Virus record (IMG/VR): IMGVR_UViG_3300037483_000594
Span: 64,001-128,000 of that record
Length of the DNA: 64,000 bases
DNA from: a virus
Reading direction: 5' to 3' (one strand)
Program-made: the position numbers and the translations under genes
Shown: positions 1 through 64,000 of the stretch, in pieces
How positions within the stretch are numbered: position 1 is the stretch's first letter
How the letters are laid out: each line of letters opens with the position of its first letter
The notes under the pieces: model-generated
Told to the model about the DNA's origin: nothing
The model's input: the letters and a program-made list of their open reading frames with translations, nothing else
The model's database searches: none

Positions 1-1
1 G

Positions 2-190
2 CCCGTTGGACGGTACGGAGGGACAGCCCCTGGGCGGAAGGGGCGGCTGAAGTACCTGGCCTATGTGTGCGACTCCACGGTTAACTCGTGGGGTGACCTG
101 ATCGAGGACGCCAGCGGCGGTGTGTGGTTGGCAGTTGACAACATCGCGCTTGCTGGGTGGCCGGACACGTCAACAGTGCCGTTGGGGTAG
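2..190 (+). CDS. 3' end of a gene starting before the window (probable virion protein)
   Basis: Open frame ...PVGRYGG...DTSTVPLG* ends at 190, directly before the ORF at 194. Confidence 0.6.
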   Translation, partial: PVGRYGGTAPGRKGRLKYLAYVCDSTVNSWGDLIEDASGGVWLAVDNIALAGWPDTSTVPLG

Positions 191-193
191 GTA

Positions 194-454
194 ATGACCG
201 TTTTTTCCGCACCAGCACCTGACCTGGACTCACTGCCACGTGCTGATCATGCACGCCGGATAAAGAGTGCGCCTGCGCCGGACAGCGGCGGGACAGCGAC
301 TTTTGTATTCAACGCAGTCTGGGACCCTGGTGGCCCTACGTGGGTTGTCTGGGCAACGTCCGGGGCCTCCGACCCCAGTGGCACCTTCTTTCCGAACCCA
401 TACGGCACCGGGTTTGGGGGGTGTACGGGGTACCGTGAGATAGGAAGAGGCTAG
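194..454 (+). CDS. hypothetical protein, tail/baseplate cluster
   Basis: 86 aa, tightly packed between flanking + strand genes. Confidence 0.6.
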   Translation: MTVFSAPAPDLDSLPRADHARRIKSAPAPDSGGTATFVFNAVWDPGGPTWVVWATSGASDPSGTFFPNPYGTGFGGCTGYREIGRG

Positions 455-455
455 C

Positions 456-3400
456 GTGGGCATCTACGGGCGCGTTCGGTACGGCGAAAGTTTTTACGGC
501 ATCTCCGCTATCCCCACGTCTGTACTATGGGACGTGTTCGACTTTTGCGAACCGACGGAAGCGACACTGCTGACATTGCTCTCCTACAGCAACGTGTCCA
601 CCTCCCGGTACGGGGCACCGGTCTCTTGGTTCTCCGGCAACGACTACTGCATGTACAGTGATGACGGGGTCGGGACGAATGTGCGGATTGACATCGCTGT
701 CCCGTTCCCCACGGCAACTCTTGAGTTCTCGATACTGCCGTCGACACTTCCCGAGGACTTTTCAGATCCCGTTGCGAACAGAGCGTTTTTTGGTGTGTAC
801 GCGAACGGCGCTAACGCAGTGGGTCTGCTCCTCTCCGAAGACGGAGGCATAGCGCTGGCCGTCGATCCAACCACCGTTCTTAGCGTCTTCCCGGACTCGG
901 CGGACATCTTCGCTGAGGGGCTCGACTACTACGTGTTTCGGGTGGTGATCGACGGAGCTATGGCCTCGTTGTACGTCACCCGGAAAGACGTCCTGACGTT
1001 GACTGGGGTACACCAACTTCGGTACACGTTCCCGGCCCCGGAGTGCCCGTCCACGGTGTTGGACGGAGCTTTTATTGAGGTCGTGGGCCAGGCAGCCGAT
1101 CCCACGCTTGTGTGCCTTGACTGTCTCCGCCTCTCGTCTTCGGCACTGTACGGTAACGAACAGCCGGTGGCTGTGATCACCACTCCGGACCAGCGGCAGC
1201 GTACCGGGTCCTACGCTTTTATGGACGGGCGGGAAAGCTACGACCCTGACTCACCCCCGCAGCCCCTCGAGCACATGTGGACGCTCACCGGAGCTCCGAG
1301 CGGAGATGCGTCGCTCCTTCTTGTGGAAGCCGCCGCCCCCGCCGACCCAAGCGGGTATACAAACAGGGCGACGGGGGCAGCAGGGGCTTTCTCGGATGTG
1401 CTCGTCGGAGATCTGCTGGTTGGACCGCTCATCAGCGGGGTGATCGTCTACGTCTCCGCGGACGGGAGCGAGGTGGTGAGCTGCCGCGACGTTTTGCCCG
1501 GGGGTGTTACCGGGCTCGTAACGGTGGTTCGGCAGTACGCCTGGGGTGGAGAGCGCCTTTCCGGTACGCTGTTGAACGTGGTGGCCGCAGGGGTCTCCCC
1601 GCCCCTTGTCCCAGAGGCTGGAGAGCCCTACCTGGTACTGTTTCCGGCGGTGGGAGCATGGGCAGGGCACGAGGGTGAGCTTGCCGTGTACACAGGCGCC
1701 TGGGCCTTCACGACTCCCACGTTAGGCACCGTGGTGTTCGTGCGTGGGGACTACGAGTGCTACCGCTACGCAGGAGCTGGGCTGTGGCGGATAGACGACC
1801 CGCTGCCCTGGGAACTCCCACGGTGGGAGGGGCGCCTACGGCCCACCAGTTCGTTCCTTTTGAGCGTGGCTGGCATCTATGACGTCGACCTCGTGGTCAC
1901 GGACGGGGTGCGCACGAGTGTTCCGGCGAGTGGGATTGTCACAGCCTCGGCGTTGGACACGGTGTTGGGGGTTGTCCCCGACCTCTCGTTCTTGTGGAAG
2001 CACCTCCCCGGGGGCTTTTGGGAGCTGGTGGAGGGGAGAGAGGTGTTCCCCACGTTTTGGAGTGCCTTGACGCAGTTGGCAGCCGGGGAACTGCTCGAAC
2101 TCTGGCAGCACCAGATGTCATTGGACCTTTTCCGGGTTCAGCGCACCTTTCAAAGACACTGGCTCAACTACGATCTCCGCGTGGAGCTCACAAGCTACCG
2201 CGACTTGCCTGCTGCACTGGACACGGGGCTTGATGTGGCTGGGTACTCCACCGCGCCGGATGTTGTACCTCCGCAGGAGTACACCTACGCGCTTGGAGCT
2301 ATCGTCCCTGGGGTAGAGGCCGGGCAGTACCTCGTGCTTGCAGGTGTGCTGTACCGGATTTTACGTGTTGTGGTGACGACCCAGACCTTGGTGGTGACCG
2401 CGCACCCTATGGTCACGGGGGCGGACAGGCCTTCGCATTGGATGATTCGGCCCACGGCCACGTCGGTACTCGACAACTTTTCCGCGCTTGCTGTAGCGGC
2501 CAACGACGTAGCCGTGTTCGAGATCGTTGAAGACGGGGAGACCTCCTTTGTTGAGGCACCGGTCTATGGGGTGCGGGACGGTGTTGTGGCGTTTGGAGGG
2601 AGCTCCATCGCCCCGTACAGTGGGGCCGATGTCTACCTCCGCTATGTTCGGAGAAGGTCCACTGTGGCTGTTGATGCTTCAGTGGTCTCTGTCCCAAAGC
2701 TGCAGGAAGTTATCAACTACGGGGTGGTGAGCGGGGCTGCAGCCCCACTCTACGAAGGGCGGGACTACCACATTGCGGATTCGGTGCTTTCGTTTCTGGA
2801 CGTGTTCTTTCCGGTGGAGCTCCGTGGCTACGACGGCAGTACCCCCGACAGCCACACCTTTGAGGATCTGAACGCCGACTTCACATCCATCGGCTCCGAC
2901 TGCCTCTTGGAGGTCAACGGTGGCCGGTATCGTGTTGCTGTTGTCTTGTCTGCTACACAACTCGAGCTCGAGGACGATTGCCTCCCTGCTGGGTTGTCCG
3001 GAGAGTCGTGGGTTGTCCGGAGTGCCTTGGCTCCTCCGGCGGTTGTCTGGGCTGAGATAACACACCTAAGCAACCACGGGGTGATCTCTAGCAACTTCGG
3101 GCGTCTCATCGGCTTCTCGGAGGACATGTTCAACGAGCGCACAGACGGTCTCGACTACCTGTCGGCTGTTCGTGGGCTGTGGAGCTACGTCTACAACGCC
3201 AGGACGCTTGAGGCCACAAGGTCCGCAGCACAGATAGCTCTCGGGCTCCCGTTCGCGGAAGTGACGGGGGTGGTGGTTGATATCCGAACCTACGGGACGG
3301 CCACTGTCGTGCTCGTGCGCGATGCCGCACCGCCATACACCGTGCGTTCGTACAGGTTCCTCACAAGCCTTGGTGTGGCCACAAACCCGGTGACAGGGGT

Positions 3401-4910
3401 AGCCTACACCGTGGGGGATGAGGTCGTGCAGTTCTCCCCCGTGTGCGGGGGGGTGGCCGTCGAAGACTACGTGTCGGACCCTGACTGGTTCTCTTCGTTC
3501 CTGGGGTCCGGGGACTTTTACGAGGTGCAAAAGCTCAGCTACTTTGGGGTGCAGATAAGGTCCACAGCGTTCAACGCGCAAAACGCCGGGTTCCTGATCG
3601 AGTTTTTGCGGAGGCACAGGGTCCGACATCGCGACGCCTACTTCTCGGTGTTGCACGACGTCTCCGAGTCGTTCAACGCCCTGGACAGCACTGTCTTGGG
3701 GCCAGCGGTGCCCGCAGGCTACACGTTTCCGGATACCTGGCTCGACTACGATACCCCCTATGGGTGGGCTTCCTCCCCGTTCGAGCTCCCGCGCGCGCCC
3801 ATAACAGGGCACTACCCAACGACCCCTGCGGTGCCGGTTTCTATCACGGAGAAGTTTGGCGGCTTGCACGTGCACGACGTGCTCGGTCGTGTTCCAAACG
3901 TCTGGAGCGGGGCTTGGCCCTCGGGTCACTACGGGACACACCTCCCGGCCGTGACTGAAGGTAGCTTTTCTTCGGACTCGTTGGACCCACGTGGCCGCCC
4001 TATACACCGTGCCGACCTGCCTTCTCTTGCCGTGAACCTGCTGGGAGACGGCACCTTCGAGAGCGTCGACGACCCCGGGATGGGTGCGTCGCCCTGGGAC
4101 TTGCAGGGGGCTCCGGCCACTGCTGCCAAGGTCGCCCTCCCTGTGCACGAGGGAGCGAAGTCGCTGCACATAGTGTCCGTGGACGGCGGCATGGGGGTAA
4201 GGCAGGACGTCGCTACCGCTGTGCTCCGGGAGTACCAGGTAGCTGTCCGGTTGTGGGTGCAGGTCACGTCCGGGCAGGCGCGCATCGAACTGGTGGACAC
4301 TGCGAGCGGGACTACCTTGGCCACGGCCAGGTGCACCTCGAGCCTTTTTGGGGCTTGGGGTCTGGTGACTCTGCACACCTGGTACGGTGCTGACATTGCT
4401 TTCCCGCCAGCGACCCGGCTGTACACCCTCCGGATCACCACAGGTCCTGGAGGGGGGGATTTCTATGTCGATGCAGCCGCGTTGTACGGAGGGGTAGTGC
4501 CCTGGAGCCAAAACGGCCCGAGCGCACACTTCCAAGGCCGAACAGGTGGTATGAACGACGGAGGCCTTCCGGAAGAGCGTGTGCAGGCGCTGCTGTGCCT
4601 GAACCACCCCGGTGGGGTTCCTTCGGCTAACGCTTTTTGGCGTGCGGATGCGGCGTCTGCCCCTGACGAGATGCGTATCCACGGCCCCGCGGTGGCCCCC
4701 CTCCCCCCCGCTGATTGGTCAGCCCCGGGAGTGAGTTCAACGCCGTGGTACGGACCGAACTACGGCCTTGCCATCGAGACCTGGAAAGCAGCGACGGGGT
4801 ACCCAGGCTACGGGGTAGCTCCCACTCCGACGTTGGGCATTATAGCAGGTGTGGCTTTGCCGGCAGGCTGGTACACTCGTATCGTGGACCTAACACGTGT
4901 GATGGGCTGA
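456..4910 (+). CDS. large baseplate/tail structural protein (PKD-like, DUF2793-like and CBM-like modules)
   Basis: 1484 aa; DGRESYDPD...WTL (PKD/Ig-like), YLV...GAWAGHEGELAVY...W (DUF2793-like), NLLGDGTFE (CBM4/9-like). Confidence 0.7.
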   Translation: MGIYGRVRYGESFYGISAIPTSVLWDVFDFCEPTEATLLTLLSYSNVSTSRYGAPVSWFSGNDYCMYSDDGVGTNVRIDIAVPFPTATLEFSILPSTLPEDFSDPVANRAFFGVYANGANAVGLLLSEDGGIALAVDPTTVLSVFPDSADIFAEGLDYYVFRVVIDGAMASLYVTRKDVLTLTGVHQLRYTFPAPECPSTVLDGAFIEVVGQAADPTLVCLDCLRLSSSALYGNEQPVAVITTPDQRQRTGSYAFMDGRESYDPDSPPQPLEHMWTLTGAPSGDASLLLVEAAAPADPSGYTNRATGAAGAFSDVLVGDLLVGPLISGVIVYVSADGSEVVSCRDVLPGGVTGLVTVVRQYAWGGERLSGTLLNVVAAGVSPPLVPEAGEPYLVLFPAVGAWAGHEGELAVYTGAWAFTTPTLGTVVFVRGDYECYRYAGAGLWRIDDPLPWELPRWEGRLRPTSSFLLSVAGIYDVDLVVTDGVRTSVPASGIVTASALDTVLGVVPDLSFLWKHLPGGFWELVEGREVFPTFWSALTQLAAGELLELWQHQMSLDLFRVQRTFQRHWLNYDLRVELTSYRDLPAALDTGLDVAGYSTAPDVVPPQEYTYALGAIVPGVEAGQYLVLAGVLYRILRVVVTTQTLVVTAHPMVTGADRPSHWMIRPTATSVLDNFSALAVAANDVAVFEIVEDGETSFVEAPVYGVRDGVVAFGGSSIAPYSGADVYLRYVRRRSTVAVDASVVSVPKLQEVINYGVVSGAAAPLYEGRDYHIADSVLSFLDVFFPVELRGYDGSTPDSHTFEDLNADFTSIGSDCLLEVNGGRYRVAVVLSATQLELEDDCLPAGLSGESWVVRSALAPPAVVWAEITHLSNHGVISSNFGRLIGFSEDMFNERTDGLDYLSAVRGLWSYVYNARTLEATRSAAQIALGLPFAEVTGVVVDIRTYGTATVVLVRDAAPPYTVRSYRFLTSLGVATNPVTGVAYTVGDEVVQFSPVCGGVAVEDYVSDPDWFSSFLGSGDFYEVQKLSYFGVQIRSTAFNAQNAGFLIEFLRRHRVRHRDAYFSVLHDVSESFNALDSTVLGPAVPAGYTFPDTWLDYDTPYGWASSPFELPRAPITGHYPTTPAVPVSITEKFGGLHVHDVLGRVPNVWSGAWPSGHYGTHLPAVTEGSFSSDSLDPRGRPIHRADLPSLAVNLLGDGTFESVDDPGMGASPWDLQGAPATAAKVALPVHEGAKSLHIVSVDGGMGVRQDVATAVLREYQVAVRLWVQVTSGQARIELVDTASGTTLATARCTSSLFGAWGLVTLHTWYGADIAFPPATRLYTLRITTGPGGGDFYVDAAALYGGVVPWSQNGPSAHFQGRTGGMNDGGLPEERVQALLCLNHPGGVPSANAFWRADAASAPDEMRIHGPAVAPLPPADWSAPGVSSTPWYGPNYGLAIETWKAATGYPGYGVAPTPTLGIIAGVALPAGWYTRIVDLTRVMG

Positions 4911-4912
4911 AA

Positions 4913-5659
4913 ATGAAATTCGTTGACGATGTCCATGTCTCCGACCTTCCGAAGCTGCGCGGCGGCGGTTTCCGACGTGGCGGAGGGGCCCCTCCCATGG
5001 GCACCAAGCCCACTACAAACGTCACCCTGTCACTGGTGGAGCCGCGCTCGCGACGTGTTGTGGAACAGAGAAAGAGCCACAACATCTTTGTGAACTACGG
5101 GCGTGACTGGCTGGTGCACCTGATGTCCTTGGACGTCGCGGGAGCCACCTTTCGGGACGACAGGGTCAAGTACATAGCGTTCGGAATAGGGGGGATGGCG
5201 CAGCTCGTGGCTTCTGCGGACATCCGAGACCCTGCCAAGTACAACTACCCAGGGTTCCCGGACCAGTGGGTGGCGGGGGCCGGGGGTGCTGGGGACCCTA
5301 CGCAAACGCACACTGACCCCACCGTCACCGCCTTGGAGTTTCCGGTGGAGGTGGTCGCCGGTTCCTACTACGATGTCATCTCACAGCCAGCGACCTTTCC
5401 GGATACCGGAGTGGTGCGGTACACCGCGGTGCTTGGGGTAAACGAGGTCAGTTTCGGGCTAGCCGCCAGCGTCCCGCTGTCTGAGGTACTGCTGGTCACC
5501 GCCGGGCTCGACGACCTCCCGGGAGGGACCGCCAACCCCCCAGTGGTGGACCCCTCTCTCCCTTCAGAAAAGTATGGGGTGGCTTACAATCAGTTTGCCA
5601 CTCTTCACAAGACGAACGAGTTTGTTCTCCAGGTCGACTGGGAAATAAGGATCAGGTAA
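4913..5659 (+). CDS. baseplate / tail-fibre attachment protein
   Basis: Start trimmed to ATG 4913; N-x-x-V-N-x-G-R, YIAFGxGG and C-terminal K-T-x-x-F-x-L-x-x-x-W-x-I pattern typical of phage baseplate/tail-collar proteins. Confidence 0.6.
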   Translation: MKFVDDVHVSDLPKLRGGGFRRGGGAPPMGTKPTTNVTLSLVEPRSRRVVEQRKSHNIFVNYGRDWLVHLMSLDVAGATFRDDRVKYIAFGIGGMAQLVASADIRDPAKYNYPGFPDQWVAGAGGAGDPTQTHTDPTVTALEFPVEVVAGSYYDVISQPATFPDTGVVRYTAVLGVNEVSFGLAASVPLSEVLLVTAGLDDLPGGTANPPVVDPSLPSEKYGVAYNQFATLHKTNEFVLQVDWEIRIR

Positions 5660-5663
5660 GAAA

Positions 5664-7682
5664 ATGGCGCGCGCCCCCCTTCCGCACCCCCTTGGTACCA
5701 TCGAAGGAACGTGTCCCTACTCGGTCGTCGAGCCACCAGGGCAGCCGGTTGGAACGCGGTTTTTTGGGTTTGACGAGACCCTTGAAGCCGTGAACATGAA
5801 CCGCGTGGCCTATGCCCTGATGGAGAACGTCGACTACCTGTACACCCTCGGGCAGCTCGTTGTGGTGGCTCCCGCTGGCGGAGATGGAGACTACGTAGGG
5901 CACGACGCTCTCGCTAGCGCGTTGGCCGACGGGCATAAGCTCATTTTCGTGAAGACCGGGGCCTACACCCCTACCGCTGACATCACAGTGGCGCAGGGGG
6001 CTCGTATCTACGGGGAAGGGCCTGTAGGCCCAGCATTCGACATGGCGTCAAACAAAGTCGAACTGCTGCTGACGTCCGGGGTTGGGGGTGTCTACCTCTC
6101 GGACATGAGCTTCGCTTTCGACACAGGAGACTACGTTCAGGTCACGAAGGGGCGTTGTGTTCTCGACAGGGTGACCGTGGTCGGTGCAATCACGGTCGCC
6201 TCGTCTTCTGCAGAGGTGATGCTGCTTGGGTGTAGCGTGAGCAACACTGTCGCAAACGCGTTTGCACTGTTGGCGACTGCCGGGCGGGTCACACTCCAGA
6301 ACTGTTACCTGTACTCGGACATCGGAGAGGCTCTGGTGTTGCAGGTTTCTGTGGTGGCACACGTCAGCAACACACGCGTCGTCAGCACAGATCGTGCGGC
6401 GGTTATCAACGGTCTCACGACCGGGAGGGTAACGTTCGACACCTGTTCTTTTGAGAACTCGGCCGGGAACCCTAACTACTCCACGGCCTTCGCCGTGTTT
6501 GACGGACCCACCGCTTCTCCGCAGATTTTTTTGCGGAACTGCACGTTCACCATCACGAACTGCACACGCGCGGCGGCCGTAGCACCCTACGTGACGTTCA
6601 CGGGGGTGGATGGGCGTGGGTTGGTGGTCACAGTCGACACTGACTACGCGCTCGACGACTACCTGCTCTCGATCAGCTACAGTCGCCTTGATGGGCTGTC
6701 CGTGACGTTTGCTGCCGCGGCTCCGCTTCTTGCCGGGACCCCCATGATCGGGGCGATCTATGTCACCACAGGCGGTGAAGTGCGGAACCTGCACTGCGCC
6801 GGCATGACCGGTTCTTGGGTCGCGTCGCTCGTGTACATCAACAGCGCTGTCCAGGGGGTTCGTGCGGTCGTCGACGGGTTTACGATTGGCAGCGTAGGCG
6901 CTGCATGGACCGCGGCTCTGTACGGGCTGGCCGCCAGGTTGGGGTACTTCGGAGTTCTGCGAAGGTTTGTGTGGGACGACGTGGTGATCTCGAACGCTGC
7001 GACAACCAACGCCATCGTGGGGGTGTACTCTACCACCACCAACCTCGACGGGGCGGAGTTTACGGACAGCGTGATCGTGGTCAAGACCGCGGCGCGAGCG
7101 CGGTTGATGTACCTGTTTTACATGAGTGCCAACGCGGGGAGTGCGGACGCTCCCGGGGTCAAGATCCTGCGGAACAGGTTTCATATCACGCCCGTGCAGC
7201 CTAACCCAGCACTGGTACCCACGTACACTGTGTACGCAGTGCGCATCGGGGGGCATAGTGTCCTTGCCACGCAGAACAGTGAAGCCACCGGGAACTTGTA
7301 CGGGGAGTTCCAGAGTAACCATGTACACTTCGACGGCAAAGTCGTAGGGTCTGGCGCCAGCAACCTGCCATCTTGTGGTCCAGTGTTCTTTTCCGTGTAC
7401 GCGTACATGTGGACCATCTCCGGAAACACAGTAGTGTCCAGCGATGGGGACGTCGTGACCCAGGGGTTCAACGTCTTCATTTACTGTGCAGAAGAGTCCG
7501 GAGGGTTGATCAAGGGAGCAGCAGCGCTGGGCGGTGGGAACCTTCCGTCCGGGAACATCCTGCGAGAGGTTGGCGGCCCTGTTGGCACCGCTCCTTGCGT
7601 CGCTTCTCCGGACGGTACGGACAGCGCTGGGTTCTACAACGGGGCCGCTGCGCTCCTGAACGTGAGCCAGAAGGAGGTGTGA
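5664..7682 (+). CDS. tail spike/fibre with right-handed beta-helix (pectin-lyase-like)
   Basis: 672 aa; IFVKTGAY and ARIYGEG beta-helix start motifs, repeated xTFxNCxF and ISGN strands. Confidence 0.65.
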   Translation: MARAPLPHPLGTIEGTCPYSVVEPPGQPVGTRFFGFDETLEAVNMNRVAYALMENVDYLYTLGQLVVVAPAGGDGDYVGHDALASALADGHKLIFVKTGAYTPTADITVAQGARIYGEGPVGPAFDMASNKVELLLTSGVGGVYLSDMSFAFDTGDYVQVTKGRCVLDRVTVVGAITVASSSAEVMLLGCSVSNTVANAFALLATAGRVTLQNCYLYSDIGEALVLQVSVVAHVSNTRVVSTDRAAVINGLTTGRVTFDTCSFENSAGNPNYSTAFAVFDGPTASPQIFLRNCTFTITNCTRAAAVAPYVTFTGVDGRGLVVTVDTDYALDDYLLSISYSRLDGLSVTFAAAAPLLAGTPMIGAIYVTTGGEVRNLHCAGMTGSWVASLVYINSAVQGVRAVVDGFTIGSVGAAWTAALYGLAARLGYFGVLRRFVWDDVVISNAATTNAIVGVYSTTTNLDGAEFTDSVIVVKTAARARLMYLFYMSANAGSADAPGVKILRNRFHITPVQPNPALVPTYTVYAVRIGGHSVLATQNSEATGNLYGEFQSNHVHFDGKVVGSGASNLPSCGPVFFSVYAYMWTISGNTVVSSDGDVVTQGFNVFIYCAEESGGLIKGAAALGGGNLPSGNILREVGGPVGTAPCVASPDGTDSAGFYNGAAALLNVSQKEV

Positions 7683-7683
7683 G

Positions 7684-8094
7684 ATGGACGAGCTGTACGA
7701 GATTTTCATGAGTTGGCAGTACACAGTGGTGGCTTTGAGTGTGTTTCTGATCTTTGCCTTTTTCAATGGGCTTGGCGGGTGGAAGGGGCTGGGCTACTAC
7801 GCGTGGAAGATCGAGAAGAAGTGGGTACGCAAGACGCTCACGGTGTTGGAAGCGGTGAAAACACTGTTTCTCCCGCTGTGGGGGTTTGCTCTGGGGTGGA
7901 TACCCTCTATCCCACGGCCAGCGCAGCTCGCCGGGGAGGAAGTCTCCCAGCTTTCCGTGGCGCTGTTGTACGCAACTGCCGGGCTTGTCTCGATGGTGGT
8001 GGTACAGGTCGCGAAGCGCTCGCTCGAGGCACGCGGGGTAAACATCGACCTGGACATGGCGCCAAAAGAGCAGCGTAAGAAGTGCCATGAGTGA
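7684..8094 (+). CDS. putative holin (multi-pass membrane protein)
   Basis: 136 aa, about 3 hydrophobic segments, charged C-terminus, follows the tail genes. Confidence 0.5.
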   Translation: MDELYEIFMSWQYTVVALSVFLIFAFFNGLGGWKGLGYYAWKIEKKWVRKTLTVLEAVKTLFLPLWGFALGWIPSIPRPAQLAGEEVSQLSVALLYATAGLVSMVVVQVAKRSLEARGVNIDLDMAPKEQRKKCHE

Positions 8095-8623
8095 CTACAC
8101 GCAAGCCTACCTGGGTGGGTTGTTGAAGATGGCGCGTGAGGACCTGGCCTACGATGCCATCCCTAACACGGGCTTCGAGCTCGCGGAAGGGATACAGCTC
8201 CGCCAGGTTCTTCCAAACAACACCAGGAAGCTGCGCAGGGCCCTCATGCAGTTGACAGACCCAGAGAAGTCCAGGTCACGCCCGGTGTTGGGGTACCGGA
8301 ACGTCGCGGTTCTTGAGCGTGAGCTGGCCCCCTACCTCGACTCTCTTGGGTTCAAGCCGACAAGGATAGCCACTCCCCTCCCTGGGGAGGCGCCGCTCGC
8401 CAAGACCTGGCGTTCGGGGAAGCTGCACCTGCACAAGCAGGGGCCAGTGTTCCTGGCGCATCAAGACGACGTGGACCCCAAGGCCGGGCGGCTTGGCTAT
8501 CTGTCGCTGGAGGGTCTGAAGCACGGGGTCACAGAGGGTGTCCCTTCACTCGCCAAGCGCATGTTCGAGAGGCGACCTCTTGTCCGGGAGGTGGAACTTG
8601 AGCCGGCTCCTACAGTGGTTTAA
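8087..8623 (+). CDS. hypothetical protein with K-x-A motif
   Basis: 178 aa, LLKMA near the N-terminus, overlaps the previous stop. Confidence 0.6.
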   Translation: MSDYTQAYLGGLLKMAREDLAYDAIPNTGFELAEGIQLRQVLPNNTRKLRRALMQLTDPEKSRSRPVLGYRNVAVLERELAPYLDSLGFKPTRIATPLPGEAPLAKTWRSGKLHLHKQGPVFLAHQDDVDPKAGRLGYLSLEGLKHGVTEGVPSLAKRMFERRPLVREVELEPAPTVV

Positions 8624-8906
8624 AAAGTACTGGAAGTGGATCTTTTTCCCGGTGGGGGCAGCCGTCGGCCTTGCTGCCTTGCTGGCGCGCCGCTCTCCGC
8701 CGCCTGTCAAAGACACGGACCAGGTGGTACGTGGCTACATCGAACGGCTACGCAGCGCAGACGAGACAAGGAACAAGCGGCTCGAGGAGCTGGCTGTCGA
8801 GAAAGAGAAGCAGCTTCAGGCGCTGGGTGTCGCCCAGCAGAAAGAGCTGGAGCAGCTTCAGGACGCTCCGATAGAGGATGTGGTGTCATGGTTCAACAGG
8901 TTGTAG
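8598..8906 (+). CDS. N-terminally anchored coiled-coil membrane protein (spanin-like)
   Basis: TTG start after GGAGGTGG; N-terminal TM segment followed by coiled coil. Confidence 0.5.
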   Translation: MSRLLQWFKKYWKWIFFPVGAAVGLAALLARRSPPPVKDTDQVVRGYIERLRSADETRNKRLEELAVEKEKQLQALGVAQQKELEQLQDAPIEDVVSWFNRL

Positions 8907-9412
8907 TGTTCCTTGTCCTCCTTTTTCCGGCGGCGGCCTTCGCGGAAGAGAGCTGTGGACCGCAGAACTACGACGCGGACACCACACCGAACTTCGAGTG
9001 CCCCAGCCCGGGGGAGGCCGATCTTGTCCCGAACCTGCGTCCTCCCCTGGCCATCGCTGTCCGGGAAGGGCAGACGGTAGTTTCTGCGTGGGAGGGGGCG
9101 CTTGTGCATCGAGACCAGCTCATCCTGGTCGGCCTCCGCCTACAAGCGTTGCGCAGGCTGCGGTGGTTAGACCGGTTCGTAGGGCGTGCGCGCCTGGAGG
9201 TGGAGGACACCTACCGTGCCGAGCTGCGGCAGGCCGATGCAGAGTTCTGTGACAGCCGTGTGCAGCACTACCAAGAGGTTGCCCTTGCGGCGGAGCAGAC
9301 CTCTTCGCGGGCCTCGGCGTGGTACCGTAGCTTCGGGTTCGGTCTTGCCGTCGGCTTCCTGGTCTCCGGGCTTCTCGTTGCCCTGGCCGTCTACCTGGGC
9401 CTGTCCTTATAG
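8888..9412 (+). CDS. exported protein with signal peptide and C-terminal TM segment (spanin-like partner)
   Basis: MVQQVVVFLVLLFPAAAFA signal peptide; hydrophobic C-terminal helix; overlaps the previous gene. Confidence 0.5.
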   Translation: MVQQVVVFLVLLFPAAAFAEESCGPQNYDADTTPNFECPSPGEADLVPNLRPPLAIAVREGQTVVSAWEGALVHRDQLILVGLRLQALRRLRWLDRFVGRARLEVEDTYRAELRQADAEFCDSRVQHYQEVALAAEQTSSRASAWYRSFGFGLAVGFLVSGLLVALAVYLGLSL

Positions 9413-9443
9413 GGCTAAAAGAAGCTACCCGGGGTAGCCTCTC
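9413..9443 (-). terminator. intrinsic terminator ending the replication operon
   Basis: GCTACC-ccg-GGTAGC hairpin then TTCTTTTAGC on the - strand, between convergent genes. Confidence 0.7.
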
Positions 9444-9449
9444 CTGGTG

Positions 9450-10397
9450 TTATTCTGCGGTGGTGAGCTCGGGAATGTGCGGATGGTTGGCCGGTGACCC
9501 GCCTTGGGCGTCGAGGGCGTTTTTGTAGGCTTGCTCCACGTAGGCCAGAACGTCCGGGTATGACCCCCCATCCTGGATACGGTTGAGCCAGCTCTGCACG
9601 TGGGCGTTGACCAAGACACGAGTTGCCGTTGCTTGTGCCACGGCCTCCTCGCTCATGAAGGCCAGCTCGCCGAGGTTGTCGATGACACGGCTCTGCACCT
9701 TGGCGTTCTCGGCCACCCCGGTCACCACCGTGGTGAGCGCGGGGATGATCTCGCGTACCGAGCGCAGAAGCTCCTCGATCTTCGCGTTGGTGTTGAGCAT
9801 CATCACGATGAGCTGCTTGACCTCCGACTCTACACCCGACTGCTCGGGCACGGGGTCGGCTTTCTTCACGGGTTCGGGCTCGGGCGCCGGCGCTGCGGGC
9901 TCTGCCCTTTGCAGCCGTGGGCGTCGCCGCGTCCCGGCGGGCTCGGGCGCTGGGGCAGGAGCAGGTGCGGGCTCCTTTGTCACGTCCCACGGCTCCCCGA
10001 GTTCGGTGGGTGCCTCCCCTGGCTCGGGCTGCTTTGCTCCAAACTTTTTGTGTACCTTCTGTTCCACGTTTTCTCCTTTTTTGTAAACGACGAACGTCTG
10101 CTCGTCGAGCCTCGCACCGTTTCTTACCGCGTGAATAGCAAGCTGCGCAAGTAGGCGCCCTTCTGTCTCCGGGAAGCGGTCGAAAATCGTGTTGATGAAC
10201 TCGGCCGGGTACCCGTATGTTTTGCACTTCTCGCGGAGGATGTACACCGAGGTGTTCAGGATTCCCTGTTCCTCGCGGATGCGCATCCCCTTCTCGTCGG
10301 GTGTCTCCCCCTTCTCCGCAGGGGGCGCGGCCCACTCCTGTGGCTTATCGTCCAGGAAAGTGGCCTGTACCTCTGGGTCAGTGATCAGACTGTCCAT
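9450..10397 (-). CDS. hypothetical protein (Pro/Ala linker, coiled coil)
   Basis: 315 aa ORF in the - strand operon. Confidence 0.7.
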   Translation of the reverse strand: MDSLITDPEVQATFLDDKPQEWAAPPAEKGETPDEKGMRIREEQGILNTSVYILREKCKTYGYPAEFINTIFDRFPETEGRLLAQLAIHAVRNGARLDEQTFVVYKKGENVEQKVHKKFGAKQPEPGEAPTELGEPWDVTKEPAPAPAPAPEPAGTRRRPRLQRAEPAAPAPEPEPVKKADPVPEQSGVESEVKQLIVMMLNTNAKIEELLRSVREIIPALTTVVTGVAENAKVQSRVIDNLGELAFMSEEAVAQATATRVLVNAHVQSWLNRIQDGGSYPDVLAYVEQAYKNALDAQGGSPANHPHIPELTTAE

Positions 10398-10776
10398 CGG
10401 TCTTCCGTAGCGCGTTTATGTTGGGGGCGTTCACTCGCGCGCAGTGCAGCGCCATGAGGTCGGGGTGCAGGTAACAGTTGGCTGGGCAAGACGGGGGGAT
10501 CTGCGACCTACGCGTGTAGCCCTCCAGCACCTTGTTCATCAGGTCGCGTGTGTCGTCTACTTTGTTTTTAATTTCTACGTGCTCTCCTTTGCAGGTGGCC
10601 TTGATCATGCCACGGAGCAGCGAAAGAGGGACACCACGGTGCGCCCGTACTCCGGCGCGGTTCAGCAGGCCAATGATCTCCGTGGCGTTCATCATGTCTA
10701 GCTCGGTGGCCGTGAGCACAACCGGCTCACGCTCGTCTAAAGGCACCTGTTTCCATGTTCTGTGCATCTTCACCAC
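10378..10776 (-). CDS. hypothetical protein with CxxxC...H...HC metal-binding-like motif
   Basis: Overlap-coupled to neighbours. Confidence 0.6.
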   Translation of the reverse strand: MVKMHRTWKQVPLDEREPVVLTATELDMMNATEIIGLLNRAGVRAHRGVPLSLLRGMIKATCKGEHVEIKNKVDDTRDLMNKVLEGYTRRSQIPPSCPANCYLHPDLMALHCARVNAPNINALRKTDGQSDH

Positions 10777-11182
10777 TGTACAGCCAGCACTCGACGAAAT
10801 CGTCGCCCTGGCGCTTGGATGTTATCGTGGTCAGAAGTGTGCTGTCGTCGACGCCAACCGCACTTGTTAAAATGTCGGCGAGCAGCTTACCGCGATTATG
10901 GACATCTTGCTTTTTAAATCGTGGGTCTCCCTTCTTGGTTTCTACGACCTGGAAGTGGAAGTTCATGCGTAGTGAAGTAGGGGTGTTTGGGTCGAAGGTT
11001 TCGGCGAGGATTAATACGTGGGCTAGGGAGCCGAGCAGGCTGTTTTTGTACCTGGTTCCCTCGGCGGATAGCACGCGTCGGCGCCCTACGGTCACGTAGA
11101 GTTTGTTGTCCGAGGGCGGGAGAGGGGCGCGGACAAAGAGTGTTTTCCCATGGCCCTCTTTGGTGACCGCGGCGTGGGTCAT
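10727..11182 (-). CDS. rusA: RusA-like Holliday junction resolvase
   Basis: PPSDN, D-x-x-N-x-x-K-x-x-x-D and DDS motifs. Confidence 0.75.
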   Translation of the reverse strand: MTHAAVTKEGHGKTLFVRAPLPPSDNKLYVTVGRRRVLSAEGTRYKNSLLGSLAHVLILAETFDPNTPTSLRMNFHFQVVETKKGDPRFKKQDVHNRGKLLADILTSAVGVDDSTLLTTITSKRQGDDFVECWLYSGEDAQNMETGAFRRA

Positions 11183-11781
11183 CGCTTGGGGCTCCGTCTT
11201 ACCAGTGCGGCCTTTGTGGCCTGCATCGCTCTGTCTGCGCGTCGGACTGGGGTCAGCATGGGGCGGTGCGCGTTTTCAGAGCGCTTCAGGGGGTCGAGCT
11301 CCATCTTGTCCAACTCGATGACACGCGAGGCGCCTTTGTAGACATGGTCGAGCGCGCTGATGTGTGCGGAGACCTTCGCCAGTCGTTTTTTGTATTTGCG
11401 CACGGTGTCGCTGGCTTCCACCATCTCCGAAGTGCTGTTTATCCAGGCCGTTGTCTGTTTTGGGTAGCTTGCCTGGAGCGACGTGCGGATAGCGGTCGTG
11501 CGCTCTTGTGCGTCTTCGAGTTCCGCGGCCAAGGAGCCCTTCACTGTCTTCAGGTAGGCAACGATCACAGACACCTGCAGCAACGTCTCCCGGAGCTTGT
11601 CCCCGGTGAGGGTGTTGATATCCGGAAACGAAAAGCCTGTGATCACGCTTCCGGAAGGCGGCGCGGGGAGGTTCTCCGCTTCCCAGCGCACCTCCTCTAG
11701 CTCTTGACTGGCAAAGCGCTCGATGATCGTCTCCGTGACGAGGATGTGGGCGGCCTTGGGGGTAGAGCTGTTGTCTTCCAT
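11179..11781 (-). CDS. coiled-coil protein, possibly a recombination mediator
   Basis: 200 aa, helical, in the recombination cluster. Confidence 0.6.
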   Translation of the reverse strand: MEDNSSTPKAAHILVTETIIERFASQELEEVRWEAENLPAPPSGSVITGFSFPDINTLTGDKLRETLLQVSVIVAYLKTVKGSLAAELEDAQERTTAIRTSLQASYPKQTTAWINSTSEMVEASDTVRKYKKRLAKVSAHISALDHVYKGASRVIELDKMELDPLKRSENAHRPMLTPVRRADRAMQATKAALVRRSPKR

Positions 11782-12575
11782 TGGTTCTCCGGCTTACAGA
11801 TTGAAAAGTAGGGGCACCAGCCGCAGCCTTTGTTGATTCGTTTTTCGACGGCGGTAAGGTCGCCTGTCCTGGCCTGGGCGAGCACGGAGAGGAGCCGCTG
11901 TTCGATAGGAGCCTACAGGAGTGCGTCGAACGAAAACACAAACGACTTGAACGTAGTCGCGTCTTTGTTGATGTACAGCAGCACGCCGACAGGGGCGTCG
12001 ACCACTTTCATGTAGGCGTGAAGCTGGCGCAGGTTGTCTTTCATTGGGCGGCGCAGCTTTTCAAAACTTGCCGCTTTGGTGGACTTGTAGTCTACGACGT
12101 ACCGGGTCTCCAGGTCTCCGAAACGACGGGTGACAAGCTCGTCGATGTGCCCGTCCATACGGAGCCTCCGGGCCTCAGGCAGGTCCTTTATCCGGAACTC
12201 GGGGGAGGCACTGTACCCGTGGTGCCTGGCGTGCGTGGCTGTGTAGAAGTGGAGTAGCAGGTGGAGCGCGGTGCCGTGGTCGAGGATGCGGAGGATAGAT
12301 GCCCCTTTTCGTTCCTCTCGTTTTTCGTTGTGGAGCATGAAGAAGTGGTAGGCGTTGCACGTGTTGTAGAGGGCGCTGGGGTGGAAGTACCCCCCGGTGG
12401 GGGGCTGGTTCCACGTGTGCTCTACACGCTCCTGGAGCCCGAGTTCGTGGACGGTTTTCGCCCACGTCTCCAGCTCTGCCGCCGGGTCCCAACGTGCGGA
12501 CAAGATGCCCGCAGCGTTGGGTAGCGAGACAAGATCAGCTATTTTCAGGAGTCGCACTGTCGAACGCTTCCTCAA
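11697..12575 (-). pseudogene. Cas4-like PD-(D/E)XK exonuclease interrupted by an in-frame TAG at 11913-11915
   Basis: PSAL..C, GHID, VDYKS and QLHAY motifs; the same frame resumes after TAG and supplies CGWCPYFSIC. Confidence 0.75.
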
Positions 12576-13245
12576 GCAGCGGCAGGTCGTCGGTGGTGTA
12601 CACGTACACCGAGCGCTCCAACCCGTTCACGAACTGCAGACCTCGCCCCGGCGGCTTTCCGTGTTTGTTGGTGTACGCGGTGGCCACCGCTTTGCCAAAG
12701 GCAGGCCCTCGCTTCCGCACCTCCTCCGAGGAGAGGCCCTTCTGGTGCAAGAAGTCAGAGACGTAGACAAGAGCGGCCTTAACGCCGTGGAGGCGGTCAG
12801 CGACCACGTGGTCCTTGTAGTCGGGGCCGACCAACCCAAGGTTCTCTGCCTCCTTGAGCACGCGTAGGTACCAGACAGCGCTGATCGCCTCCTTCTGCAC
12901 ACGTTCTGCGTGCGCGCGCATGGGGTCCGGAGGCGGGCTGGCCTTCACCGGTTCGGGTAGGGGTTGCACCTTTCCGGCGTCGATGAGCATCCGTGGCAGC
13001 AGCCTTACTACAGAAGCTTGGAGTGAGGAACTCCCCATCGTAAACGTGACGCCGAGGAGCCCGCACAAGCTCAGGAGCCGCACCCCTTCCGACTCTGCCA
13101 TCTTTCCGAAGAAGTGGGGTGGCAAGTGGGCTGCATCCTGCCACCTGTCTCCAAGCAATGTCTTCAGGTCTTCGACAGCGAAGTAGCACTCTCCCCTGAG
13201 CACGGTTGTGCGCAGCCGTTTGTTTCCTATCCGATATGCTTTCAT
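12535..13245 (-). CDS. Bro-N-like antirepressor / DNA-binding protein
   Basis: N-terminal LRTTVLRGECYFAVEDL (Bro-N-like); C-terminal FGKAV..AY...HGK.P...VNG..RSV..Y. Confidence 0.6.
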   Translation of the reverse strand: MKAYRIGNKRLRTTVLRGECYFAVEDLKTLLGDRWQDAAHLPPHFFGKMAESEGVRLLSLCGLLGVTFTMGSSSLQASVVRLLPRMLIDAGKVQPLPEPVKASPPPDPMRAHAERVQKEAISAVWYLRVLKEAENLGLVGPDYKDHVVADRLHGVKAALVYVSDFLHQKGLSSEEVRKRGPAFGKAVATAYTNKHGKPPGRGLQFVNGLERSVYVYTTDDLPLLEEAFDSATPENS

Positions 13246-13775
13246 TACTTTTTCCCTTCGATGAGTTCGAGGAAGTCGGACCAGAGCAGCACCACCACAT
13301 TGCTAAGTCCGGAGATGCCGACTCTTATAGCGGGTTTTCGCATGGTTTGTGCAGCCTGGGCCACGACCTTCTCGACAAGTGACTTGCGCACGGAGTAGCT
13401 CGCGGCGTCTGTGAACTTGTCTTCGATCAGCCAGGTGTCGTTTCGGGCGTCTCCCTTGACGATCCCAGCCCCGGACTGACTCACGCGTTGCCCTCCGATC
13501 TCGGTGGCCGCCTTTTTCTCCCTGGCGGTGGCTCGTTTCACCCTGTCTTTTTGTGGGAAGACAACGTGCAGTGGTTGTGTCACCGACACCGAGACCCCGG
13601 TGTTACCCTTGAGCTTCAGGCAGAACAGGCAAAAGTGCTGGGCGATGGAGCCGGGGTGGTTGTCCAGGGCGAGCTGTACACGCAGAACGCGGTCTATCTC
13701 TCCGCACAGGGGGCACCTGGTGAGCGGCATACTGACGACGGTGGCGGTTGCGGAGACTACAGGTAGTGCAGACAC
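13245..13775 (-). CDS. Hjc-like PD-(D/E)XK resolvase with N-terminal Zn ribbon
   Basis: E...A...GG.R...SGAG..KGD......IEDK; two CxxC pairs. Confidence 0.7.
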   Translation of the reverse strand: MSALPVVSATATVVSMPLTRCPLCGEIDRVLRVQLALDNHPGSIAQHFCLFCLKLKGNTGVSVSVTQPLHVVFPQKDRVKRATAREKKAATEIGGQRVSQSGAGIVKGDARNDTWLIEDKFTDAASYSVRKSLVEKVVAQAAQTMRKPAIRVGISGLSNVVVLLWSDFLELIEGKK

Positions 13776-15019
13776 GACACGCCTCGCTCGTGCAGAGCTG
13801 CCCGGTACGCGGTCCAGAAGAGGTCTTTGTCTTCACGAAGCACGGCGATCAGGTCGCAGTACTTTTCCCCGTAAGGCAGCCCCGCAGCAATGACCTCTCC
13901 GGAAGAGGTGGCTATGTCGATCTTCGCCCCAGATTTGACGAGCATCCCTTGCGAGTACAGGACTGTCGCTAGGTCTGTGGCATGGTCGAACCCGCTGTCG
14001 AAGAAGTAGGACAGCTCTCCACGCCCTCCTTCGTGGCACCCCGCCTTGCCCTTGGCGACCTCGAACCTGATCTTTTTTCCTATGATGGCTGTTTTTCCGC
14101 GTTTTATGGCCTCGCCCCCGACGAGCTGCAGCTCTATGAGCTTTCCGTGCCGGATGGCGTGGGCTCCCTTCGCTTCCCACTTGCGGGCGTAGGTGCCACC
14201 TGCGTCCTGCTTGCTGCGCACCTGTCCGATAGCAAGGATGGTTGTCAGGTTCAGCGGGCCGCACCCCTCAACAGGGGCAGCGAGTGCGTTCCACAGGCGT
14301 TGTTGAAACCGGGTTTGTAAGCGCGCAGAGGCCGCACGGCGCTCCTCTACACCCAAAGACTTGTCTGCTATGTCTGCGGGCACGATGGAGCCGAGGGAGT
14401 CCAGCACGATGAGCTGGCAAGCGTTGAGCGCGGTGAGGTCGACCACAGCGTCCAGCTTGCTCTCTGCGAGGTAGCTTTTCTTCTCGTCCTTTGTCCCGTG
14501 CTCGGTCGGGTCACCCTCGATGACCACGAACTCTCCGATCTGGCGTTGGTGGTCCAGAATCATTTCTTCGGTCATGGTGAGCCCGGAGCGGGAGAGCCGT
14601 TCACTCTCAAGGGCTATCTCGAGGTCGGAGCTGGGGCACACCGCGCCGTTGATACGTCCATGGGTCTTGTCGACTGGGAACTCGAACCACGCCCACCCTA
14701 TACTGGCCTCGTCTCCGTAGTTGTGCTGACAGGTGCGGATGCACGTCCACACCAGCGCGTTTTTCCCCTGCCCCTCTGGGCCGGAGATGATAACCAGCCC
14801 TCCGGCAGGGGGGCCTCCCCCCGTCTCTACGTCGACGGAGGCAAGGCCGAAGGGGCGGCGCAAGGCAAACGGGTTACTCGCTTTGTCAGCGAGCACGATC
14901 ACATCCCGCTTGGCTCCGTCTGCTCTTGCAGCCGCGTTTATGCCAGCGACAAGGTCAGCCAGCTTCGTTTTGCGCTTGAGGGTGGCGAGTGCGTCGTCCT
15001 GCACTACTTTTTTTCGCAC
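13757..15019 (-). CDS. recA: RecA/UvsX-family recombinase
   Basis: GPEGQGKN P-loop, LIVLDSLG, IGQVR, GAHAIRH, GKKIRFEVAKGK. Confidence 0.85.
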   Translation of the reverse strand: MRKKVVQDDALATLKRKTKLADLVAGINAAARADGAKRDVIVLADKASNPFALRRPFGLASVDVETGGGPPAGGLVIISGPEGQGKNALVWTCIRTCQHNYGDEASIGWAWFEFPVDKTHGRINGAVCPSSDLEIALESERLSRSGLTMTEEMILDHQRQIGEFVVIEGDPTEHGTKDEKKSYLAESKLDAVVDLTALNACQLIVLDSLGSIVPADIADKSLGVEERRAASARLQTRFQQRLWNALAAPVEGCGPLNLTTILAIGQVRSKQDAGGTYARKWEAKGAHAIRHGKLIELQLVGGEAIKRGKTAIIGKKIRFEVAKGKAGCHEGGRGELSYFFDSGFDHATDLATVLYSQGMLVKSGAKIDIATSSGEVIAAGLPYGEKYCDLIAVLREDKDLFWTAYRAALHERGVSCLHYL

Positions 15020-15447
15020 GGTTCATCCACATCCATCTTCTCGAAGGGGAGAGACCCGTGATCCGGGCACACCGGGGGGCTCCCGGGGCTGGGTTTGCCG
15101 CAGATAGGGCAGACCGCTCCCTCCGAGGCGAGCTTTTGCCCGGCGGGCTGCTCTTGTTGTTCGTAGCCGTACTTGTCCATTGTTTCTCCTTGAGCTGTGC
15201 AAGTATACCAGTTTTTTAACAGGTCGCGGTTGAAAGCTGTCTTGTTGTACGTTGCTCGGAAGAGCGCTTCTCCAGCGTGTAGCATGATGTTGTGGGTTTC
15301 GAGGAACCGTTGAATTTCGCGGGCTTCTTCGGCGTTGACGTGGACCGTGCCCAGTTCCTTGTCGCCGACTGAGAGTGTGAGCATGCTACCACCTTCTGAG
15401 GGTGTCAGCTTCATTGCAAACCGTGTCATCCCTTGGCCTCTCGCCAT
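15004..15447 (-). CDS. hypothetical protein with C-terminal Zn ribbon (may be translated separately from ATG 15180)
   Basis: CPICG...CPDHG; internal AAGGAG RBS before MDKYGY. Confidence 0.55.
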   Translation of the reverse strand: MARGQGMTRFAMKLTPSEGGSMLTLSVGDKELGTVHVNAEEAREIQRFLETHNIMLHAGEALFRATYNKTAFNRDLLKNWYTCTAQGETMDKYGYEQQEQPAGQKLASEGAVCPICGKPSPGSPPVCPDHGSLPFEKMDVDEPCEKK

Positions 15448-18400
15448 GTTTTGCCCCAGTGTGCCGGGGCGCGGAGTGGGACACTAAGGCGTAGCCCACA
15501 GTTTTCCATGTGCCACTGCACCCGGCCTGCGGCCTCTTCTTCCACGCCGCGCGGACAGCTCCCCAGGATCTCGTCGTGGATTTGCAGGAGCTGCTTGTAG
15601 CGCAGGGCGCGCAGGTGCTCGTCCCGCTGTATACCCAGCATGGCCAACATGCAGACATCTGCCGCAGTGTTTTTGCTGATGACGCCTTCGGAATCGAAGC
15701 GATGGCTTTCGTCGGAGACTGAGAGGGTGTAGGTCTCCGCGACCACTCCGAGTGCTACTGTCGCAACTACTTCTGCTGTGGCGTAGAGTTCGAGCTCCAC
15801 TTCGTATTTCTTGGCAAGTTTGTTTAGTGTGTAGACGCTGACATTGCCTCCGCGGCGCATTCGGCTAAGAAGCGTTTGGTCGCTGCCTCTCTCTAGCACT
15901 CGGCCGTCGACATCTGCGATGAACTTTTTTACTGCAAATGCCGGGGCGCGGTCCCTTACTATTTCACGATTGGAGTGTCCGTAGCTCAGTGCGGCTAGGT
16001 GAGCTCGGTTGAAATCCAGTCGCCAAGAGGTATGCTCGTGACGGTGGTAGGGTCCGTGCAATCTGGATTCGACTCCGACCGTGCGGCTGAGGATCTGAAC
16101 CTCTTCAAGTAGCGTTTTGTTGCACATGTGTAGATTGGGACGCGCGCAGGTTACACAGCCGTCTGCGTCAAGCAACCCCAGCAGGAATTGGGTGCGTCCG
16201 TTCAATGATGCCGACCAGACTGCAGTTGGAATGGACTTTTCGTGAGAGCTGGCCCCCCACGGGTAGCCCAGGTTCTTGAGGTGGTCTTTGAACTGCACCG
16301 ATTGTGTTGTTATGGCGATTTTATGTTTGTAAACACGCGGTTTTTGATGGGTCAGACCAAGTTGGCACAGGAAATCTATGTACTTTTGAGCTTGCTCCTC
16401 TTTTTTGTGTCGATGTTTCCTGTCTCCGAACGTTACGGAAACAGCGTTTTGTTGAGTTGCGCCGTGACGAGTGCAGCCATTTCCAAGAAGGAAGCCAAGC
16501 CAGTACGCGTCGGTGGGGGCTACGGTGCTGGTGTCGGGGAGATCGATGCCTTGTGCGAGGCTTAGACAAACACGAGTTCCGGGGCGCAATGTTGACCAGT
16601 GTTGAAAGACGTAACCGGTATCCGTTGCTACCAGCACCTCATGCCTGGTGTCGCAGTGGAGCACCTGTCCGGTGCTCAGTGAGATTGTTGCGAGTTCATG
16701 GGGGCCCCGGCTTAGCCGTCGGTACTCTGCCCAGCGATGCCCGGTCCAGGCCAGCCCACGTTCTGGGATCGTGCCTATAGGAAGCAACCCCTTACTGGTG
16801 AACACCCTGGTGCACGCTGGCAAGCAGCCTTGGATTTTTGTGTTCACAGCGCGGCGTTCCTCTTTCCGGCTTGCTGTGCAGCGGTCACACCAGCACAGCT
16901 CTCGTCCGCGCTTTGCTGCGGCGGCCGCGTGGTCAAGCATGGTCTCGTAGTCAAGGATGTCCGGGAGCATCCTCTGTCGGCCGAGCCGCGTTTCGACGAA
17001 ACGCTGTTCGTAGGCCTGGCGGATGGTGGTCTGGATGAACCTGTGTGCCCCGGGGAGCCCGGCGAAGAACAGGTCGATCTTCTCCTGTGCTTTTTGTCTA
17101 GCCCAGCGCTCGCACCGAGCTGCGTCCCACTCAGGATGCTGGGTGGCAGCCTCGATGTGATATTTCAGTTGGATACCCAACGAGCGGGCGGCCTTTCCGT
17201 AGACGATGCCGAAGCATACGGCCTTGATGTCTCCGCGGCGTTCCGTAAGGAGCTTCTCCCTGGCGTCCAACGGCTTTTTCTCCTCCTTTTTCTTTTTGGC
17301 AACGATGGACTCCTCGTAGGGGTCCCCGTAGATGGTCTCAACGTTGGCGCAGTGGATGTCTTTGTTCAGGATGATCGCGGAGAGGAGGTTCTTGTCCTGG
17401 GAGTAGTCCCCCAGGATGTACATCTCGAGTTGCTCGTAGTCGTCTACGATCAACGACTCGTCATCGTCGGCTATGAAAACTGAGCGCACGTCTACGAACT
17501 CGCTGGCTTCTTTTTGTGCGTTTTGGAGGTTCGGGTCCGACGAGCTCAGCCGTGAGGTCTCTACCTTGTGCTGGTTCAGATTTGTGTGGATTTTGCCCCG
17601 GTGCACGCGCTCAAGCATGCCGTCGACATAGGTGCCGAGCACCTTTTGTAGCTTTGCGTAGTCCGCGATCAAGGTGGCTGTCTCGCAGCCTTGCGCGGCG
17701 AGGGCTTTGTAGGCCTCCTTGTTCATCTTGAACTGACCAGTGGCTGTTTTGCCGATGTTGTCGTAGCCCGCCTCCGTGAAGAAGTAGGTGGCTAGCTGCT
17801 TGGGAGAGGAGAGGTTGATGGGGCGGCCCACTTGCTTTATCACCTCTTTTTCGACCGCCCTCTGCTTTTCCTCGATGAGCGGTCGCCTCGACTGCAGGTA
17901 CTGGACATCGGCGCGCACTCCCTCACGCTCCATCTCGTAGAGCGTTCGGGTCATGGGGACCTCGAAGTTGATGAAGACGTGCCACAGGCTGTAGCCGTGG
18001 CTGGTGTACCGTGCGCGCAGGTCGTGGCGTAGCCTGTAGAACACGCGGAGAGCCCCCCAGGCGTCCATAGAAGCGTAGTTGATGACAGCGCCGGGGTCCT
18101 CAACGAACTTGTCCTTGAGGATCTCGTACAGCGCCTTCTTGGGGGGCCTGCGCGCCTTGCCGTCAGGTCCGACGGGAAAGAACGTGTGTGCAAAGCTCTT
18201 CATGTACTCTCCGAAGAGCCGGGAGTACACGTCCTTCAACCCATGGAGCTGTCGAGGGTCCAGCAGGCGGTCCATGGTCAGTGTGCACAGCAGGTCTCCG
18301 GAGAGTGGGTGCCCGCTGTTGGCTAGGATGTGAGCGTCGTACTTGACCTGGGAGCCTATCCACGCCCTGTACTTGTCGGTGAACACCTCAGCAAAGTAAG

Positions 18401-18611
18401 GGAGCATGTTGGCTTCCAGGAAAAAGCGTTCGTGTTTGGAGTACGCCATAGACCAGAAGACAACCGTGTCCGTGGCGATGTTCAACCCGGTTGTCTCTGT
18501 GTCTATGGAGATTAAGGGCGCGCGCTTCAACTTTATGCAGAGCTCCCCGGCCTGTTCTTCTGTCTTGATGTGAACAGGCTCGGGGATGCTCAGGTTGATG
18601 ATGGTTTTCAT
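15426..18611 (-). CDS. polA: family A DNA polymerase with 3'-5' exonuclease and one intein
   Basis: DTETTG (ExoI), RLSSSDPNLQN, DYEQLE (motif A), K...FGIVYG (motif B), QIHDE (motif C). Confidence 0.95.
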   Translation of the reverse strand: MKTIINLSIPEPVHIKTEEQAGELCIKLKRAPLISIDTETTGLNIATDTVVFWSMAYSKHERFFLEANMLPYFAEVFTDKYRAWIGSQVKYDAHILANSGHPLSGDLLCTLTMDRLLDPRQLHGLKDVYSRLFGEYMKSFAHTFFPVGPDGKARRPPKKALYEILKDKFVEDPGAVINYASMDAWGALRVFYRLRHDLRARYTSHGYSLWHVFINFEVPMTRTLYEMEREGVRADVQYLQSRRPLIEEKQRAVEKEVIKQVGRPINLSSPKQLATYFFTEAGYDNIGKTATGQFKMNKEAYKALAAQGCETATLIADYAKLQKVLGTYVDGMLERVHRGKIHTNLNQHKVETSRLSSSDPNLQNAQKEASEFVDVRSVFIADDDESLIVDDYEQLEMYILGDYSQDKNLLSAIILNKDIHCANVETIYGDPYEESIVAKKKKEEKKPLDAREKLLTERRGDIKAVCFGIVYGKAARSLGIQLKYHIEAATQHPEWDAARCERWARQKAQEKIDLFFAGLPGAHRFIQTTIRQAYEQRFVETRLGRQRMLPDILDYETMLDHAAAAAKRGRELCWCDRCTASRKEERRAVNTKIQGCLPACTRVFTSKGLLPIGTIPERGLAWTGHRWAEYRRLSRGPHELATISLSTGQVLHCDTRHEVLVATDTGYVFQHWSTLRPGTRVCLSLAQGIDLPDTSTVAPTDAYWLGFLLGNGCTRHGATQQNAVSVTFGDRKHRHKKEEQAQKYIDFLCQLGLTHQKPRVYKHKIAITTQSVQFKDHLKNLGYPWGASSHEKSIPTAVWSASLNGRTQFLLGLLDADGCVTCARPNLHMCNKTLLEEVQILSRTVGVESRLHGPYHRHEHTSWRLDFNRAHLAALSYGHSNREIVRDRAPAFAVKKFIADVDGRVLERGSDQTLLSRMRRGGNVSVYTLNKLAKKYEVELELYATAEVVATVALGVVAETYTLSVSDESHRFDSEGVISKNTAADVCMLAMLGIQRDEHLRALRYKQLLQIHDEILGSCPRGVEEEAAGRVQWHMENCGLRLSVPLRAPAHWGKTWREAKG
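15669..16826 (-). mobile_element. intein with LAGLIDADG homing endonuclease in PolA (386 aa)
   Basis: KIQG|CLPA...ISKN|TAAD junctions; LGFLLGNG and LLGLLDADG motifs. Confidence 0.9.
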
Positions 18612-18648
18612 AGCTAAAATAGCACCCGCAGCCGTAGCTGCGGGTGAC
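18612..18648 (-). terminator. terminator/attenuator between SSB and PolA
   Basis: CACCCGCAGC-tacg-GCTGCGGGTG followed by CTATTTTAGC. Confidence 0.7.
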
Positions 18649-18652
18649 TGTA

Positions 18653-19792
18653 TCAGAACGGGATGTCTTCGTCGGACGACGCAGGGGCGGTGACGTTGGT
18701 GCGGGCGACAGCCTCCACGGTGGTCTCGAAGGGGTTAGGCACACCAAGCACGTGCGCTTGCACCTCCGGGCGTGGGGTGGCGCACTGGTAGTCGAGGGTC
18801 GGGACGTCGGCCAAGAGCTCTTGAAGCGGGGCCGCTACCTCTGGGTGTTCGTTGACGAACTGCTCAAGAGACGTGCAGCTCAGCAGGTTGAACGTCAACG
18901 TATCCTTTGATCCCAACTCCTCGAAGGACACGACGGCATCGTAGAGCGTGAGGGGTGTTGCCTCGTTGCACTTCGAGCACGTGAGTACCTCGTGGTACTG
19001 CACCTCTTTCCCGCAGGCTTCGCAGGAGTCTGTCTCGTACAGAAGGTGCTCCTTGTCGTCAGCGTGAAGGAGGTCCCAGTCCACGTCGAACTGGGTTTTG
19101 CACTCGGGGCAGACGAAGCCGGTGGTTGAGATAAACCCTCCGCAGGAGCAGTGACGGTACACCTGCTCCTCCAGGGCTTCCAGGGCGACGATCTGGTAGC
19201 GGTTGAGGTCCAGGTACTCCTGCTTTCCCCAGAAGCGGGGGACACCCGTCTTGCAGAGCTGGCACGTCTTGCCAGCGCAGGCTTTGTACTCGTAGATCGG
19301 GTACTTCCCCTGTCGTTTTCGACCGGTGTCGATCTTGTGGAAGAAGGCCGCGACGATGATTGAGTACATGCGGTTGATCGTCGCGCTATCGATCTCCTGG
19401 CGTTCCTCAGCTCCTGGGTCCTTCCCCCGTGGGGTTCGGTAGACGTTGAGGCAGGCGACACAAGGGTCATCGCCGACGACGAGGCCACGTTCCCCGTTAC
19501 TGTCGACGACTTCCTTGACCCCCGCGGCGCAGTTGACGAACGGTGGGGTGAGCTTCGGAACGTAGTGTCTTCCGTGAAGGCGGAAAGCGTCGGTGGTGCT
19601 GACCAGCATGTTATTGGCAGCGTCGAACACCTTGTTGATGTATTGGCCGTTGTAGAACACAAATGGGAGGCGCTGCTCCCCCGGCTTTGCCACCTTCCGG
19701 AAAGAAACGAAAGGTTTTGATGCCGCGCCACCACCGCTCACTCTTGACGTCGGGCGTGGTGCTCGCGGGCTGCGTTGGCGAGTCGTAGCCAT
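18653..19792 (-). CDS. single-stranded DNA-binding protein with Zn ribbons
   Basis: Acidic DEDIPF C-terminal tail; several CxxC; lies between primase and PolA. Confidence 0.65.
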   Translation of the reverse strand: MATTRQRSPRAPRPTSRVSGGGAASKPFVSFRKVAKPGEQRLPFVFYNGQYINKVFDAANNMLVSTTDAFRLHGRHYVPKLTPPFVNCAAGVKEVVDSNGERGLVVGDDPCVACLNVYRTPRGKDPGAEERQEIDSATINRMYSIIVAAFFHKIDTGRKRQGKYPIYEYKACAGKTCQLCKTGVPRFWGKQEYLDLNRYQIVALEALEEQVYRHCSCGGFISTTGFVCPECKTQFDVDWDLLHADDKEHLLYETDSCEACGKEVQYHEVLTCSKCNEATPLTLYDAVVSFEELGSKDTLTFNLLSCTSLEQFVNEHPEVAAPLQELLADVPTLDYQCATPRPEVQAHVLGVPNPFETTVEAVARTNVTAPASSDEDIPF

Positions 19793-20820
19793 TGCTCTAT
19801 TCTCCTTGCTTCTGTTATGGCCCTTTTTAGCTGCTCAACCGAGCATGTGTCGGGCTGTTTTTCTGGCAGTTCACACACGTAGCATCTGTTCTGTTGTTTC
19901 AGTAGCTTTTTGCTTAGTGAGAAGGTTCCTCTCTTTCCGGCGGCGTCGTTGTCCAGCATAAGGTACACCGGACCGTCGGTGATGTACAACAGGGTGTCGA
20001 GCTGCTCACTGGAGAACGACGCGCCCATTGCCGCTACGGTGAGCATGCGCAGGTGTTGTTCTACCCACAGGCAGGCTTTGAAGCCCTCTGTGATGATGAG
20101 TGGTCGGGAAGGGTCGGCTACGAGGTACGGGTAGACCCTGTCGGCGTTCCACAGGAATCGCTTGTGAAGGAACCTGTAGTGCGGAAACGCAGAATCGAAC
20201 TCTGGACCGTAGTCTCCGGGGGTTCGGTCCCCTCCTTGGTACACCTTGAACCGAGGCCACTCGTTTCCGGAAGCTCGCCCGGACACCCCTGCCAGGTTTC
20301 CGTAAAGGTCTCGTACCGGGAAGATGACCCGGTGGTGGACCTTGTCGAAGCCGACCTCCACCCTGTTCAGCAGTGCCGCGGAGAATCCGGCCTCGAGCAG
20401 TGACAGGGGGAGGTAGTCGAACATACCCAGCAGGGCGTCCGGGAGGACAGGTTCTGCTAGAAAAGGGTTCTTGTTCTTGAACCTGTTTCGCCAGGTCAGG
20501 CGGGAGCGCCGCTCGTTTCTTGCGATCTGCGGAAGGTAGGGCTCTACCAGCGTCGCGATCGTTTCTTTGGGGACGCCGACCTCTTGCAGGAAGGATCGAA
20601 GGTTACCAGCCCTTCCGCAGCCAAAGCAGTGCCAGAGCCCGGTCTCGATGTTGAAGGAGAAGGAGGGTGTGCTGGAAGAAGGGTCCTCGTGGAAAGGGCA
20701 GATCGCACTGAGGTTTGGGTGCCCGCCCGTCACACGCGAGAGGTAGGGGTAGACGAGGTCAATGAGCTGCACGTCGACGCTTCCTACGGCGTAGCGCCGG
20801 CTGCGGCACGAAGACCACAA
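19738..20820 (-). CDS. dnaG: DNA primase (CHC2 Zn finger + TOPRIM); true start probably near 20772
   Basis: CPFH...WHCFGC, TEG and DND.AG motifs. Confidence 0.9.
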   Translation of the reverse strand: MWSSCRSRRYAVGSVDVQLIDLVYPYLSRVTGGHPNLSAICPFHEDPSSSTPSFSFNIETGLWHCFGCGRAGNLRSFLQEVGVPKETIATLVEPYLPQIARNERRSRLTWRNRFKNKNPFLAEPVLPDALLGMFDYLPLSLLEAGFSAALLNRVEVGFDKVHHRVIFPVRDLYGNLAGVSGRASGNEWPRFKVYQGGDRTPGDYGPEFDSAFPHYRFLHKRFLWNADRVYPYLVADPSRPLIITEGFKACLWVEQHLRMLTVAAMGASFSSEQLDTLLYITDGPVYLMLDNDAAGKRGTFSLSKKLLKQQNRCYVCELPEKQPDTCSVEQLKRAITEARRIEQWLRLANAAREHHARRQE

Positions 20821-20866
20821 GCGCTGTGATCACAGTGATGACACCGACTATGATGTACTCACACAC
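20759..20866 (-). CDS. 35-aa membrane micropeptide (not in ORF track)
   Basis: MCEYIIVGVITVITALVVFVPQPALRRRKRRRAAH; overlaps the stop of the 187-aa gene. Confidence 0.4.
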   Translation of the reverse strand: MCEYIIVGVITVITALVVFVPQPALRRRKRRRAAH

Positions 20867-21422
20867 GTGCGACCCCCGCCCTGATCAACCACCGTCGGTG
20901 TGTGAACTTGTCCAACCACGGGGCGAGCAGGACGCGCAGTTCGTGCACGGCCTGTACAGTGGGTTCCGGCGTGTCAGGCGGGTTGTCGTGGGCTTGTTGT
21001 AGGTGTTGTGGCATCGGTGTTGGCCCTTTTTGCCTGGCCACGTAGTGCCAGAGCACTCTGGCTATACGGTATGCGATGTCTTGATCCACGGTTGAGCTGT
21101 TGTGCATCTGCGCAAAGCGCTGCACGGGCTTGACGTTCTGTGGCTCTGTTTCTTGCACCTCCTTTCTGGTACGAAACCATCTTCTTTTGTAGTAGTAGAA
21201 CATCTTGTATCGTGGCGAGTAACGGGGTTCTACTTTCATGACAGGCGCTGATCCCTGTGTTTTGCTAGGGGCTCGTTTGTAAGAGTCACACAAGAAGGAT
21301 GGTCTCGTAGCAAACACGATCTGGTGTGCACTGCAAACACCGCGGGCAAAGTGTTTGCAAGAGGCACATGCTGGGACTCTCCGGAAGCCAATTTCTATTA
21401 ACTGGTTTTTGAGCGTGTACAT
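20859..21422 (-). CDS. hypothetical basic protein with N-terminal Cys/His cluster, candidate RT partner
   Basis: CASCKHF...C..H...C; immediately downstream of the RT. Confidence 0.65.
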   Translation of the reverse strand: MYTLKNQLIEIGFRRVPACASCKHFARGVCSAHQIVFATRPSFLCDSYKRAPSKTQGSAPVMKVEPRYSPRYKMFYYYKRRWFRTRKEVQETEPQNVKPVQRFAQMHNSSTVDQDIAYRIARVLWHYVARQKGPTPMPQHLQQAHDNPPDTPEPTVQAVHELRVLLAPWLDKFTHRRWLIRAGVARV

Positions 21423-21497
21423 AGCGTATCCGCGACATCTGTATGGGAGCGGATGTTGGTGTTGTCGTGCGTCGTCGAATCGACGAGACCATGTTGC

Positions 21498-22583
21498 CTA
21501 TCTACGCACTCCTAGTTCTTCCCAAGGTGACTTCTGGCTGTGAAAGGCGTGGCGTAGGATATCGAGTTTCACTGTCGATATCTTCTGTAGTCTGCTTGTC
21601 ACGGTCACAAAATATGTTGGGTCTGTCACAACCTCGGGGAGCGCTGGTCCAAACTGCATCACGGCGCTAGCACATGGGCTCGGCTTGTAGCCGGACGCCA
21701 GTTTGCTTCTTACCATTTGTGCTTGAATTTCAGGAATGGAGTGGTCAAACGCCACGAGTTGAAGCTCCGGGGTGATCCCCAGGGTGTGCAGGTGTTTTCC
21801 GCAGCGCATTGAGAACCGGAAGATGAAGTGTTCTTCCGAAGGAGGGGTTAGCCGACACCAGGCGCGCAGCCCCTTTGTCGCGTTGTTTTCTGGAAACTGG
21901 TGCACTGCGGCACGCAGTCTTCTTTTTGTTTTGCGGGTAGGGTGCAGCGAGCCGTCTGGGTCGATGGCCACTCCGCAGATGACTCGGCGTTGTGTGCTGC
22001 TCCCGCGCTGGACTGACTGCAGGTGTGTTTTGTTCGGTGAAAGTCGGAATCCGGCGAGGAGGACGGCCACGTTCAGTTTTTCCTCAATGTACTGGGCGGC
22101 GTCGCGTGGCCCGTTCCACGACACCGACATATCGTCAGCGTAGCGTGTGTAAACGAAGTCTAGCCCGTCACGGGTCAGGATGCGGACGATCGCGTCGTCG
22201 ATGGCCTTGCCGGCGATGTTCGCGAGAGCCGGGCTCGTCGGGAGCCCTTGGTGTGCGACCTTGTCCGGAAAGCACGCGCCGTAGTAGTGGATGGACGAGC
22301 GCTTGGTCATGTGCAGAAGCGCGGAAAACGCGGGGTTGTCGATGGCCACAGAGTCAAAGAAGTCCTTGATGTCCGCGGTGAGCGTGTGCTCTTTGTGCAC
22401 GTGCATGGCGGCGTTGGACACCGGGGAACGCCCCGCAACGAAACCGTGTGCGTGGGTGCAGAGGTGGTAGGCCGCGAAGTTCAGCTCCGGGAGGTAGGTG
22501 AACAGGGTGGCCTTCTCGCTTGTCGTGGGCACGTAGATGAGTCGTTTCTTTCCGTGCCCTTTTGGGATCATCACTTTTTTCAT
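21498..22583 (-). CDS. retron-type reverse transcriptase
   Basis: IPK...R.I..P, HGF..GRS...NAAMH (retron region X), DIKDFFDS, QGLPTSP.LAN, YTRYADD, ICG at the retron VTG position. Confidence 0.92.
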   Translation of the reverse strand: MKKVMIPKGHGKKRLIYVPTTSEKATLFTYLPELNFAAYHLCTHAHGFVAGRSPVSNAAMHVHKEHTLTADIKDFFDSVAIDNPAFSALLHMTKRSSIHYYGACFPDKVAHQGLPTSPALANIAGKAIDDAIVRILTRDGLDFVYTRYADDMSVSWNGPRDAAQYIEEKLNVAVLLAGFRLSPNKTHLQSVQRGSSTQRRVICGVAIDPDGSLHPTRKTKRRLRAAVHQFPENNATKGLRAWCRLTPPSEEHFIFRFSMRCGKHLHTLGITPELQLVAFDHSIPEIQAQMVRSKLASGYKPSPCASAVMQFGPALPEVVTDPTYFVTVTSRLQKISTVKLDILRHAFHSQKSPWEELGVRR

Positions 22584-22886
22584 TGTCGCGTGGATACCTT
22601 GCAGCCCGGCGGCTGCCCGTTACAGGTAGTGGTTGTCCAAAAATGGGTGTCGATACGACACGCCTGCCGACTTCTGCGAACTGACGCTGCTCTTTGCAAG
22701 CGTCAACTTTTTCTTTCTCCCAAAGAGGGGGCGAACCACCCCGCGAAGAAGAAAGCAGCCAGAAACTACGTGTCCGAGTTTTGCGCGCCTGTCTTCCCGT
22801 GTAGAAGACAGGTTGAAAAACGGTCGGTGCCAGGAGCGATGGTACGGAGACGAAGCATCTCGCCTTCTCCTGGTATGCTAGTTAGG
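22584..22886 (-). ncRNA. structured RNA upstream of the RT (msr/msd-like candidate)
   Basis: About 300 nt with no - strand ORF in an otherwise overlap-packed operon; at least 6 stem-loops. Confidence 0.65.
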
Positions 22887-23045
22887 CTATCGTTTGTACT
22901 TAGCTTTCAGTTTTCTGTACAGGTCCCTGCCTTTGCAGGGGGGTGTTACTACCTCCGGCATCGGGGGATAGTTGACCGCCTGTTTCACCTGCACAGGCTC
23001 TTCCCACCGGGTGTAAATCTCAATCCTTTCGTTTGAAGTAGGCAC
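22887..23045 (-). CDS. 52-aa hypothetical protein
   Basis: GTG start after AAGGAGG; overlaps the helicase stop. Confidence 0.55.
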   Translation of the reverse strand: MPTSNERIEIYTRWEEPVQVKQAVNYPPMPEVVTPPCKGRDLYRKLKAKYKR

Positions 23046-24411
23046 TTTCCGCCTCCTTTCGTTTGTTCTTGGGGATGTCCGGGAGCACCACCTGCGCCCG
23101 GGGTCTTGGTGTGCGGACAACGGGTTGGGGAGCTTGGTCGACGAGTTCTTTTGACTCCGCACGCTCCCACCCTATCTGTTCAAAGATATCGGCGGGCCGG
23201 ATGCGGAGATGGAGGGAGCTGCCGACGTGTTCGGTCTCCCGCCCGGCGGCGATGGTCAAGGTGATGAGGCGTGCCCCGTCCGGGTAGTGTCCGAGGTTAC
23301 GGACGCGGATGGCGCCGTCGCACTCCTGCCCACCCGCGTCAGTGAAGCCGATGTCCTCTACCTGGTTGTCTTCGGCCTCTTCTCCGTTGCTGTTGAGCCG
23401 CGAGCGTTGTGTGGTGGCAAGGACGGGTATCCGCAGGGTCTTGGTAAGCGTGGACAGCCGCATCGTCAGGTCTGCTTGGATGTTGTTCTTTCGGGATTGA
23501 GCGAGCCGGTAGTAAGAGTCTACCGCGGCGATGCTCGCTCCGAACTTCTCAACCTCTGCACGGAAGTGGTCCAGTGGGTGCTGCTTGTTTGGGCAGTCGG
23601 ACAGGGGGACGATCCGGATTGCTGGACCGTATGCCGAGGAGGACAGGTCGTTCACCAGTTCCACACCCCGCTTCAAGCGGAGCTGCTCCTCGGTGTCCAA
23701 CTCCCTTCTTTTCATCTTGGCGTAGTTAACCCCCGCCACGGCAGCGCGCAGGCGTAGCTCAAAGACAAACGGGTCCATCTCTCCGCTGTAGATAAGCGCG
23801 CGCTGGTGTGCTTTGAGAAAGGTGTGAAGCATGATGTCGCCAGCAACAAACGTCTTCATTGTTTTTGGCCGTCCGAAGAACAGCCAGAAGGTCCCGTCCT
23901 CAAACCCGTTGGTAGCGTTTGTCATATCGTCCCAGGGCCAGGGGACACCGTGCACAGGAGCGTTGCTGTACCAGTCGAGAAACTCCTGCCCGGTGCTCCC
24001 CAGATCTCTGGCGCGTATGTTTGGTGCGTACCTGGACAACGTGTCCGAGAGCGTCCGGAGGTGGGCTACGCTCTCCTCTATGTCCACATTGTCCAGGTTA
24101 TCGAGGAGGTCTGTTATCTCCGTCTTGGCCTCGATGTACATCGAGGTCTTTCGGAGGCGCTCACAGTACTCAGGTAGGGTCTTGGCAGGCTCTTGCGGGG
24201 TGTCGGGGAATACGGGAAACGCTTGCTGCATGTCCTCGACAGTGGGCACGCAACCGAAGTGGTTTCTGTTGTTGTAGTAGTCGAGGATAAACGCGTACAT
24301 CTGACGCGTGTGCGGCTTGGTGAACATCTGCTCGGTCAGGCCGAATGACCGTGGGGTTATCATGTCCTTGGTCAGAATGATTTTTAGGATCAGGTCCAGT
24401 TCTGCTGTCAT
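23020..24411 (-). CDS. dnaB: DnaB-like replicative helicase
   Basis: GRPKTMKT Walker A, YSGEM, AVDS Walker B, TTQ.SR. Confidence 0.85.
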   Translation of the reverse strand: MTAELDLILKIILTKDMITPRSFGLTEQMFTKPHTRQMYAFILDYYNNRNHFGCVPTVEDMQQAFPVFPDTPQEPAKTLPEYCERLRKTSMYIEAKTEITDLLDNLDNVDIEESVAHLRTLSDTLSRYAPNIRARDLGSTGQEFLDWYSNAPVHGVPWPWDDMTNATNGFEDGTFWLFFGRPKTMKTFVAGDIMLHTFLKAHQRALIYSGEMDPFVFELRLRAAVAGVNYAKMKRRELDTEEQLRLKRGVELVNDLSSSAYGPAIRIVPLSDCPNKQHPLDHFRAEVEKFGASIAAVDSYYRLAQSRKNNIQADLTMRLSTLTKTLRIPVLATTQRSRLNSNGEEAEDNQVEDIGFTDAGGQECDGAIRVRNLGHYPDGARLITLTIAAGRETEHVGSSLHLRIRPADIFEQIGWERAESKELVDQAPQPVVRTPRPRAQVVLPDIPKNKRKEAESAYFKRKD

Positions 24412-24432
24412 TCTTCCCTCGGCCGGGGTTGG

Positions 24433-25599
24433 CTAGTCGTGCAATAGGGTATGAGACACGTAGCTGTCGGCGAGGTCGGATAGGCTCAACGACAGTTCAC
24501 GGTTGCGTTTCACGGCGGCTGCTGTGCGGGTGATAGCTTGCAGCACCCCGTACGCGGTGTCAATTGGTTCCTTGTCCCAGGCTTCCGCGATGATTTGGAG
24601 CCTGTTCGCGCTGAGGTACGTCGTGGTCAACTGCCTCAGGACACCCGACAGAATGAACTCTTTGGCGCTTGGTAGCACGATGTCGTGTAGCAGGCGCATT
24701 TGGGTGACGACCTGGTCCAGTTGTGCGCCCAGGTTTTGCCAGGCGCCGTTGATCAGCGTGCGCAGGTCGTCGACCTCGATCTTACGATGCTGACGGCGGA
24801 ACAGCGCCTCCCCGTTTTCGGTTCGGACCAGCCCGTTTCCGCACACCATGCGGAAGAGGTAGGTCAAGAACTCCACACAACGTGTCCCGATCTCGCTGTT
24901 CAGCCAGCGCAGGCCGCCGATGGCGGTGTCGTCGAACTTGTGGACCAGGGAGCGCGCTTCGGGGAAGAGGACGGAAAAGCTCGACACGGAGTTGCCCATG
25001 TCGGCGTCGAAGATGAGGTTGTTTTTGTCCGCGCCGATCGCGTCTCCCAGGAGCTCGAAGATCTGTATGTCGGGGATGTCAAAGTATTTGGGGCTGACGA
25101 ACCCCCGGAGGTACCCCTGGGAGAGCCCCACGTCTTCGTTGGGCAGCGCACGCCGAGCGATGATGCGCACCTCGTTGTGCACGGACGCCGGGACATCGGT
25201 GAAGTAGTTGTTCCAGGCACTCTGGATGTGCTCCAGGCTCTGGTGAGCGAAGAACTTGGTCGTCTCCAGCCCAGTTCGTTTCCGGATCTCACGCTTTGCG
25301 TGGGGGGTGAGCCGGAGAGCTCCAAAGCCGTGGGCGAACACGTCGTCCTTTCCTCCGAACACGAGAGAGGAGAGGTCCACGACATCGTACCCGAGGCCGT
25401 CTGTCACGACTCCGCGTGCTCTTGCGGAGACTGGCGTCGGTTCGATGCGCAGCTCGTGGAGCTGGGTGAGCTGCTCCGCGACTTGGTCATAGCTTTGGTT
25501 CGGAGGGGGGCTGACCTCCCAGTTGGGGGAGGTCGATTCGTCCTCGGAGTCCAGTAGGCCGTTCACTACGATCTCCATCGCTTGTCCTTTCTTCGCCAT
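24433..25599 (-). CDS. DUF932-like protein
   Basis: NSEIG...RMVCGNGL signature. Confidence 0.7.
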   Translation of the reverse strand: MAKKGQAMEIVVNGLLDSEDESTSPNWEVSPPPNQSYDQVAEQLTQLHELRIEPTPVSARARGVVTDGLGYDVVDLSSLVFGGKDDVFAHGFGALRLTPHAKREIRKRTGLETTKFFAHQSLEHIQSAWNNYFTDVPASVHNEVRIIARRALPNEDVGLSQGYLRGFVSPKYFDIPDIQIFELLGDAIGADKNNLIFDADMGNSVSSFSVLFPEARSLVHKFDDTAIGGLRWLNSEIGTRCVEFLTYLFRMVCGNGLVRTENGEALFRRQHRKIEVDDLRTLINGAWQNLGAQLDQVVTQMRLLHDIVLPSAKEFILSGVLRQLTTTYLSANRLQIIAEAWDKEPIDTAYGVLQAITRTAAAVKRNRELSLSLSDLADSYVSHTLLHD

Positions 25600-25822
25600 T
25601 GATCATCGTCGCAAGATGCTCCTCAATGGCTGTGTTGAGTTCTCGCAGTTTCTTGATAACGTCGTCGCTCCACGAGCTGTGGTGTTCTCCGAGGAGCGCT
25701 CGGTCTTTTTCTGTGAAGGCCGCGTATTTGACAGCCAGGCGACCTTCGAGGGTTCGCTGGTCCAGCTCAACGGTGTAGGTGAGCAGGGCCAGCCTGGCCA
25801 GCTTACTCTGCAGCGGTGTCAT
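25487..25822 (-). CDS. hypothetical protein
   Basis: Overlap-coupled - strand ORF. Confidence 0.55.
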   Translation of the reverse strand: MTPLQSKLARLALLTYTVELDQRTLEGRLAVKYAAFTEKDRALLGEHHSSWSDDVIKKLRELNTAIEEHLATMINGEERTSDGDRSERPTGLRGRIDLPQLGGQPPSEPKL

Positions 25823-26171
25823 CGTCGAGTCCTAGCTGCCGGTTGATGTAGGGGATCATCCGCGCTACTTCGCTTTTCGCGATGTTTGCGGCGGTAACTG
25901 CGGCGTTGTGCAGCGTGGCGTCGTCTTGGTTGCAGGTCAGTTGCACACTGACCTCTACGCTCCACGCGAGCGAACCGTACTCCAGGCTTCGTGCGTACCG
26001 CCAGTGCGCTCCAACCTGGGCAAGCTTGTCGCCACAAAGGACGTCAACAGGCACCCGGGAGGTCGCCTGGCGTGAGACGTCGGTCTTCTTTTTGATCTGT
26101 CGCGCGGCGGTGGTGGTGACCACCGCCTCATTTTCTCCAGTCAAGGATGCCTCCGTGCCCGAACCACACAA
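25803..26171 (-). CDS. hypothetical protein
   Basis: Overlap-coupled - strand ORF; start uncertain. Confidence 0.55.
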   Translation of the reverse strand: MCGSGTEASLTGENEAVVTTTAARQIKKKTDVSRQATSRVPVDVLCGDKLAQVGAHWRYARSLEYGSLAWSVEVSVQLTCNQDDATLHNAAVTAANIAKSEVARMIPYINRQLGLDDDTAAE

Positions 26172-26269
26172 GGCCCGTTACGCGTTGAAGCACGAGTTCG
26201 GTTACGACGAGCGCAGCGAACAACGTGACGTCTCTCACAGTTCGGATAGTTTCGAGTAGCATGGGTCTC

Positions 26270-26956
26270 CTACACTGTTTTGCGGAATGCTGTGACCAGG
26301 TCGCGTGCGAACGCTATGTCGTCCTTCAGAAGGTTCCACACGCTGTCTGGGTCGCGTTTGTAGGCCCCTCGGTCTGAGCGTGCTCCGGATTCGTCGAAGG
26401 CCGGCTCTCCGCGGGAGGTGCGCAAGACACGCGGGTTGAAAGTCACCGTTATGGGGTAGGGCACGGGGCCCTTCACCCCGGGGATCGTGCACAGGTGCAC
26501 GTCCTGTCGGGCAGCGCGGATGTTGACGTCCTTGTTTTTGGTCAATGCCGCGAAGGCGGTGCGCCCCAGGGCGACGATCAACAACGGGTCCACGCGGTAG
26601 ATGGCCTCGTGGAGGTGCGGTAGACAGGCCTTTACATTTGCTTGTTTCACCACCAGTTCTAGCACTCCGTCTTCGAGCGCCTCATACGGCGGGCAGGAAA
26701 GTACGAAGTCGCTGAAGCACCTCTGGACGTCCAAGTCCTGTTGCTCGAGCAGCAGGCGAAAGTCCGTGCCCCCTGTGCTCGTCCAGATGACCCCCGTGTC
26801 GTTCTCCTCTTCACGTGGGTGGTCCGTGACAAAGAATATGTCCGCCGTCCTGCTCCCAGCCCCTGCACACACATGTCCACGGTGGGCGGCGTAGGAGCAG
26901 CGTTGACACGTTTGCCACCGTTCGAGCTCCGGCAGTGTCTCTAGGATGATAGGCAT
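26270..26956 (-). CDS. family-4 uracil-DNA glycosylase-like protein with divergent active site
   Basis: CxxC plus two further Cys (Fe-S-like), G.G...ADIFFV, P.LIVALGRTA. Confidence 0.75.
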   Translation of the reverse strand: MPIILETLPELERWQTCQRCSYAAHRGHVCAGAGSRTADIFFVTDHPREEENDTGVIWTSTGGTDFRLLLEQQDLDVQRCFSDFVLSCPPYEALEDGVLELVVKQANVKACLPHLHEAIYRVDPLLIVALGRTAFAALTKNKDVNIRAARQDVHLCTIPGVKGPVPYPITVTFNPRVLRTSRGEPAFDESGARSDRGAYKRDPDSVWNLLKDDIAFARDLVTAFRKTV

Positions 26957-28305
26957 GTGGCAACCGAGTCGTGGGTAACATAGGGATACGCCTGCTTTTT
27001 TACCCAGCGCATCATATCAACACCCCTCTGGCGTAACGCGTGAGGGGTCTGATGCCATATAACAAAAATCAACGGGGTATTGTCACTCTCTCCGCGCTGG
27101 GTCCGTCCCACTGCCTGGGCCATGATGTTGGTGTTCCCGGTTTCCTCCAGAAAGACGAGAGTGTCGAGAGCCCCCTTGTCCAGGGCTTCGACGGCCATGT
27201 CGAAGGTGCCGAAGGACAGGCGCGCGTCGAGGAAGTTCTGCAACCTCGTGGACGCCGGCACCTCTTCGTGTAGTGCCGCGCTACCGGGGTACTGTCGGTG
27301 AAGTTGTTTTACCTTCTCCTTTGACCTCGAAATGAACAGCACGTTTCTTTCATGCTCTTGGCAGAACTGCACCAGTTCTTGTATCAGTGCCCGCTCGTTG
27401 GCGTGCGTGTAGAGCTCGTTGGCTAGTGCTGTGTGGTGTATCTCTCCCTTCGCCACGCAAACTCTTCGGCGCACCGCCGGGTCTTCGAGGTCTATGTTCA
27501 CGTCCTGGCGGATGAAGTGCACCTCTGGTTTGATGTCTTGTTCCAAGTACTCGTACCTGATGGGGCCTAGGTGCGAGAAGAAGACGTGCTCTGTGCCGTC
27601 CTGTCTCCGCGCTGTTGCCGTGCACCCGTAACGCGTTCCCGGGAACATAGACGCAGAAAGTATGAACAGCTTTGCGGATATGTGGTGGCACTCATCCCAG
27701 ATGATCGTCTCGAACCACTCTTGCATTTCCTTGGTCACCGAGCTGCGGTGACGGAGCAGGGTCTGTAGGCTCGCGATGACGACCGGGTGTTGCCACTTCC
27801 AGCGTTTTGGGGGTCCTTTGATAAACCCGAGCTCTCCGGAGAAGGTCACCTTCGCCTTTTTTGTGGCGGTGCCCTTCACCTCCCCGGCCCACTGCTCCAT
27901 GAGGGTGGAGCGGTGCACGATGATGAGCGTAGGACCCCCGCGGGTGGCAGCGACGTGGAGCATAGTCGGCGTTTTCCCGGCTCCACATCGGATATGGAGT
28001 ACGCCCCCATCTGCTGCCAGAAGCGCCGCTGCTGCCTCCCGCTGGATGGTCTTGGTGGGGTTTTTGGCGTCTAGGGTCACTAGACTGCTGAGCACCTTCT
28101 GATGTGTTTTTGGGCGAAGGTCGACAATCTCCGCCTGCGGGAGTTCGTCAGGCTGTAGGTAGTGTCGGGGAAGACCGATGTGAGAGGCTGTCTCTTCCCA
28201 CATCGGGGTGTCGTCAAGCGTCAGTACACGCTTGATAACGGCGGTGTTCACCAGCTCCTTGGGGAGCCAAAGCCTGGTGTCAACGTAGATCTTGTCCCGG
28301 TCCAT
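26941..28305 (-). CDS. superfamily 2 helicase (UvsW/Rad25-like)
   Basis: CGAGKT, DECHH, TAT..R.DG, QAVGR.QR. Confidence 0.9.
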   Translation of the reverse strand: MDRDKIYVDTRLWLPKELVNTAVIKRVLTLDDTPMWEETASHIGLPRHYLQPDELPQAEIVDLRPKTHQKVLSSLVTLDAKNPTKTIQREAAAALLAADGGVLHIRCGAGKTPTMLHVAATRGGPTLIIVHRSTLMEQWAGEVKGTATKKAKVTFSGELGFIKGPPKRWKWQHPVVIASLQTLLRHRSSVTKEMQEWFETIIWDECHHISAKLFILSASMFPGTRYGCTATARRQDGTEHVFFSHLGPIRYEYLEQDIKPEVHFIRQDVNIDLEDPAVRRRVCVAKGEIHHTALANELYTHANERALIQELVQFCQEHERNVLFISRSKEKVKQLHRQYPGSAALHEEVPASTRLQNFLDARLSFGTFDMAVEALDKGALDTLVFLEETGNTNIMAQAVGRTQRGESDNTPLIFVIWHQTPHALRQRGVDMMRWVKKQAYPYVTHDSVATCLSS

Positions 28306-28654
28306 TCTTTCCCCTTGGGCGCCACAGGAACGCGCCGAAAAACTTGGCTATTGTCATACTAGCCGTGATCAGGATGTTCAACAGCAGGTTCTTCCCCAGA
28401 CGCCCTGCTGTTGACTCTCCCTCGTAGGGGGTAAAGTTCGCGTGATGGGTCAGTGACGTGGTCGGCGGCACCGGTTGGATCGGAAGCGCGGAAGACTTCG
28501 TCGACCTTGCGTAGCTGACCGCGACGCGGCTTTTTCTGTCCTCCGCGCTACACTCAAGCGCGTCTTGGCAGTCCTGACACTCAGGGGCGTCCTCATCATA
28601 CTCGCCGAAGCACGGAGGTACGCCGCTGGTGCCAGTAAGGAAGGGGCTTCCCAC
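28280..28654 (-). CDS. small Cys-rich protein, first gene of the replication operon
   Basis: PPCFG......ECxxC....C. Confidence 0.65.
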   Translation of the reverse strand: MGSPFLTGTSGVPPCFGEYDEDAPECQDCQDALECSAEDRKSRVAVSYARSTKSSALPIQPVPPTTSLTHHANFTPYEGESTAGRLGKNLLLNILITASMTIAKFFGAFLWRPRGKNGPGQDLR

Positions 28655-28690
28655 AATTACCTCACTTTCTAGCTAAAGGTTGTCTACTGC

Positions 28691-28700
28691 TTCTTATAAC
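28691..28700 (-). promoter_or_regulatory. putative phage promoter GTTATAAGAA
   Basis: Identical 10-mer precedes 4 - strand units. Confidence 0.7.
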
Positions 28701-28727
28701 GGGAAGCGCCCGATGTTTTTCATTACT

Positions 28728-28756
28728 TTGCGTAGACTTCGCACGCCTGGTAGTAT
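28728..28756 (+). promoter_or_regulatory. sigma70-like promoter
   Basis: TTGCGT-N17-TAGTAT with extended TG. Confidence 0.6.
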
Positions 28757-28788
28757 GAGCGTAAGGCCTCGCTGCCGGGAGGATTTTG

Positions 28789-29901
28789 ATGCGTTGTGTA
28801 GTCGACATGTACGATGATCAGTTTGCCCTTTTCCGGAAAGCGCTGAACGGCGGTGCACCCCCGGAGTTTGTCAAGACTGCGCAGCTACTGACGGTTTCGG
28901 AGCGGGAGCAGCTCCCTGACCACTGCTTTGCCCTGATCATGCAAGAGCAGGGGGAGACCCTACGCAAGTTCGCGTGCGTTGATGCGGCGCACGTGGCGGT
29001 GAGTGCTGTCTACCTCGACAAGCTTGCGAGCACCCTTCCGAAGGAGGCCGTGTCCAAGGCAGCGAACAACCTGTGTTTGGCTTGCCGTCGCTTCTCGATG
29101 GAGGTCCCAGAACGTTTGCGGAAGCTGGCGGCTGAGAGGCGCACGGTGATCCACGCGGACAACGCGCCGTTTTTGGAGAAGGCAGCGGCCGAGGTCTCAG
29201 GGCAGTGGGACCCCTATGTCACCACCACCGAGAGGTGGCCGGTGGCCCGGATGGAAAAGACAGGGGCCTCGGTGCACATCCGGGGGGCTGAGTGCCCGGT
29301 CAACACGCTCGGGCAGGTGAAGACCGCGGCGGCCCGGTTCGAGGCTGCGCAGCGCGTGTTACACCCCAGGGACAAGCGGCAGCTTGCGGTCACGCTGCGA
29401 ACAAAGCTCGCAGAGTTTGGGGTGGAGCCCGAGCCGGAGAGCTCAGTGGCTGCCCTGTCCGGGGATGCGCTGCGCCCAGACGACGAGTTGGTGCGTGCTC
29501 TTACGCAGCGCGCGGAGTTGTGGTCTCCGGAGGAAGCGGGGCCGGCGAGTGCCATGGCTGTGGAGCTGCTGGAGCAAAAGGATTCGCTGTCTCCTGACGA
29601 ACTCGCGGAAGCGTTGGCCACCCTCGACATCTCTACCGGGCTGGACCAGTACTGGGGGAGCAAGCTCACCAGCCCGTGGGAAGCTTTGCTCAACGAGTAC
29701 CACGCGCCGGAGGAGACGACCTGGGACGTGGACGGTGCTCCTGTGACTGCGGGGGATCTGGCGGCTATCGTTGCCGCGAACGGTGAGCAGATCTCCGCAA
29801 CTCTTGGCCCGGACGTTCTGGATGGACTGACCTCGGACCCGGAGACGGTGTTCCCCTCCCTGCCTCTGGACGTTAAGAAGGCGATTGTCGCGCTTCGGTA
29901 G
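28789..29901 (+). CDS. virion/head-associated protein with K-x-A motifs
   Basis: FVKTA, RKLAA, EKAAA, VKTAA. Confidence 0.75.
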   Translation: MRCVVDMYDDQFALFRKALNGGAPPEFVKTAQLLTVSEREQLPDHCFALIMQEQGETLRKFACVDAAHVAVSAVYLDKLASTLPKEAVSKAANNLCLACRRFSMEVPERLRKLAAERRTVIHADNAPFLEKAAAEVSGQWDPYVTTTERWPVARMEKTGASVHIRGAECPVNTLGQVKTAAARFEAAQRVLHPRDKRQLAVTLRTKLAEFGVEPEPESSVAALSGDALRPDDELVRALTQRAELWSPEEAGPASAMAVELLEQKDSLSPDELAEALATLDISTGLDQYWGSKLTSPWEALLNEYHAPEETTWDVDGAPVTAGDLAAIVAANGEQISATLGPDVLDGLTSDPETVFPSLPLDVKKAIVALR

Positions 29902-29948
29902 TGGTATCATAAAAGTGGTGAGAACGCGCGAAGCGCAAAGGAGAAGCT

Positions 29949-31301
29949 ATGGGTAGCATCACGTTTGGGCCAAAGAGGCCGATCAGCCCGTTTCTTGCGC
30001 ACGGGTACAGTGGCAAGATCGGAGAGCTGTACCAGCTCCGGCGGCAGATCGACGACGCACTGACCGAGTTGGAAGGAAGGTCCGGGGACTTTCCGGTCAT
30101 CTACTCCACGACGACCGGGGTCCCCGCTGCCGGTGGGACCGCCACGATTCGTGGTGCGCACTTCCTGACGCAAAACGGCAAGACACAGACCTTTGCGTCC
30201 AAGACCTTCGGCACGGGGACGGCGGCGCTTACCATCACAGCGCTCAAGCCTGGCAAGGACGGGAACGACATCACCGTCGTTATCGTCCAAGGGGTGGGAG
30301 CGCTGGCGGTGACGGTGAGCAGCACGGCCATCACCATCACGCTGGCCGCCGCTGGGAGCACCGCCAACGCGGTGGCCACGGCCATCAATGCCGACAACGC
30401 TCAGACGCGTGGGTTGGTGCGTTGCGCCTCGGGCGGCGCCGGCACCGTGCTCATCGCGTCGCTGGCCCACCTGGCCGGGGGCACCGGGCTCGGGTTCTAC
30501 GCAGCGGTGGCCGGGGTCGAGCTGCTGCCCGCGAACACCGCAGGGACCGCAGGGGCGGCGGCGATCACGAACACCTCGATCGCGCTGACCGTGCCAGACC
30601 TTCGTGCGCAGTCCTACCCGCTGTACCCAGGGTACGACGTGGACTTCATCGTGCGCTGTGGCCCTGGGTCGGTGGCCCAGCAGCTCACACTCGTCTCCAG
30701 GACCCCTCCGGTGATCCAGGCGGTGGACGGCACCGCCCCCGCAGCGGCTGGCGGTGACTTCGAGCTGCACGGCTCCTACCTTACGCAGGGGCAGACCTTT
30801 GCGTCCAAGGTCTTCGGTATCGGGACGGCGGCGCTTACCATCACGGCGCTCAAGCCCGGGGACCCCGGAAACGACTTTACGGTCGTTATCGTTCAAGGCG
30901 CGGGTGCCCTGGCGGTGGCGATGGTCGGTACCGACATCACCATCACCTTGGCTGCTGCCGGAAGCACTGCCGACGCAGTGGCCACGGCCATCAACGCCAA
31001 CGCTGCGGACACCGACGGCTACGTGCGCTGTGCCTCAGGCGGGGGCGGCACCGTGCTCATCGCGGACCAAGCCAACCTCGAAGGGGGTGTCGGGGCCGGG
31101 TTCACCTGCACCGTGGGTGGCGTGGAAGCGCTTCCCGCCAACACCCCGGGGACCGCAGGGGCCGCTGCCATCACGGACGCTGTGGCTACCCTGACCGGTG
31201 CCGCCTTGGCCGGTGCCGGGCTGGTTGCCACCGACCGCGCGACGATCGTGATCGTCAGCGACAACGTCACCTCGAACGCCCCCATGGATATTCTCGCCTA
31301 G
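29949..31301 (+). CDS. Ala/Gly/Thr-rich structural protein with internal tandem duplication
   Basis: LTITALKPG..GND.TV motif (sheath-like) in two copies. Confidence 0.7.
   Translation: MGSITFGPKRPISPFLAHGYSGKIGELYQLRRQIDDALTELEGRSGDFPVIYSTTTGVPAAGGTATIRGAHFLTQNGKTQTFASKTFGTGTAALTITALKPGKDGNDITVVIVQGVGALAVTVSSTAITITLAAAGSTANAVATAINADNAQTRGLVRCASGGAGTVLIASLAHLAGGTGLGFYAAVAGVELLPANTAGTAGAAAITNTSIALTVPDLRAQSYPLYPGYDVDFIVRCGPGSVAQQLTLVSRTPPVIQAVDGTAPAAAGGDFELHGSYLTQGQTFASKVFGIGTAALTITALKPGDPGNDFTVVIVQGAGALAVAMVGTDITITLAAAGSTADAVATAINANAADTDGYVRCASGGGGTVLIADQANLEGGVGAGFTCTVGGVEALPANTPGTAGAAAITDAVATLTGAALAGAGLVATDRATIVIVSDNVTSNAPMDILA
30186..31195 (+). repeat. intragenic direct repeat, two copies 606 nt apart
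   Basis: CAGACCTTTGCGTCCAAG at 30186 and 30792; near-identical for about 400 nt. Confidence 0.9.
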
Positions 31302-31338
31302 TACTGTCCAAACTTTTTTCGTCTTGTATACTTGAACC

Positions 31339-32100
31339 ATGGCGCGCCCTTTTAGTGCGGAGACCCTCTTCACACACCACGACTCACACCCCGTTGTTCT
31401 TGCGTCTGTTTTGGTAGAGCATCTTGACCCAGAGTGGGTTCTGTGGGAACCCGAAACATTGCGAGAAGAGATCCTCTCGGTTTTCAAAAAAAGCGACATA
31501 AGTACGCTCGTTTGGCAGAAGATTCAGGCAGTGCGGACGTGCATTGCTGTCGAGTCTCCGTGGAAAAACTACGGTGTTTTCGCCGTGGTACTGCAGCCGA
31601 TAAACAACAACCTGGTCGACTTTGTCTCGTTGCAACAGCCCACGTTGGCGCAGTGTGCTTTTGCGGTGACGGTGCTTCAGGAGATCGACGATCACGTGTT
31701 CAGTGACGAGGTGGAGCGCTTTGTCGCGGCGGAGGCTTTGGACGACGGGGTGGTCTGTCTTCCGCGTGTTCTGTCTTTCGCGCAAGAGTGGGTCACCGAG
31801 CCGCGGTACAGGTGCGCTTGTGGGTGGGTTGGTGACGCGCGTGAGGTGGACACCTGTTGGCGGTGTGGCGGGTCCTCACTCAAAAGGTTCTCTGTTTTCG
31901 ACCCCTCCCCGGTGCAGAAACGGTATGATGAGTTTGTCAAAAAGGCGGATCGTAGCGCTCTTAGCCTCGACGATGGTATTGATGTGCAAGTCAGTAAGCT
32001 GCTGATGATCGACGGCTACCTGTCGTATCGCAATCGGCTTAAAACGGAGCAGACGGATGTCCTCAAGCAAGCTGGACTACTTCGCGGAGATGATAGCTAG
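31339..32100 (+). CDS. hypothetical morphogenesis-cluster protein with Zn ribbon
   Basis: WEPET motif; CxC...CxxC. Confidence 0.7.
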   Translation: MARPFSAETLFTHHDSHPVVLASVLVEHLDPEWVLWEPETLREEILSVFKKSDISTLVWQKIQAVRTCIAVESPWKNYGVFAVVLQPINNNLVDFVSLQQPTLAQCAFAVTVLQEIDDHVFSDEVERFVAAEALDDGVVCLPRVLSFAQEWVTEPRYRCACGWVGDAREVDTCWRCGGSSLKRFSVFDPSPVQKRYDEFVKKADRSALSLDDGIDVQVSKLLMIDGYLSYRNRLKTEQTDVLKQAGLLRGDDS

Positions 32101-33064
32101 CACCGCCGAGGCGGAGGCGGTCGAGAAGCTGGCGGCCCTGCCCCTGAGGGGGCTACGCCCGCTTATGCGAGAGCTGCGGGTGTCTGCCCCGAACACAGGG
32201 CGGCTTGTAGGGCTAGGGGCCGGGGCTGCCGTGGGGGCCGGGGCTGGGGCGCTCGCCTCCCCAGAAGACAGGGCAGGGGGCGCGCTGAAAGGTGGGCTTA
32301 TCGGTGGGGGCGCCGGGCTGGTCGGTGGTCAGTTTTTGACACGGGGAGGGGTAACCCAAGCCAAGAACTTCGGGTTGCGGCAGCTTCACGGGGCCACAGG
32401 GTACCTTCCTGGGCAGGGGCTGGCGGGGGTGCACTCCATGACCCCAGCGCAACGCACGGCAGCCTTGGAGCAGATCGGTTGGAACGTGCCCAAGGGGCAC
32501 GCCGTTGACCAAGCGGGGAAGCTGACCGCGGGCGCACTAGGCACCATGAAGTCGGACATCGCGGCCAAGCGCGGGGGCCTGGCCAAGTGGTTCTCCGGGA
32601 CGGGGGTGGGCTCTCGGTGGGAAGGGAGCAAGGCGCGAGACCTTCTTCTCCGGAGCAGAGCCGCTTCGGAAAATGCGAACAGAGCTCTGGTGGAACAAGG
32701 GCTCACGAATCTTCCGGGCGCGGCACGTGGGTACGCCCTGGGGGCCAAGGGCACGGGGCTCACCAGGTTGCAGCAGCTCAAAACGAACTTGATCGCCCCT
32801 GGGATAGCCATGGGGGTGGGGCTCCCCGCTCTGTCGATCGCTGGCTCTGCTGCCGAGTCCTTGGAAAACAAAGACCCGCGCGGGTTCGCAAGCGACGTCG
32901 TTGACACAGCGGGGTGGTCGGCGTTTGCTGGGTTGCCTATGCTGCCGGCACTGGCAGTAGGGCAGGGTATCGGGGCCGGGTCTAGGCTGCTTCTCGGGAA
33001 GCGTCCGAACCCCGCTGAGGTGCAACGGCTGGTGGGCAACGAGACCACGTGGGGTCCGCGATGA
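32090..33064 (+). CDS. Gly-rich K-x-A protein (putative internal/ejection protein)
   Basis: EKLAA followed by glycine-zipper segments; start may be 32057. Confidence 0.7.
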   Translation: MIASTAEAEAVEKLAALPLRGLRPLMRELRVSAPNTGRLVGLGAGAAVGAGAGALASPEDRAGGALKGGLIGGGAGLVGGQFLTRGGVTQAKNFGLRQLHGATGYLPGQGLAGVHSMTPAQRTAALEQIGWNVPKGHAVDQAGKLTAGALGTMKSDIAAKRGGLAKWFSGTGVGSRWEGSKARDLLLRSRAASENANRALVEQGLTNLPGAARGYALGAKGTGLTRLQQLKTNLIAPGIAMGVGLPALSIAGSAAESLENKDPRGFASDVVDTAGWSAFAGLPMLPALAVGQGIGAGSRLLLGKRPNPAEVQRLVGNETTWGPR

Positions 33065-34824
33065 GTCTGAACAACCCGCCGCAGGGCGGTTCCTACCGTG
33101 GAAGAGTCCGGGGAGGTTACACCGGGAGCCAGAGGTGGATCACCTACCCCGACCCGTTCTTTGACATAGCCGGGCTTTACCTTCCGGACAACATCAAAGA
33201 TCTGTTCCAGTGGTGTAGCTTTTACGCCACAGTTGACCCTATCGTCTCGTCCGCCGTGGGGTTCTTGGCCGAGTACCCTGTGACCAAGATTGGTGTCGAC
33301 GACGAAGACAAGTACGTGCGCGAGTTGTACGAAGACTACTTCAAGCAAGACCTGAACTTGCGTGCTCGCCTCATTGATGTTGGGCTGCACTACCAGACCT
33401 TTGGGAACGCGCTGGTGAGCTTGCTCTTCCCGTTTGTGAAGATGCTGACCTGCCCGAACTGCGGGGCCAGGGAGAAGGCGCGGGACGCTCAGTACAAGTT
33501 CCGGAACTTTCGGTTCCACCTGACCTGTCGTCGGTGTGGAGTCACTGGGGTCGCGGAAGCGCGCGACCAGTACTTGAAGACCACGAAGGGCGCTCGGTTG
33601 CTCGTGTGGGACATGACACGCATCGACAGCGTGCACAGTGAGATCACGGGGCGCTGCCGCTTCTACTACAACCCTCCTGTGGTGCTTGTCAACTCTTTGA
33701 AGTTGGGCACCGACCCGGACTTGGTTACCAGCACGCCGCAGGCGTTGATAGAGTCGGTGCAGAGGGGGGTGAAGCTCGCCCTCTCCGAAGAGAACGTCTA
33801 CCACATCCGACGCCCAACGGTCCTGAGCAGCCGGGCAAGGGGGCTGGGGGCACCCCCGCTCCTGCCTGTTCTGCGGAACCTGTTTCACATCACCCTGATG
33901 CGGAAGGCACAAGAGGCAGCACTCTCCGAAAAGTTGCTGCCTTTCCAAACCGTCTTTCCGCAGGCTGCCGCCGCTGGGGCCAGCCCGTTCGAGATGGTCA
34001 ACCTCGTGGACTGGGAGGACCGTGTCTACGACGAGATCATGAAGTGGCGGAGAGACCCGCTGCACATCGCTATCATGCCGATTCCCATGGGCTACCAGGC
34101 CCTGGGCGGAGAGGGCCGGGCGCTCCTGGTTACCAACGAGATTCGGAGCGAGTACGAGCTGGTGTTGGCCGGGATGGGTGTCTCTCCGGACATACCCTTT
34201 GGCGGTGCTTCGTACGCGGGGAGCAACGTCACTCTGCGGATGATGGAGAACAAGTTCCTGGCGTACCGCGCAGGGCTCGCGGAGATGATCGAGAGCTTCA
34301 TCATCCGGAGAACTGCGGCGTACATGGACTGGCCTCTGGTTCGTGCGCACGTACAGAACTTCAAGATGGCGGACGACCTCCAACGCAAGGCTTTCCTGTT
34401 GGAGCTGAACACCATGAAGAAGGTGTCCACCACAACCTTGCAGCGTGAAGCTGACCTGAACCCGGAAGAAGAGAACCGGCTTATCAAGGTTGAGGTCGCG
34501 CGTGATCTTGAGATCCTCCGGAAACAGCAGATGGGCGAAGCCGAGGTCATGGGAGAGGTGGGCCTGCTCCAGGCGAAGTACCAGGCCAAGGCCCAACAGC
34601 AGATGGCCCTGGAACAGCAACAGATGATGCAGGGGCAGTACGGCGTGGCCCCCGGGGAGTCCGGGGACGTGGGCGCACAGGCCCCTCTCGACCCAGCGAT
34701 GCTGCAGTCCATCCCCCAACTTCCGCAGGCTCCGCCCGAACAGTACCCCCAGGGCGGAGAAGGGGGTCTCCCCCTCCCGGAGGTGTACCCTCCGCGCCGT
34801 GGACCCGAGAGTGCCCTTATCTAG
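33061..34824 (+). CDS. putative portal protein with Zn-ribbon insertion
   Basis: About 587 aa; Y..FGNALVS, YHIRRP..G.G.PP, LAGMGVS...GG.SYAGS; Gln/Pro-rich tail. Confidence 0.65.
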   Translation: MSLNNPPQGGSYRGRVRGGYTGSQRWITYPDPFFDIAGLYLPDNIKDLFQWCSFYATVDPIVSSAVGFLAEYPVTKIGVDDEDKYVRELYEDYFKQDLNLRARLIDVGLHYQTFGNALVSLLFPFVKMLTCPNCGAREKARDAQYKFRNFRFHLTCRRCGVTGVAEARDQYLKTTKGARLLVWDMTRIDSVHSEITGRCRFYYNPPVVLVNSLKLGTDPDLVTSTPQALIESVQRGVKLALSEENVYHIRRPTVLSSRARGLGAPPLLPVLRNLFHITLMRKAQEAALSEKLLPFQTVFPQAAAAGASPFEMVNLVDWEDRVYDEIMKWRRDPLHIAIMPIPMGYQALGGEGRALLVTNEIRSEYELVLAGMGVSPDIPFGGASYAGSNVTLRMMENKFLAYRAGLAEMIESFIIRRTAAYMDWPLVRAHVQNFKMADDLQRKAFLLELNTMKKVSTTTLQREADLNPEEENRLIKVEVARDLEILRKQQMGEAEVMGEVGLLQAKYQAKAQQQMALEQQQMMQGQYGVAPGESGDVGAQAPLDPAMLQSIPQLPQAPPEQYPQGGEGGLPLPEVYPPRRGPESALI

Positions 34825-34849
34825 GTAAAAGAGAGCATTGCGCTCTCTG
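34825..34849 (-). terminator. intrinsic terminator
   Basis: AGAGAGC-gcaat-GCTCTCT followed by TTT. Confidence 0.65.
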
Positions 34850-34868
34850 AGTATGTAGTGAGAGTACG

Positions 34869-35183
34869 CTACGCGGGATTGAAGTCCCACCCACCATGGG
34901 TGAGGATGGTCTCGATCCCCTCTCTGAGGGGCACGAAACTCTCCTCCTCACCGTATGCGCAGTAGCCGAACCCTGGGCTCCAGCTCTTCTTGACGAGGAA
35001 GCCCCTCTTTTCCCCGAGGTAAGCTGGCGTTACGGTCACGTCGTCGTGACCGTAATCTGAGTGATTCTCCTCGAAGGAGAATACGGAGAACTCCCCCACC
35101 AGGAGGGGAGTTTCGCAATCCTCGGGCTCCGACTGCGCTGTCGGACCCCTTCGCATCATAGATGTTTTTTCAACGAACTTCAT
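34869..35183 (-). CDS. hypothetical early protein
   Basis: ATGA-coupled to the upstream gene. Confidence 0.6.
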   Translation of the reverse strand: MKFVEKTSMMRRGPTAQSEPEDCETPLLVGEFSVFSFEENHSDYGHDDVTVTPAYLGEKRGFLVKKSWSPGFGYCAYGEEESFVPLREGIETILTHGGWDFNPA

Positions 35184-35593
35184 CTTTCTACCTCTCTGCA
35201 GACGTAACAGGCCGACCAGTTTCGGCCTTCACCAATGCAGTCCCCGGCGTTGTAGTAGACGATGCCGGGCCGAACGAACTGGACGAGACCGGCTCGTCCG
35301 GAAACACAGCCATTGTCCATGCTTGGAGGAGGGGACGCCACCGGGCACTCTCCGGAGGGGGAGGCCCATACACAAGCCCCGGAGTACCCCCCGGAGCCGA
35401 AGTACGAAGACCCCTCCTCGACGTGCACCACGTCGCCGACGGCGACTTCGACGCGCGGGTGGCGCTCGTCCTTCTCCGCGTCCCACCGACGAGTCGTCCC
35501 GTGCAGGTTCCCCGGGGGAACAATATTCCCCTGGTGGAGCGACTCCTCGATCGCCTTCTTCCATTCGTCAAATGAGAATTTCGATTTCTTCAT
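35180..35593 (-). CDS. hypothetical early protein
   Basis: MKKSKFSF... start after GAGGAAAGG. Confidence 0.55.
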   Translation of the reverse strand: MKKSKFSFDEWKKAIEESLHQGNIVPPGNLHGTTRRWDAEKDERHPRVEVAVGDVVHVEEGSSYFGSGGYSGACVWASPSGECPVASPPPSMDNGCVSGRAGLVQFVRPGIVYYNAGDCIGEGRNWSACYVCREVER

Positions 35594-35704
35594 TCTCTTA
35601 TCCTTTCCTCGTCGATGATGAGGCACAAAGCCAACCAGGGGACTCCTCGCTCATCGCGGCACGTGTGCCACGCGAGCGTCTCCCCGTCCTCTGTTGAGGA
35701 CGGG

Positions 35705-35926
35705 TCATACCACCCCCGCTCGCTGAGGCGAACGGGGGGAGAAGTCGACAGTCCCGTAGCGGGACGATCGACCATCCGCCTGCACGCCGAACGGCGTGTT
35801 GGCAACTAGCACCACCCCGTCCTCGACGGGGTGACGCCGAAACACTGAAACCCCGTCTGGGCCGCAGAGCAGCCCGGACAAGATCTCGCAGCCTTCGGGG
35901 GCTGCGACCAGCTTTGCTTTTAGCAT
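35705..35926 (-). CDS. hypothetical early protein
   Basis: MLKAKLVA... start after AGGGAGG. Confidence 0.55.
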   Translation of the reverse strand: MLKAKLVAAPEGCEILSGLLCGPDGVSVFRRHPVEDGVVLVANTPFGVQADGRSSRYGTVDFSPRSPQRAGVV

Positions 35927-35937
35927 TGGGCCTCCCT

Positions 35938-35994
35938 TGGCCCCTGTGCCAGGGCTCAACCTGGCGCACCCGCCCTACTGAGGGCGGCACAGGG
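35938..35994 (-). ncRNA. mini tRNA-like element ending in G-CCA
   Basis: CCCTGTG/CACAGGG acceptor, CCGCCCT-cagt-AGGGCGG hairpin, CCAGG-ttgagc-CCTGG T-like arm. Confidence 0.45.
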
Positions 35995-36086
35995 GGCACT
36001 TCACAACTGAAGGCTGCGTAGTCCTAACCAGGCTGCCCACGCGAGGGCGCCTGCCAGGACTGCGCAGCCAAACATTCGGAGCAGAA

Positions 36087-36185
36087 TCACTGCTCCGGCT
36101 CCGGCTCCGGTGGGGGGTCTACCTCCACCGGAGTTTGCAACTCCTCCAGGATTGCGTCCTGGAGAAGCTGCTGGTCGATGGTCAC
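36087..36185 (-). CDS. 32-aa acidic micropeptide (not in ORF track)
   Basis: AAGGAGG RBS, GTG start; MTIDQQLLQDAILEELQTPVEVDPPPEPEPEQ. Confidence 0.55.
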   Translation of the reverse strand: MTIDQQLLQDAILEELQTPVEVDPPPEPEPEQ

Positions 36186-36218
36186 ATGCAACCTCCTTGT
36201 ATGTGCTCCTCTATCAGA

Positions 36219-36228
36219 TTCTTATAAC
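36219..36228 (-). promoter_or_regulatory. putative phage promoter GTTATAAGAA
   Basis: Repeated motif. Confidence 0.7.
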
Positions 36229-36234
36229 CGCACA

Positions 36235-36263
36235 TTGAGCCAGCCTTTCAGGGCTGATAGAGT
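36235..36263 (+). promoter_or_regulatory. sigma70-like promoter of the RNAP gene
   Basis: TTGAGC-N17-TAGAGT with extended TG. Confidence 0.6.
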
Positions 36264-36280
36264 TGGCGTAAGGAGCACGA

Positions 36281-39200
36281 ATGGCACGTCTCGACCCAGG
36301 GGAAACTTTTGAAGCGCTGAAGGGGGAGGTCACCAAGGCGATAAAGTCGCAGTTTCCGCAAGTGGGGTCGCAGCACGTTCTTGAGCTGCGCGATGTCGTG
36401 GTGGACGACAACGTCTCGTCGGACGAGGTTTCCACACAGGCCGCAGCGAAGCTAGACGGCAAAACGTTTGGTGTGCCCATAAAAGCGTCTTTGGTCCTCA
36501 GGGACAAGGCGTCCGGAAAGGTGCTCGACGAGCGTGTGCAACGGGTAGGCACCCTTCCGAAGATCACCAGCCGCTACTCTTGGATAGTCCGGGGCACAGA
36601 GTACCAGGTAGACAACCAGTTCAGGCTGCGCCCGGGCGTGTACACGACGGTCCACAAAGACGGAGGGCTCGAGAGCTTCTTGAACTTCGAGGGTATCCCC
36701 CTTCACATAAAGTTTGACCCCAAGTCCAAGAAGTTTGCGGTGAAACACAAGACCGCTTCTCCGCCTCTGTACCCTGTGATGCGTGCACTGGGGTTTTCGG
36801 ATGAACAGTTGCGGGATGCCTGGGGCAAGGAGATCTTGGCGGCGAACCAAGTGGACACCTCCGGGCGCCCTCTGCAGGTGGACAAACGGGCCATGGACTT
36901 CGCCCGAAAGCTCGTCCCTGCCGCAGAGGTGAACACGCTGGCCGAGGCTTCACGAGCCATTAAGACGTACCTCGGTGCCAAGACGTTGCACCCGGACGTG
37001 ACCGAGAAGACGTTGGGAGCTCGGTACGACACCATCACCCCCGACGTCTTTCGAGCCTCAACGGAGCGGCTGCTTGGGATAGCGCGCGGAGAGCAAAAAC
37101 CGGACACCCGTGACGCCCTGCACTTCAAGGAGCTGAACGGTGTCGAGGACCTGTTGTCAGAGCGGCTCGCGAAGAACGCCAAGATGAACGCGCGCCGGAT
37201 AGCCAACAACCTCGACAAGAAGACGGAGATTCGCCAGATCGTTGGGACGGGGCACTTTAACAGCCAGCTACACGGCTTTTTTGCCGACTCAACATTGGCG
37301 TCGCTGGCCCAGCAGACGAACCCCCTCCGCATGATCGATGGGCACACCCGCACCACCATCATGGGAGAGGGTGGGATCAAAAGCGCGAACGCCGTCACCG
37401 ATGAGGCAAAGCTTGTGGACCCCAGTCACTTTGGGGTGCTCGACCCCCTCGTGACTCCCGAGAGCGGGAAGGCCGGGGTCTCGTTGCAGCTCGCCATCGG
37501 CGCCAAGAAGGACGGAAAGACACTCGCCGTTCCCCTCATCAACGTGAAGACCGGGAAGGTCGAGTTCGTCAACACGGCCAAGGTAAACGACGTTGTGGTG
37601 GCCATGCCCGACGCCGTTACCTTCTCGCAAGGAAAGTTGGTGGCCAAGGACGGCGGGTCCACTGTCCGGGCGAGTGTCAAGGACAACGAGTTCCGGGAGG
37701 TCCCTCTCCGGGAAGTGCAGTACGTGGCCCCCAAGGCTACCCAGATGTTCTCCTTGTCGTCGAACTTGGTGCCGTTCCTGGCGTCGAACTCTCCGAACCG
37801 GGCTTCCATGAGCGGGAGGCACCAGGAGCAGGCGATCAGCTTGAAGTACCGGGAGCCCCCCCTGGTGCGCTCGGCCCTTGGGGACAAGAGCTTTGGGGAG
37901 ATCCTGGGGCAGTTCGCCGCGCAGCACTCTCCTGTCTCCGGAGAGGTGGTGGCTGTGGAGCCTGGGCTGATGAAGATCAAAGGCCCTGACGGAGTGAAAG
38001 AGGTACAGCTCTACAACCACTACCCGCTCAACGACAAGAAAGGCCAGTTGCACTCCACCCCCTCCGTGAAGGTAGGGGACAAGGTCAAGGCCGGGCAGCT
38101 CATCGCTGACACGAACTTCAGCGCTGACGGAATCTACGCCCCCGGGAAAAACCTGCAGGTTGCCTACCTACCATGGGGCGGCCAAAGTGTTAGCGGGGAT
38201 ACGTACGTTTATTGGGTTGACTCGCAGGGCGGGCACTTTGGACCAATCGGTAATATGCCGGCGCAGGGGGAAGTGTACGCCAACGTTCTGGATTCAGAAT
38301 CTGTAGAGGGCCGGTTGCATCGTGTTCACAGTTTTATAGGTCATTACACCGCCGAGCCTATGTTTGAAATCAAGATGTTAGAGCCGTTTCGAGTTAAAGC
38401 AACCGCATGTCACAGTTTTATTACAATTGATGAGACAGGGGGCTTTGTAAACATTACACCGGCCAAGATGATACCGCGAAAAACACTCTTGCCTGTTGTA
38501 CAGCCGACGTTGCGCTTCAGTAGTCAAATAGGGCAGATGTTTTGTAAATCAAAAACTGCTGGTGGTATTTCTGTGTCATTTCCTATGGATAAAGACGCGG
38601 GGTACGTTTTTGGTGTTTACACAGCAGAGGGGTGCTCCCTGGGAGGAACTAGGGGGTGTAAAGGACTTAGTATCTCGGTTACTGAGGGGGACCTATTAGA
38701 GCGATTAGAAAGTATTTTAGACAAGTGGGGTGTTAGCCATTCACGACGTTTGCGTGGGGTAAACATACACAATTCCGCAGTCGGCCGCATTGTTACAGAC
38801 GCCTGCGGCTGTCTTGCGCAATTTAAAAAGATACCCGACTTGCTGTGGTCTCAACATCCAGATTTTATTGATGGATTTTTGGACGGGTACTGGAGTGGCG
38901 ACGGTACTTGTTCTGATAAGCAGTTTACTGCGTCGACTGTATCTCGAGAACTGGCGGAGGGGTTGATATTTTTACTTGCGGCACGAGGAGTTAAGGCGCG
39001 GTACAGAACGTACAAGATCCCAGGACATCAAGACCAAAACCTGATAAATGTTTACAGAGAAACACTTGATAAATTTCCAGCACTGAGTTCTGGTCGAAAA
39101 GAACTTCTTCGACAGGAGTTAATAGCCAAGGGTACTGAGCACGGGCGGGATCGAATTCCTATCCCCGAGGCGTATCGCGACGAAGTAAAAAAAGCGCTGC

Positions 39201-42200
39201 GGAGCGTAGGAAGAGCGCTGGGGGGCAGCCCTTACGCTGCACGTCGTGTTTTGAAGCAAGTGCGAGAGCTACTGCCAGAAACGGTACGTCGGTTTGTTGA
39301 TGCTCCGATTTGGTGGGAAGTAGTTGACACGGTCAAGGAAGTGGAGCCGGAGGAGTACGTTTACGATTTGGATATGCGGCCGTTCGGCAATTTTATTGTG
39401 GGGCCCGGTCTTGTTGTACACAACACGTACGAAGACGGGGTGGTGATAAGCGAAGACGCAGCCCAAAAGTTGACGTCCACCCACCTGTACAAGAGCAAGC
39501 TCTCGACGCGTGACGCGCGCGTCGAGCCTGCCAAGCGGTACAAGAGCATCTTTGGGGCTACGATCCCGGCGGAGCGCATGGCAGGCTTGGGGGAAGACGG
39601 GGTAGTGCGGGAAGGGACGATGGTCAAGCCCGGAGATGTTCTCGTGGCGGGCTCTGCAGACCGCGTGTTCACTACCGAAGAGCAGAAGCTGCGTGCGATC
39701 CAGAAGTCCCTCGTGCCCACGAAGCGAAACGCTGCGGTGACGTGGGACGCCGAACACCCAGGGAAGGTCGTGGCCGTGCACCGCGGAAAGAGCGGGGTGG
39801 AGGTGCATGTCGAAACCGAGGAGCCTGCGCAGGTGGGTGACAAGATCAGCTCACACCACGCCGCCAAGGGCATCATCTCCGCGGTCTTGCCGTCTGCGGA
39901 GATGCCCCAGCGCCCGGACGGGAGCCCGATCGACATCGTCATGAACCCGGTTGGCACCGCCGGGCGTCTTAACGTTGGGCAGATCCTGGAAACCGCCGCG
40001 GCCAAGGTCGCGGAGAAGACCGGCAAGCCGTTCATCATCAAAAACTTCGAGACCGAGGATAACCACGGTCTCGTCGCAAAAGCACTGAAGGAGCACGGGC
40101 TCTCCGACACCGAGAACCTGATTGACCCCACCACGGGGAACACCATTCCGGGCATCCTTACGGGGCCGCAGTACATCATCAAGCTGGAGCACCAGGTCGA
40201 CAAGAAGATGAGCTCGAGGGACCGCGGTGCCTACGACCGAAACCTTATTCCGAAGGGCGGCGGGCACGACGGAGGGCAGGCCTTCGGAGCTCTGGGGACC
40301 TACGCACTCCTGAGCCACGGGGCGCGCGGAAAGATCCAGGAGGCGCAGACGCTGCTCTCGGACAAGGGGCAGGGTGGGCTGAACGACGAGTTGTGGGGTG
40401 CTATCCAGTCGGGGGAGCTTATCCCGCCTCCGAAAGCCACGTTTGCCACCAAGAAGTTCGAGGGCTACCTTCGCGGGCTCGGGGTCAACGTCGAGCAGGA
40501 CGGTAACCGGCTCTCGTTGATGCCTGTCACTGACGCGCAGACCCTGGCGCTCTCGAGCGGTGAGCTGCAAGACGCCGGGCGTACCGTGATCGTCAAGAAC
40601 AACCAGCTTGTTCCGGAGAAGGGCGGGCTCTTCGACAAGCGGGCCACTGGCGGGCTGGACGGTCAGAAGTGGGGGCATATCACCCTGGCGAAGCCCATGC
40701 CCAACCCGCTGTTCGAGTCCGGGATAAGGAGCCTCACGGGACTCAAGACCACCGAGTACCAGCAGCTCATCTCCGGAGAGCTTGGGGTAAGCCAGAGCGG
40801 GGCACTGGTCCCCGCGGACACGCGCGGGGCCGAGACAGGGCCCTCGGCTGTGGTGAAGCTCCTCGACAAAGTGGACGTGAAACGCGCACTGCAAGAGGAA
40901 GAAGGCCGCATCGGCGGTCTTCGTGGCCAAAAGCAGAATGAGGTTCGGAAGAAGATAAAGTACCTCAGGGCGCTGGACCGTCTGAAGCTTTCTCCAGCGG
41001 ATGCCTATACCACAAGGCACGTGCCTATTCTGCCGCCATCAATGCGCCCTGTGGCGCTTACCGAAGACGGGAAGCTGCAAAACGACGACCTGAACTACCT
41101 TTACCGCGATCTCGCGGTGCTCAATGACCAGGTGAAGAAGATCCCCGCGGACATGCCCAAGTCTTTGGTGCAAGACAAAGAGGCCTACCTGTACGACAGT
41201 CTCCGCGCCCTCACCGGGCTTGGGGGTACGGTCAACGACAAGTACCCCGGGCTCCTTCACCGGATAGCTGGAAAGACCTCTCCCAAACAGGGGTTCTTCC
41301 AGAACGTGCTGATGAAGCGTAAGCAGGACCTCTCGGGGCGCTCGACTATCATCCCGGACCCCACCTTGTCCTTGGACGAGGTAGGGCTTCCCATCGACAT
41401 GGCGCGCGTCATCTACAAGCCCTTTGTGGTTCGGGAGATGAAAAACTCGCTTGGGCTCAGCCCCCTGGCCGCAAAGAAGCTGATCGACGAGGACGACCCG
41501 CTTGCCCGGAAGGCGCTCGAGCGCGTTGTTTCCGAACGCCCTATCATGCTCAAGCGGGACCCCGCCCTGCACAAACACAGCGTGCAGGGGTTCAAGCCCA
41601 AACTGATTAAAGGGAGCGCCATCAAAATCCCACCGCTGGTCACCAGTGGCTTCAACGCCGATTTTGACGGTGACCAGTGCATCGGTGCTGTTGTTTTGTT
41701 CCTTGAAAGAGATGTATTCAATTATGATATATGCTATTGGACACCAAGGAGGATTACTTTGACAGCGCGGATGCGAGAGCAGATTGGTTATTGTGATGCG
41801 GACGGAGAGTTTGTTGTCTGTGACCTATCGGAAGTGCCCCACGCGGAGGAGTGTGTAACGAAGGGGCACATTGACTATCATCCTGTGTCGGGGGTTAGCG
41901 TGCTCACTCTTGACCCGACGAAGGGGGCATGTTTCGCGGAGGTGACGGGGTGGTCTTATCATCGGCAACGCTCGGTGGAGATAGTCACTCTTGCTAGCGG
42001 GCGGCAGATCGTTACAGACGATGACCCAAGGGCTGTGTTTGGCGTGGATGCTTCGTCGTTGGAGTGGTGTCGGCGTCGTCCGCGTGAGAGTGCAGACCAG
42101 TTTGTGCCTGTTTTGGACGAAGTTCCTGCGTCCTTTACCGAGTTGACAGCGCTCGCGCTACCAAGAGACAAGTCCGGGCGGATGAAGCCAGAGGTGCTTC

Positions 42201-45200
42201 TTGACGCTAAGTTTGGTTACTTTCTGGGTTGTTTGGTGGGGGACGGCTGGGTCACGGGTGATGAGACACTGCGGTTCACATGTATGGCCAGCAGCTTTCC
42301 GGAGGTGCTTGGTACGTGGGAGCGGTCTGCGTCATGCCTTTTCTCAGAGAATCCGCACTTCAGCGAGCAGTACTGCTGTGAGGGGACCTTCGAGAACTCA
42401 AAGGGGACTACGCGCGCAACTATTTCTTCGGTAGCGTTGGCTACGTTTCTGCAGCCACTTATCGGTCATGGCGCGCGCAATAAGCACCTCCCTCCGTTTT
42501 TCTTGTCGGCCCCTGAATCTTTCCGTGTTGGTCTTTTGGCTGGGTTGATGGACACAGACGGCTCGATGTCATGGTCGATGGCAAAAGGCAAGGCGCAGTT
42601 TATGTGCAGTGTTAGCTCCACCAGCATAAGGCTGCTACAGGAAACTCAGCATCTTCTCCGCACGCTTGGAATCACCGCGAGTATCACCACTACCACCACG
42701 CCAAAGGGAGCTGCGTCATGGGTGCTGTCTATCTCTTCTGTGGGGTTGTACGAGCACAGGCGTAAACTTGCTCGACCGGCGCACAGTGGGAAACGCGCTG
42801 TGTGGGAGGAGTTCTGTGCTGGGGACGGCCCGGCTTCCGGAGGTGCTTTTTCACGGTACCGGCTCGTACCGCTACCTTCCAAGCTTGCTGCCAGCCTGCG
42901 GAAGATTGTCACGGTGAACGAGGACCGCAGCGTGTACATGACGCTGTCCAAGGCGATCGATCGGCAGTACATGTCGAAGCTGCTGGCCGAAAAGACTGTT
43001 CGGATGGTGAACGAACGTGGAGGGTGTGCACACCCCTTCTACGCGCGCTGGGCACGGCTGGTCGAAACTCCTGGGATGCACTTTGAGCGTGTTGTGGACG
43101 TGCAGCAGACGAACATTCTAGAGGACGGGTATGACCTAACCGTCCCGGGCTACGAGACCTTTATGGCAGTAGACGGCGTTGTGCTGTCCAACACAATGTC
43201 GGCTTACGTGCCGGTGACCGAAAAGGCTGTTCAGGAAGCGTGGCAGATGATGCCGTCGAACAACCTGTTCAGCCCGGCTTCCGGGAAGCTGATGTACGCA
43301 CCCACCAACGAGATGCAGGTAGGGCTGTACATGGCCACCGAGGTCGGGAAGGACACGGACAAGAAGTTTGCTTCCCTCTCGGAGCTGCGACGGGCAGTGA
43401 ACTCCGGAAAGCTCCACGGGACCGATGTGGTCACGTTGAACGGGCAGCGCACCACCTTCCACCGCGCGGAACTCGTAGACGCACTTCCGGAGCAGGCGCG
43501 GGAGGGGAACAAGCACCTCCTCACGGACCTTGGGTACAGGCTGACCAAGGCCAAGCAAGGCGCGCTGTTCGAGTCGATGGCGCACTCTGGGGCCGACGGC
43601 AAAGAGTTCGGGGCGGCGATAAACGCCGTCAAGGACCTTGGGAACAAGGTGGTGAGCACAGGGGGCTTCTCGTTCGGGCTCAAAGACATCGCTCCTCAGA
43701 AGGCGCTGCGGGCCGCAGCCTTTGCCGATGCGGACAAGGCTGTCGCACAACTGCGTGGTGTCGAACGTGAGGAGAAGATCGTCGACCTCTACTCCAAGGC
43801 GACCACCGCGCTCGAGAAGGACGTGCAGCAGATGGCGCAAGAACGCGCGTCTGAGTCTGCACTGGCCAAGCTGCAGGTAGCTGCCGGGATCAAGGGGAAC
43901 GGTTACAGGCAGCTCGTGGCGGCCCCCGGGCTCTTCGTGGACGGGCTAGGGAGGGTAGTGCCCTCTCCGGTCAAGCGCTCTTACGCGGAGGGGCTGAAGA
44001 GCAGCGACTACTACGTCAGCACCTCTGGGGCGCGGAAGGGCATAATCCAGAAGGTACAGAGCGTGCGCGACCCAGGGTACCTCACCAAGCTCATGGTGAA
44101 CTCCACCATTTCCGAGATGGTGGACAGGGAGGACTGCGGCACCCATTACGGTATCTCCCTGTCCGTGGACGAACCGGATGTGCAAGGGCGCTTCACGGTG
44201 GTTGACCACAAGCTCAGCAACGGCTCGGTCATCCCCGCCGGCACCTTGCTCGACAGCTCTATTGTGACCCGGATACGCAACGACAAGCCCGGGGCCAAAC
44301 TGGTGGTGCGTTCTCCCATGCGATGCACTCACACCACTGGGCTCTGCGCAAAGTGCGCCGGGCTGCAGGCGGACGGGAAGCTTCCGGAAAAGGGCACCAA
44401 CATTGGTATCTTGGCTGCCCAGGCCCTTGGAGAACGTGGAACACAGCTAGCTCTGAAGTCCTTTCACTGTTCGCACGCCAAGACGTTGGTGGTCGTCTGC
44501 AGGCGGGATGACCAAACAGTCAGGGCTATGACACTCGAGGAACTCTACGAGAAGGCGGTCAACCCTGTGGCGGAGGGTTGGCTGATCTACGACGGGGCGT
44601 GGCAGGAGCTCTCCGCGGTGAGCAGGCACCGCCCAACCGACCGTATGATGTTTGTGAGCTGCTCCAGTGTGGCGACGGTCTGCCAGGACAATCATCCCCT
44701 GGCGACCTACGAAAACAGGGTTTCTTGCGAGAAGTGTGGTTACCACCGGCTGAAGAAACCAGGGGCGAACGCTTCCATAAAAAACGGCAAGTTGTACTGC
44801 CCAAAGTGCTTTACCTACCAATACCCTATGGTCCCGGCGGAGGGGGAGGTGAAGTTCCTTGCACCTCAAGAGGTGGAGTGCAAGCGTGTGTACTTGCAGC
44901 GCTGTCTCGACCTCCCGGTTTCTTGTGTTAGAAAAACACCGTGGCTTGATCCGTACCTCGCTGGTATGTACGTGGCAGAGGGGAGTCTGGGGTATGTAGC
45001 AACTGCCTCGGGGGTGAAGAAACCGTACTTCGTCACTATCAGTCAGAACCGCGGGGCCGTGCGCGACAAACTGGAGCAGAAGCTGCCCCCTGAGTGGTGT
45101 GCCAAGCTTGGGGGGCGTGGCGTTGTGATTAACAGAGTCGCGCTCGGTGAGCGACTTGAAACAACGTTCGGCCGCTACTCGCGAAACGTGGCGCTGCCCT

Positions 45201-46387
45201 CCGACTTCCTAGCCTACGAACAGGGGTGGCTCGCCGAGTTCTTGTGTGGGCTGATCGATGGGGACGGGACGATCAAGCCTGACAAGGACGGGGCGCAGCG
45301 TATCGCGATCGACACGACAAGTTTTGCGCTGGCGCAACAGGTCGTGTTTATCTGTTCTCTGTTGAACATCGTGCCTTCTGTCCTGGCTACGTCACACCGA
45401 AAGCTGACCAGACATCAGGGTTTCCGTGTTGTGCTGCGGGTGACAGCGGCAGTGAAAGACTTGTTGAAAGAATCCATAAAGGTCCAGAGTGTGGAGAAAC
45501 TGAGCCCGGACCAGGACTTTCAGAGAACAGGGCGCACGCTGCTCTCGACCAAAAAAGAGGTGTTGTACACAGACGAGTACGTCTACGACGTCACGACCTC
45601 TTCCGGTACGTTTCTCGCGGGTGGGGTGCTCAGTCACAACAGCGGGGGTGTTTACTCCCCTACGGACATGACCTCTTTGGCTGGGAGCGGGATCGAGAGA
45701 GCCATGACGCTCCTTCAGCTTCCGAAGACGGTGAAGGGCTCGGCCACCCTTTCCACGGTCGGGGGTGTGGTGCGAAAGGTCGAGAGGGACGCTGCCGGCG
45801 GGGTCAACATTTTTGTGGACGACGGAAAGGGCCTGCGAAAGCACTACGTGCCCGCGGGTCGCAAGCTCCTGGGCTCGGTTGGAGGGAAGGTGCGCCCCGG
45901 AGACCCCCTTTCTTCAGGGCCGGTGAACCCGCACGACCTGTTGCCGCTTGCCGGGGTAGCACGCACCCAGGGGTTCCTGGCAAACGAGCTGCACAGCATC
46001 TACGGGAAAGAGGGCGTCAGGCGTCGGCACTCCGAGGTTCTGGTGAGGGCTGTGAGCTCGGTGGCGAGGGTAGAGGACCCCGGAGATCACGCGACTCTTC
46101 TTCCGGGGGACTACGTGGACACGAACGCCACGGCGCAGTGGAACGACAAGCACAGGGGCAAGGCGCCTGTGCAGTACACTCCCGTGGTGCGTGGAGTCGA
46201 GCAGCTTCCGCTTGACGTGAGCGAGGACTGGTTGGCCCGCCTGAACCATGAGCGCGGAAGAAAGACCATTATCGAGGCTGCGCAACAAAACTGGTCCACG
46301 GACCTGCACGGTCGGCACCCTATTCCCGGACTTATCTATGGTGTAGAATTCGGAAAAGGAACGAAAGACAAACCCTGGCACTACTAG
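36281..46387 (+). CDS. rpoBC: fused beta-beta' (two-barrel) DNA-directed RNA polymerase with three inteins
   Basis: TPES, GDK...H..KG, KL.H.V..K..R (beta); KxQDLSGRS, RDPALH, NADFDGD, GARKG, GYLTK, AAQALGERGTQL (beta'). Confidence 0.95.
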   Translation: MARLDPGETFEALKGEVTKAIKSQFPQVGSQHVLELRDVVVDDNVSSDEVSTQAAAKLDGKTFGVPIKASLVLRDKASGKVLDERVQRVGTLPKITSRYSWIVRGTEYQVDNQFRLRPGVYTTVHKDGGLESFLNFEGIPLHIKFDPKSKKFAVKHKTASPPLYPVMRALGFSDEQLRDAWGKEILAANQVDTSGRPLQVDKRAMDFARKLVPAAEVNTLAEASRAIKTYLGAKTLHPDVTEKTLGARYDTITPDVFRASTERLLGIARGEQKPDTRDALHFKELNGVEDLLSERLAKNAKMNARRIANNLDKKTEIRQIVGTGHFNSQLHGFFADSTLASLAQQTNPLRMIDGHTRTTIMGEGGIKSANAVTDEAKLVDPSHFGVLDPLVTPESGKAGVSLQLAIGAKKDGKTLAVPLINVKTGKVEFVNTAKVNDVVVAMPDAVTFSQGKLVAKDGGSTVRASVKDNEFREVPLREVQYVAPKATQMFSLSSNLVPFLASNSPNRASMSGRHQEQAISLKYREPPLVRSALGDKSFGEILGQFAAQHSPVSGEVVAVEPGLMKIKGPDGVKEVQLYNHYPLNDKKGQLHSTPSVKVGDKVKAGQLIADTNFSADGIYAPGKNLQVAYLPWGGQSVSGDTYVYWVDSQGGHFGPIGNMPAQGEVYANVLDSESVEGRLHRVHSFIGHYTAEPMFEIKMLEPFRVKATACHSFITIDETGGFVNITPAKMIPRKTLLPVVQPTLRFSSQIGQMFCKSKTAGGISVSFPMDKDAGYVFGVYTAEGCSLGGTRGCKGLSISVTEGDLLERLESILDKWGVSHSRRLRGVNIHNSAVGRIVTDACGCLAQFKKIPDLLWSQHPDFIDGFLDGYWSGDGTCSDKQFTASTVSRELAEGLIFLLAARGVKARYRTYKIPGHQDQNLINVYRETLDKFPALSSGRKELLRQELIAKGTEHGRDRIPIPEAYRDEVKKALRSVGRALGGSPYAARRVLKQVRELLPETVRRFVDAPIWWEVVDTVKEVEPEEYVYDLDMRPFGNFIVGPGLVVHNTYEDGVVISEDAAQKLTSTHLYKSKLSTRDARVEPAKRYKSIFGATIPAERMAGLGEDGVVREGTMVKPGDVLVAGSADRVFTTEEQKLRAIQKSLVPTKRNAAVTWDAEHPGKVVAVHRGKSGVEVHVETEEPAQVGDKISSHHAAKGIISAVLPSAEMPQRPDGSPIDIVMNPVGTAGRLNVGQILETAAAKVAEKTGKPFIIKNFETEDNHGLVAKALKEHGLSDTENLIDPTTGNTIPGILTGPQYIIKLEHQVDKKMSSRDRGAYDRNLIPKGGGHDGGQAFGALGTYALLSHGARGKIQEAQTLLSDKGQGGLNDELWGAIQSGELIPPPKATFATKKFEGYLRGLGVNVEQDGNRLSLMPVTDAQTLALSSGELQDAGRTVIVKNNQLVPEKGGLFDKRATGGLDGQKWGHITLAKPMPNPLFESGIRSLTGLKTTEYQQLISGELGVSQSGALVPADTRGAETGPSAVVKLLDKVDVKRALQEEEGRIGGLRGQKQNEVRKKIKYLRALDRLKLSPADAYTTRHVPILPPSMRPVALTEDGKLQNDDLNYLYRDLAVLNDQVKKIPADMPKSLVQDKEAYLYDSLRALTGLGGTVNDKYPGLLHRIAGKTSPKQGFFQNVLMKRKQDLSGRSTIIPDPTLSLDEVGLPIDMARVIYKPFVVREMKNSLGLSPLAAKKLIDEDDPLARKALERVVSERPIMLKRDPALHKHSVQGFKPKLIKGSAIKIPPLVTSGFNADFDGDQCIGAVVLFLERDVFNYDICYWTPRRITLTARMREQIGYCDADGEFVVCDLSEVPHAEECVTKGHIDYHPVSGVSVLTLDPTKGACFAEVTGWSYHRQRSVEIVTLASGRQIVTDDDPRAVFGVDASSLEWCRRRPRESADQFVPVLDEVPASFTELTALALPRDKSGRMKPEVLLDAKFGYFLGCLVGDGWVTGDETLRFTCMASSFPEVLGTWERSASCLFSENPHFSEQYCCEGTFENSKGTTRATISSVALATFLQPLIGHGARNKHLPPFFLSAPESFRVGLLAGLMDTDGSMSWSMAKGKAQFMCSVSSTSIRLLQETQHLLRTLGITASITTTTTPKGAASWVLSISSVGLYEHRRKLARPAHSGKRAVWEEFCAGDGPASGGAFSRYRLVPLPSKLAASLRKIVTVNEDRSVYMTLSKAIDRQYMSKLLAEKTVRMVNERGGCAHPFYARWARLVETPGMHFERVVDVQQTNILEDGYDLTVPGYETFMAVDGVVLSNTMSAYVPVTEKAVQEAWQMMPSNNLFSPASGKLMYAPTNEMQVGLYMATEVGKDTDKKFASLSELRRAVNSGKLHGTDVVTLNGQRTTFHRAELVDALPEQAREGNKHLLTDLGYRLTKAKQGALFESMAHSGADGKEFGAAINAVKDLGNKVVSTGGFSFGLKDIAPQKALRAAAFADADKAVAQLRGVEREEKIVDLYSKATTALEKDVQQMAQERASESALAKLQVAAGIKGNGYRQLVAAPGLFVDGLGRVVPSPVKRSYAEGLKSSDYYVSTSGARKGIIQKVQSVRDPGYLTKLMVNSTISEMVDREDCGTHYGISLSVDEPDVQGRFTVVDHKLSNGSVIPAGTLLDSSIVTRIRNDKPGAKLVVRSPMRCTHTTGLCAKCAGLQADGKLPEKGTNIGILAAQALGERGTQLALKSFHCSHAKTLVVVCRRDDQTVRAMTLEELYEKAVNPVAEGWLIYDGAWQELSAVSRHRPTDRMMFVSCSSVATVCQDNHPLATYENRVSCEKCGYHRLKKPGANASIKNGKLYCPKCFTYQYPMVPAEGEVKFLAPQEVECKRVYLQRCLDLPVSCVRKTPWLDPYLAGMYVAEGSLGYVATASGVKKPYFVTISQNRGAVRDKLEQKLPPEWCAKLGGRGVVINRVALGERLETTFGRYSRNVALPSDFLAYEQGWLAEFLCGLIDGDGTIKPDKDGAQRIAIDTTSFALAQQVVFICSLLNIVPSVLATSHRKLTRHQGFRVVLRVTAAVKDLLKESIKVQSVEKLSPDQDFQRTGRTLLSTKKEVLYTDEYVYDVTTSSGTFLAGGVLSHNSGGVYSPTDMTSLAGSGIERAMTLLQLPKTVKGSATLSTVGGVVRKVERDAAGGVNIFVDDGKGLRKHYVPAGRKLLGSVGGKVRPGDPLSSGPVNPHDLLPLAGVARTQGFLANELHSIYGKEGVRRRHSEVLVRAVSSVARVEDPGDHATLLPGDYVDTNATAQWNDKHRGKAPVQYTPVVRGVEQLPLDVSEDWLARLNHERGRKTIIEAAQQNWSTDLHGRHPIPGLIYGVEFGKGTKDKPWHY
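38186..39424 (+). mobile_element. intein 1 (LAGLIDADG, 413 aa) in the beta part
   Basis: PWGGQ|SVSG...VVHN|TYEDG; AT-richer than the flanks. Confidence 0.9.
41678..43192 (+). mobile_element. intein 2 (LAGLIDADG, about 505 aa) next to NADFDGD
   Basis: DGDQ|CIGA...VLSN|TMSAY; LAGLMDTDG. Confidence 0.85.
44468..45640 (+). mobile_element. intein 3 (LAGLIDADG + Zn ribbon, 391 aa) in the trigger loop
   Basis: KSFH|CSHA...LSHN|SGG; LCGLIDGDG. Confidence 0.9.
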
Positions 46388-46395
46388 GAGCAGCT

Positions 46396-46767
46396 ATGAC
46401 CAATCTTGAAAAGCTGGCGTTCGCGATTCAGATGCAGGCATGCCTCGACACCATGTTCCAACTGGAAAAGGAGGCGATGCTCGAAGCCGCCGCCCTCGGA
46501 AAAGAGGCCGGGGTCTCCACGTTCTTCTCCGGGCTCGGGAAGGGGTTGAGCAAGCTGCGCGCCCCGGGTGGTATCGCGCAGACGGCAACCGACCTCACCG
46601 AGGCGTGGCGTAAGGGTGCGGGTGGTGGAGCTGGTGCCCTGGGCGGCCTCGGCGGGGTGCTCGGGACCAACCGGGGTAAGCTGCTTGCCGGTGGGGCGCT
46701 CGCGGGCGGGGCCCTCTTGGCTGGTGGCGGCTACTTGGCCGGGCGCAGCTCGCAGCCACGGGACTGA
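46396..46767 (+). CDS. Gly-rich K-x-A protein
   Basis: LEKLA, EKEA, glycine zipper; AGGAG RBS. Confidence 0.7.
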   Translation: MTNLEKLAFAIQMQACLDTMFQLEKEAMLEAAALGKEAGVSTFFSGLGKGLSKLRAPGGIAQTATDLTEAWRKGAGGGAGALGGLGGVLGTNRGKLLAGGALAGGALLAGGGYLAGRSSQPRD

Positions 46768-47861
46768 TGCACCGTCAGCAAAACTCGCCTGTGAGTTCCG
46801 GGTCCTCACCGATCCGGATCGAGAAGGCGCGGATCGTAAACGTCCACCAGAACGGGTGGCTCGTTGACGTGCGCACCCTGCACTCCGGGCGGACCTACAT
46901 GGACATCGAGGTGTTGAGCCCCTACTTCCACTACAGTTGGGGGGAGGGTGTCTACGCCATGCCCGAGATAGGGGCCACGGCGCAGGTTTGTGTCTCGTCC
47001 GACGGCACCCCCTTCTTGCTCGGGTTCACCGGAGCCTTCGAGCGGGAAGACGGCGACGCCAGTTTCCGCGGGGGGCGCCCCCGCGCGAAGCTCGGAGACA
47101 TCATCCTTCGCGGGCGCGACGGGAACAGGGTGTACCTGCACAGGGGTGGGGTGTTGGAGGTTGGGTCGGAGACGCTGCCACGCTCCTTTTACATTCCGTT
47201 ACAGGGGTTGATTCGCCACGTGGGAGTGAGACACGAGTCGCTCTACGCCGGGGGGTCGGTCAACTGGGACGTGCAGCGTAGCGACGAGGCCGACGAAGAA
47301 GGCCCCGATGCCGTGTTGACGCTCCTGGCTTTTTCCAAAGCTACCGAGGAGAAAGCCACGGTACGGCTAAGGCTGGGGAGGTTGGACGGAGGGGACGACC
47401 GGGTTGAGTTTCTTGTGGCCCCCACCGCGCTCGACAAGACGGGGGCGCCATCCGCGTCGGTGTTCTCGTTTCTTGTCGACAAAGACGGGGCTGCGGAGTG
47501 TGCTATCGCCGACAACCTGACCCTCACCGTTGAGGGGGAGCTGAGCTTCAGTGGGGAGGGGGCGGCCACGCTCTCTTTCGCGTCTGACTGTGACGTCAGC
47601 GTTGGTGGTGACAGCACCTTTGACGTGTCCGGAAGAGCAACATTTTCCGCTCAGGACTTTGTTGCGCGTGCAGCGTCGGTACTCCTTGACTCCTCCAACG
47701 TGCAGTTGGGCGGGGAGGGGGGCTCGAAGGTGGTCGTCGCCTCTCCGATGTTCGAGGCGTTTCTTTCGCACACGCACAGCGTGACCGGCACTGCCACGGG
47801 GCCACCGACCGTAGTTCCTCTGTCACTCGCGATGACCGCACAAAACGTAAGGGCTCGTTAA
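46767..47861 (+). CDS. baseplate central spike (gpV/gp5-like)
   Basis: N-terminal OB-like MPEIG, beta-repeat region, C-terminal HTH (HxH) tip motif. Confidence 0.7.
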   Translation: MHRQQNSPVSSGSSPIRIEKARIVNVHQNGWLVDVRTLHSGRTYMDIEVLSPYFHYSWGEGVYAMPEIGATAQVCVSSDGTPFLLGFTGAFEREDGDASFRGGRPRAKLGDIILRGRDGNRVYLHRGGVLEVGSETLPRSFYIPLQGLIRHVGVRHESLYAGGSVNWDVQRSDEADEEGPDAVLTLLAFSKATEEKATVRLRLGRLDGGDDRVEFLVAPTALDKTGAPSASVFSFLVDKDGAAECAIADNLTLTVEGELSFSGEGAATLSFASDCDVSVGGDSTFDVSGRATFSAQDFVARAASVLLDSSNVQLGGEGGSKVVVASPMFEAFLSHTHSVTGTATGPPTVVPLSLAMTAQNVRAR

Positions 47862-47895
47862 TTGTTTGGTGTACACTGCTGCTAAGGGTGAAAAG

Positions 47896-49911
47896 ATGTC
47901 AGAGCTTTTTCGCGAGGTAGCGCTCCCCGTTCTTCAAAAAACAGCCGGGAACTTTCGGTTGTCGAACTCCGCAGACAGTTGGCCGGAAGAGATCATGAAC
48001 TCGCTGTTGGAAGCGCACGCGTACCTGGCCGCCATGGACCTGCGTATGGACATGCAGAACGTGGACGGAGAGCAGGGCTTTGGCCTTGGCGTGTTCTATG
48101 TGTCCCCCCCGCACGTGATGCCCAACCAGGGCCCCGGGACAGAGACCTACAGGCAGCGTGACGGGGTGCGCGCTCTCCGGATTCCGATTCTTGTCAACGA
48201 GTACAAGCTCTGCCCGTTCGACATCGTTATTGACGAGCGCGGTAAGGTCTACCCACTGAACGAAGAGCGTGTGCGGAGGTTGCTGTACAGACCGCAGCTC
48301 TTTGACGCCACCACGCAAAAGAACGAGCGCAGTGCCATCGATCGTGTCTTCATGCCGTTGCTGCGGCAGGGCAACCTTTCTGGGGTCAGTGACTTCGCTG
48401 CCGACTACATGAAGTACGGCTCGGCTTTGGTGTCGATGCTCCCCGGGGCCGACCACCGACAGATAGAGGCCACGGTGCGCGAGCTGCAGGACGACAGCAC
48501 CCTGCTGAAGGCGGCGAGCCATGACCCAGTGATCTCCCGACTTTTGGCGGTGGTGGGAGCGGCCGGGGTGATAACCCCCTCCGAGAAGACGAAGTTGGCC
48601 AGCGAGATGCTGCGCCCAAACGTGGTGCAGTACCGGCGGGTGGGGGACTTCTACAAGGTCAAGATGGCCAACACCACGTCCTTTGCCCCTGCGGAGGCCA
48701 CGCTGGACTACCCAACGCTCGTGGAGGACATCGGACGCGAGAACGCGCACGAGGTCAACTCCAAGGGCACCCTGACCCTCACCGCGGACCCGGTGGTGGA
48801 CGAGGTGCTGGAAGAGGCGGCCGGGTCCCTCGTCACCCAGTTCGGAGAGTGGCGCGTGAAAGGCCGGAACGGCGTGGAGCGTGTGGGGTGGGTCTTTCCG
48901 GAAGTGCGCTCTTTCACGGGAGTAAGGCTCCCGGTCAAGATTTTCAACAACGGGGACAGTTGCGCGATCCAGGAAGAGATCGCTGGGAGCTTCGTGGGCG
49001 CCGGGGTCAACCTTGTTCGTGGTGCGGTGAAGGGGCGGGGGCTCTTCTACCGCATTACCAACAGCGGGACCGTGGTGGCTTTTGAGCCTTGCGAGATCCA
49101 GAACGGGTACACGCAGAACAACCAGCTTGTCTACGAGCTCACTACCGTGACCGACCCCCTGGTTGTGATCACGGTGCGCCAGGTCCCCGAGCTGAAGTTG
49201 ATCACAAAGCTGCGGGACCGAGAGTACGGTATCCCGGTGGACGTGCGGTGGATGCCCCTTGGTGCCTCGCTGGTGGAGCTCGTATCCACCCCCGAGGCCT
49301 TCGCCAAGCTCAGCTCGGCCCGCACCGAGGTCCGATGCAGGGGCGGCCGGTGGTCTTTCCAAGGTGCTGCCGTGGAAAAGATCGCTGGCGTGATGGCCAC
49401 CCGGGACCTCGATGGACCAGATGCGATGTTCGTCTCCGCCTGCCTGGGGCTGAGCCCCAGTGCGTCCATAAAGGCGCTCGAGAAAGCGGCCACGGGGCGC
49501 TCTGTACGAATTTTCGGATGTAGGTCTTGCGTGCTCCCAGCCGAGCGTGTAAAAACGGCGAGTGCTGTAGCGCGACCGGTTGCACAACACTACGTCAACG
49601 TCATGCCCTCCTCCCGCTCCCTGATCAAGGAGGCGCTACACCTTTCCAAGTTTGCGTTGGACGAACTTGGAATTGACACCCTTGATCAGGTCCTGTCCCT
49701 GGGGTACCTCAGCCCGTCGAACGCCGCGAGTGCCGTGGAGCACCTTCCGAGTTTCGAGGACAGCGTGAACAGGCTCGCTGCCCTGCTGTTGGACGTGCGG
49801 CTGGGTGCCAAGATCGGGACCGACGACGGGGAGATCGCGGTAAAGACGGCCATGGACTCCTTCGAGAAGGTCATTGCCGGGCTGCGAAAACTGGTGCGTA
49901 CGAGGAACTGA
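47896..49911 (+). CDS. large K-x-A virion/head protein
   Basis: QKTAG, TKLAS, EKIAG, VKTAS. Confidence 0.75.
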   Translation: MSELFREVALPVLQKTAGNFRLSNSADSWPEEIMNSLLEAHAYLAAMDLRMDMQNVDGEQGFGLGVFYVSPPHVMPNQGPGTETYRQRDGVRALRIPILVNEYKLCPFDIVIDERGKVYPLNEERVRRLLYRPQLFDATTQKNERSAIDRVFMPLLRQGNLSGVSDFAADYMKYGSALVSMLPGADHRQIEATVRELQDDSTLLKAASHDPVISRLLAVVGAAGVITPSEKTKLASEMLRPNVVQYRRVGDFYKVKMANTTSFAPAEATLDYPTLVEDIGRENAHEVNSKGTLTLTADPVVDEVLEEAAGSLVTQFGEWRVKGRNGVERVGWVFPEVRSFTGVRLPVKIFNNGDSCAIQEEIAGSFVGAGVNLVRGAVKGRGLFYRITNSGTVVAFEPCEIQNGYTQNNQLVYELTTVTDPLVVITVRQVPELKLITKLRDREYGIPVDVRWMPLGASLVELVSTPEAFAKLSSARTEVRCRGGRWSFQGAAVEKIAGVMATRDLDGPDAMFVSACLGLSPSASIKALEKAATGRSVRIFGCRSCVLPAERVKTASAVARPVAQHYVNVMPSSRSLIKEALHLSKFALDELGIDTLDQVLSLGYLSPSNAASAVEHLPSFEDSVNRLAALLLDVRLGAKIGTDDGEIAVKTAMDSFEKVIAGLRKLVRTRN

Positions 49912-50831
49912 TGCTCGCGCACCCTGCCACCTACTGGGCCAAGTACCTGCTGTCTACACGGCAGTACGAGTACCAGCAGGTCGTTGAGGTGATGGAGTCA
50001 CGCGACCTGGCGGGGGTCACTGTCGAGCAGCTCACTCGACTCGACGAGCAGTTGGCCCGCCCCAAACAGTGGTTCCCCACGCTCAGTACCCACGCCCCCA
50101 GCGCCAACTTTTTGCGGGAAGAGGGCATCTACGAGCTCTGGCATCCGGACAAAGAGAGCCGGGATGCCGAGGCTGTCTTGTACCAGCCCAAAACGCGGAA
50201 GTTGGTAGAGACTCTGCTGCTCTCGCCCTTTCGCCCAGAGGCGGCGGTAGAACGTCTGAACAAGATCCTTCCGGAGAACCGTCGCCTGACGTTGCGTGCG
50301 TACCTGCTTTTCCAGCACTACTTTTGGTGCTCGGAGCACATGACCGGGGACGACTGGGGCACTTTCGTGCTTCAGCGGCGCGCGAACTCCCAGGCTTGGA
50401 TCAGCATGGCGTTGCACGCTACCAGCCCCGAGAGCACGAAGCTCCTTTTGTGGAAGATGGGGTTGGGCACCCTCAAGAACATGGACTCGTACTCCATCTT
50501 CAAGTCGGTGCGGGACAAGGCCGCCTTGGCAGTGGCCCAGCTTCCGGACGAGCCCTCGCTCGAGAACTCCCGGATGCTGGCGAACTATACCAAGGTGCTG
50601 CACTACGCTCAGGACGGGATGGAGCACACCGGAGCCGCCTCCGAGTCGTTGGCCGAGGCGTTCAAGACGTTTAGTCTGGAGTACGACGACGTTGAGATTC
50701 CGGCTGTGCACGCCGTGACCTACGGGCGCCTCTCCGTGCCGGACATCGGGCAGGACGAAGGAGACGCGGCAGACTTTTACAGTGACAGGCAGTCCCTCCT
50801 CTTGGCCCCCGAGGACGATGATGCCAATTAG
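49911..50831 (+). CDS. hypothetical protein
   Basis: 306 aa, TGATG-coupled. Confidence 0.75.
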   Translation: MLAHPATYWAKYLLSTRQYEYQQVVEVMESRDLAGVTVEQLTRLDEQLARPKQWFPTLSTHAPSANFLREEGIYELWHPDKESRDAEAVLYQPKTRKLVETLLLSPFRPEAAVERLNKILPENRRLTLRAYLLFQHYFWCSEHMTGDDWGTFVLQRRANSQAWISMALHATSPESTKLLLWKMGLGTLKNMDSYSIFKSVRDKAALAVAQLPDEPSLENSRMLANYTKVLHYAQDGMEHTGAASESLAEAFKTFSLEYDDVEIPAVHAVTYGRLSVPDIGQDEGDAADFYSDRQSLLLAPEDDDAN

Positions 50832-51207
50832 GGAAGAGGAGTACCGCACTGCCCGTGAGACAATGGACAGCTCCGGGGTCTGGGACCACAAGTTCCAGAC
50901 CGAAGAGCGGGTGCTGGACCCGGTACCCTCCCGAAGGTTCGAGGCTTGTTGGCGACGTGAAGAGCAGACCCTGGAGCTCCAGGTCTACTACTTCGGGCGT
51001 GCCCTTGACTTTGTGTGGGACCACGTCCCGTTTGCCGTGGCCTTGTACGGGAAGCTGCTCGACTACCTTGGTCTGACCTTGTATCCGGAAAGGCTCCTTG
51101 TAGAGTTCGTTCCGGAAGTGAACGGGTGGTACGTCAAGGCCACCGTTCCGCGAGCGCGTGAGGTGCTCCCGGAGGTGCTGGCTCTTATCGTGGACGCAGC
51201 GGGGTAA
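50821..51207 (+). CDS. hypothetical protein
   Basis: Coupled ORF. Confidence 0.65.
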   Translation: MPIREEEYRTARETMDSSGVWDHKFQTEERVLDPVPSRRFEACWRREEQTLELQVYYFGRALDFVWDHVPFAVALYGKLLDYLGLTLYPERLLVEFVPEVNGWYVKATVPRAREVLPEVLALIVDAAG

Positions 51208-51208
51208 T

Positions 51209-51760
51209 ATGCAGGTTTTTGCAGAGTCCTACACGGCGACCTTGCTCAAGTGCGCGGCGGACGTGCACCAGCTATACGCCGCCTCTCCTTGGCAAAAGGC
51301 GCGAGCAGCCCTGGGCAAGGCAGCCCCCTACGCCAAGGGTTCGGCGATTGGTGGCGGGTTTGGGGCTTTGACAGGCGCGACAGCCGCCCTCCCGGAGGAA
51401 GGGGAGGAGCCAGCGGGTCTAGCCCCTGTGTTGGTGGGGGCAGGGGCCGGGGCTCTCACCGGAGGGGTCTTGCTGGGGAGTGCCCTAAAAAGACTGGGCT
51501 CGAGCCCAGCGCGCGCACGCGCTACAGAGGCTGTGCAAGAGCTTGAGAGACGACGGAAGGGGCTCCCGGCCCCCGACTCAGGAAACGTGATAAACATGTT
51601 CTCAAGGCGGCCCACCCGTAACCTGGAAGCTGTCGGCACTCGTGCGGTTGACCAGATGCCAGACCCTTCACTTCTTGAGGTCCCCGCGGCGCTCCTCGGG
51701 ACAGTGGCCGCCCCGATGGTTCTCGCCCCGCTAGCCGCCCACCTGGCAAAGGAGGAATGA
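51209..51760 (+). CDS. Gly-rich K-x-A protein
   Basis: LLKCAA, glycine-zipper segments. Confidence 0.65.
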   Translation: MQVFAESYTATLLKCAADVHQLYAASPWQKARAALGKAAPYAKGSAIGGGFGALTGATAALPEEGEEPAGLAPVLVGAGAGALTGGVLLGSALKRLGSSPARARATEAVQELERRRKGLPAPDSGNVINMFSRRPTRNLEAVGTRAVDQMPDPSLLEVPAALLGTVAAPMVLAPLAAHLAKEE

Positions 51761-51975
51761 TGCCATTCGTCTCGGAGAGTCAGCGCCGAAAGTTCTACGC
51801 CATGAAAGAGCGCGGAGAGGTCAGCGCAAAGGTCGTCAAGGAGTTCGAGAAGGGCTCCCCGGAGGACCTCCCGGAACGTGTGAAGACCGCTGCCTACTGC
51901 GAAGCCTACGGGCTCGAGCTGCTCAAGGGGGCAGCCCCCCGCTGGAAACAGCTTCTCCGTGGCAAGGAGATCTGA
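51757..51975 (+). CDS. small K-x-A protein
   Basis: MPF.S..QRR N-terminus; VKTAA. Confidence 0.65.
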   Translation: MMPFVSESQRRKFYAMKERGEVSAKVVKEFEKGSPEDLPERVKTAAYCEAYGLELLKGAAPRWKQLLRGKEI

Positions 51976-52499
51976 TGCGCGCGCTTCTGGTGCAGGGGGG
52001 AGCACTCGCTGACACGCTCCTGAAGCTTGCGGAGAAGCCTCTCCGTGAGCGCGTAGAGGTGTACGCTCTCAAAGACGGAAAGGTCCTGGCCGGCATCTAT
52101 CCGGACGGGTCAGTGGGTGTGCCTGGGGGAGGGGTGTCCTCCGGGGAGTCCCCCGAGCACGCGGCAAAGCGGGAGTACAAGGAAGAGGCAGGCCTGACCG
52201 TCAAGAACCTGCAGCCCCTTCCCGTGCCCCCACTTGTTGAAAAGTGGGAGAAGCGGAAGGACCTCACCGACAAGGAGAAGGAGCGGCGCAAGGAGTTCTC
52301 CGGGTCGCGCACTCACTTCTACATAGCCGACCTTTCCGGAAAAGGCGGGAAGGCGGTGGACCCCTCCGCGTTGAAGAGGCTCGTTCCGCGTTCGGTAGCG
52401 GCTCTTGTCGACAAGCTGCAAGAGCAAGCCGACTCCGGGAAGAAGCGGGACAAGGTACGCCTCAAGGTACTCGAGACTGTCCAGGAGTTAACCAGCTAA
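51975..52499 (+). CDS. Nudix hydrolase with K-x-A leader
   Basis: GGGVSSGESPEHAAKREYKEEAG Nudix box. Confidence 0.9.
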   Translation: MRALLVQGGALADTLLKLAEKPLRERVEVYALKDGKVLAGIYPDGSVGVPGGGVSSGESPEHAAKREYKEEAGLTVKNLQPLPVPPLVEKWEKRKDLTDKEKERRKEFSGSRTHFYIADLSGKGGKAVDPSALKRLVPRSVAALVDKLQEQADSGKKRDKVRLKVLETVQELTS

Positions 52500-52521
52500 A
52501 AAAGTGGGGGTTGCCCCCCAC
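52494..52521 (-). terminator. intrinsic terminator
   Basis: GTGGGGG-caa-CCCCCAC followed by TTTTTTAGC. Confidence 0.75.
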
Positions 52522-52529
52522 CGTGGCCG

Positions 52530-52760
52530 CTACTGCGGCCGAACCTCCTCCTCGCCGACGATGGTAGCGGTTCCGGTGCGGTCAAACCGCACCGTGGGGA
52601 TGCCGTCGTCGACTCCCTCGACGACGCCCACGTCCCCCGGTTCCGCGTGGATGTACGCGCCCTGGGGGAACTGGGCGTTGGGGTCTCCGGGGAGGCGACC
52701 GTTCTCGGTCACCTGCGCGGTGGCCATCAATCGCTGGCCCTTCTCAAACGGGTACGTCAT
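52530..52760 (-). CDS. small SH3/NifZ-like beta protein
   Basis: F..GQR..A...V..NG..PG......GDVGVV; GAAAGG RBS. Confidence 0.55.
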   Translation of the reverse strand: MTYPFEKGQRLMATAQVTENGRLPGDPNAQFPQGAYIHAEPGDVGVVEGVDDGIPTVRFDRTGTATIVGEEEVRPQ

Positions 52761-52771
52761 GCCTTTCCTTT

Positions 52772-52802
52772 CTAGCAAAAAGTGATGGGAGTTTCCCACC
52801 AC
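52772..52802 (-). terminator. terminator after the tRNA-like RNA
   Basis: GTGGTGGGA-aac-TCCCATCAC followed by TTTTT. Confidence 0.7.
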
Positions 52803-52805
52803 TAG

Positions 52806-52874
52806 AGCCGAGACCTGGGCTTGCACCAGGATCTCCTCCTCAACGGAGGCGGGTTACCTTAACCCCATCTCGGC
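52806..52874 (-). tRNA. aberrant tRNA: full cloverleaf with a 5-nt anticodon loop
   Basis: GCCGAGA/TCTCGGC; GGGT-taaggta-ACCC; CCTCC-gttga-GGAGG; CCTGG-tgcaagc-CCAGG; 3' T-CTA. Confidence 0.7.
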
Positions 52875-52904
52875 GGTGGGTGCAGCGCTGGGCGCTGCGC
52901 CCCT

Positions 52905-53222
52905 CTAGTACTTGGACAGAACCTGCCCCACGGTCCAGCGGGGGTCGTGGGACACGGCGACTACGTACCCCTGGCACTTGGGGTCGTAGATCGCCGTTGC
53001 GCCGAACCGGTGCACCAAGAAGTGCACCAGTACGGCGCAGACAGGGAGGCTCATGGGCCCGCTTATGCGGACCAAGCCCCCGCCGATCTCGAGACCCTTC
53101 AAGGTCTCGTTCTCGAGCTCCGCCACGATCTGGGCGTTCGTGGCGGTCTCCCCGAAACCCACCGTCAGGTCGGTTACCTGATCGGTGGAGTGCGGCTCCC
53201 GCCGCACATGGAAAAGTGACAT
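52905..53222 (-). CDS. csx3: Csx3/Crn3-like cyclic oligoadenylate ring nuclease
   Basis: 105 aa after AGGAGGTG; V.ISG...L......H..H.......YDPK..GYVVAVSH.P...VG.V resembles the Csx3 pattern. Confidence 0.75.
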   Translation of the reverse strand: MSLFHVRREPHSTDQVTDLTVGFGETATNAQIVAELENETLKGLEIGGGLVRISGPMSLPVCAVLVHFLVHRFGATAIYDPKCQGYVVAVSHDPRWTVGQVLSKY

Positions 53223-53233
53223 TGTCACCTCCT

Positions 53234-53289
53234 TGGCGCAGGTGAGGGGGAGTCGAACCCCCTGACGCCGAAGCGTCTCCAACACCTGC
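53234..53289 (-). ncRNA. 56-nt mini tRNA-like RNA (no D stem, UUCG hairpin in place of the anticodon arm, G-CCA end)
   Basis: GCAGGTG/CACCTGC; GACGC-ttcg-GCGTC; AGGGGG-TTCGACT-CCCCCT; GCCA. Confidence 0.7.
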
Positions 53290-53486
53290 CCCAGGGTCAC
53301 GCCTTACCTGGATGGCGCTTCACTTTTTGTTTCCATCCAGAGTGTGAAGTCTCTGGACCGGGCTACTGCTCCACCAAAGAGAGGGCCGGGACAAAGGGCG
53401 CCGCTTCGCGCCGATTCGGACACCTCCTGCGGACCATGCGCTGCCCGTACCACGCAGAAGGCTGCGAGGGTTTCTTTGTACTCAGA

Positions 53487-53606
53487 TCAGCGCTTCCGCG
53501 CTGAGCGGAAGAACCCATAGGGGTCCTTCCCGGTTACGCCCTCGATCACGATGGCGAGAAGAACGCACACAGCCACAAGGGCGATGATGAGGAACAATGT
53601 TGTCAC
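53487..53606 (-). CDS. 39-aa membrane micropeptide (not in ORF track)
   Basis: GGAGGTG RBS; MTTLFLIIALVAVCVLLAIVIEGVTGKDPYGFFRSARKR. Confidence 0.6.
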   Translation of the reverse strand: MTTLFLIIALVAVCVLLAIVIEGVTGKDPYGFFRSARKR

Positions 53607-53619
53607 GCTACACCTCCAG

Positions 53620-53690
53620 TGCCCCTGGCAGGAATCGAACCTGCTCCTCCTGGGTGTAAACCAGGCGCTCGTCCTTCGAGCTACAGGGGC
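53620..53690 (-). tRNA. tRNA-Val(TAC), CCA not encoded
   Basis: GCCCCTG/CAGGGGC; anticodon arm CCTGG-TTTACAC-CCAGG; GCAGG-TTCGATT-CCTGC. Confidence 0.9.
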
Positions 53691-53717
53691 GGAGTAGGAC
53701 AGGGGGTGTCCTACATA

Positions 53718-53727
53718 TTCTTATAAC
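53718..53727 (-). promoter_or_regulatory. putative phage promoter GTTATAAGAA
   Basis: Repeated motif followed by a leader hairpin GTAGGACA/TGTCCTAC. Confidence 0.7.
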
Positions 53728-53732
53728 AGAAG

Positions 53733-54146
53733 TCACTGAAATGTATCAACAATCTCCTTGTTGTGTTGGTAGATGGTATCCAGCAGGGCGTCGTACCGTT
53801 GGAGAAGGGCGCTGTCCCACGTGGTGATGAAGAAGCCCACCTCTCCGCCCGGGAAGGACACCCTGTACTCTCCGTCACAGTAGGCAGCGCAGCGAACGGG
53901 CTCGAGGGCCTCCCAGGCCTTCTCGAGCAGCGCCTCGGGCTCTGGGCCCACAAGGCGCTCGAGGGAGGGAAGGTTGTTGTCAACCACCCGTTGGAGCAGC
54001 CGGCCCACCTGCCGCATCGCCACGGCCTCTTCGAGGCTGATCTCTACCGGGGCTGCCCCCGGCAGCCGCAGGCTGACCTCGTAGACCCCTCGGGCCACTC
54101 CACCCCACCTCGGAGGGTCCATCAGTTTCCGGATAAGGGCTTTCAT
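53733..54146 (-). CDS. hypothetical early protein
   Basis: GGAGG RBS; has its own promoter motif. Confidence 0.7.
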   Translation of the reverse strand: MKALIRKLMDPPRWGGVARGVYEVSLRLPGAAPVEISLEEAVAMRQVGRLLQRVVDNNLPSLERLVGPEPEALLEKAWEALEPVRCAAYCDGEYRVSFPGGEVGFFITTWDSALLQRYDALLDTIYQHNKEIVDTFQ

Positions 54147-54165
54147 CTCTAACCTCCATTGCGCC

Positions 54166-54175
54166 TTCTTATAAC
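54166..54175 (-). promoter_or_regulatory. putative phage promoter GTTATAAGAA
   Basis: Repeated motif. Confidence 0.7.
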
Positions 54176-54207
54176 AGCGGCTTTTTCTTATGTTCCAAGC
54201 GTCTGTG

Positions 54208-54237
54208 TTGATTAGCTTTTTCGGTTTGTGCTAGGTT
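54208..54237 (+). promoter_or_regulatory. sigma70-like promoter of the terminase gene
   Basis: TTGATT-N18-TAGGTT with extended TG. Confidence 0.45.
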
Positions 54238-54243
54238 AGGGTA

Positions 54244-56040
54244 ATGGACGACCTTTACAAGCGCGCGCAGGACAGTGTCAGCACCGGGTTGTCGGACGAA
54301 GAGACCGAGGCCTTGCTGGACGCGGAGATGGAAGAGGAGGAGCAGGACAGGTACGACGCTCTTCTGGAGGGGGAGGTGGCGGTGGGGAAGGCCCCGGTGG
54401 TACCGGTGTCGCTGAGCAAGTACACCGAGTTCAGTGTGCGGATAAACACCGGGTACGACATCGAACCTTTCTCGTTCAAAGGCAGGGAGCACTTCCGGAA
54501 GGTGTACGACACACCTGACAAGGACGTCCTAGTGCTAGCCAGTCGGCAGTCGGAGAAGTCGACGTTCCTGGGGAACAAGATCTTGGCGTTGTCGGCTATC
54601 ATCCCCGGGTTTCAGACGCTGTACGTTTCTTCTTCGGCAACGCAGTCCAAGGTCTTCTCGGAAGACCGGATACGCGAGCCTATCCTGAACTCTCCGCGAC
54701 TCCAGCAGAGTGTTGACCCGCGTGCCCAGAGTGTTTTTTCCAAGAGGTTTCGTAACAGCTCCATGATCAGGTTGCGCTACGCCTACCTGACAGCGGACCG
54801 AGCTCGTGGTGTGAAGTCAGACGGGATCTTTATCGACGAGATTCAGCACATCTTGCCGTCCAACATCCCTATTATCGAGCAGTGTGCGTTCCACTCGATT
54901 CACAAGTACCGCACGTACTCCGGGACCCCGTTGACCCTCGACAACACCATCGCTGTCCTGTGGGACTCCCACTCCACGCAGAACGAGTGGATCGTCCCCT
55001 GCCGGGCCTGTGGCCAGGAGAAGAAGCGGGACACCTGGTGGTGGAACGTCCTGGGTCCCGGGAACATCGGCAAGGAAGGACTGGTGTGCGAGCACTGTCA
55101 CCGTCCCATCAACGTGCGCGACCCCGATGCTCAGTGGGCGTCGATGCAGCCGGTGAACGCGGACAACGCTCTGCGGGTCAACTTCCGCGGTTTCCGGATT
55201 ACGCAGTTCATGGTCCCGTCGCTGAACTGGCGGAAAGACATCCTGGAGAAGAGGGAGGAGTACTCCACAGCGCAGTTCAACAACGAGGTGTGTGGGCTGA
55301 GCTACGACTCCGGGAGCCGGCCTATTTCCAAGCAGCAGCTTATCCGCGCCTCACGTGCGGACGTGGACATGTCCGAGATCGAGAAGAACGTGGCCCGGTG
55401 CACCGGAGGGGTGTTCGCTGGGGTCGACTGGGGCCAGGACACGGAGAACTCCTTTACCGTGCTCACCCTGGGCGGGTACATGACCCACGGCTTCCAGATC
55501 TTTTTTGCCCACCGGTTCGTGGGGGCCGACTGTGACCCCGATGTCCAGCGCGAGAAGGTTGCCAAGCTGCTGGGCGCCGTCCACTTCCGGGTGTGCGGAG
55601 CGGACTACGGCGGCGGCTTCGGGCGTAACGACTGGCTGATGCGCAAGTTCGGAATGAAAAAGTTTGTGCGGTTTCAGTACGCCCCCAACCCCGTGCGGAA
55701 GATCGTGTGGAACCCCAAGCTCCTGCGGTTTGTGCTCCACCGCTCGGAGGTGATGGGCGACTTTTTTAGCGCCTTAAAGGAGCATAGGATCAGCCTTCCG
55801 AACTGGAAACAGTTTTCCGAACCACACGGCCGGGACATCCGCAACATCTTCACTGAGTTCAACACCCAGCGCCTTCTCATGCAGTACAAGCACACCCATG
55901 GCAAAACCGACGACACCTTCCACTCCATCATCTACTGCGTCCTGGGGAGCATGCTCGTGAAACCCCGCCCTGACATCCTGATCCCCCTCAAGGAAGGGAA
56001 CGTCAGCTTTGACCGTGGCGGCCTAGACCTCGCTGCCTAG
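54244..56040 (+). CDS. terminase large subunit (GpA-like)
   Basis: SRQSEKST Walker A, FIDE Walker B, SGTP, CxxC..CxxC, GVDWG nuclease Asp, DD..H. Confidence 0.88.
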   Translation: MDDLYKRAQDSVSTGLSDEETEALLDAEMEEEEQDRYDALLEGEVAVGKAPVVPVSLSKYTEFSVRINTGYDIEPFSFKGREHFRKVYDTPDKDVLVLASRQSEKSTFLGNKILALSAIIPGFQTLYVSSSATQSKVFSEDRIREPILNSPRLQQSVDPRAQSVFSKRFRNSSMIRLRYAYLTADRARGVKSDGIFIDEIQHILPSNIPIIEQCAFHSIHKYRTYSGTPLTLDNTIAVLWDSHSTQNEWIVPCRACGQEKKRDTWWWNVLGPGNIGKEGLVCEHCHRPINVRDPDAQWASMQPVNADNALRVNFRGFRITQFMVPSLNWRKDILEKREEYSTAQFNNEVCGLSYDSGSRPISKQQLIRASRADVDMSEIEKNVARCTGGVFAGVDWGQDTENSFTVLTLGGYMTHGFQIFFAHRFVGADCDPDVQREKVAKLLGAVHFRVCGADYGGGFGRNDWLMRKFGMKKFVRFQYAPNPVRKIVWNPKLLRFVLHRSEVMGDFFSALKEHRISLPNWKQFSEPHGRDIRNIFTEFNTQRLLMQYKHTHGKTDDTFHSIIYCVLGSMLVKPRPDILIPLKEGNVSFDRGGLDLAA

Positions 56041-56042
56041 GG

Positions 56043-56070
56043 AGCTAAGAAATGGCGCGGGGTGCGCCAT
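56043..56070 (-). terminator. intrinsic terminator
   Basis: ATGGCGC-accc-CGCGCCAT imperfect stem followed by TTCTTAGC. Confidence 0.6.
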
Positions 56071-56083
56071 AGGGAGAGTTCGG

Positions 56084-56554
56084 TCAGGACAGGGGGGCTT
56101 CGGCGGGCTTTCCCTTCGTGTTCTTCTTGTTCTTGGTGTTGGGCGTGGTGTCATCCTCTGGCAGGTTGAGTTCTCGCAGGATCAGATCCAGTTTTCCGGC
56201 GACCGAGGTCGCGTTCTGAGCCGTTTCGTTCACCATCTGGTGGACGTAGGCGGTGTTCCTCGCCACCGCCGCAGCCAGCTCTTCGACGCCGGCGTCGGTG
56301 GTGCGAGCCATCGACACGGCGTGTGCGGCGTCCTCGGACGCCTGGCGGATCACTTCCGCCGTCGGGTTCTGGTCCAGCAAGCGGGACGCCACGTTCCCGC
56401 CGATGACCAGCGCCGTCGGGGCAGCAGCGACCGTGATCTGCGTCGCGAGAGACGCGCCAGGAACGAAGGAACGGACGAGTGCCAAGGACGCGCCACCAGC
56501 GGTGGCGCCAGACAGAACGCACTTCCCCCAGAACAGAACTTCAGTCTTCCACAT
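56084..56554 (-). CDS. early membrane protein
   Basis: GGAGG RBS; two N-terminal hydrophobic segments. Confidence 0.65.
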   Translation of the reverse strand: MWKTEVLFWGKCVLSGATAGGASLALVRSFVPGASLATQITVAAAPTALVIGGNVASRLLDQNPTAEVIRQASEDAAHAVSMARTTDAGVEELAAAVARNTAYVHQMVNETAQNATSVAGKLDLILRELNLPEDDTTPNTKNKKNTKGKPAEAPLS

Positions 56555-56597
56555 AGCATAGCCTCCTGACAGCAAGGGCTATGTACTTGCTGTCATA

Positions 56598-56607
56598 TAC
56601 TTATCCC
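56598..56607 (-). promoter_or_regulatory. promoter variant GGGATAAGTA
   Basis: ATAAG core in the same position; followed by hairpin TGACAGCAAG/CTTGCTGTCA. Confidence 0.5.
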
Positions 56608-56626
56608 ACCGAAATGACTAGATATT

Positions 56627-57220
56627 TCACTTTTTGCGGGAGAGGGAGGCGACTTGCCGGGAGCCGGTACCTTCGGTGTTGCTGAGCCCTCCTGCTTTTT
56701 TAAAAGTGAGGGCAAGGGCATCGAAGGTGTCGATCTCTTCGAGGATGGCGTGGTTGAGGAACTGGCGGTGAGGGGGGGTGAGGGGGTCGCGGGTGGTGAA
56801 GAAGGCGGCGATCTTGGTGAGGTTCTTCCGGCCCATTTGGTACTTGACGTAGAGGGTGCGCAGGGGCTCGGACATGGAGAGCTCGGGGTCGTGGGTGATG
56901 ACCCTCATAGCGCGCACGCACACCCGGAAGAAGGTGAGCCAGGAGTCGGTGACCTGCAGGCTGGTGTTGATGCGTTCTATCTCGGCTTCGGTGAGGCGGA
57001 GAAGCACCTCTCCGAACTTGGCGAGCAAGAGGGCGTCGAACGTAGGCTCGGAGAGCACCCTTTCTGCGGTGGTGTAGAGCAGCGCGAGCTCAGCGTCTGT
57101 CATAGCGACGTAGGTTGTCGCGGCCAATTGGTTCAGCTCGTACAGAGTGTCCACAGAAGCCTGGAGCTTTTCAATGCGCTGCTCCAGCACCTGCACTTTT
57201 AACGAAAGGTCGGCGTCCAT
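56627..57220 (-). CDS. hypothetical helical protein
   Basis: N-terminal coiled coil. Confidence 0.65.
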   Translation of the reverse strand: MDADLSLKVQVLEQRIEKLQASVDTLYELNQLAATTYVAMTDAELALLYTTAERVLSEPTFDALLLAKFGEVLLRLTEAEIERINTSLQVTDSWLTFFRVCVRAMRVITHDPELSMSEPLRTLYVKYQMGRKNLTKIAAFFTTRDPLTPPHRQFLNHAILEEIDTFDALALTFKKAGGLSNTEGTGSRQVASLSRKK

Positions 57221-57322
57221 CGCTTGACTGTAGCCCAAGTTTGTGCCCTCGTCGATGATCACTATTTTTGTTTTTGTTTGTTATTGCCTACTTCAGTGTT
57301 ACTGTGGTTGTAGGTATACACG

Positions 57323-58093
57323 ATGGAAGTCGAGCCGCGGCGGTTAGAGGTGTTGGGTGATCAGGCCAGTGAGATGTTTGCGAACGGAGAGTGCTCGCTG
57401 AACGACGCGGTGGCTACCGTGGTAGGGCGGGGGAAGCTGGGTAGCGACCACGTGAAGCGAGTAGTGGAGTTTGCGAACAACAAGGCCTTTGGCCGGTTGT
57501 TCAAGAACACCAAGGCAAACAGCAGGCTTGTGAACTTCGCTGGAGGCCCGGCGAGCCCGGACGTGGTTCTGGGCAAGATGGAGGCTACCATGGTCAAGGC
57601 AGCCGAGTACAGGAGGGGGGCCGAGGGGTTTGAGTTCGCGGTTCTCGGCGAAGAGTTCGAGAAGGTGGCCCAGGCTCCCTCCCGGGACGAGGAGTTGCGC
57701 GACTACTTGCACCTCAAGCAGGAGCTGGAGAAGCTCAGCTTTGAGCTGGGGGTGCGTCTGTCGAGGTACGAACGCGCGGTGGACACCCTTTGCAAGGAGG
57801 CGCAGCGGGTGGTGCAGGGGGGCGGAAGCATCACTGACGTGGCGCAGGCCATCTCCGAGCTGTCTCCGAACTCTTCGGTGACCAAACTCGCGCTCAAGCA
57901 GCTCAGCGCTGCCCTTGGGGACACGCCAGCGGCTCACGTGAAGGTGGCGGGCGTCCGCGAGCTCGACGTGGCGCACCCGCTGTGCACTGCTTTCGAGAAG
58001 TTCGCCACTGCCGCTTTGGACTACTACTCCACCGCTGCTGACGCAGACGCGCTTCGTGGTATCCTGAAGGAAGCGCGAACGCTTCTACAGTAG
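57323..58093 (+). CDS. K-x-A head-associated protein
   Basis: VKAA, EKVA, CKEA, VKVA, EKFA. Confidence 0.75.
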   Translation: MEVEPRRLEVLGDQASEMFANGECSLNDAVATVVGRGKLGSDHVKRVVEFANNKAFGRLFKNTKANSRLVNFAGGPASPDVVLGKMEATMVKAAEYRRGAEGFEFAVLGEEFEKVAQAPSRDEELRDYLHLKQELEKLSFELGVRLSRYERAVDTLCKEAQRVVQGGGSITDVAQAISELSPNSSVTKLALKQLSAALGDTPAAHVKVAGVRELDVAHPLCTAFEKFATAALDYYSTAADADALRGILKEARTLLQ

Positions 58094-58101
58094 GAGGGCG
58101 C

Positions 58102-58458
58102 ATGTTCAGCTTACTCGACAAATCAGCCAAGTTGGCGAGTGTCCTTGGGACGGTGGGCCGAGGGGCCGCCGGTGCCTACGACGTGATCGGCTCGGGGACT
58201 GCCGGGATGGCCGACGCCATCAGGCGGCTCTCCGCGGCCGGGTCCGCTACCGGGCAAGCGTCTGGGGTGGCGAACACCGCAGCGGGGCTGGTGCGCGCGG
58301 CGCCGTGGCTGGCGGGCGGGGCCCTTGCAGCCAAGGGGGTCAACGACGTGGCCGGAGACCCCGTGGGGCGTGAGATCGAGTTCCAGAAGGAACAGATGCG
58401 CCAGCGGCTTGCCCAGACCAGGGCTGTCTGGGACCCGGACAGGGGGATGATGCTGTGA
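58102..58458 (+). CDS. Gly/Ala-rich K-x-A protein
   Basis: DKSA, AKLAS. Confidence 0.7.
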   Translation: MFSLLDKSAKLASVLGTVGRGAAGAYDVIGSGTAGMADAIRRLSAAGSATGQASGVANTAAGLVRAAPWLAGGALAAKGVNDVAGDPVGREIEFQKEQMRQRLAQTRAVWDPDRGMML

Positions 58459-59042
58459 CACCAATCGACGAGTTCGCAGCGCTCGAAAAAACGGCTTTCA
58501 ACTGGGCACACCCGGCTGTAGGGGTAGCTTCCGCGGTGGCTGCCCCACTGGTGGTGACCGGGATCGCTGCCGGGCTGGGGGCTGCCAAGGACGCTATCGT
58601 CAAGGCTCGTGGATTTCGGCAGATGGTCGAGCGCAACCCGGAGCTGCAGGACCAGCCTGCCGCGCTTGTGAAGGAGCGGTACAACTCGCTCTACCGCATC
58701 TCCCCCACGATAATGAGCGACCCTGTCTCCGCAGGGGGGATCATGCGGGGCTTGGACACCTACGGCGGGATGCTTCATCCCAACGCGGTCAAGGAGCTGG
58801 CGGACGCGGAGAACAAGATGCACCGTCCCCTGTCCCCGATGATGAACCAGCTCATGTCGAGTACGACCCAGGCCATGGCAAACATGCCCGCTAGCTTCAT
58901 GGCCGCTGACCGGGATCGGTTGAAGGCCGAGGATATGCTTCAGGCGCAGCAGCTCGCCCGGCGCAAGGCCACCCTTGAGCAGGCGAAGTTCAAGCTGGAC
59001 AAAAAGCGGTTCAACCGCGATGAGCTCAGCTACTGGGACTAG
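58455..59042 (+). CDS. K-x-A protein with hydrophobic segment
   Basis: LEKTA; GTGA overlap with the previous gene. Confidence 0.7.
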   Translation: MTPIDEFAALEKTAFNWAHPAVGVASAVAAPLVVTGIAAGLGAAKDAIVKARGFRQMVERNPELQDQPAALVKERYNSLYRISPTIMSDPVSAGGIMRGLDTYGGMLHPNAVKELADAENKMHRPLSPMMNQLMSSTTQAMANMPASFMAADRDRLKAEDMLQAQQLARRKATLEQAKFKLDKKRFNRDELSYWD

Positions 59043-59043
59043 C

Positions 59044-59892
59044 ATGCTCTACAAAGTCGCCACGGTACTGAGTCACGGGGAGGAGGACGGGTACACCCGG
59101 CTTGTCTACCCGCGTGGGTACAACGACCATCTCGAAAAAACAGCGTCGGACCCTGTTGCCATCGAGGCGCTGCGTTCGTTTGCCCACGAGCACCTTCCGC
59201 AGGACTCGGACAAGGTGCACACGCTGATAAGTGCGATGGGCGCAAGCGAGTACTACGGGAGCAACTCCAACGGGGACATCTTTTCCGAGCGTGCCTTGCA
59301 GCACAAGCCCGAGCGGTGGGACACCATGTCCTACCAGCAGCAGAAGACCGAGGGGAAGCAGTGGGAGTGGGGGTTCCCCACCTTCTACAACGCGCTGCAG
59401 TTCATGCACCACGGCAACAAAGTGCCGGAGAAGGCCATCGGCACCGTAGAGTACACCACGTGGGACGACCACATGAAGCGTGTGCTCCTGATCGTGTCGT
59501 TTAGCCGTGGAGCAGCGGACAAGTTCGGGGGGTCCAACACCATCCGTAAGATCGACGCCGGGGAGCCCGTGGCCGTGTCCATGGGGGCTCGCCTGCTCTT
59601 CGACTACTGCTCGGTGTGTGTAGACTGGCCGCGCCTCGTGCCGTTCGGAGACAACCCCACCGCTATCTTGACCGAACACCACCGCAAGCCTATTCGGGGG
59701 GTGAGCACGGACAAGAACGGGTACTGTACCCATATCCGCACCCAGAACAACGCCATCCTCCCGAACGGAGTGCGGGTGGGCATGATCAACCCCTACCCAC
59801 GCTTCTTCGACATCTCCGCAGTCTACATCGGGGCGGACAAGACCTCCTTTGTGCTGGCCAAGCTGGCAAGCGCTCCTTTGTGGGTAGCGTGA
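59044..59892 (+). CDS. putative prohead (maturation) protease
   Basis: N.NGD.F, F.HH.N, VSMG, CxxC, FFDIS.V..GAD (HK97/herpes-like protease pattern). Confidence 0.6.
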   Translation: MLYKVATVLSHGEEDGYTRLVYPRGYNDHLEKTASDPVAIEALRSFAHEHLPQDSDKVHTLISAMGASEYYGSNSNGDIFSERALQHKPERWDTMSYQQQKTEGKQWEWGFPTFYNALQFMHHGNKVPEKAIGTVEYTTWDDHMKRVLLIVSFSRGAADKFGGSNTIRKIDAGEPVAVSMGARLLFDYCSVCVDWPRLVPFGDNPTAILTEHHRKPIRGVSTDKNGYCTHIRTQNNAILPNGVRVGMINPYPRFFDISAVYIGADKTSFVLAKLASAPLWVA

Positions 59893-61313
59893 GACGTGCG
59901 GTGGCCGAGGCGCTCGGGCTGTGCGGTGAGCTGCTGAAGCTTGCCAAGGAGTTCGCCCCGGGTATCCCCGCCCGCAAGATAGAAGACATCCCCACCGTGC
60001 CCCACGAAGGGGAGAACAAGACCTGGCAGTTTAGCGCAGCGAAGCACCCCGCTGCCGTCCGGGGTGACCACATCGACCTGAGGTTGGTCGACGAGCGCGG
60101 GCGCGCCCACTCCTGGGCTACCAACCGTCTCCCCGAGCCTGGAGAGGGCTCCTTTGCGGCACAGCAGCCAACGCACACAGGACGGTACGCCTTGCGGAAA
60201 AAGCCGTTTGCTATCCCTCCTGGGTACGGGGGTACGCGCCCGGGGGAGAAGGTGACCCCCCTCGTGGTGCAGCCCACCGAGGTGATCAGCGCCAACAACG
60301 AGCGTGTGCACCTGCTCCGACACCACGGCCAAGAGACTGACGAGCTCGTTCTCCGCAAGCTCCCGGTCACGGAGGGCAAGAAGCCACTGTGGATGTTGCG
60401 TAACGTCACCAAGCGCCGCGGGGACCTCCCCGACTACAAGCCGAAGTACAAGGACACACGCCCGGCGGACATAGACTTCGAGAACACCGACCAGGTCATG
60501 CTCCCGAAGCTGGACGGAAGCCATGCGCTCCTTGAGCTGAACAACGGAGAGATGATGCGCGTGTACTCCTACCGCCCCACTGCGCGCAAGACCGGGGTCA
60601 TCGAGCACACTTTCAAGTTCCCCGGTTTTCAAAATGTGAAGGGCACCCCCGAGACCGCAAGGACCTTGGTCCGGGCGGAGGTGTGGGGCTCGGACAAAGC
60701 GGGGAAGGCCATCTCGGCAGCGCAGTTGGGTGGTATCCTGAACTCGTCTGTCCCCAACGCCCGGCGCAAGCTGGACGAGGGTGTGCTCATGCGGCTGACC
60801 GGGATCGATGTGGTACGTCACAAAGGGAAGAACATGGAGGGTGCTCCCTTCGGGGAGAAGCTCAAGGTCCTCCAACAGGTCACCGACGCCACCAAGGGGG
60901 TCGTTGAACTCCCGGAGATGGCGCGCACCGCGGAAGAGAAACGGAAGCTCCTCTCCGCTATCGAGAGCGGCAGCTACCCAGCCACAAAAGAGGGAGTCGT
61001 TCTCCGCTCTTTAAAAAGTGGGGCTCCTCCAGTACGCTCCAAGTTCAGACCGGACACTGATGTTTACGTGACCGGGGTGTTTACGAAGCCGAGGGGGGAA
61101 GCGCGGGGGATGGCAGGGGGGTTCACGTACTCGCACGCCCCCGGGGGGCCGACGGTGGGCCGGGTGGGGACAGGGTTCACACAGGCGGAACGCCAGCGCA
61201 TGCTGCGTGCCCCAGAGGAGTACGTGGGGAGGGCAGCCAAGGTGCTAAGCCTTGGGAAGACGGAGGGTGCGCTCCGGGCACCGAGCTTTGCGGAGTGGCA
61301 TCTCGACAAGTAG
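59889..61313 (+). CDS. LigD-like 3'-phosphoesterase fused to an ATP-dependent DNA ligase
   Basis: H.A...HIDLRL, SWA, TH...Y (phosphoesterase); KLDG, EGVV, VGTGF (ligase + OB); GTGA-coupled start. Confidence 0.8.
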   Translation: MRRAVAEALGLCGELLKLAKEFAPGIPARKIEDIPTVPHEGENKTWQFSAAKHPAAVRGDHIDLRLVDERGRAHSWATNRLPEPGEGSFAAQQPTHTGRYALRKKPFAIPPGYGGTRPGEKVTPLVVQPTEVISANNERVHLLRHHGQETDELVLRKLPVTEGKKPLWMLRNVTKRRGDLPDYKPKYKDTRPADIDFENTDQVMLPKLDGSHALLELNNGEMMRVYSYRPTARKTGVIEHTFKFPGFQNVKGTPETARTLVRAEVWGSDKAGKAISAAQLGGILNSSVPNARRKLDEGVLMRLTGIDVVRHKGKNMEGAPFGEKLKVLQQVTDATKGVVELPEMARTAEEKRKLLSAIESGSYPATKEGVVLRSLKSGAPPVRSKFRPDTDVYVTGVFTKPRGEARGMAGGFTYSHAPGGPTVGRVGTGFTQAERQRMLRAPEEYVGRAAKVLSLGKTEGALRAPSFAEWHLDK

Positions 61314-61322
61314 GAGGGTGTT

Positions 61323-62186
61323 GTGGCAAAGACAGCCGAGTACCTGGACTTCTCGTACATCCCGCCAGAGACCGAGGCAGAGCTGAACAGGGACCTGCGG
61401 AGAGCGCACAAGTTCATCGACACCTCCAAGCTGGCCTCACAGGAAAAAGAGGCCATCATCGACAAACAGGTGCGCAGCAACTTCGAGGGCAACCTGAACG
61501 CCTTTACCGCCGCCGAGCCCTCACTGCCCACAGGGCTCCTTAACACGCTCGGCTCTGCCCTCTCCGAAGCGCTCTCCTCTTCCGGCGGGATGGTCATCGT
61601 TATCAAGCCCCGGGAGTTCCAGCGTATGTACCTCGGCCACCTCGGCCGCCGCGACGTTGCTGACCAGCTCGACCAGTGTCACGGCATGTTCCGCCCCGGC
61701 GCTCCCCCAGACCCCGACTTTTTAATGGGTGACACCATCGTCCCCAAGATCCTGCAGGCGCTCATGCCCCTCATGCAGGACCGCAGTGCCATGGCCCCCT
61801 GCATCCACCGACGGGTCGTGCTCAGTGGAGTGATCAAACCCCGAGGGAACTCTGATCAGTTTATCGAACATCCGTTGATGGACAAGATTTCGAGCGCGTA
61901 CAGTGCGTACCGGCAGCAGCTTTTGTACAACCTTCCGGAGTTGGTAAAAAGCGCGTCGCGCACAGAAGAGATGCGACACTTTTTCAACGAGCTGTCCGGG
62001 GGTGATCACTCTTGGATTGCGAAGACGGCGTCTTCTATGATGGAATCAACGTTAACGATGTTGCCGATTTCGTATGTTAACTGTGCTCATCTCTCTGGTC
62101 CTGTGAGCCCCTTCGTGTCCGACAACTGCTCTTACAGGGGGCTGCAGAAGGCAGGAGCTTACGCACAGGCCAGTGGTTTGGTGTAG
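61323..62186 (+). CDS. K-x-A head-associated protein
   Basis: AKTA, SKLAS, VKSAS, AKTAS. Confidence 0.7.
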   Translation: MAKTAEYLDFSYIPPETEAELNRDLRRAHKFIDTSKLASQEKEAIIDKQVRSNFEGNLNAFTAAEPSLPTGLLNTLGSALSEALSSSGGMVIVIKPREFQRMYLGHLGRRDVADQLDQCHGMFRPGAPPDPDFLMGDTIVPKILQALMPLMQDRSAMAPCIHRRVVLSGVIKPRGNSDQFIEHPLMDKISSAYSAYRQQLLYNLPELVKSASRTEEMRHFFNELSGGDHSWIAKTASSMMESTLTMLPISYVNCAHLSGPVSPFVSDNCSYRGLQKAGAYAQASGLV

Positions 62187-62243
62187 GTCACGTCAGTGCC
62201 CGATGATCGCCAACAGTTAACAAGCGGCTAACAGGAGGAAACA

Positions 62244-63122
62244 ATGGACGAGACCTACGAGTGGCTCAAGGGATACTTTGGGATGGACAAAGAGGCGAGT
62301 GCGGCCAAGGAGCAGGAAGTCTCCGTGGCCCAAGAGAAGATCGCCTCGGACCTGCTGTTCGCGCGGAGTGCCGTCGAACAGCTCGAGAAGGACGCCGCGG
62401 CGTCCGGTGTCGACCTGACGCAGTACGATGATGACGCCATCCTGCAGCTCGCGCTCGAGCGGGCGCAGGGCACCCAGGAGAAGACCGCTGGTCAGCAGAT
62501 GACCCCGGAGCAGGAGTTCGTGGAGCTGCACAAGTTCGCCGGGCAGATCCAGGGCTTCTCCGCGTTCCAGACGCTGCAACAGCTCCTGAAGGAGGGCGCG
62601 GCGGCCGAAGAGGTGGCGAGCGCGAGTGGGAAGCTGAAGAATCTCGGCTCCAAGGCCTGGGACGCACTGAAGGGCGCGGAGCGCAAGGCCAGCGGCGCCG
62701 TGGGCGATGCCACCCGCACGTCCGGGCAGAAGAGCAAGGCGTGGGAAGACGCGGCCAAGTCGGTCAAGGAGGAAGAGTCCGCCCTGCTCTCACCTCGCGG
62801 GAAGATGAACCTGACGGAACAGCGGGTGAAGGACGAGCAGTTGTCCCGTGGCCGGAAGATCATCGGCGGCACGGCGGCAGCCCTGGGTGTCGGTGGAGCC
62901 GGTGCGGTGGCAGCCACCAAGAAGGACGGCAAGACCGCCGAGGCGTCCGCGGTGGAGAACCTGATCGAGCTCCGACAGATCGACATGCTCAAGGAGGCCG
63001 GGTACGTGGACCAAAACGGGAACGTCGTGGCCCCCGATGCGCCGCAGGAGAAGACTGCGGAGTTCATGTCCGCGATCGACGCGGAAGCGCTGCGCCGCTT
63101 GCACAAGCTCGGCTACCGCTAA
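62244..63122 (+). CDS. scaffold-like K-x-A-rich protein
   Basis: AGGAGG RBS; DKEAS, EKIAS, two EKTA, HKFA. Confidence 0.75.
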   Translation: MDETYEWLKGYFGMDKEASAAKEQEVSVAQEKIASDLLFARSAVEQLEKDAAASGVDLTQYDDDAILQLALERAQGTQEKTAGQQMTPEQEFVELHKFAGQIQGFSAFQTLQQLLKEGAAAEEVASASGKLKNLGSKAWDALKGAERKASGAVGDATRTSGQKSKAWEDAAKSVKEEESALLSPRGKMNLTEQRVKDEQLSRGRKIIGGTAAALGVGGAGAVAATKKDGKTAEASAVENLIELRQIDMLKEAGYVDQNGNVVAPDAPQEKTAEFMSAIDAEALRRLHKLGYR

Positions 63123-63137
63123 CCCAGGAGGTGTGAC

Positions 63138-64000
63138 ATGAATCGCATTGCAGAGCTTGTTCAACGGAGTCTTCACCGGACTTCTGGGATGCAGAAGCTG
63201 GCTGAGGACATCGTTGACAAGCGGTGTGAGCAGTGCGGGAAGGCGATCCCTCCGGACACCGAGCTTTGTGAAGAGTGCGCAGCCCAAAAGGCTGCCACAG
63301 AGGCGCAGAGCATGGGTGCCGAAGGGCCAGCACCCGCACTCGAGGTCACCGCAGGGCTCCTTGACCCGGCAAGGGTCGAGAAGCTGGCCATGGCGATGGA
63401 CTACCTGGCCGCGAACCCGCATACGGTCGACTGGGCTGACGTGATCAAACGGTCTTCGGACATGGGTGCGCCGATGACCGACGAGAACTCTCCGCCACCC
63501 CCGGCATCGACCATCGAGCTGGGCTCCTCCAAGGAGCACCCCACCCTGGACAACCCCCTGAAGCCCGGTGGGGAGCCTGGGGAGCTGCGCACCGACGAGA
63601 ACGTGGTGCCCGAGATGGCGCCAAAGACTGCTGCTATCAACCCGCACATAACCGACGTCCTCTCCACGATTCGTGGAGCTGCTATCCCGACAGGAGTTGG
63701 GGCGGGTACCCTGCTGGGCACGGGGGTTGGGGCTGCGACAGGTGCTCTTGCCGCTGGGGAAGACCAGCGTGGCGCAGGAGCGTTGCGTGGGGCACTCATC
63801 GGCGCCGGTACCGGTGCAGTCGGTGGTGGTCTTCAAGGGTTGGCGCTTCGGCGGGGCGCCGGGCACGCCATAGAGGGGTTGGAAACGATTTCGGACCCGG
63901 CGCTGCTCGCCCGGCTCGGGCAGGAAAAACTCCCGTCCAATGCGTTCAGGGATCTTATGAAGGACCCGGACATGGCGACGGCCATCATGGGGTCTGGCAT
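63138..64000 (+). CDS. K-x-A protein with Zn ribbon and glycine zipper, runs off the window (not in ORF track)
   Basis: AGGAGGTG RBS; MNRIAEL...QKLA...CEQC...CEEC...EKLA...PKTAA. Confidence 0.75.
   Translation, partial: MNRIAELVQRSLHRTSGMQKLAEDIVDKRCEQCGKAIPPDTELCEECAAQKAATEAQSMGAEGPAPALEVTAGLLDPARVEKLAMAMDYLAANPHTVDWADVIKRSSDMGAPMTDENSPPPPASTIELGSSKEHPTLDNPLKPGGEPGELRTDENVVPEMAPKTAAINPHITDVLSTIRGAAIPTGVGAGTLLGTGVGAATGALAAGEDQRGAGALRGALIGAGTGAVGGGLQGLALRRGAGHAIEGLETISDPALLARLGQEKLPSNAFRDLMKDPDMATAIMGSG

Follow-up and report, generated by a model that had tools for sequence, protein, structure and literature searches.

Organization of the csx3 cassette

The locus lies in a 64,000-nt window (the whole stretch of DNA that was analysed) from the 170-kb genome of an uncultured phage, and its features are collected in Table 1. 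On the minus strand, a promoter motif is followed by a leader hairpin, a tRNA-Val, an open reading frame of 39 codons, a spacer, a miniature tRNA-like element, csx3, a cloverleaf-shaped tRNA-like element, and a terminator. This order agrees with the preliminary description of the sequence, with the exception of the spacer, which had been called structured and which folds at chance level, no better than shuffled sequence (z -1.1), and has no Rfam match. The possibility that the spacer is a decayed second csx3 was also rejected as unsupported: the three-frame profile search gave E>0.4, and the best DNA local alignment to csx3 was 15 nt long and was equalled or bettered in 7 of 300 shuffles. That one transcript covers the elements, as had been proposed, is plausible since all of them lie between a single promoter-like motif and a single terminator.

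Table 1. Features of the csx3 cassette and its flanks, in 5' to 3' order along the minus strand (positions refer to the window)
Feature	Position	Strand	Description or evidence
Promoter-like motif CTGTTATAAGAA, first copy	54166..54177	-	Lies ahead of the 137-aa ORF; its 12-mer recurs exactly at 53718-53729
137-aa ORF, first gene of the cassette	53733..54146	-	ORF list
Sigma-70-like promoter	53718..53749	-	-35 TTGATA (53744-53749), 18-nt spacer, extended -10 TGTTATAAG within the GTTATAAGAA motif
Leader hairpin	53694..53714	-	8 perfect pairs around a 5-nt loop; located where the transcript is predicted to start; 3 nt before tRNA-Val
tRNA-Val(UAC)	53619..53690	-	ARAGORN; Rfam RF00005, 64.2 bits (cut-off 29)
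39-aa ORF, putative	53487..53606	-	GTG start; SD GGAGGTG 6 nt ahead; hydrophobic helix, then basic tail
Non-coding spacer, 197 nt	53290..53486	-	Fold statistics, Rfam
Mini tRNA-like element	53234..53289	-	52 nt (53238-53289); 56 nt with G-CCA to 53234
csx3 Shine-Dalgarno (SD) AGGAGGTGA	53225..53233	-	Directly abuts the CCA of the mini element
csx3, 105-aa Csx3/Crn3-family ring nuclease homolog	52905..53222	-	Pfam, profile, predicted structure
GC-rich hairpin	52878..52902	-	Follows the csx3 stop codon immediately; 3 nt separate it from the cloverleaf
Cloverleaf tRNA-like element	52807..52874	-	Perfect Watson-Crick 7/4/5/5-bp stems
Intrinsic terminator	52776..52803	-	10-bp stem (52781-52803) and U run
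76-aa ORF past the terminator	52530..52760	-	Small beta-barrel protein; NifZ/NdhO-like look-alikes, as leads only
Second terminator, after the 76-aa ORF	52503-52522	-	

The motif GTTATAAGAA, located at 53718-53727, occurs in exactly four copies in the whole 170-kb genome, all of them on the minus strand and 20 to 40 nt upstream of a Shine-Dalgarno sequence and start codon; the chance expectation, with one mismatch allowed, was approximately 0.6 matches in the window. The promoter was missed by the consensus scan because its -10 element ends in G. The replication operon is headed by the same motif as the csx3 cassette, which fits early or middle expression. The 137-aa ORF found no match in Pfam, PHROG, or NCBIfam and no usable look-alike in the Atlas. 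Relatives identified by terminase (50% to 60% identity) lack the cassette entirely, the equivalent spot included, and the cassette was thus regarded as an accessory island. No gene for a CCA-adding enzyme, RtcB, or DUF1874 (PF08960) was found in the phage genome, and a phage-encoded tRNA-repair kit or a second ring nuclease was rejected on this ground.

The tRNA-Val and the 39-codon reading frame

The tRNA-Val is the sole bona fide tRNA in the genome, with a canonical full cloverleaf and discriminator A and without an encoded CCA, and a Shine-Dalgarno sequence begins 3 nt downstream of it. The preliminary description has this tRNA take the place of a host tRNA that was cleaved, an idea that found no support; GUA, the codon read by tRNA-Val(UAC), makes up 12% of the Val codons in this GC-rich phage, and ordinary codon supplementation thus fits the tRNA equally well. 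The 39-aa ORF, which contains a hydrophobic run of 20 residues, is putatively coding, and its product found no family match in Pfam, PHROG, or NCBIfam.

The Csx3/Crn3-family protein

Csx3/Crn3 enzymes cleave cyclic tetra-adenylate (cA4), the alarm signal of type III CRISPR, in an Mn2+-dependent manner through a tetramer of two dimers. The phage protein scored 31.1 bits against Pfam PF09620 (cut-off 21) and 24.1 bits against the NCBIfam equivalog TIGR02579 (cut-off 55.4), and since it lies above the first threshold and below the second, it was taken to belong to the family as part of a divergent clade. A total of 226 homologs were found, and the family profile matched Csx3 of Archaeoglobus fulgidus (AfCsx3) in the PDB with an E value of 9e-6. 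The AF2 model of the protein had a pLDDT of 96, and in Foldseek its best PDB matches were all AfCsx3 chains, with a TM score of 0.74 and an rmsd of 2.3 over 102 columns for 6yud_H, which is AfCsx3/Crn3 bound to cA4. Across 60 homologs, conservation of residues H67, H71, D80, and H92 is complete or no lower than 90%, and K82 is invariant or nearly so; together they align to AfCsx3 H57, H60/H61, D69, R71, and H80, whose importance has been demonstrated by mutagenesis (PMC7371418). The phage protein is 46% identical to Csx3 of a plasmid of Nostoc sp. UHCC 0302, whose gene lies directly upstream of cas10-csm2-5-cas6 (type III-A), and the two have in common the motifs GP..S, HxxxH, DPK, and H. At the positions of the cA4-contacting R46 and R71 of AfCsx3, the phage protein carries P56 and K82, and because the identical replacements are present in the cas10-adjacent Nostoc protein, they are probably a trait of the clade and not a sign of decay.

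Membership of the predicted protein in the Csx3/Crn3 family is thus well supported by the Pfam score, the predicted fold, the catalytic residues, and the likeness to Nostoc Csx3, in agreement with the original annotation of a Csx3-like gene. For a true member of the Csx3/Crn3 family encoded by a phage without nearby cas genes, the signal-degrading counter-defence role that had been attached to it is the natural reading, and action against type III CRISPR appears to be the best reading for this predicted ring nuclease. In a plasmid assay, cellular Csx3 relieved immunity only in part (PMC7371418).

The surroundings of related genes were examined as well. No cas genes were found around the phage csx3 or its six nearest homologs examined, all six of which sit in phage- or mobile-element-like contexts, while the nearest cellular homolog examined is the cas10-adjacent one; a csx3 gene without neighbouring cas genes is the pattern expected of a viral copy. 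IMG/VR was searched with one protein at a time (Csx3, terminase, 137-aa ORF) and gave no match, and tblastn of Csx3 against 50,697 GenBank phage records gave no match. A published survey that covered 28,114 phage genomes listed AcrIII-1, Csx20, and Csx16 and did not list Crn3 (PMC12409355).

Two tRNA-like elements on either side of csx3

The 56-nt mini-tRNA reported ahead of csx3 was recovered as a 52-nt body followed by G-CCA. Its acceptor stem has 7 bp, its UUCG hairpin 5 bp, and its T stem, which carries the loop UUCGACU, 6 bp; the discriminator is G and a CCA is encoded, and there is neither a D arm nor an anticodon arm. The UUCG hairpin is equivalent to the variable arm of class II tRNAs, and the hairpin-plus-T-arm motif was located within class II tRNAs in 20 of 21 IMG/VR hits. 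Against Rfam tRNA-Sec (RF01852) the element scored 28.5 bits (E of 0.009 in 3.5 kb), which does not reach the cut-off of 47 and involves an alignment with 35 model positions deleted. The fold had a z score of -3.1. With a descriptor for an acceptor stem, a T arm, and a TTCRA loop, the mini element was the only match in the genome, and the same descriptor gave 0.17 matches for each simulated genome and 0 once CCA was required. Lax ARAGORN proposes a fuller 88-nt tRNA around the element, a model that was rejected as not credible because it requires mismatches in its stems, and a pattern scan of JGI metagenomes found no relatives of the element.

The tRNA with a 5-nt anticodon loop reported downstream of csx3 was likewise recovered, as a cloverleaf element followed by a terminator. 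The minimum-free-energy fold of 52807-52874 is the cloverleaf, and the 3' UTR of csx3 (52765-52915) had a fold z score of -4.4. The element has GG in the D loop, the T loop UGCAAGC with G at position 55, and no CCA, and its anticodon loop is read either as the 5-nt GUUGA or as CGUUGAG without U33. A strict cloverleaf descriptor applied to both strands (340 kb) matched this element and tRNA-Val only, with a chance expectation of 0.053 matches per simulated genome, and a pattern scan of IMG/VR found no relatives of the cloverleaf.

Lax ARAGORN assigns the cloverleaf to Gln(ttg), taking C-G-UUG-A-G as its loop, and it might accordingly be a working or recently disabled tRNA-Gln(UUG) that, along with tRNA-Val(UAC), supplements A-ending codons which are poorly read by a GC-rich host. 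Codon usage is compatible with this, as CAA accounts for 28% of the Gln codons of the phage, GTA accounts for 12% of its Val codons, and both tRNAs would be readers of A-ending codons. However, the near-universal U33 is replaced by G, C32 and G38 can pair to leave a 5-nt loop, U55 is also replaced by G, and neither default ARAGORN nor the Rfam tRNA model (RF00005), which gave no match at E<=10, calls the element. Given its loop, G33 and G55, and its model score, the cloverleaf is in our view very improbable as a tRNA-Gln.

The two elements are statistically non-random and derived from tRNA, and both are predicted from their structures to be non-decoding, that is, they cannot read codons. They lie on the same strand as the only tRNA of the genome and less than 900 nt from it, both retain the acceptor/T-arm helix on which RNase P depends, and a gap of about 3 nt lies between each tRNA or tRNA-like unit of the cassette and a stable hairpin or Shine-Dalgarno sequence. 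Several other identities were considered and rejected. The elements share no repeat, as duplicated halves of an att site would; no tmRNA was called by ARAGORN; the scores for YrlA Y-RNA-like RNA (15.0 bits) and mascRNA (RF01684, 15.2 bits versus a cut-off of 42.5) were both far under the respective cut-offs; and only chance-level complementarities of 10 nt were found for a possible antisense action.

Possible relics, mimics, or signals within the transcript

Neither ARAGORN nor Rfam found a tRNA or tRNA-like match in the seven csx3 homolog contexts (0 of the 7 nearest), and a combination of csx3 with tRNA-like RNA is thus not a conserved module, contrary to what the synteny check proposed earlier would have looked for. 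This absence fits the possibility that the two elements are functionless, neutral relics of a tRNA cluster acquired with tRNA-Val, in which case Csx3 would still be an anti-CRISPR ring nuclease. A deletion would then have removed the D and anticodon arms of the mini element, and in the cloverleaf the anticodon loop would have become 2 nt shorter and the T loop would have acquired a substitution. Phage tRNA genes do cluster, odd or uncalled tRNA-like sequences adjoin real tRNAs in other phages (for example, L013 7513-7595 beside tRNA-Ser and tRNA-Met), and the failure of the cloverleaf to match the Rfam tRNA model would be in keeping with such an origin. On the other hand, pairing and tertiary-contact nucleotides are usually lost in decaying tRNA pseudogenes, whereas here both elements have every stem fully paired and keep most of the nucleotides that make tertiary contacts (U8, D-loop GG, G53-C61, U54, and A58). 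In addition, the deletion in the mini element takes out exactly two arms and spares the acceptor/T helix with G-CCA, and the flanks are tightly arranged, with 3-nt linkers, hairpins, and Shine-Dalgarno sequences. We consider relics a possible but rather doubtful account of the elements.

The same absence speaks against the decoy claim of the preliminary description. On that reading the elements would be released as small, stable RNAs and would work in trans as non-decoding mimics of tRNA that sequester defence nucleases directed at tRNA or enzymes that bind it, with tRNA-Val standing in for a cleaved host tRNA. Phage tRNAs are able to neutralise tRNA-cleaving defences, as described for PARIS (PMC11464382), retron PtuAB (PMC11555353), and anticodon-loop variants (PMC10264068). 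A tRNA-like acceptor/T domain is present in both elements, most of the contacts of the L shape are kept by the cloverleaf, and the G73-CCA and variable-arm-like hairpin of the mini element could allow binding or charging by enzymes that ignore the anticodon. However, an element without an anticodon arm, the part that anticodon nucleases recognise, is a poor decoy for them; furthermore, the phage encodes no CCA-adding enzyme or RtcB, Val is not a target in the documented PARIS, PtuAB, and anticodon-loop variant cases, and the linkage to csx3 is not conserved. With no relative found to carry the elements and no tRNA in any of the seven csx3 contexts, neither the decoy idea nor that of a replacement tRNA is supported, and mimicry in trans appears unlikely. 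It is also quite improbable that the elements, once excised by host RNase P and RNase Z, accumulate as a new class of phage small RNA, namely, anticodon-less tRNA mimics that bind and block some host factor directed at tRNA (for example, a defence nuclease, a toxin modifying the CCA or acceptor end, or a synthetase) and that work alongside Csx3 in a two-pronged counter-defence operon of protein and RNA.

Proposed role of the cassette

The reading that we favour, at a probability of roughly 55%, is that of an accessory cassette in which Csx3 serves as an anti-CRISPR protein and the tRNA-like elements serve in cis as signals for processing and end protection. The cassette would be a variable accessory unit read leftward, with promoters of the host type (sigma-70-like, extended -10) that appear to be of the same class as those driving the phage replication genes. 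Its main cargo would be a stand-alone ring nuclease of the Csx3/Crn3 family, a relative of the enzymes found at type III CRISPR loci in bacteria. This enzyme most likely degrades cA4 during infection so that cA4-activated effectors stay off, and it would thus be a functional anti-CRISPR in the manner of AcrIII-1 with a different fold.

One transcript would carry the normal tRNA-Val(UAC) along with the two tRNA-derived, non-decoding elements, the first having a class II tRNA shape minus the D and anticodon arms, with its G-CCA fused to the ribosome-binding site of csx3, and the second being a cloverleaf with a shrunken anticodon loop. For bacterial RNase P, an acceptor/T minihelix plus RCCA is enough as a substrate. 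We infer that the elements act mainly in cis, with RNase P cutting their 5' sides and RNase Z cutting 3' of those without CCA, and that the transcript may in this way be divided into tRNA-Val, an mRNA for the small ORF, and an mRNA for csx3. The csx3 mRNA would have a base-paired, tRNA-like 5' end, and its 3' end would be closed by the GC hairpin at 52878-52902.

Comparison with known systems

The Crn3/Csx3 protein of Archaeoglobus fulgidus (AF_1864; PDB 3WZG/3WZI/6YUD/6VJG) has the same fold as the phage protein, a similar size of about 100 aa, and the same His/His/Asp/His set, but the phage protein has HxxxH instead of HxxH spacing. In contrast to cellular Csx3, the phage copy is encoded without cas genes and scores below the NCBIfam equivalog cut-off. 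The cooperative kinetics of cellular Crn3 have been interpreted as a safeguard for the host, and a viral copy of Csx3 would allow a direct test of the same enzyme as a weapon. AcrIII-1 (DUF1874) is a virus-encoded, cA4-degrading enzyme against type III CRISPR (PMC7371418, PMC12409355), and the role proposed for phage Csx3 is the same, namely, viral destruction of cA4 that blunts type III signalling. The fold is unrelated, however, with the Csx3 model matching Csx3 and not DUF1874, and the phage protein is not a member of that family. If the proposed role is true, Csx3/Crn3 would join AcrIII-1, Csx16, and Csx20 as a viral ring-nuclease family directed against type III CRISPR.

Phage counter-defence tRNAs, such as the T5 tRNA-Tyr against retron PtuAB and tRNA-Lys against PARIS, offer another parallel, in that tRNA or tRNA-like genes neighbour a counter-defence gene in an accessory part of the phage genome, and one of the elements here has an altered anticodon loop, like the anticodon-loop variant phage tRNAs. 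Those tRNAs decode and have 7-nt loops, whereas the elements described here have a 5-nt loop or no anticodon arm. The C4 RNA of P1/P7 and the CI RNA of P4 are phage small RNAs processed by RNase P that act as antisense regulators with known targets, and the tufB operon provides a bacterial co-transcript of tRNA and mRNA. In these cases, too, tRNA-like acceptor/T structures lie within operon transcripts, where they are excised by RNase P, but unlike the C4 and CI RNAs the phage elements have no convincing target complementarity.

What is new here is the tRNA-like bracketing of csx3, a tRNA-derived arrangement seen in one genome. In this cassette, tRNA-derived structures are reused around a phage protein gene, including a minimal acceptor/T arm with CCA fused to a ribosome-binding site. 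Analogies are offered by mascRNA/MEN-beta (RF01684) and mitochondrial tRNA punctuation, in which a tRNA shape likewise lies within a longer transcript and has no working anticodon. There, cleavage by RNase P and RNase Z sets the ends of neighbouring RNAs, and nearby structure shields the new end. The order of GC hairpin, 3 nt, and cloverleaf after csx3 resembles this layout, and the processing proposed for the cassette follows the logic of tRNA punctuation and of mascRNA/MALAT1. Those systems are eukaryotic, and the likeness is one of analogy and not of membership, with processing in the phage being a prediction. If processed as proposed, the cassette would represent, in a bacterial virus, a parallel to tRNA punctuation and to mascRNA-type end formation, and it would offer a handy natural module for the control of mRNA ends.

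Genomic setting and predicted transcript

The window covers bases 64001-128000 of an IMG/VR virus record that is 170,135 bp long, with an estimated completeness of 94% and a G+C content of about 61%. The positions and strands of the cassette, of its parts and of the two genes flanking it are listed in the table. The flanking gene order was kept in phages whose terminases are 50-60% identical, whereas the cassette position in those phages was either empty or held unrelated small minus-strand genes, with no tRNA, which shows that the cassette is a variable accessory island. Several terminase relatives contain inteins.

Features in and around the csx3 cassette (positions in the window)
Feature	Position	Strand	Basis or remark
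Nudix hydrolase gene	51975-52499	+	Pfam, E 1e-10; last plus-strand gene, converges on cassette
Minus-strand cassette	52503-54177	-	Contains the stretch of the preliminary description
76-aa ORF	52530-52760	-	After the cassette terminator
Terminator closing the unit	52781-52803	-	Predicted
Cloverleaf	52807-52874	-	Fold, strict descriptor
Mini element	53238-53289	-	Rfam alignment, descriptor
39-codon ORF	53487-53606	-	Good Shine-Dalgarno sequence, hydrophobic helix
tRNA-Val(UAC)	53619-53690	-	Canonical; 64 bits with Rfam tRNA model
Leader hairpin, 8 bp	53694-53714	-	At predicted transcript start
Promoter motif GTTATAAGAA	53718-53727	-	Read from sequence
Terminase large subunit gene	54244-56040	+	PHROG 675, E 2e-47; other flank

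The promoter motif proposed in the preliminary description was present, and it is more than a chance AT-rich word: GTTATAAGAA occurs in exactly four copies genome-wide, all on the minus strand and each 20 to 40 nt upstream of a Shine-Dalgarno sequence (SD) and start codon, and about 0.6 matches would be expected by chance in the window with one mismatch allowed. A 12-nt form has an exact second copy upstream of a 137-aa ORF, at 54166-54177. The copy upstream of the tRNA parses as a -35 element (TTGATA), an 18-nt spacer and an extended -10 element (TGTTATAAG), and was missed by a consensus promoter scanner solely because its -10 ends in G. A further copy stands at the head of the operon for replication, which runs leftward (helicase, UDG, DnaB-like helicase, reverse transcriptase, primase, family A polymerase and RecA-like protein); this makes "early or middle" expression of the predicted transcript plausible. 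In that operon, the 361-aa reverse transcriptase (21498-22583, minus strand; Pfam RVT_1, E 3e-17) is flanked by the DnaB-like helicase and the primase, and the polymerase (15426-18611, minus strand) contains a LAGLIDADG/Hom_end insertion that is probably an intein. Elsewhere, a single open reading frame of 3,368 aa occupies 36281-46387 on the plus strand, with an opposite-pointing GTTATAAGAA just upstream at 36219-36228.

The leader hairpin, tRNA-Val, the terminator and two tRNA-like elements on either side of csx3, here called the mini element and the cloverleaf, were all found on the minus strand as first described. The leader hairpin is followed by 3 nt, tRNA-Val, 3 nt and an SD; in the middle, the mini element with its CCA precedes the next SD; and the csx3 stop codon is followed by a GC hairpin (52878-52902), 3 nt, the cloverleaf, 3 nt and the terminator. 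The csx3 3' UTR folds with a z of -4.4. The 197-nt spacer, previously taken to be structured, folded no better than shuffled sequence (z -1.1), and this one item of the preliminary description fails. The proposed 39-aa transmembrane peptide was borne out as an ORF with its SD and hydrophobic helix; no homologs were found, and it may code for protein. The look-alikes of the 76-aa protein in the Atlas were NifZ (structure TM 0.73) and the cyanobacterial small proteins NdhO and SipA.

Csx3 protein

The 105-aa csx3 product exceeds the Pfam Csx3 cut-off and falls short of the NCBIfam equivalog cut-off. A representative library yielded 226 homologs at E<=0.001, and a profile built from 60 of them matched the chains of Archaeoglobus fulgidus Csx3/Crn3 (AfCsx3) in the PDB (E 9e-6). 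The AF2 model (pLDDT 96) resembled AfCsx3, including its cA4 complex 6YUD, with a TM of 0.74, and no other fold was close. Residues H67, H71, D80, K82 and H92, which are invariant or nearly so across Csx3 homologs, align with H57, H60/H61, D69, R71 and H80 of AfCsx3, residues needed for cA4 cleavage by mutagenesis (PMC7371418). The two cA4-touching arginines of AfCsx3 differ in the phage protein, being replaced by P56 and K82, and the same two replacements occur in a Nostoc plasmid Csx3 (46% identical) whose gene is directly upstream of cas10-csm2-csm5-cas6, suggesting that they characterise a CRISPR-linked clade of bacterial proteins and do not reflect decay. Given the family it belongs to, its fold, its catalytic residues and its viral context, the protein is likely to be a ring nuclease deployed by the phage against cA4 signalling, and this is the best-supported step of the proposed mechanism.

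No cas genes were found around the phage csx3 or near the six nearest homologs whose contigs were read, where the neighbours were small unannotated ORFs, SSB, HNH, integrase or methylase genes. No Csx3 was detected by tblastn in 50,697 GenBank phage records, and AcrIII-1, Csx20 and Csx16, but not Crn3, are listed in a published survey that covered 28,114 phage genomes (PMC12409355). No paper describing a phage-borne Csx3 was found. The phage genome itself encodes no CCA-adding enzyme, RtcB or AcrIII-1. At 1502-2830 of the metagenomic contig with the second-closest homolog (L004), a CCA-adding enzyme (PolyA_pol, HD and tRNA_NucTran2_2) is encoded 1.2 kb upstream of csx3; Csx3 and enzymes acting on tRNA ends may be linked repeatedly. 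The cyanobacterial Csx3 relatives, together with the look-alikes of the 76-aa protein, are a weak lead towards a cyanobacterial host.

tRNA-like elements

In the mini element, the acceptor stem has 7 bp, a hairpin capped by a UUCG loop has 5 bp, and the T stem has 6 bp and the canonical loop UUCGACU. A G and an encoded CCA (to 53234) come after this structure, and the csx3 SD AGGAGGTGA directly abuts the CCA. The Rfam model that aligned best was tRNA-Sec (28.5 bits, E 0.009 in 3.5 kb), with both the D arm and the anticodon arm deleted and the UUCG hairpin mapping to the long variable arm. The pattern "CTTCGG, 5 nt, T arm" had 21 matches in IMG/VR, of which 20 fell inside tRNAs that ARAGORN called and whose variable arm is long. 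The element thus looks like a class II tRNA of which the acceptor stem, the variable arm and the T arm remain. A descriptor that required acceptor and T stems of 7 and 6 bp and a TTCRA loop, run on both genome strands, matched it alone; simulated genomes gave 0.17 matches, and zero once CCA was also demanded. A 15-nt resemblance between its leader and 5' acceptor strand (53283-53301) and the last csx3 codons (52920-52938), with 14/15 nt matching and (L/V)GQVL in both, was not significant (equalled by 7 of 300 shuffles). In another IMG/VR phage (L013), a tRNA-like sequence at 7513-7595 (plus strand) has a long variable arm but a poor acceptor stem and is not called by ARAGORN; tRNA-Ser and tRNA-Met follow it after 90 nt.

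All stems of the cloverleaf are perfectly Watson-Crick paired, with lengths of 7, 4 (extendable to 6), 5 and 5 bp, and the element retains U8, GG in the D loop, a 4-nt variable region, G53-C61, U54, C56 and A58. The anticodon loop reads GUUGA, or alternatively CGUUGAG, which lacks U33, and position 55 in the T loop is G. Neither default ARAGORN nor the Rfam tRNA model called it, and only lax ARAGORN did, as Gln(ttg). Across the whole genome a strict descriptor matched only the cloverleaf and tRNA-Val, with 0.053 matches expected per simulated genome, a figure that is generous since the descriptor was composed after the element was seen. It is very unlikely that this second match, on the same strand and 745 nt from the only tRNA found in the genome by ARAGORN or the Rfam model, arose by chance. 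Both elements are thus real, tRNA-derived and non-standard. As a rival reading, the cloverleaf could be an odd tRNA-Gln(UUG) that supplements A-ending codons together with tRNA-Val(UAC), with CAA accounting for 28% of the phage's Gln codons and GTA for 12% of its Val codons.

Proposed processing and comparison with known systems

No relatives bearing the mini element or the cloverleaf were found in scans of IMG/VR and JGI metagenomes. The two elements lack any conserved linkage to csx3, as would suit relics of a tRNA cluster, but perfect stems and exact arm loss speak against such a relic origin. The preliminary description took them to be trans-acting decoys, a proposal for which no finding speaks, and anticodon nucleases read the anticodon arm, which is missing from the mini element; the decoy and replacement-tRNA parts of its interpretation are thus unsupported, while the counter-defence role of Csx3 is likely. 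We favour a role of the elements in cis, on account of the local arrangement of hairpins, 3-nt linkers, SDs and tRNA-like units in this one genome. An acceptor/T-stem minihelix carrying RCCA suffices as a substrate for RNase P, and RNase Z is blocked by CCA. The transcript would be cut 5' of each tRNA or tRNA-like element, and the resulting csx3 mRNA would have a base-paired tRNA-like domain at its start and the GC hairpin at its end. Overall, the cassette appears to combine known kinds, a viral ring nuclease and a co-transcript of tRNA and mRNA that carries tRNA-like processing signals, and its proposed processing, as read from the sequence of a single genome, can be likened to tRNA punctuation and to the mascRNA/MALAT1 arrangement.

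Follow-up and report, generated by a model that had tools for sequence, protein, structure and literature searches.

What does a small stand-alone gene resembling csx3 do on a large phage, and is its product directed against the type III CRISPR immunity of the host? The gene in question lies in a 64,000-nucleotide window that spans bases 64001-128000 of a 170,135-bp IMG/VR virus record, which CheckV rates as 94% complete. A preliminary description, drawn from the letters of the window, had proposed a phage-encoded Csx3/Crn3-like ring nuclease and candidate anti-type III CRISPR protein at positions 52905-53222. The open reading frame was confirmed exactly. It runs on the minus strand from an ATG at 53222 through 105 codons to a stop at 52905-52907 (CDS 53222..52905) and encodes the 105-residue protein P0001, assigned as csx3/crn3-like from its translation, Pfam match, AlphaFold2 (AF2) model and fold match. 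A strong ribosome-binding site, AAGGAGGTG, can be read from the sequence 4 nt 5' of the ATG (53226..53234, minus strand). A longer frame starting from a GTG at 53300 was considered and rejected; it has no ribosome-binding site and would traverse a tRNA-like element, and the ATG start is preferred because of this crossing.

Sequence comparisons place P0001 in the Csx3 family. Residues 50-102 match Pfam PF09620 (Cas_csx3) with 31.1 bits (E 2.2e-7, gathering score 21), and this is the sole Pfam match at E ≤ 10, with no match to DUF1874 or any other family. The NCBIfam equivalog TIGR02579 gives 24.1 bits, under its cut-off of 55.4, and P0001 therefore represents a divergent branch of Csx3 relative to the archaeal-type model. 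When 1.8 billion cluster representatives were searched exhaustively with phmmer, 226 homologue clusters were obtained at E ≤ 1e-3, 83 of them at E ≤ 1e-10, the nearest being 51% identical. Most of these homologues are stand-alone proteins of about 100 amino acids while some are tandem or fused. The single source name obtained for the cluster of a close homologue, P0003, reads 'CRISPR-associated protein Csx3'. A single-sequence phmmer search of the PDB gave only a chance match (CHMP4B, E 0.06), so a homologue profile was needed. The profile of 70 homologues retrieved only chains of Csx3 from Archaeoglobus fulgidus (AfCsx3; 6YUD, 3WZG, 3WZH, 3WZI and 6VJG; E 1e-5), and the matches that follow stand at E 0.2. 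No PHROG family matches P0001, and a word-indexed protein search returned the query itself only. The alignment of 70 homologues has near-invariant columns at F23, G48, G55, H67, H71, D80, P81, K82, H92 and G99. The four motifs from which the Csx3 resemblance had originally been suspected are all present, and of their residues H67, H71, D80, P81, K82 and H92 are near-invariant in the family: ISG (residues 53-55), H-x-x-x-H (HFLVH, 67-71), YDP(K/R) (YDPK, 79-82) and VV..SH (VVAVSH, ending at H92). The resemblance of P0001 to Csx3 is far beyond chance.

The predicted structure leads to the same family. An AlphaFold2 model of P0001, with the homologue alignment as input, has a pLDDT of 95.6 and a pTM of 0.86. 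A Foldseek search of the PDB with this model places AfCsx3 chains at the top (probability 1.0, TM 0.61-0.75). VIA-align superposes 91-93 of the 105 residues on AfCsx3 with an rmsd of 1.7-1.9 Å and Z scores of 12.5-13.1, followed by the cA4-binding domain of Cat1 (Z 9.6) and then by STAS domains (Z ~5). AfCsx3 thus leads by a wide margin, and the model has the Csx3 fold, a CARF-related, STAS-like alpha/beta fold; the relation of Csx3 to CARF-type and STAS folds seen in this ranking agrees with PMC12409355. No DUF1874 structure is among the fold matches listed by Foldseek and VIA-align, and no viral structure in BFVD matches the model below E 1e-3. Both the HMM and the structure search that the preliminary description had put forward as checks consequently came out in favor of Csx3, and P0001 almost certainly belongs to the Csx3 family and fold.

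The positions needed for catalysis in AfCsx3 can be traced into P0001 through the HMM alignment, from which all residue equivalences were taken. AfCsx3 needs H60 and D69, its histidines H57, H60 and H80 are invariant, substitutions at R71 or H80 strongly impair it, and S44, G45, R46 and I49 contact cA4 (PMC7371418). In the cA4-binding loop S44 corresponds to S54, G45 to G55, R46 to P56 and I49 to L59. The first helix histidine, H57, corresponds to H67, the D-P-(R/K) loop residues D69 and R71 to D80 and K82, and the late S-H histidine, H80, to H92. The second helix histidine of P0001, H71, is equivalent to H60 or H61: HMMER pairs it with H61 and opens a one-residue gap immediately afterwards, and the histidine pair is spaced HxxxH (i/i+4) in P0001 versus HxxHH (H57/H60, i/i+3) in AfCsx3. 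Among 153 homologues H67 is conserved in 92%, H71 in 92%, D80 in 95% and H92 in 84%. The column of K82 holds lysine in 90% and arginine in 4%, and that of P56 holds proline in 65%. The changes R46P, R71K and HxxxH, which may bear on cA4 cleavage, are thus subfamily-wide and not phage-specific, being found in type III-linked bacterial members as well. Judged by its sequence, P0001 is an intact member of this subfamily with its catalytic positions kept or conservatively changed. The literature searched holds no characterized member of the DPK/HxxxH subfamily, and we therefore infer the activity of P0001 from AfCsx3 and M. mazei Csx3. On this basis P0001 probably has cA4 ring-nuclease activity.

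The gene is carried by a large, lytic-type phage that encodes no type III system. The window contains genes for a family-A-type DNA polymerase, a DnaB-like helicase, a second helicase, a UvsX-like recombinase, a ligase and a tail-fibre-like protein, and a large terminase (TerL) gene (phrog_675, E 2e-47) lies 1 kb from csx3. Together with the completeness of the virus record, the terminase, polymerase, DnaB and UvsX genes bear out the initial claim that csx3 is phage-encoded. The nearest cultured-phage TerL proteins are only 24-26% identical and the phage lineage is therefore new. No IMG/VR relatives were found through its TerL, and a 15-kb part of the window had no megablast match among phage genomes. 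A genome-wide Pfam scan of the whole 170-kb record yields one Csx3 match, and the record contains no RAMP protein, no Cas10/Cmr2 gene and no CRISPR-like array, the last sought as repeated 18-mers at CRISPR-like spacing. The absence of cas genes and CRISPR arrays, first noted for the window, thus extends to the entire record as regards RAMP genes, Cas10/Cmr2 and array-like repeats. One criterion for a viral ring-nuclease anti-CRISPR is a virus without cOA-signalling genes of its own, and this is what is found here. Given that the phage csx3 has no type III association, it is a candidate Acr. Two other genes of the window have unusual architectures. A 3368-aa ORF (36281-46387, plus strand) has several RNA-polymerase beta/beta'-like PHROG matches and an endonuclease-like segment at residues 1980-2130 and looks like a fused giant RNA polymerase. 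A 1061-aa DNA polymerase (15426-18611, minus strand) carries an endonuclease-like segment (phrog_4645, residues 701-867) after its polymerase domain that could represent an intein, or a homing endonuclease inserted into or fused to the enzyme.

Locally, csx3 is part of a leftward unit wedged between two rightward genes encoding a NUDIX hydrolase and the terminase. The ORF list places a 137-aa ORF at 54146-53733 (minus strand). A tRNA-Val (TAC) gene lies 5' of the csx3 unit (53619..53690, minus strand; ARAGORN, Rfam tRNA 64.2 bits). Directly upstream of csx3 the sequence reveals a tRNA-like minihelix (53234..53289, minus strand) that scores 28.5 bits with the Rfam tRNA-Sec model, below the gathering score. 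In its 56 nt the element combines an acceptor stem of 7 bp, the hairpin GACGC-UUCG-GCGUC and a T arm containing GGTTCGACTCC, followed by a discriminator G and CCA. It has neither a D arm nor an anticodon arm and ARAGORN gives no call. The CCA overlaps the csx3 ribosome-binding site, and the minihelix may represent a processing signal for the csx3 transcript. Between the tRNA-Val and the minihelix, an ORF of about 39 aa (~53490-53606, minus strand), preceded by GGAGGTG, encodes a hydrophobic, single-pass-like peptide (VTTLFLIIALVAVCVLLAIV...). Downstream of csx3, the ORF list contains a small ORF (52530..52826, minus strand) of 98 aa from a GTG, which is preceded by GAGGAGG, or 76 aa from an internal ATG. 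Its product is a small beta-barrel whose Atlas structure resembles NifZ/NdhO-like small barrels (TM 0.73), it has no Pfam or PHROG match, and it is probably co-transcribed with csx3. Neither this ORF nor the 137-aa ORF received a function-informative Pfam, PHROG or Atlas assignment. A terminator-like hairpin with a T-run (52503..52522, minus strand), found by consensus scan only, closes the leftward unit. Some 400 bp past the end of csx3, and separated from it by the beta-barrel ORF, lies the oppositely oriented NUDIX hydrolase gene (51975-52499, plus strand; Pfam 42 bits), whose best PHROG is a portal-NUDIX fusion family.

Further copies are found in other viruses. Eleven additional IMG/VR records (12.6-155 kb) contain csx3 homologues 43-57% identical to P0001, a count that is a lower bound given that it comes from two IMG/VR scans with two short peptide patterns each. 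Including the present phage, at least 12 large uncultured phage genomes carry Crn3. In the 16-kb flanks of nine of the viral loci, no protein other than Csx3 is shared with the present phage, and eight of the nine, compared mutually, have mostly nothing in common beyond Csx3. None of the five csx3-carrying viral records that were scanned whole contains a RAMP gene. Two of the viral copies have, within a few kb, an anti-restriction gene for a DarB-like methyltransferase-helicase, and no Aca-like HTH gene was seen beside the viral copies tested. In a 133-row tree the viral copies fall in at least four places, with that of the present phage apart from the rest, at a support too weak to exclude a single origin. 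A tblastn search of 50,697 deposited phage records with P0001 and a second viral copy returned nothing.

Some viral copies depart from the canonical active site. Three (L005-L007) have lost both helix histidines (H67K, H71A) and a fourth (L026) carries H67A. In L005 the csx3 gene (L005:8004-8306, plus strand) is arranged back to back with a very distant Csx3-like gene (L005:7490-7903, minus strand; Pfam 24.1 bits) whose product has a Cys/His-rich tail, and such a pair recurs in L006, L007 and L009. The pair of a histidine-poor csx3 and a distant Csx3-like gene could act as a sponge or as a heteromeric split-site pair. On the 154-kb viral contig L009, the Csx3 ORF (L009:7965-8645, plus strand) is 226 aa long and continues for about 120 residues past the Csx3 domain, which may reflect a C-terminal fusion or read-through.

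Cellular relatives of P0001 occur in type III loci and also in assemblies that yielded no RAMP gene. In Paludibaculum fermentans (L017) a homologue 39% identical to P0001 is encoded 0.7 kb upstream of cmr2(cas10)-cmr3-cmr4-cmr6, and an array with 37-nt repeats begins at the end of the locus. On plasmid NZ_CP151101 of Nostoc sp. UHCC 0302 the homologue WP_341531926, 46% identical and annotated 'CRISPR-associated protein Csx3', comes before a 310-aa Csx3 fusion and the genes cas10-csm2-csm3-csm4-csm5-cas6. The remaining plasmid matches to P0001 are cyanobacterial. Stand-alone homologues are also present in three candidate-phyla-radiation MAGs assigned to Saccharibacteria, Uhrbacteria and Patescibacteria (L011, L012 and L014). 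These three assemblies, which are incomplete and about 1 Mb each, yielded no RAMP-family gene at any position; the absence may be due to incompleteness, to prophages or to action in trans.

We propose a model for P0001 that follows AfCsx3. Cyclic tetra-adenylate (cA4) would be enclosed between dimers of P0001 stacked head to tail. S54-G55, L59, D80 and K82 would form the 'D face' of one dimer and H67, H71 and H92, with Mn2+, the 'His face' of the next, and the two faces together would cut cA4 to linear di-adenylates. In the infected cell P0001 would remove cA4, the second messenger from Cas10 of a host type III CRISPR system, and cA4 removal would keep effectors such as Csx1/Csm6, Can1/2, Cam1, CalpL and others switched off. 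What we infer by analogy in this model is how P0001 oligomerizes, that it is specific for cA4 and cleaves it, and that the phage benefits. A precedent in vivo comes from M. mazei Csx3, with which plasmid immunity mediated by Csx1 was partly relieved (PMC7371418). P0001 is likely a captured Crn3 with which the phage counters type III CRISPR signalling.

Other functions for P0001 can be considered on the same evidence. The protein could be a cA4 sponge that sequesters its ligand between stacked dimers and turns over little or none of it, in the way that Tad and Acb2 are sponges for other signals. The Csx3 mechanism already sandwiches cA4 in filaments (PMC7371418), the histidine-substituted copies in L005-L007 and L026 indicate that non-catalytic versions may be viable in phages, and the equivalents of R46 and R71 are altered in the P0001 subfamily. 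P0001 itself, however, retains both helix histidines, D80, K82 and H92, and the same residues are found in cellular type III-linked relatives, which need turnover, making a sponge an unlikely function for this copy. Alternatively, a ring nuclease might serve the phage-host pair, damping collateral cA4 toxicity so that host metabolism lasts through replication of the 170-kb genome, or acting on non-CRISPR cA4. The biochemical evidence for an anti-CRISPR enzyme applies equally to this role, and the three candidate-phyla-radiation genomes that carry a homologue but no RAMP gene in their assemblies indicate that linkage in cis to a type III locus is not strict in the Csx3 family. On the other hand, those assemblies are incomplete MAGs, the clearest cellular contexts are type III operons, and such a role is in practice hard to separate from an anti-CRISPR one; we consider it improbable.

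The genomic surroundings suggest two further explanations. The position of csx3 just downstream of the CCA-ending minihelix and the tRNA-Val, on the same strand, would suit a Mn-dependent RNA deadenylase or 3'-end trimmer acting on the adjoining tRNA and mini-tRNA transcripts, and RNA deadenylation was the activity for which AfCsx3 was first described (Yan et al. 2015, as cited in PMC7371418). That reading of AfCsx3 was superseded by its cA4 ring-nuclease activity (PMC7371418), the tRNA context is absent from all other viral or cellular csx3 loci compared, and processing sites are a simpler explanation for tRNA-like elements beside phage genes. An RNA-processing enzyme is hence very unlikely. 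The gene could also be host DNA or an inert passenger, that is, a fragment of a type III locus that was mis-assembled or recently acquired and has no function in the phage. Its GC3 of 0.877 compares with 0.70 ± 0.085 for the genes of the phage, about 2 SD higher and at the 99th percentile; in a gene of 105 codons this gives no more than a hint of foreign origin or of strong codon bias. At the same time csx3 is one intact gene that has a strong ribosome-binding site of its own, the catalytic residues of its product are kept or conservatively changed, it sits between the NUDIX gene and the large terminase gene in a continuous 170-kb phage record, and no other cas gene accompanies it. With the nearest homologue only 51% identical, csx3 is not a piece recently taken from any sampled host. 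We regard an inert passenger as extremely improbable and retain a captured Crn3 directed against type III signalling as the preferred interpretation.

Viral ring nucleases reveal which host signals phages must silence and are useful for switching off cOA signalling. A 2025 survey with HMMs for Crn1-3, Csx15, Csx16 and Csx20 covered 28,114 cultured phage genomes and reported AcrIII-1/Crn2 in 36 phages, Csx20 in 4 and Csx16 in 2, with Crn3 unmentioned (PMC12409355). Crn4b is found in 11 phages (PMC12830947), and AcrIII-2, a viral SAVED ring nuclease, has been described as 'genetic scavenging' of a defence protein (PMC12751052). Our full-text literature searches found no report of Csx3 in a virus or phage. 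According to the eLife authors, the cooperative mechanism suits Crn3 to a cellular rather than a viral role, and a phage Crn3 would directly test this argument. It would also extend the theme of the scavenged host off-switch to the sole ring-nuclease family that needs a metal and a tetramer. The concept of viral ring nucleases as anti-CRISPRs is established, the Csx3 family is known and the same mechanism is expected; what is new is Csx3 on phages. As an anti-CRISPR, phage Csx3 is what a specialist would expect, yet it is unreported and cheaply testable, and P0001, with 105 aa and a confident model, is a compact candidate for an anti-type III CRISPR assay. Taking the viral copies together, we tentatively suggest, at slightly short of even odds, that Csx3/Crn3 constitutes a further, as yet unreported structural class of viral ring nuclease, metal-dependent and with a site split between stacked dimers, that was repeatedly acquired by unrelated large uncultured phages, some of which have histidine-less copies and a distant Csx3-like gene as possible cA4 sponges or heteromeric split-site enzymes.

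Among characterized systems, P0001 is closest to AfCsx3 of the Crn3 family (AF_1864; PDB 3WZG/3WZI/6YUD/6VJG). The two proteins share the fold and the stand-alone size of about 105 aa, and both have two helix histidines, an aspartate and a basic residue in the D-P-(R/K) loop, a late S-H histidine and an S-G loop. They are only 22-24% identical and differ in the replacement of R46 by proline and R71 by lysine and in the spacing HxxxH versus HxxH. AfCsx3 is encoded in a CRISPR locus while P0001 is encoded by a phage without type III genes. The Nostoc (WP_341531926) and Paludibaculum (L017) proteins belong to the same DPK/HxxxH subfamily as P0001, are 39-46% identical to it, have a similar length and share all signature residues. 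Their genes are directly upstream of cas10/csm or cmr operons, where they presumably reset host immunity, in contrast to the phage gene with no cas neighbours.

The viral systems resemble P0001 in role rather than in fold. AcrIII-1/Crn2 (DUF1874) shares the predicted role of P0001 as a small phage protein that destroys cA4 to counter type III immunity (PMC7371418, PMC12409355), but its fold is unrelated and its mechanism is metal-independent and confined to a single dimer. From this difference the preliminary description had concluded that P0001 would be a host regulator captured as an anti-CRISPR. The idea holds insofar as Crn3 is not among the viral families reported so far; it is less singular than was implied, since AcrIII-2 (viral SAVED) and the phage-encoded Crn4b, Csx16 and Csx20 are precedents. 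As is proposed for P0001, all four are scavenged cellular cOA modules (PMC12751052; PMC12830947; PMC12409355), and they belong to families and folds (SAVED, CARF-like, Crn4) other than Csx3. AcrIII-2 has a composite active site formed between stacked subunits, as in Csx3 (PMC12751052).

Follow-up and report, generated by a model that had tools for sequence, protein, structure and literature searches.

A tRNA-derived top-half element borders a candidate csx3 anti-CRISPR gene in a large sediment phage

Introduction

What is a tRNA-like fold that lacks decoding arms doing directly in front of the ribosome binding site of a phage gene? The question is raised by a 56-nt element, here called the mini-tRNA, on the minus strand (53289-53234) of a 170-kb sediment phage. 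The stretch of DNA that was analysed, hereafter the window, comprises 64,000 nucleotides (positions 64,001 to 128,000 of the IMG/VR record IMGVR_UViG_3300037483_000594), and all coordinates given for this phage refer to it. A first-pass annotation, made from the letters of the DNA, had described a minimal tRNA mimic located just before csx3 and had listed several roles for it, among them an RNase P/Z punctuation signal, a decoy and a primer. Here, we address whether the element is real, from which kind of tRNA it derives, how it is placed with respect to csx3, and which of the proposed roles its features and its surroundings favour.

The mini-tRNA is a real and strand-specific fold

Read 5′ to 3′, the whole mini-tRNA is GCAGGUG-UUGGA-GACGC/UUCG/GCGUC-A-GGGGG/UUCGACU/CCCCC-U-CACCUGC-G-CCA. 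Its parts, delimited from the sequence and the predicted fold, are the following:

53283..53289, minus strand: 5′ strand of the acceptor stem, GCAGGUG, perfectly paired with 53238-53244
53278..53282, minus strand: unpaired linker UUGGA in the place of U8 and the D arm, with GG within it
53264..53277, minus strand: 5-bp hairpin GACGC-UUCG-GCGUC, read as a class-II variable arm from the Rfam tRNA-Sec alignment
53245..53263, minus strand: T arm A-GGGGG / UUCGACU / CCCCC-U, with a 6-bp stem and a canonical loop
53238..53244, minus strand: 3′ strand of the acceptor stem, CACCUGC
53237 and 53236-53234, minus strand: discriminator G73 and genomically encoded CCA, respectively, from the sequence

The acceptor stem consists of seven Watson-Crick pairs, and its pair 3:70 is A3:U70, not G3:U70. 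An extra U located 3′ of the T stem pairs with A48, which gives a T stem of 6 bp and a coaxial arm of 13 bp. Both the D arm and the anticodon arm are absent and, because these arms have been lost, the mini-tRNA cannot decode. RNAfold produced exactly the three-helix fold (-30.2 kcal/mol, 62% of the ensemble, z -3.41), and this fold was kept in contexts of 176 nt and 846 nt, in the minimum-energy as well as in the centroid structures. All the parts that had been noted from the sequence (acceptor, T loop and stem, linker GG, UUCG hairpin and G-CCA) are present on the minus strand, and RNAfold agrees with them.

A strict descriptor, requiring a perfect 7-bp acceptor, a 5-bp T stem, a TTCRANN loop and a linker of at most 30 nt, matched once in the complete virus record of 170,135 bp, whereas 60 Markov-simulated genomes gave no match. 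When a model was built from the mini-tRNA, it scored 87.6 bits on the minus strand versus 13.6 on the plus strand. The mini-tRNA is a real, strand-specific feature and not a product of chance.

The same data bear on the possibility that the locus matters as DNA, either as attP or another recombination site that arose from a tRNA gene fragment or as a palindrome formed by chance. tRNA gene fragments are common at integration sites, where they often arise (PMC9897764). The mini-tRNA has its two acceptor halves, paired with each other, whereas duplicates of the att type are one-sided, and the whole phage genome contains no integrase, resolvase, tyrosine recombinase or serine recombinase; therefore, the element is not an att-type tRNA gene fragment. 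The strand specificity of the T-loop motif and the empty simulated genomes also speak against a DNA site and against chance, respectively. Both explanations are largely refuted, and we give them hardly any credence.

The element is a tRNA top half with a class-II-type variable arm

ARAGORN found a single tRNA (Val-TAC) and zero tmRNAs in the whole genome. It made no call at the mini-tRNA, where the general tRNA model of Rfam (RF00005; gathering score 29 bits) gave no match even at E up to 10. A canonical tRNA was rejected on these two results together with the missing D and anticodon arms. The best Rfam match of the mini-tRNA was tRNA-Sec (RF01852), which reached 28.5 bits against a gathering score of 47. 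The 13-bp helix, the variable arm and G73 are present as in tRNA-Sec, but there is neither a D stem (6 bp in this class) nor an arm to bear the UCA anticodon, and tRNA-Sec was rejected as well. The tRNA-like domain of tmRNA resembles the mini-tRNA in its acceptor stem, its T arm and its D-loop analogue that lacks a stem. However, the mini-tRNA has A3:U70 in the place of G3:U70, the pair of alanine identity, is only 56 nt long and contains neither pseudoknots nor a tag reading frame, and the tmRNA mode of ARAGORN returned nothing. The earlier description of the element as tRNA-like and yet not tmRNA was therefore correct, and the top half is a genuine one.

The first-pass annotation had taken the UUCG tetraloop to stand in the place of an anticodon. 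The tRNA-Sec model of Rfam places the UUCG hairpin at the position of the variable arm. In BLAST searches of GenBank phages, the hairpin and the T arm matched the variable arm and T arm of a tRNA-Leu of Stenotrophomonas phage Marzo, in which a 14-nt segment, AGACGCUUCGGCGU, is identical and covers the end of the anticodon stem and the variable arm; because E = 2, this match is suggestive only. The T arm and the 3′ end of the mini-tRNA matched a tRNA-Ser of cyanophage S-CREM1 (E = 0.01). On the basis of the tRNA-Sec alignment and of the matches to phage tRNA-Leu and tRNA-Ser, the hairpin appears better read as a retained class-II (Leu/Ser-type) variable arm than as the stub of an anticodon arm, and we have replaced the former assignment accordingly.

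The mini-tRNA is a tRNA-derived top half, made of an acceptor stem, a T arm, a class-II-type variable arm and G73-CCA. It shares the long variable arm beside the T stem with the class-II tRNAs (Leu, Ser and Sec), G73 with tRNA-Ser and tRNA-Sec, and the 13-bp helix with tRNA-Sec. In contrast to all of them it has neither D nor anticodon arm, and it carries C2:G71 versus the G2:C71 of bacterial tRNA-Ser and G73 versus the A73 of tRNA-Leu. Phage tRNAs with the same acceptor stem were mostly Gly (U73) or Leu (A73). When the 20-nt core was compared with the D regions of phage tRNA-Leu, it performed no better than shuffled cores, 85% of which scored as high. Judged by the acceptor or by the core, no single parent isotype appears to be assignable to the mini-tRNA.

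Identity elements argue against charging

SerRS does not read the anticodon, and serine identity depends mainly on G73 and a long variable arm (PMC9976931). Both determinants exist in the mini-tRNA, whose hairpin arm measures 14 nt, and they would be compatible with a chargeable or factor-binding mini-tRNA to which SerRS adds serine or EF-Tu or RelA binds, or which serves as a primer. The rules established for E. coli also include antideterminants, namely C2:G71 for SerRS and G73 for LeuRS and TyrRS (PMC9976931). The serine check failed on the acceptor, which has C2:G71 where G2:C71, next to G1:C72, is required; the D arm is also missing, as is the tertiary core by which the variable arm is oriented. 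The leucine check failed on the discriminator, which is G73 and not A73. In addition, the arm has 13 bp versus the 12 bp of elongator tRNAs, and no partner machinery is evident, because a CCA-adding enzyme, RtcB and a Ro/TROVE protein are absent from the whole phage genome. By the E. coli identity rules, the mini-tRNA would probably be left uncharged by SerRS or LeuRS. It looks identity-null, a combination that weakens all readings that depend on charging, and we consider a chargeable or factor-binding mini-tRNA very improbable. An aminoacyl-tRNA synthetase decoy acting through charging, which had been among the roles proposed at first, is weakened for the same reason, since C2:G71 together with G73 is identity-null under these rules (PMC9976931).

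Two non-decoding tRNA-shaped folds bracket csx3

The TerL gene of this large phage occupies positions 54244-56040 of the window. The minus-strand features around the mini-tRNA are, in their 5′ to 3′ order:

54146-53733, minus strand: ORF of 137 aa without assigned function
53714-53694, minus strand: hairpin directly 5′ of tRNA-Val
53690-53619, minus strand: tRNA-Val(TAC), called by ARAGORN and scored at 64.2 bits by Rfam; the sole canonical tRNA of the phage
53606-53487, minus strand: ORF of a hydrophobic membrane peptide of 39 aa (from its translation), between tRNA-Val and the spacer
between the 39-aa ORF and the mini-tRNA, minus strand: spacer of ~200 nt
53289-53234, minus strand: mini-tRNA
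53233-53226, minus strand: Shine-Dalgarno sequence of csx3, AGGAGGUG, directly after the CCA of the mini-tRNA
52905..53222, minus strand: csx3, 105 aa, Pfam PF09620 (Cas_csx3), 31.1 bits versus a cut-off of 21
52902-52878, minus strand: GC-rich hairpin just 3′ of the csx3 stop codon, from the fold
52874-52806, minus strand: second non-decoding tRNA-like cloverleaf, from sequence and fold
52803-52781, minus strand: hairpin and U run resembling an intrinsic terminator, at the end of the unit

The product of csx3 is a candidate Crn3-type ring nuclease and a candidate type III anti-CRISPR; among 5.8 billion proteins, no close homologue of it was found. The mini-tRNA ends 11 nt 5′ of the csx3 ATG (53222-53220), and the claim that its CCA runs into the ribosome binding site of csx3 proved exact. 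A similar junction occurs at tRNA-Val, the 3′ end of which (A73-CU) adjoins the GGAGGUG Shine-Dalgarno sequence of the following ORF, and a tRNA-type 3′ end is thus found next to a ribosome binding site twice in the csx3 unit. tRNA-Val carries no encoded CCA (A-CUG); therefore, encoding CCA is not a genome-wide habit.

On the other side of csx3, the second cloverleaf has an acceptor stem GCCGAGA/UCUCGGC, a normal D arm and Watson-Crick pairing at 21/21 stem positions, together with a 5-nt anticodon loop (GUUGA), the T loop UGCAAGC, U73 and no CCA, and it was called by neither ARAGORN nor Rfam. Thus, two non-decoding tRNA-shaped folds bracket csx3. On the minus strand, no terminator was predicted from tRNA-Val to the start of csx3, the first clear one after csx3 being that at 52803-52781; csx3 itself contains one weak site of terminator type (53039-53023). 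From this layout we infer that tRNA-Val, the 39-aa ORF, the spacer, the mini-tRNA, csx3 and the cloverleaf would be transcribed as one minus-strand unit ending at the terminator.

Several other features were recorded at the locus. In relatives from contigs of sediment runs, variants within the 39-aa peptide ORF fall on third codon positions. The spacer contains a possible 51-aa ORF (53363-53518, minus strand; ATG at 53518, preceded by GGAAGGA) that has no Pfam match, and all three variants found 3′ of the peptide ORF in the X3/X4 relatives (53468, 53477 and 53486) correspond to third codon positions of this frame. Immediately 5′ of the mini-tRNA, at 53290-53362 on the minus strand, the hairpins CCAGAG...CUCUGG and CUGGAUGG...CCAUCCAG are mutually exclusive and have CUGG in common, and the pair could constitute a structural switch. 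Another predicted hairpin, GGUGAC-AAU-GUCACU (53208-53233, minus strand), includes the start codon of csx3 as well as the 3′ portion of its Shine-Dalgarno sequence, and it may modulate translation. A NUDIX hydrolase gene on the plus strand (51975-52499; Pfam E = 9.6e-11) converges on the csx3 unit, and an ORF of 3368 aa lies at 36281-46387 on the plus strand. In the corresponding module of TerL relatives, an upstream gene codes for a fused multisubunit RNA polymerase, a protein of ~2060 aa in which both an Rpb2 and an Rpb1 domain occur.

Natural variation and analogues in other phage DNA

Contigs of four runs were compared. A second sediment run, X2, contained an identical copy of the mini-tRNA, and the contigs of two more distant runs, X3 and X4, gave no coverage of the element. 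Among the runs listed for this DNA, none is an RNA run. Exact and degenerate pattern scans of IMG/VR revealed no relatives, BLAST of the 5-kb neighbourhood against GenBank phages gave no match, and single-protein searches of viral contigs with TerL and Csx3 as queries produced no relative. Through protein look-up and alignment, 85 loci with TerL relatives (42-60% identity) were gathered. These loci had no syntenic element and almost no tRNAs, and the covariance model R1 gave only noise-level matches on them, apart from locus L199 (16.1 bits), so that nothing convincing resulted. A relaxed descriptor was dropped, as it gave eight matches on reversed sequence versus nine on real sequence. Homologues with compensatory changes, which had been set as the test of the element and would mark a conserved family, were found neither by the pattern scans nor by R1 on the 85 loci nor in the run contigs. 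It had also been claimed that the perfect stems reflect selection: perfect they are, while selection is at best suggested by them, given that no compensatory homologue was found.

One TerL relative deserves separate description. L199 (45% identity) carries, at 3010-3225 on the plus strand, a 52-nt mini element and two cloverleaves with aberrant anticodon loops, packed between ORFs at ~1.8 kb upstream of terL, and an ATG follows 4 nt after the last fold. In the L199 mini element, the acceptor stem and the T stem both have 6 bp and a side hairpin is present; because its junction topology differs from that of the csx3 mini-tRNA, it cannot be called a homologue. One of the L199 cloverleaves and a cloverleaf of L213 (7637-7704, plus strand) have the same core in their anticodon loops, GUAAUGA, with UAA and UGA inside it, and the folds of these two loci may belong to a set of non-decoding tRNA mimics found across the clade.

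Scans in which the acceptor sequence was fixed yielded plausible mini elements in L002 (the same as L012), L014, L015 and L020. The matches in L009, L010, L011, L013, L017, L021 and L022 appear to be due to chance or to coding sequence, and those in L016 and L018 are real tRNA-Met genes. The mini elements of L002, L014 and L015 are located immediately 3′ of stop codons, between co-oriented genes, and that of L020 in a non-coding stretch ~120 nt downstream of a tRNA-Met. L002 also has a 6-bp T stem, in which a G-C pair replaces the A-U pair of the csx3 mini-tRNA. Among the mini elements with an extra nucleotide the sixth T-stem pair closes in 3/6, which is not above chance. In L014, an unrelated phage contig, the element (2346-2408, minus strand) is 63 nt long, has an encoded U-CCA and is placed precisely between a T4-type terminase large subunit gene, at its stop codon, and the next ORF, of 502 aa. 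CCA is absent from most of the analogous mini elements. The same scan on ~186,000 prokaryote genomes gave one match, probably by chance. The mini architecture does recur in phage DNA, although homologues with compensatory changes were not found.

How far do these data fit an inert remnant, that is, a class-II tRNA gene (Leu/Ser type) of a small phage tRNA cluster from which the D and anticodon arms were recently deleted internally, without any selected role? The mini-tRNA lies ~330 nt from the only tRNA gene of the phage and beside another defective cloverleaf, its hairpin and T arm are similar to what class-II tRNAs have in their 3′ parts, no conservation was seen beyond the identical copy, and most TerL relatives have no tRNA at all at that place. 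However, the extra U of the sixth T-stem pair is not accounted for by a simple deletion, and a remnant leaves unexplained the encoded CCA, which is absent at tRNA-Val, the exact junction with a strong Shine-Dalgarno sequence, and the combination of stems with only Watson-Crick pairs and altered decoding loops in both defective folds. Moreover, the related phage L199 also retains a mini element and aberrant cloverleaves. On balance, we regard an inert remnant as somewhat unlikely.

Discussion

The role best supported by our analysis is that of a tRNA-derived, RNase P-type punctuation and mRNA-end module, and we put it forward tentatively. To serve bacterial RNase P as a substrate, a minihelix needs acceptor and T stems in one coaxial helix, a T loop of canonical type and RCCA at its 3′ end. 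The mini-tRNA has kept all three, in a structure that is real, persists in longer contexts and is not explained by chance. Both folds around csx3 combine perfect stems with altered decoding loops. The junction between a fold and the next cistron recurs at tRNA-Val, at the mini-tRNA and at the last L199 fold, and mini elements with the same acceptor stand 3′ of stop codons in L014, L015 and L002. CCA is encoded at the mini-tRNA and not at tRNA-Val, an occurrence expected 1 in 64 times by chance. The first-pass suggestion of an RNase P/Z punctuation signal is in this way favoured by the context (the second fold after csx3, the tRNA-Val/Shine-Dalgarno junction and the analogues at ORF borders), while the processing itself is predicted rather than observed.

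According to this model, host RNase P would recognise the acceptor/T-arm helix and the RCCA and cut 5′ of G53289. It would cut likewise at tRNA-Val and at the cloverleaf 3′ of csx3, and these cuts would free csx3 as a discrete message, the 3′ end of which would be protected by the hairpin at 52902-52878; expression of csx3 might benefit as a result. Two outcomes can be envisaged at the 3′ side of the mini-tRNA. In several bacteria, CCA acts as an anti-determinant of RNase Z, and the encoded CCA may block this enzyme, in which case the fold would remain as a structured 5′ cap and the Shine-Dalgarno sequence next to it would be free. Since CCA has this effect and tRNA-Val lacks it, the mini fold may stay attached to the csx3 message. 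Alternatively, an additional 3′ cut would free the 56-nt RNA. Some observations count against RNase P-type punctuation. The base 5′ of the cut site is G, not U; in the predicted fold, UGG of the leader can pair with CCA, which could lower the efficiency of RNase P; the arm, with 13 bp, exceeds the canonical 12 by one pair; and there is no compensatory homologue, the sole other copy (run X2) being identical. Also, RNase P would cut any tRNA remnant present in a transcript, whether selected or not.

The mini-tRNA has the position of a tRNA-like processing signal, being a non-decoding fold at a cistron border, with a second fold after the csx3 stop codon. Its closest counterparts in this respect are the t-elements of plant mitochondria, which act as tRNA-like processing signals (PMC1920247), and the mascRNA/MEN-beta ends of MALAT1 (RF01684), which are likewise non-decoding tRNA-like folds within longer transcripts at gene borders. 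In those systems tRNA-processing enzymes make RNA ends at the fold, whereas cleavage at the csx3 mini-tRNA is only predicted. The RF01684 model, of 56 nt, is similar in size to the mini-tRNA, and it matched the csx3 mini-tRNA at 15.2 bits and the L199 mini element at 16.8; both values are far under the gathering score of 42.5, and that of the csx3 mini-tRNA is at noise level. Homology with these organellar or eukaryotic elements is not expected and, unlike them, the mini-tRNA combines a T loop that is canonical throughout with a class-II variable arm and an encoded CCA, and its setting is a phage operon. The minihelix substrates of RNase P, RNase Z and CCA-adding enzymes also lack D and anticodon arms and are made of acceptor and T arms in one coaxial helix, with a T loop at one end and 3′ RCCA at the other; these substrates are synthetic and have 12 bp, whereas the mini-tRNA is natural, has 13 bp and bears in addition a side hairpin and a 5-nt linker.

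If the 56-nt RNA were released, it could also act in trans, as a stable top-half mimic that sponges host enzymes reading the acceptor/T arm, the long variable arm and the CCA end, and that is co-expressed with Csx3 as a second counter-defence. Its targets could be MenT/AbiEii-type nucleotidyltransferase toxins, Cas12a3-type nucleases of the CCA tail or other toxins of the acceptor end. MenT3 requires the long variable arm and the 3′-CCA as well as the top half (PMC11162799), and Cas12a3 contacts the acceptor stem, the T arm and the CCA tail and cleaves truncated tRNAs (PMC12851939); all the parts required by the former and contacted by the latter are kept in the mini-tRNA. G73 with C2:G71 would exclude the RNA from the charging cycle (PMC9976931), the candidate anti-CRISPR gene csx3 adjoins, and phage tRNA loci are described as known counter-defence loci (PMC13096335). 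Nevertheless, the case is circumstantial, with the release and abundance of the RNA, and the host defences that it would meet, hypothetical; a single-copy gene in an mRNA leader is poorly suited to out-compete the whole tRNA pool, and the analogous mini elements mostly lack the CCA. We therefore hold a decoy to be unlikely. Distinctly less probable still is a two-part anti-immunity cassette, in which an identity-null, CCA-ended top half from the csx3 leader would soak up or misdirect immune enzymes that attack tRNA 3′ ends while Csx3 acts beside it, the cloverleaf 3′ of csx3 being a third part.

All in all, the mini-tRNA is best filed with the tRNA-like processing elements and the truncated phage tRNA mimics, within a candidate counter-defence operon and with a putative role. 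Since tRNA finders of the ARAGORN type and Rfam miss such elements, phage annotations under-report them. A decoy, if true, would be a new kind of RNA anti-defence against immunity that attacks tRNA 3′ ends. tRNA folds are known as punctuation from organelles and from MALAT1 and, to our knowledge, are barely documented in this role in phages. If RNase P-type punctuation is true, large environmental phages would rely on reduced tRNA folds as short signals by which accessory genes are separated from operon transcripts, the accessory gene being in this case that of a candidate type III anti-CRISPR ring nuclease, csx3.
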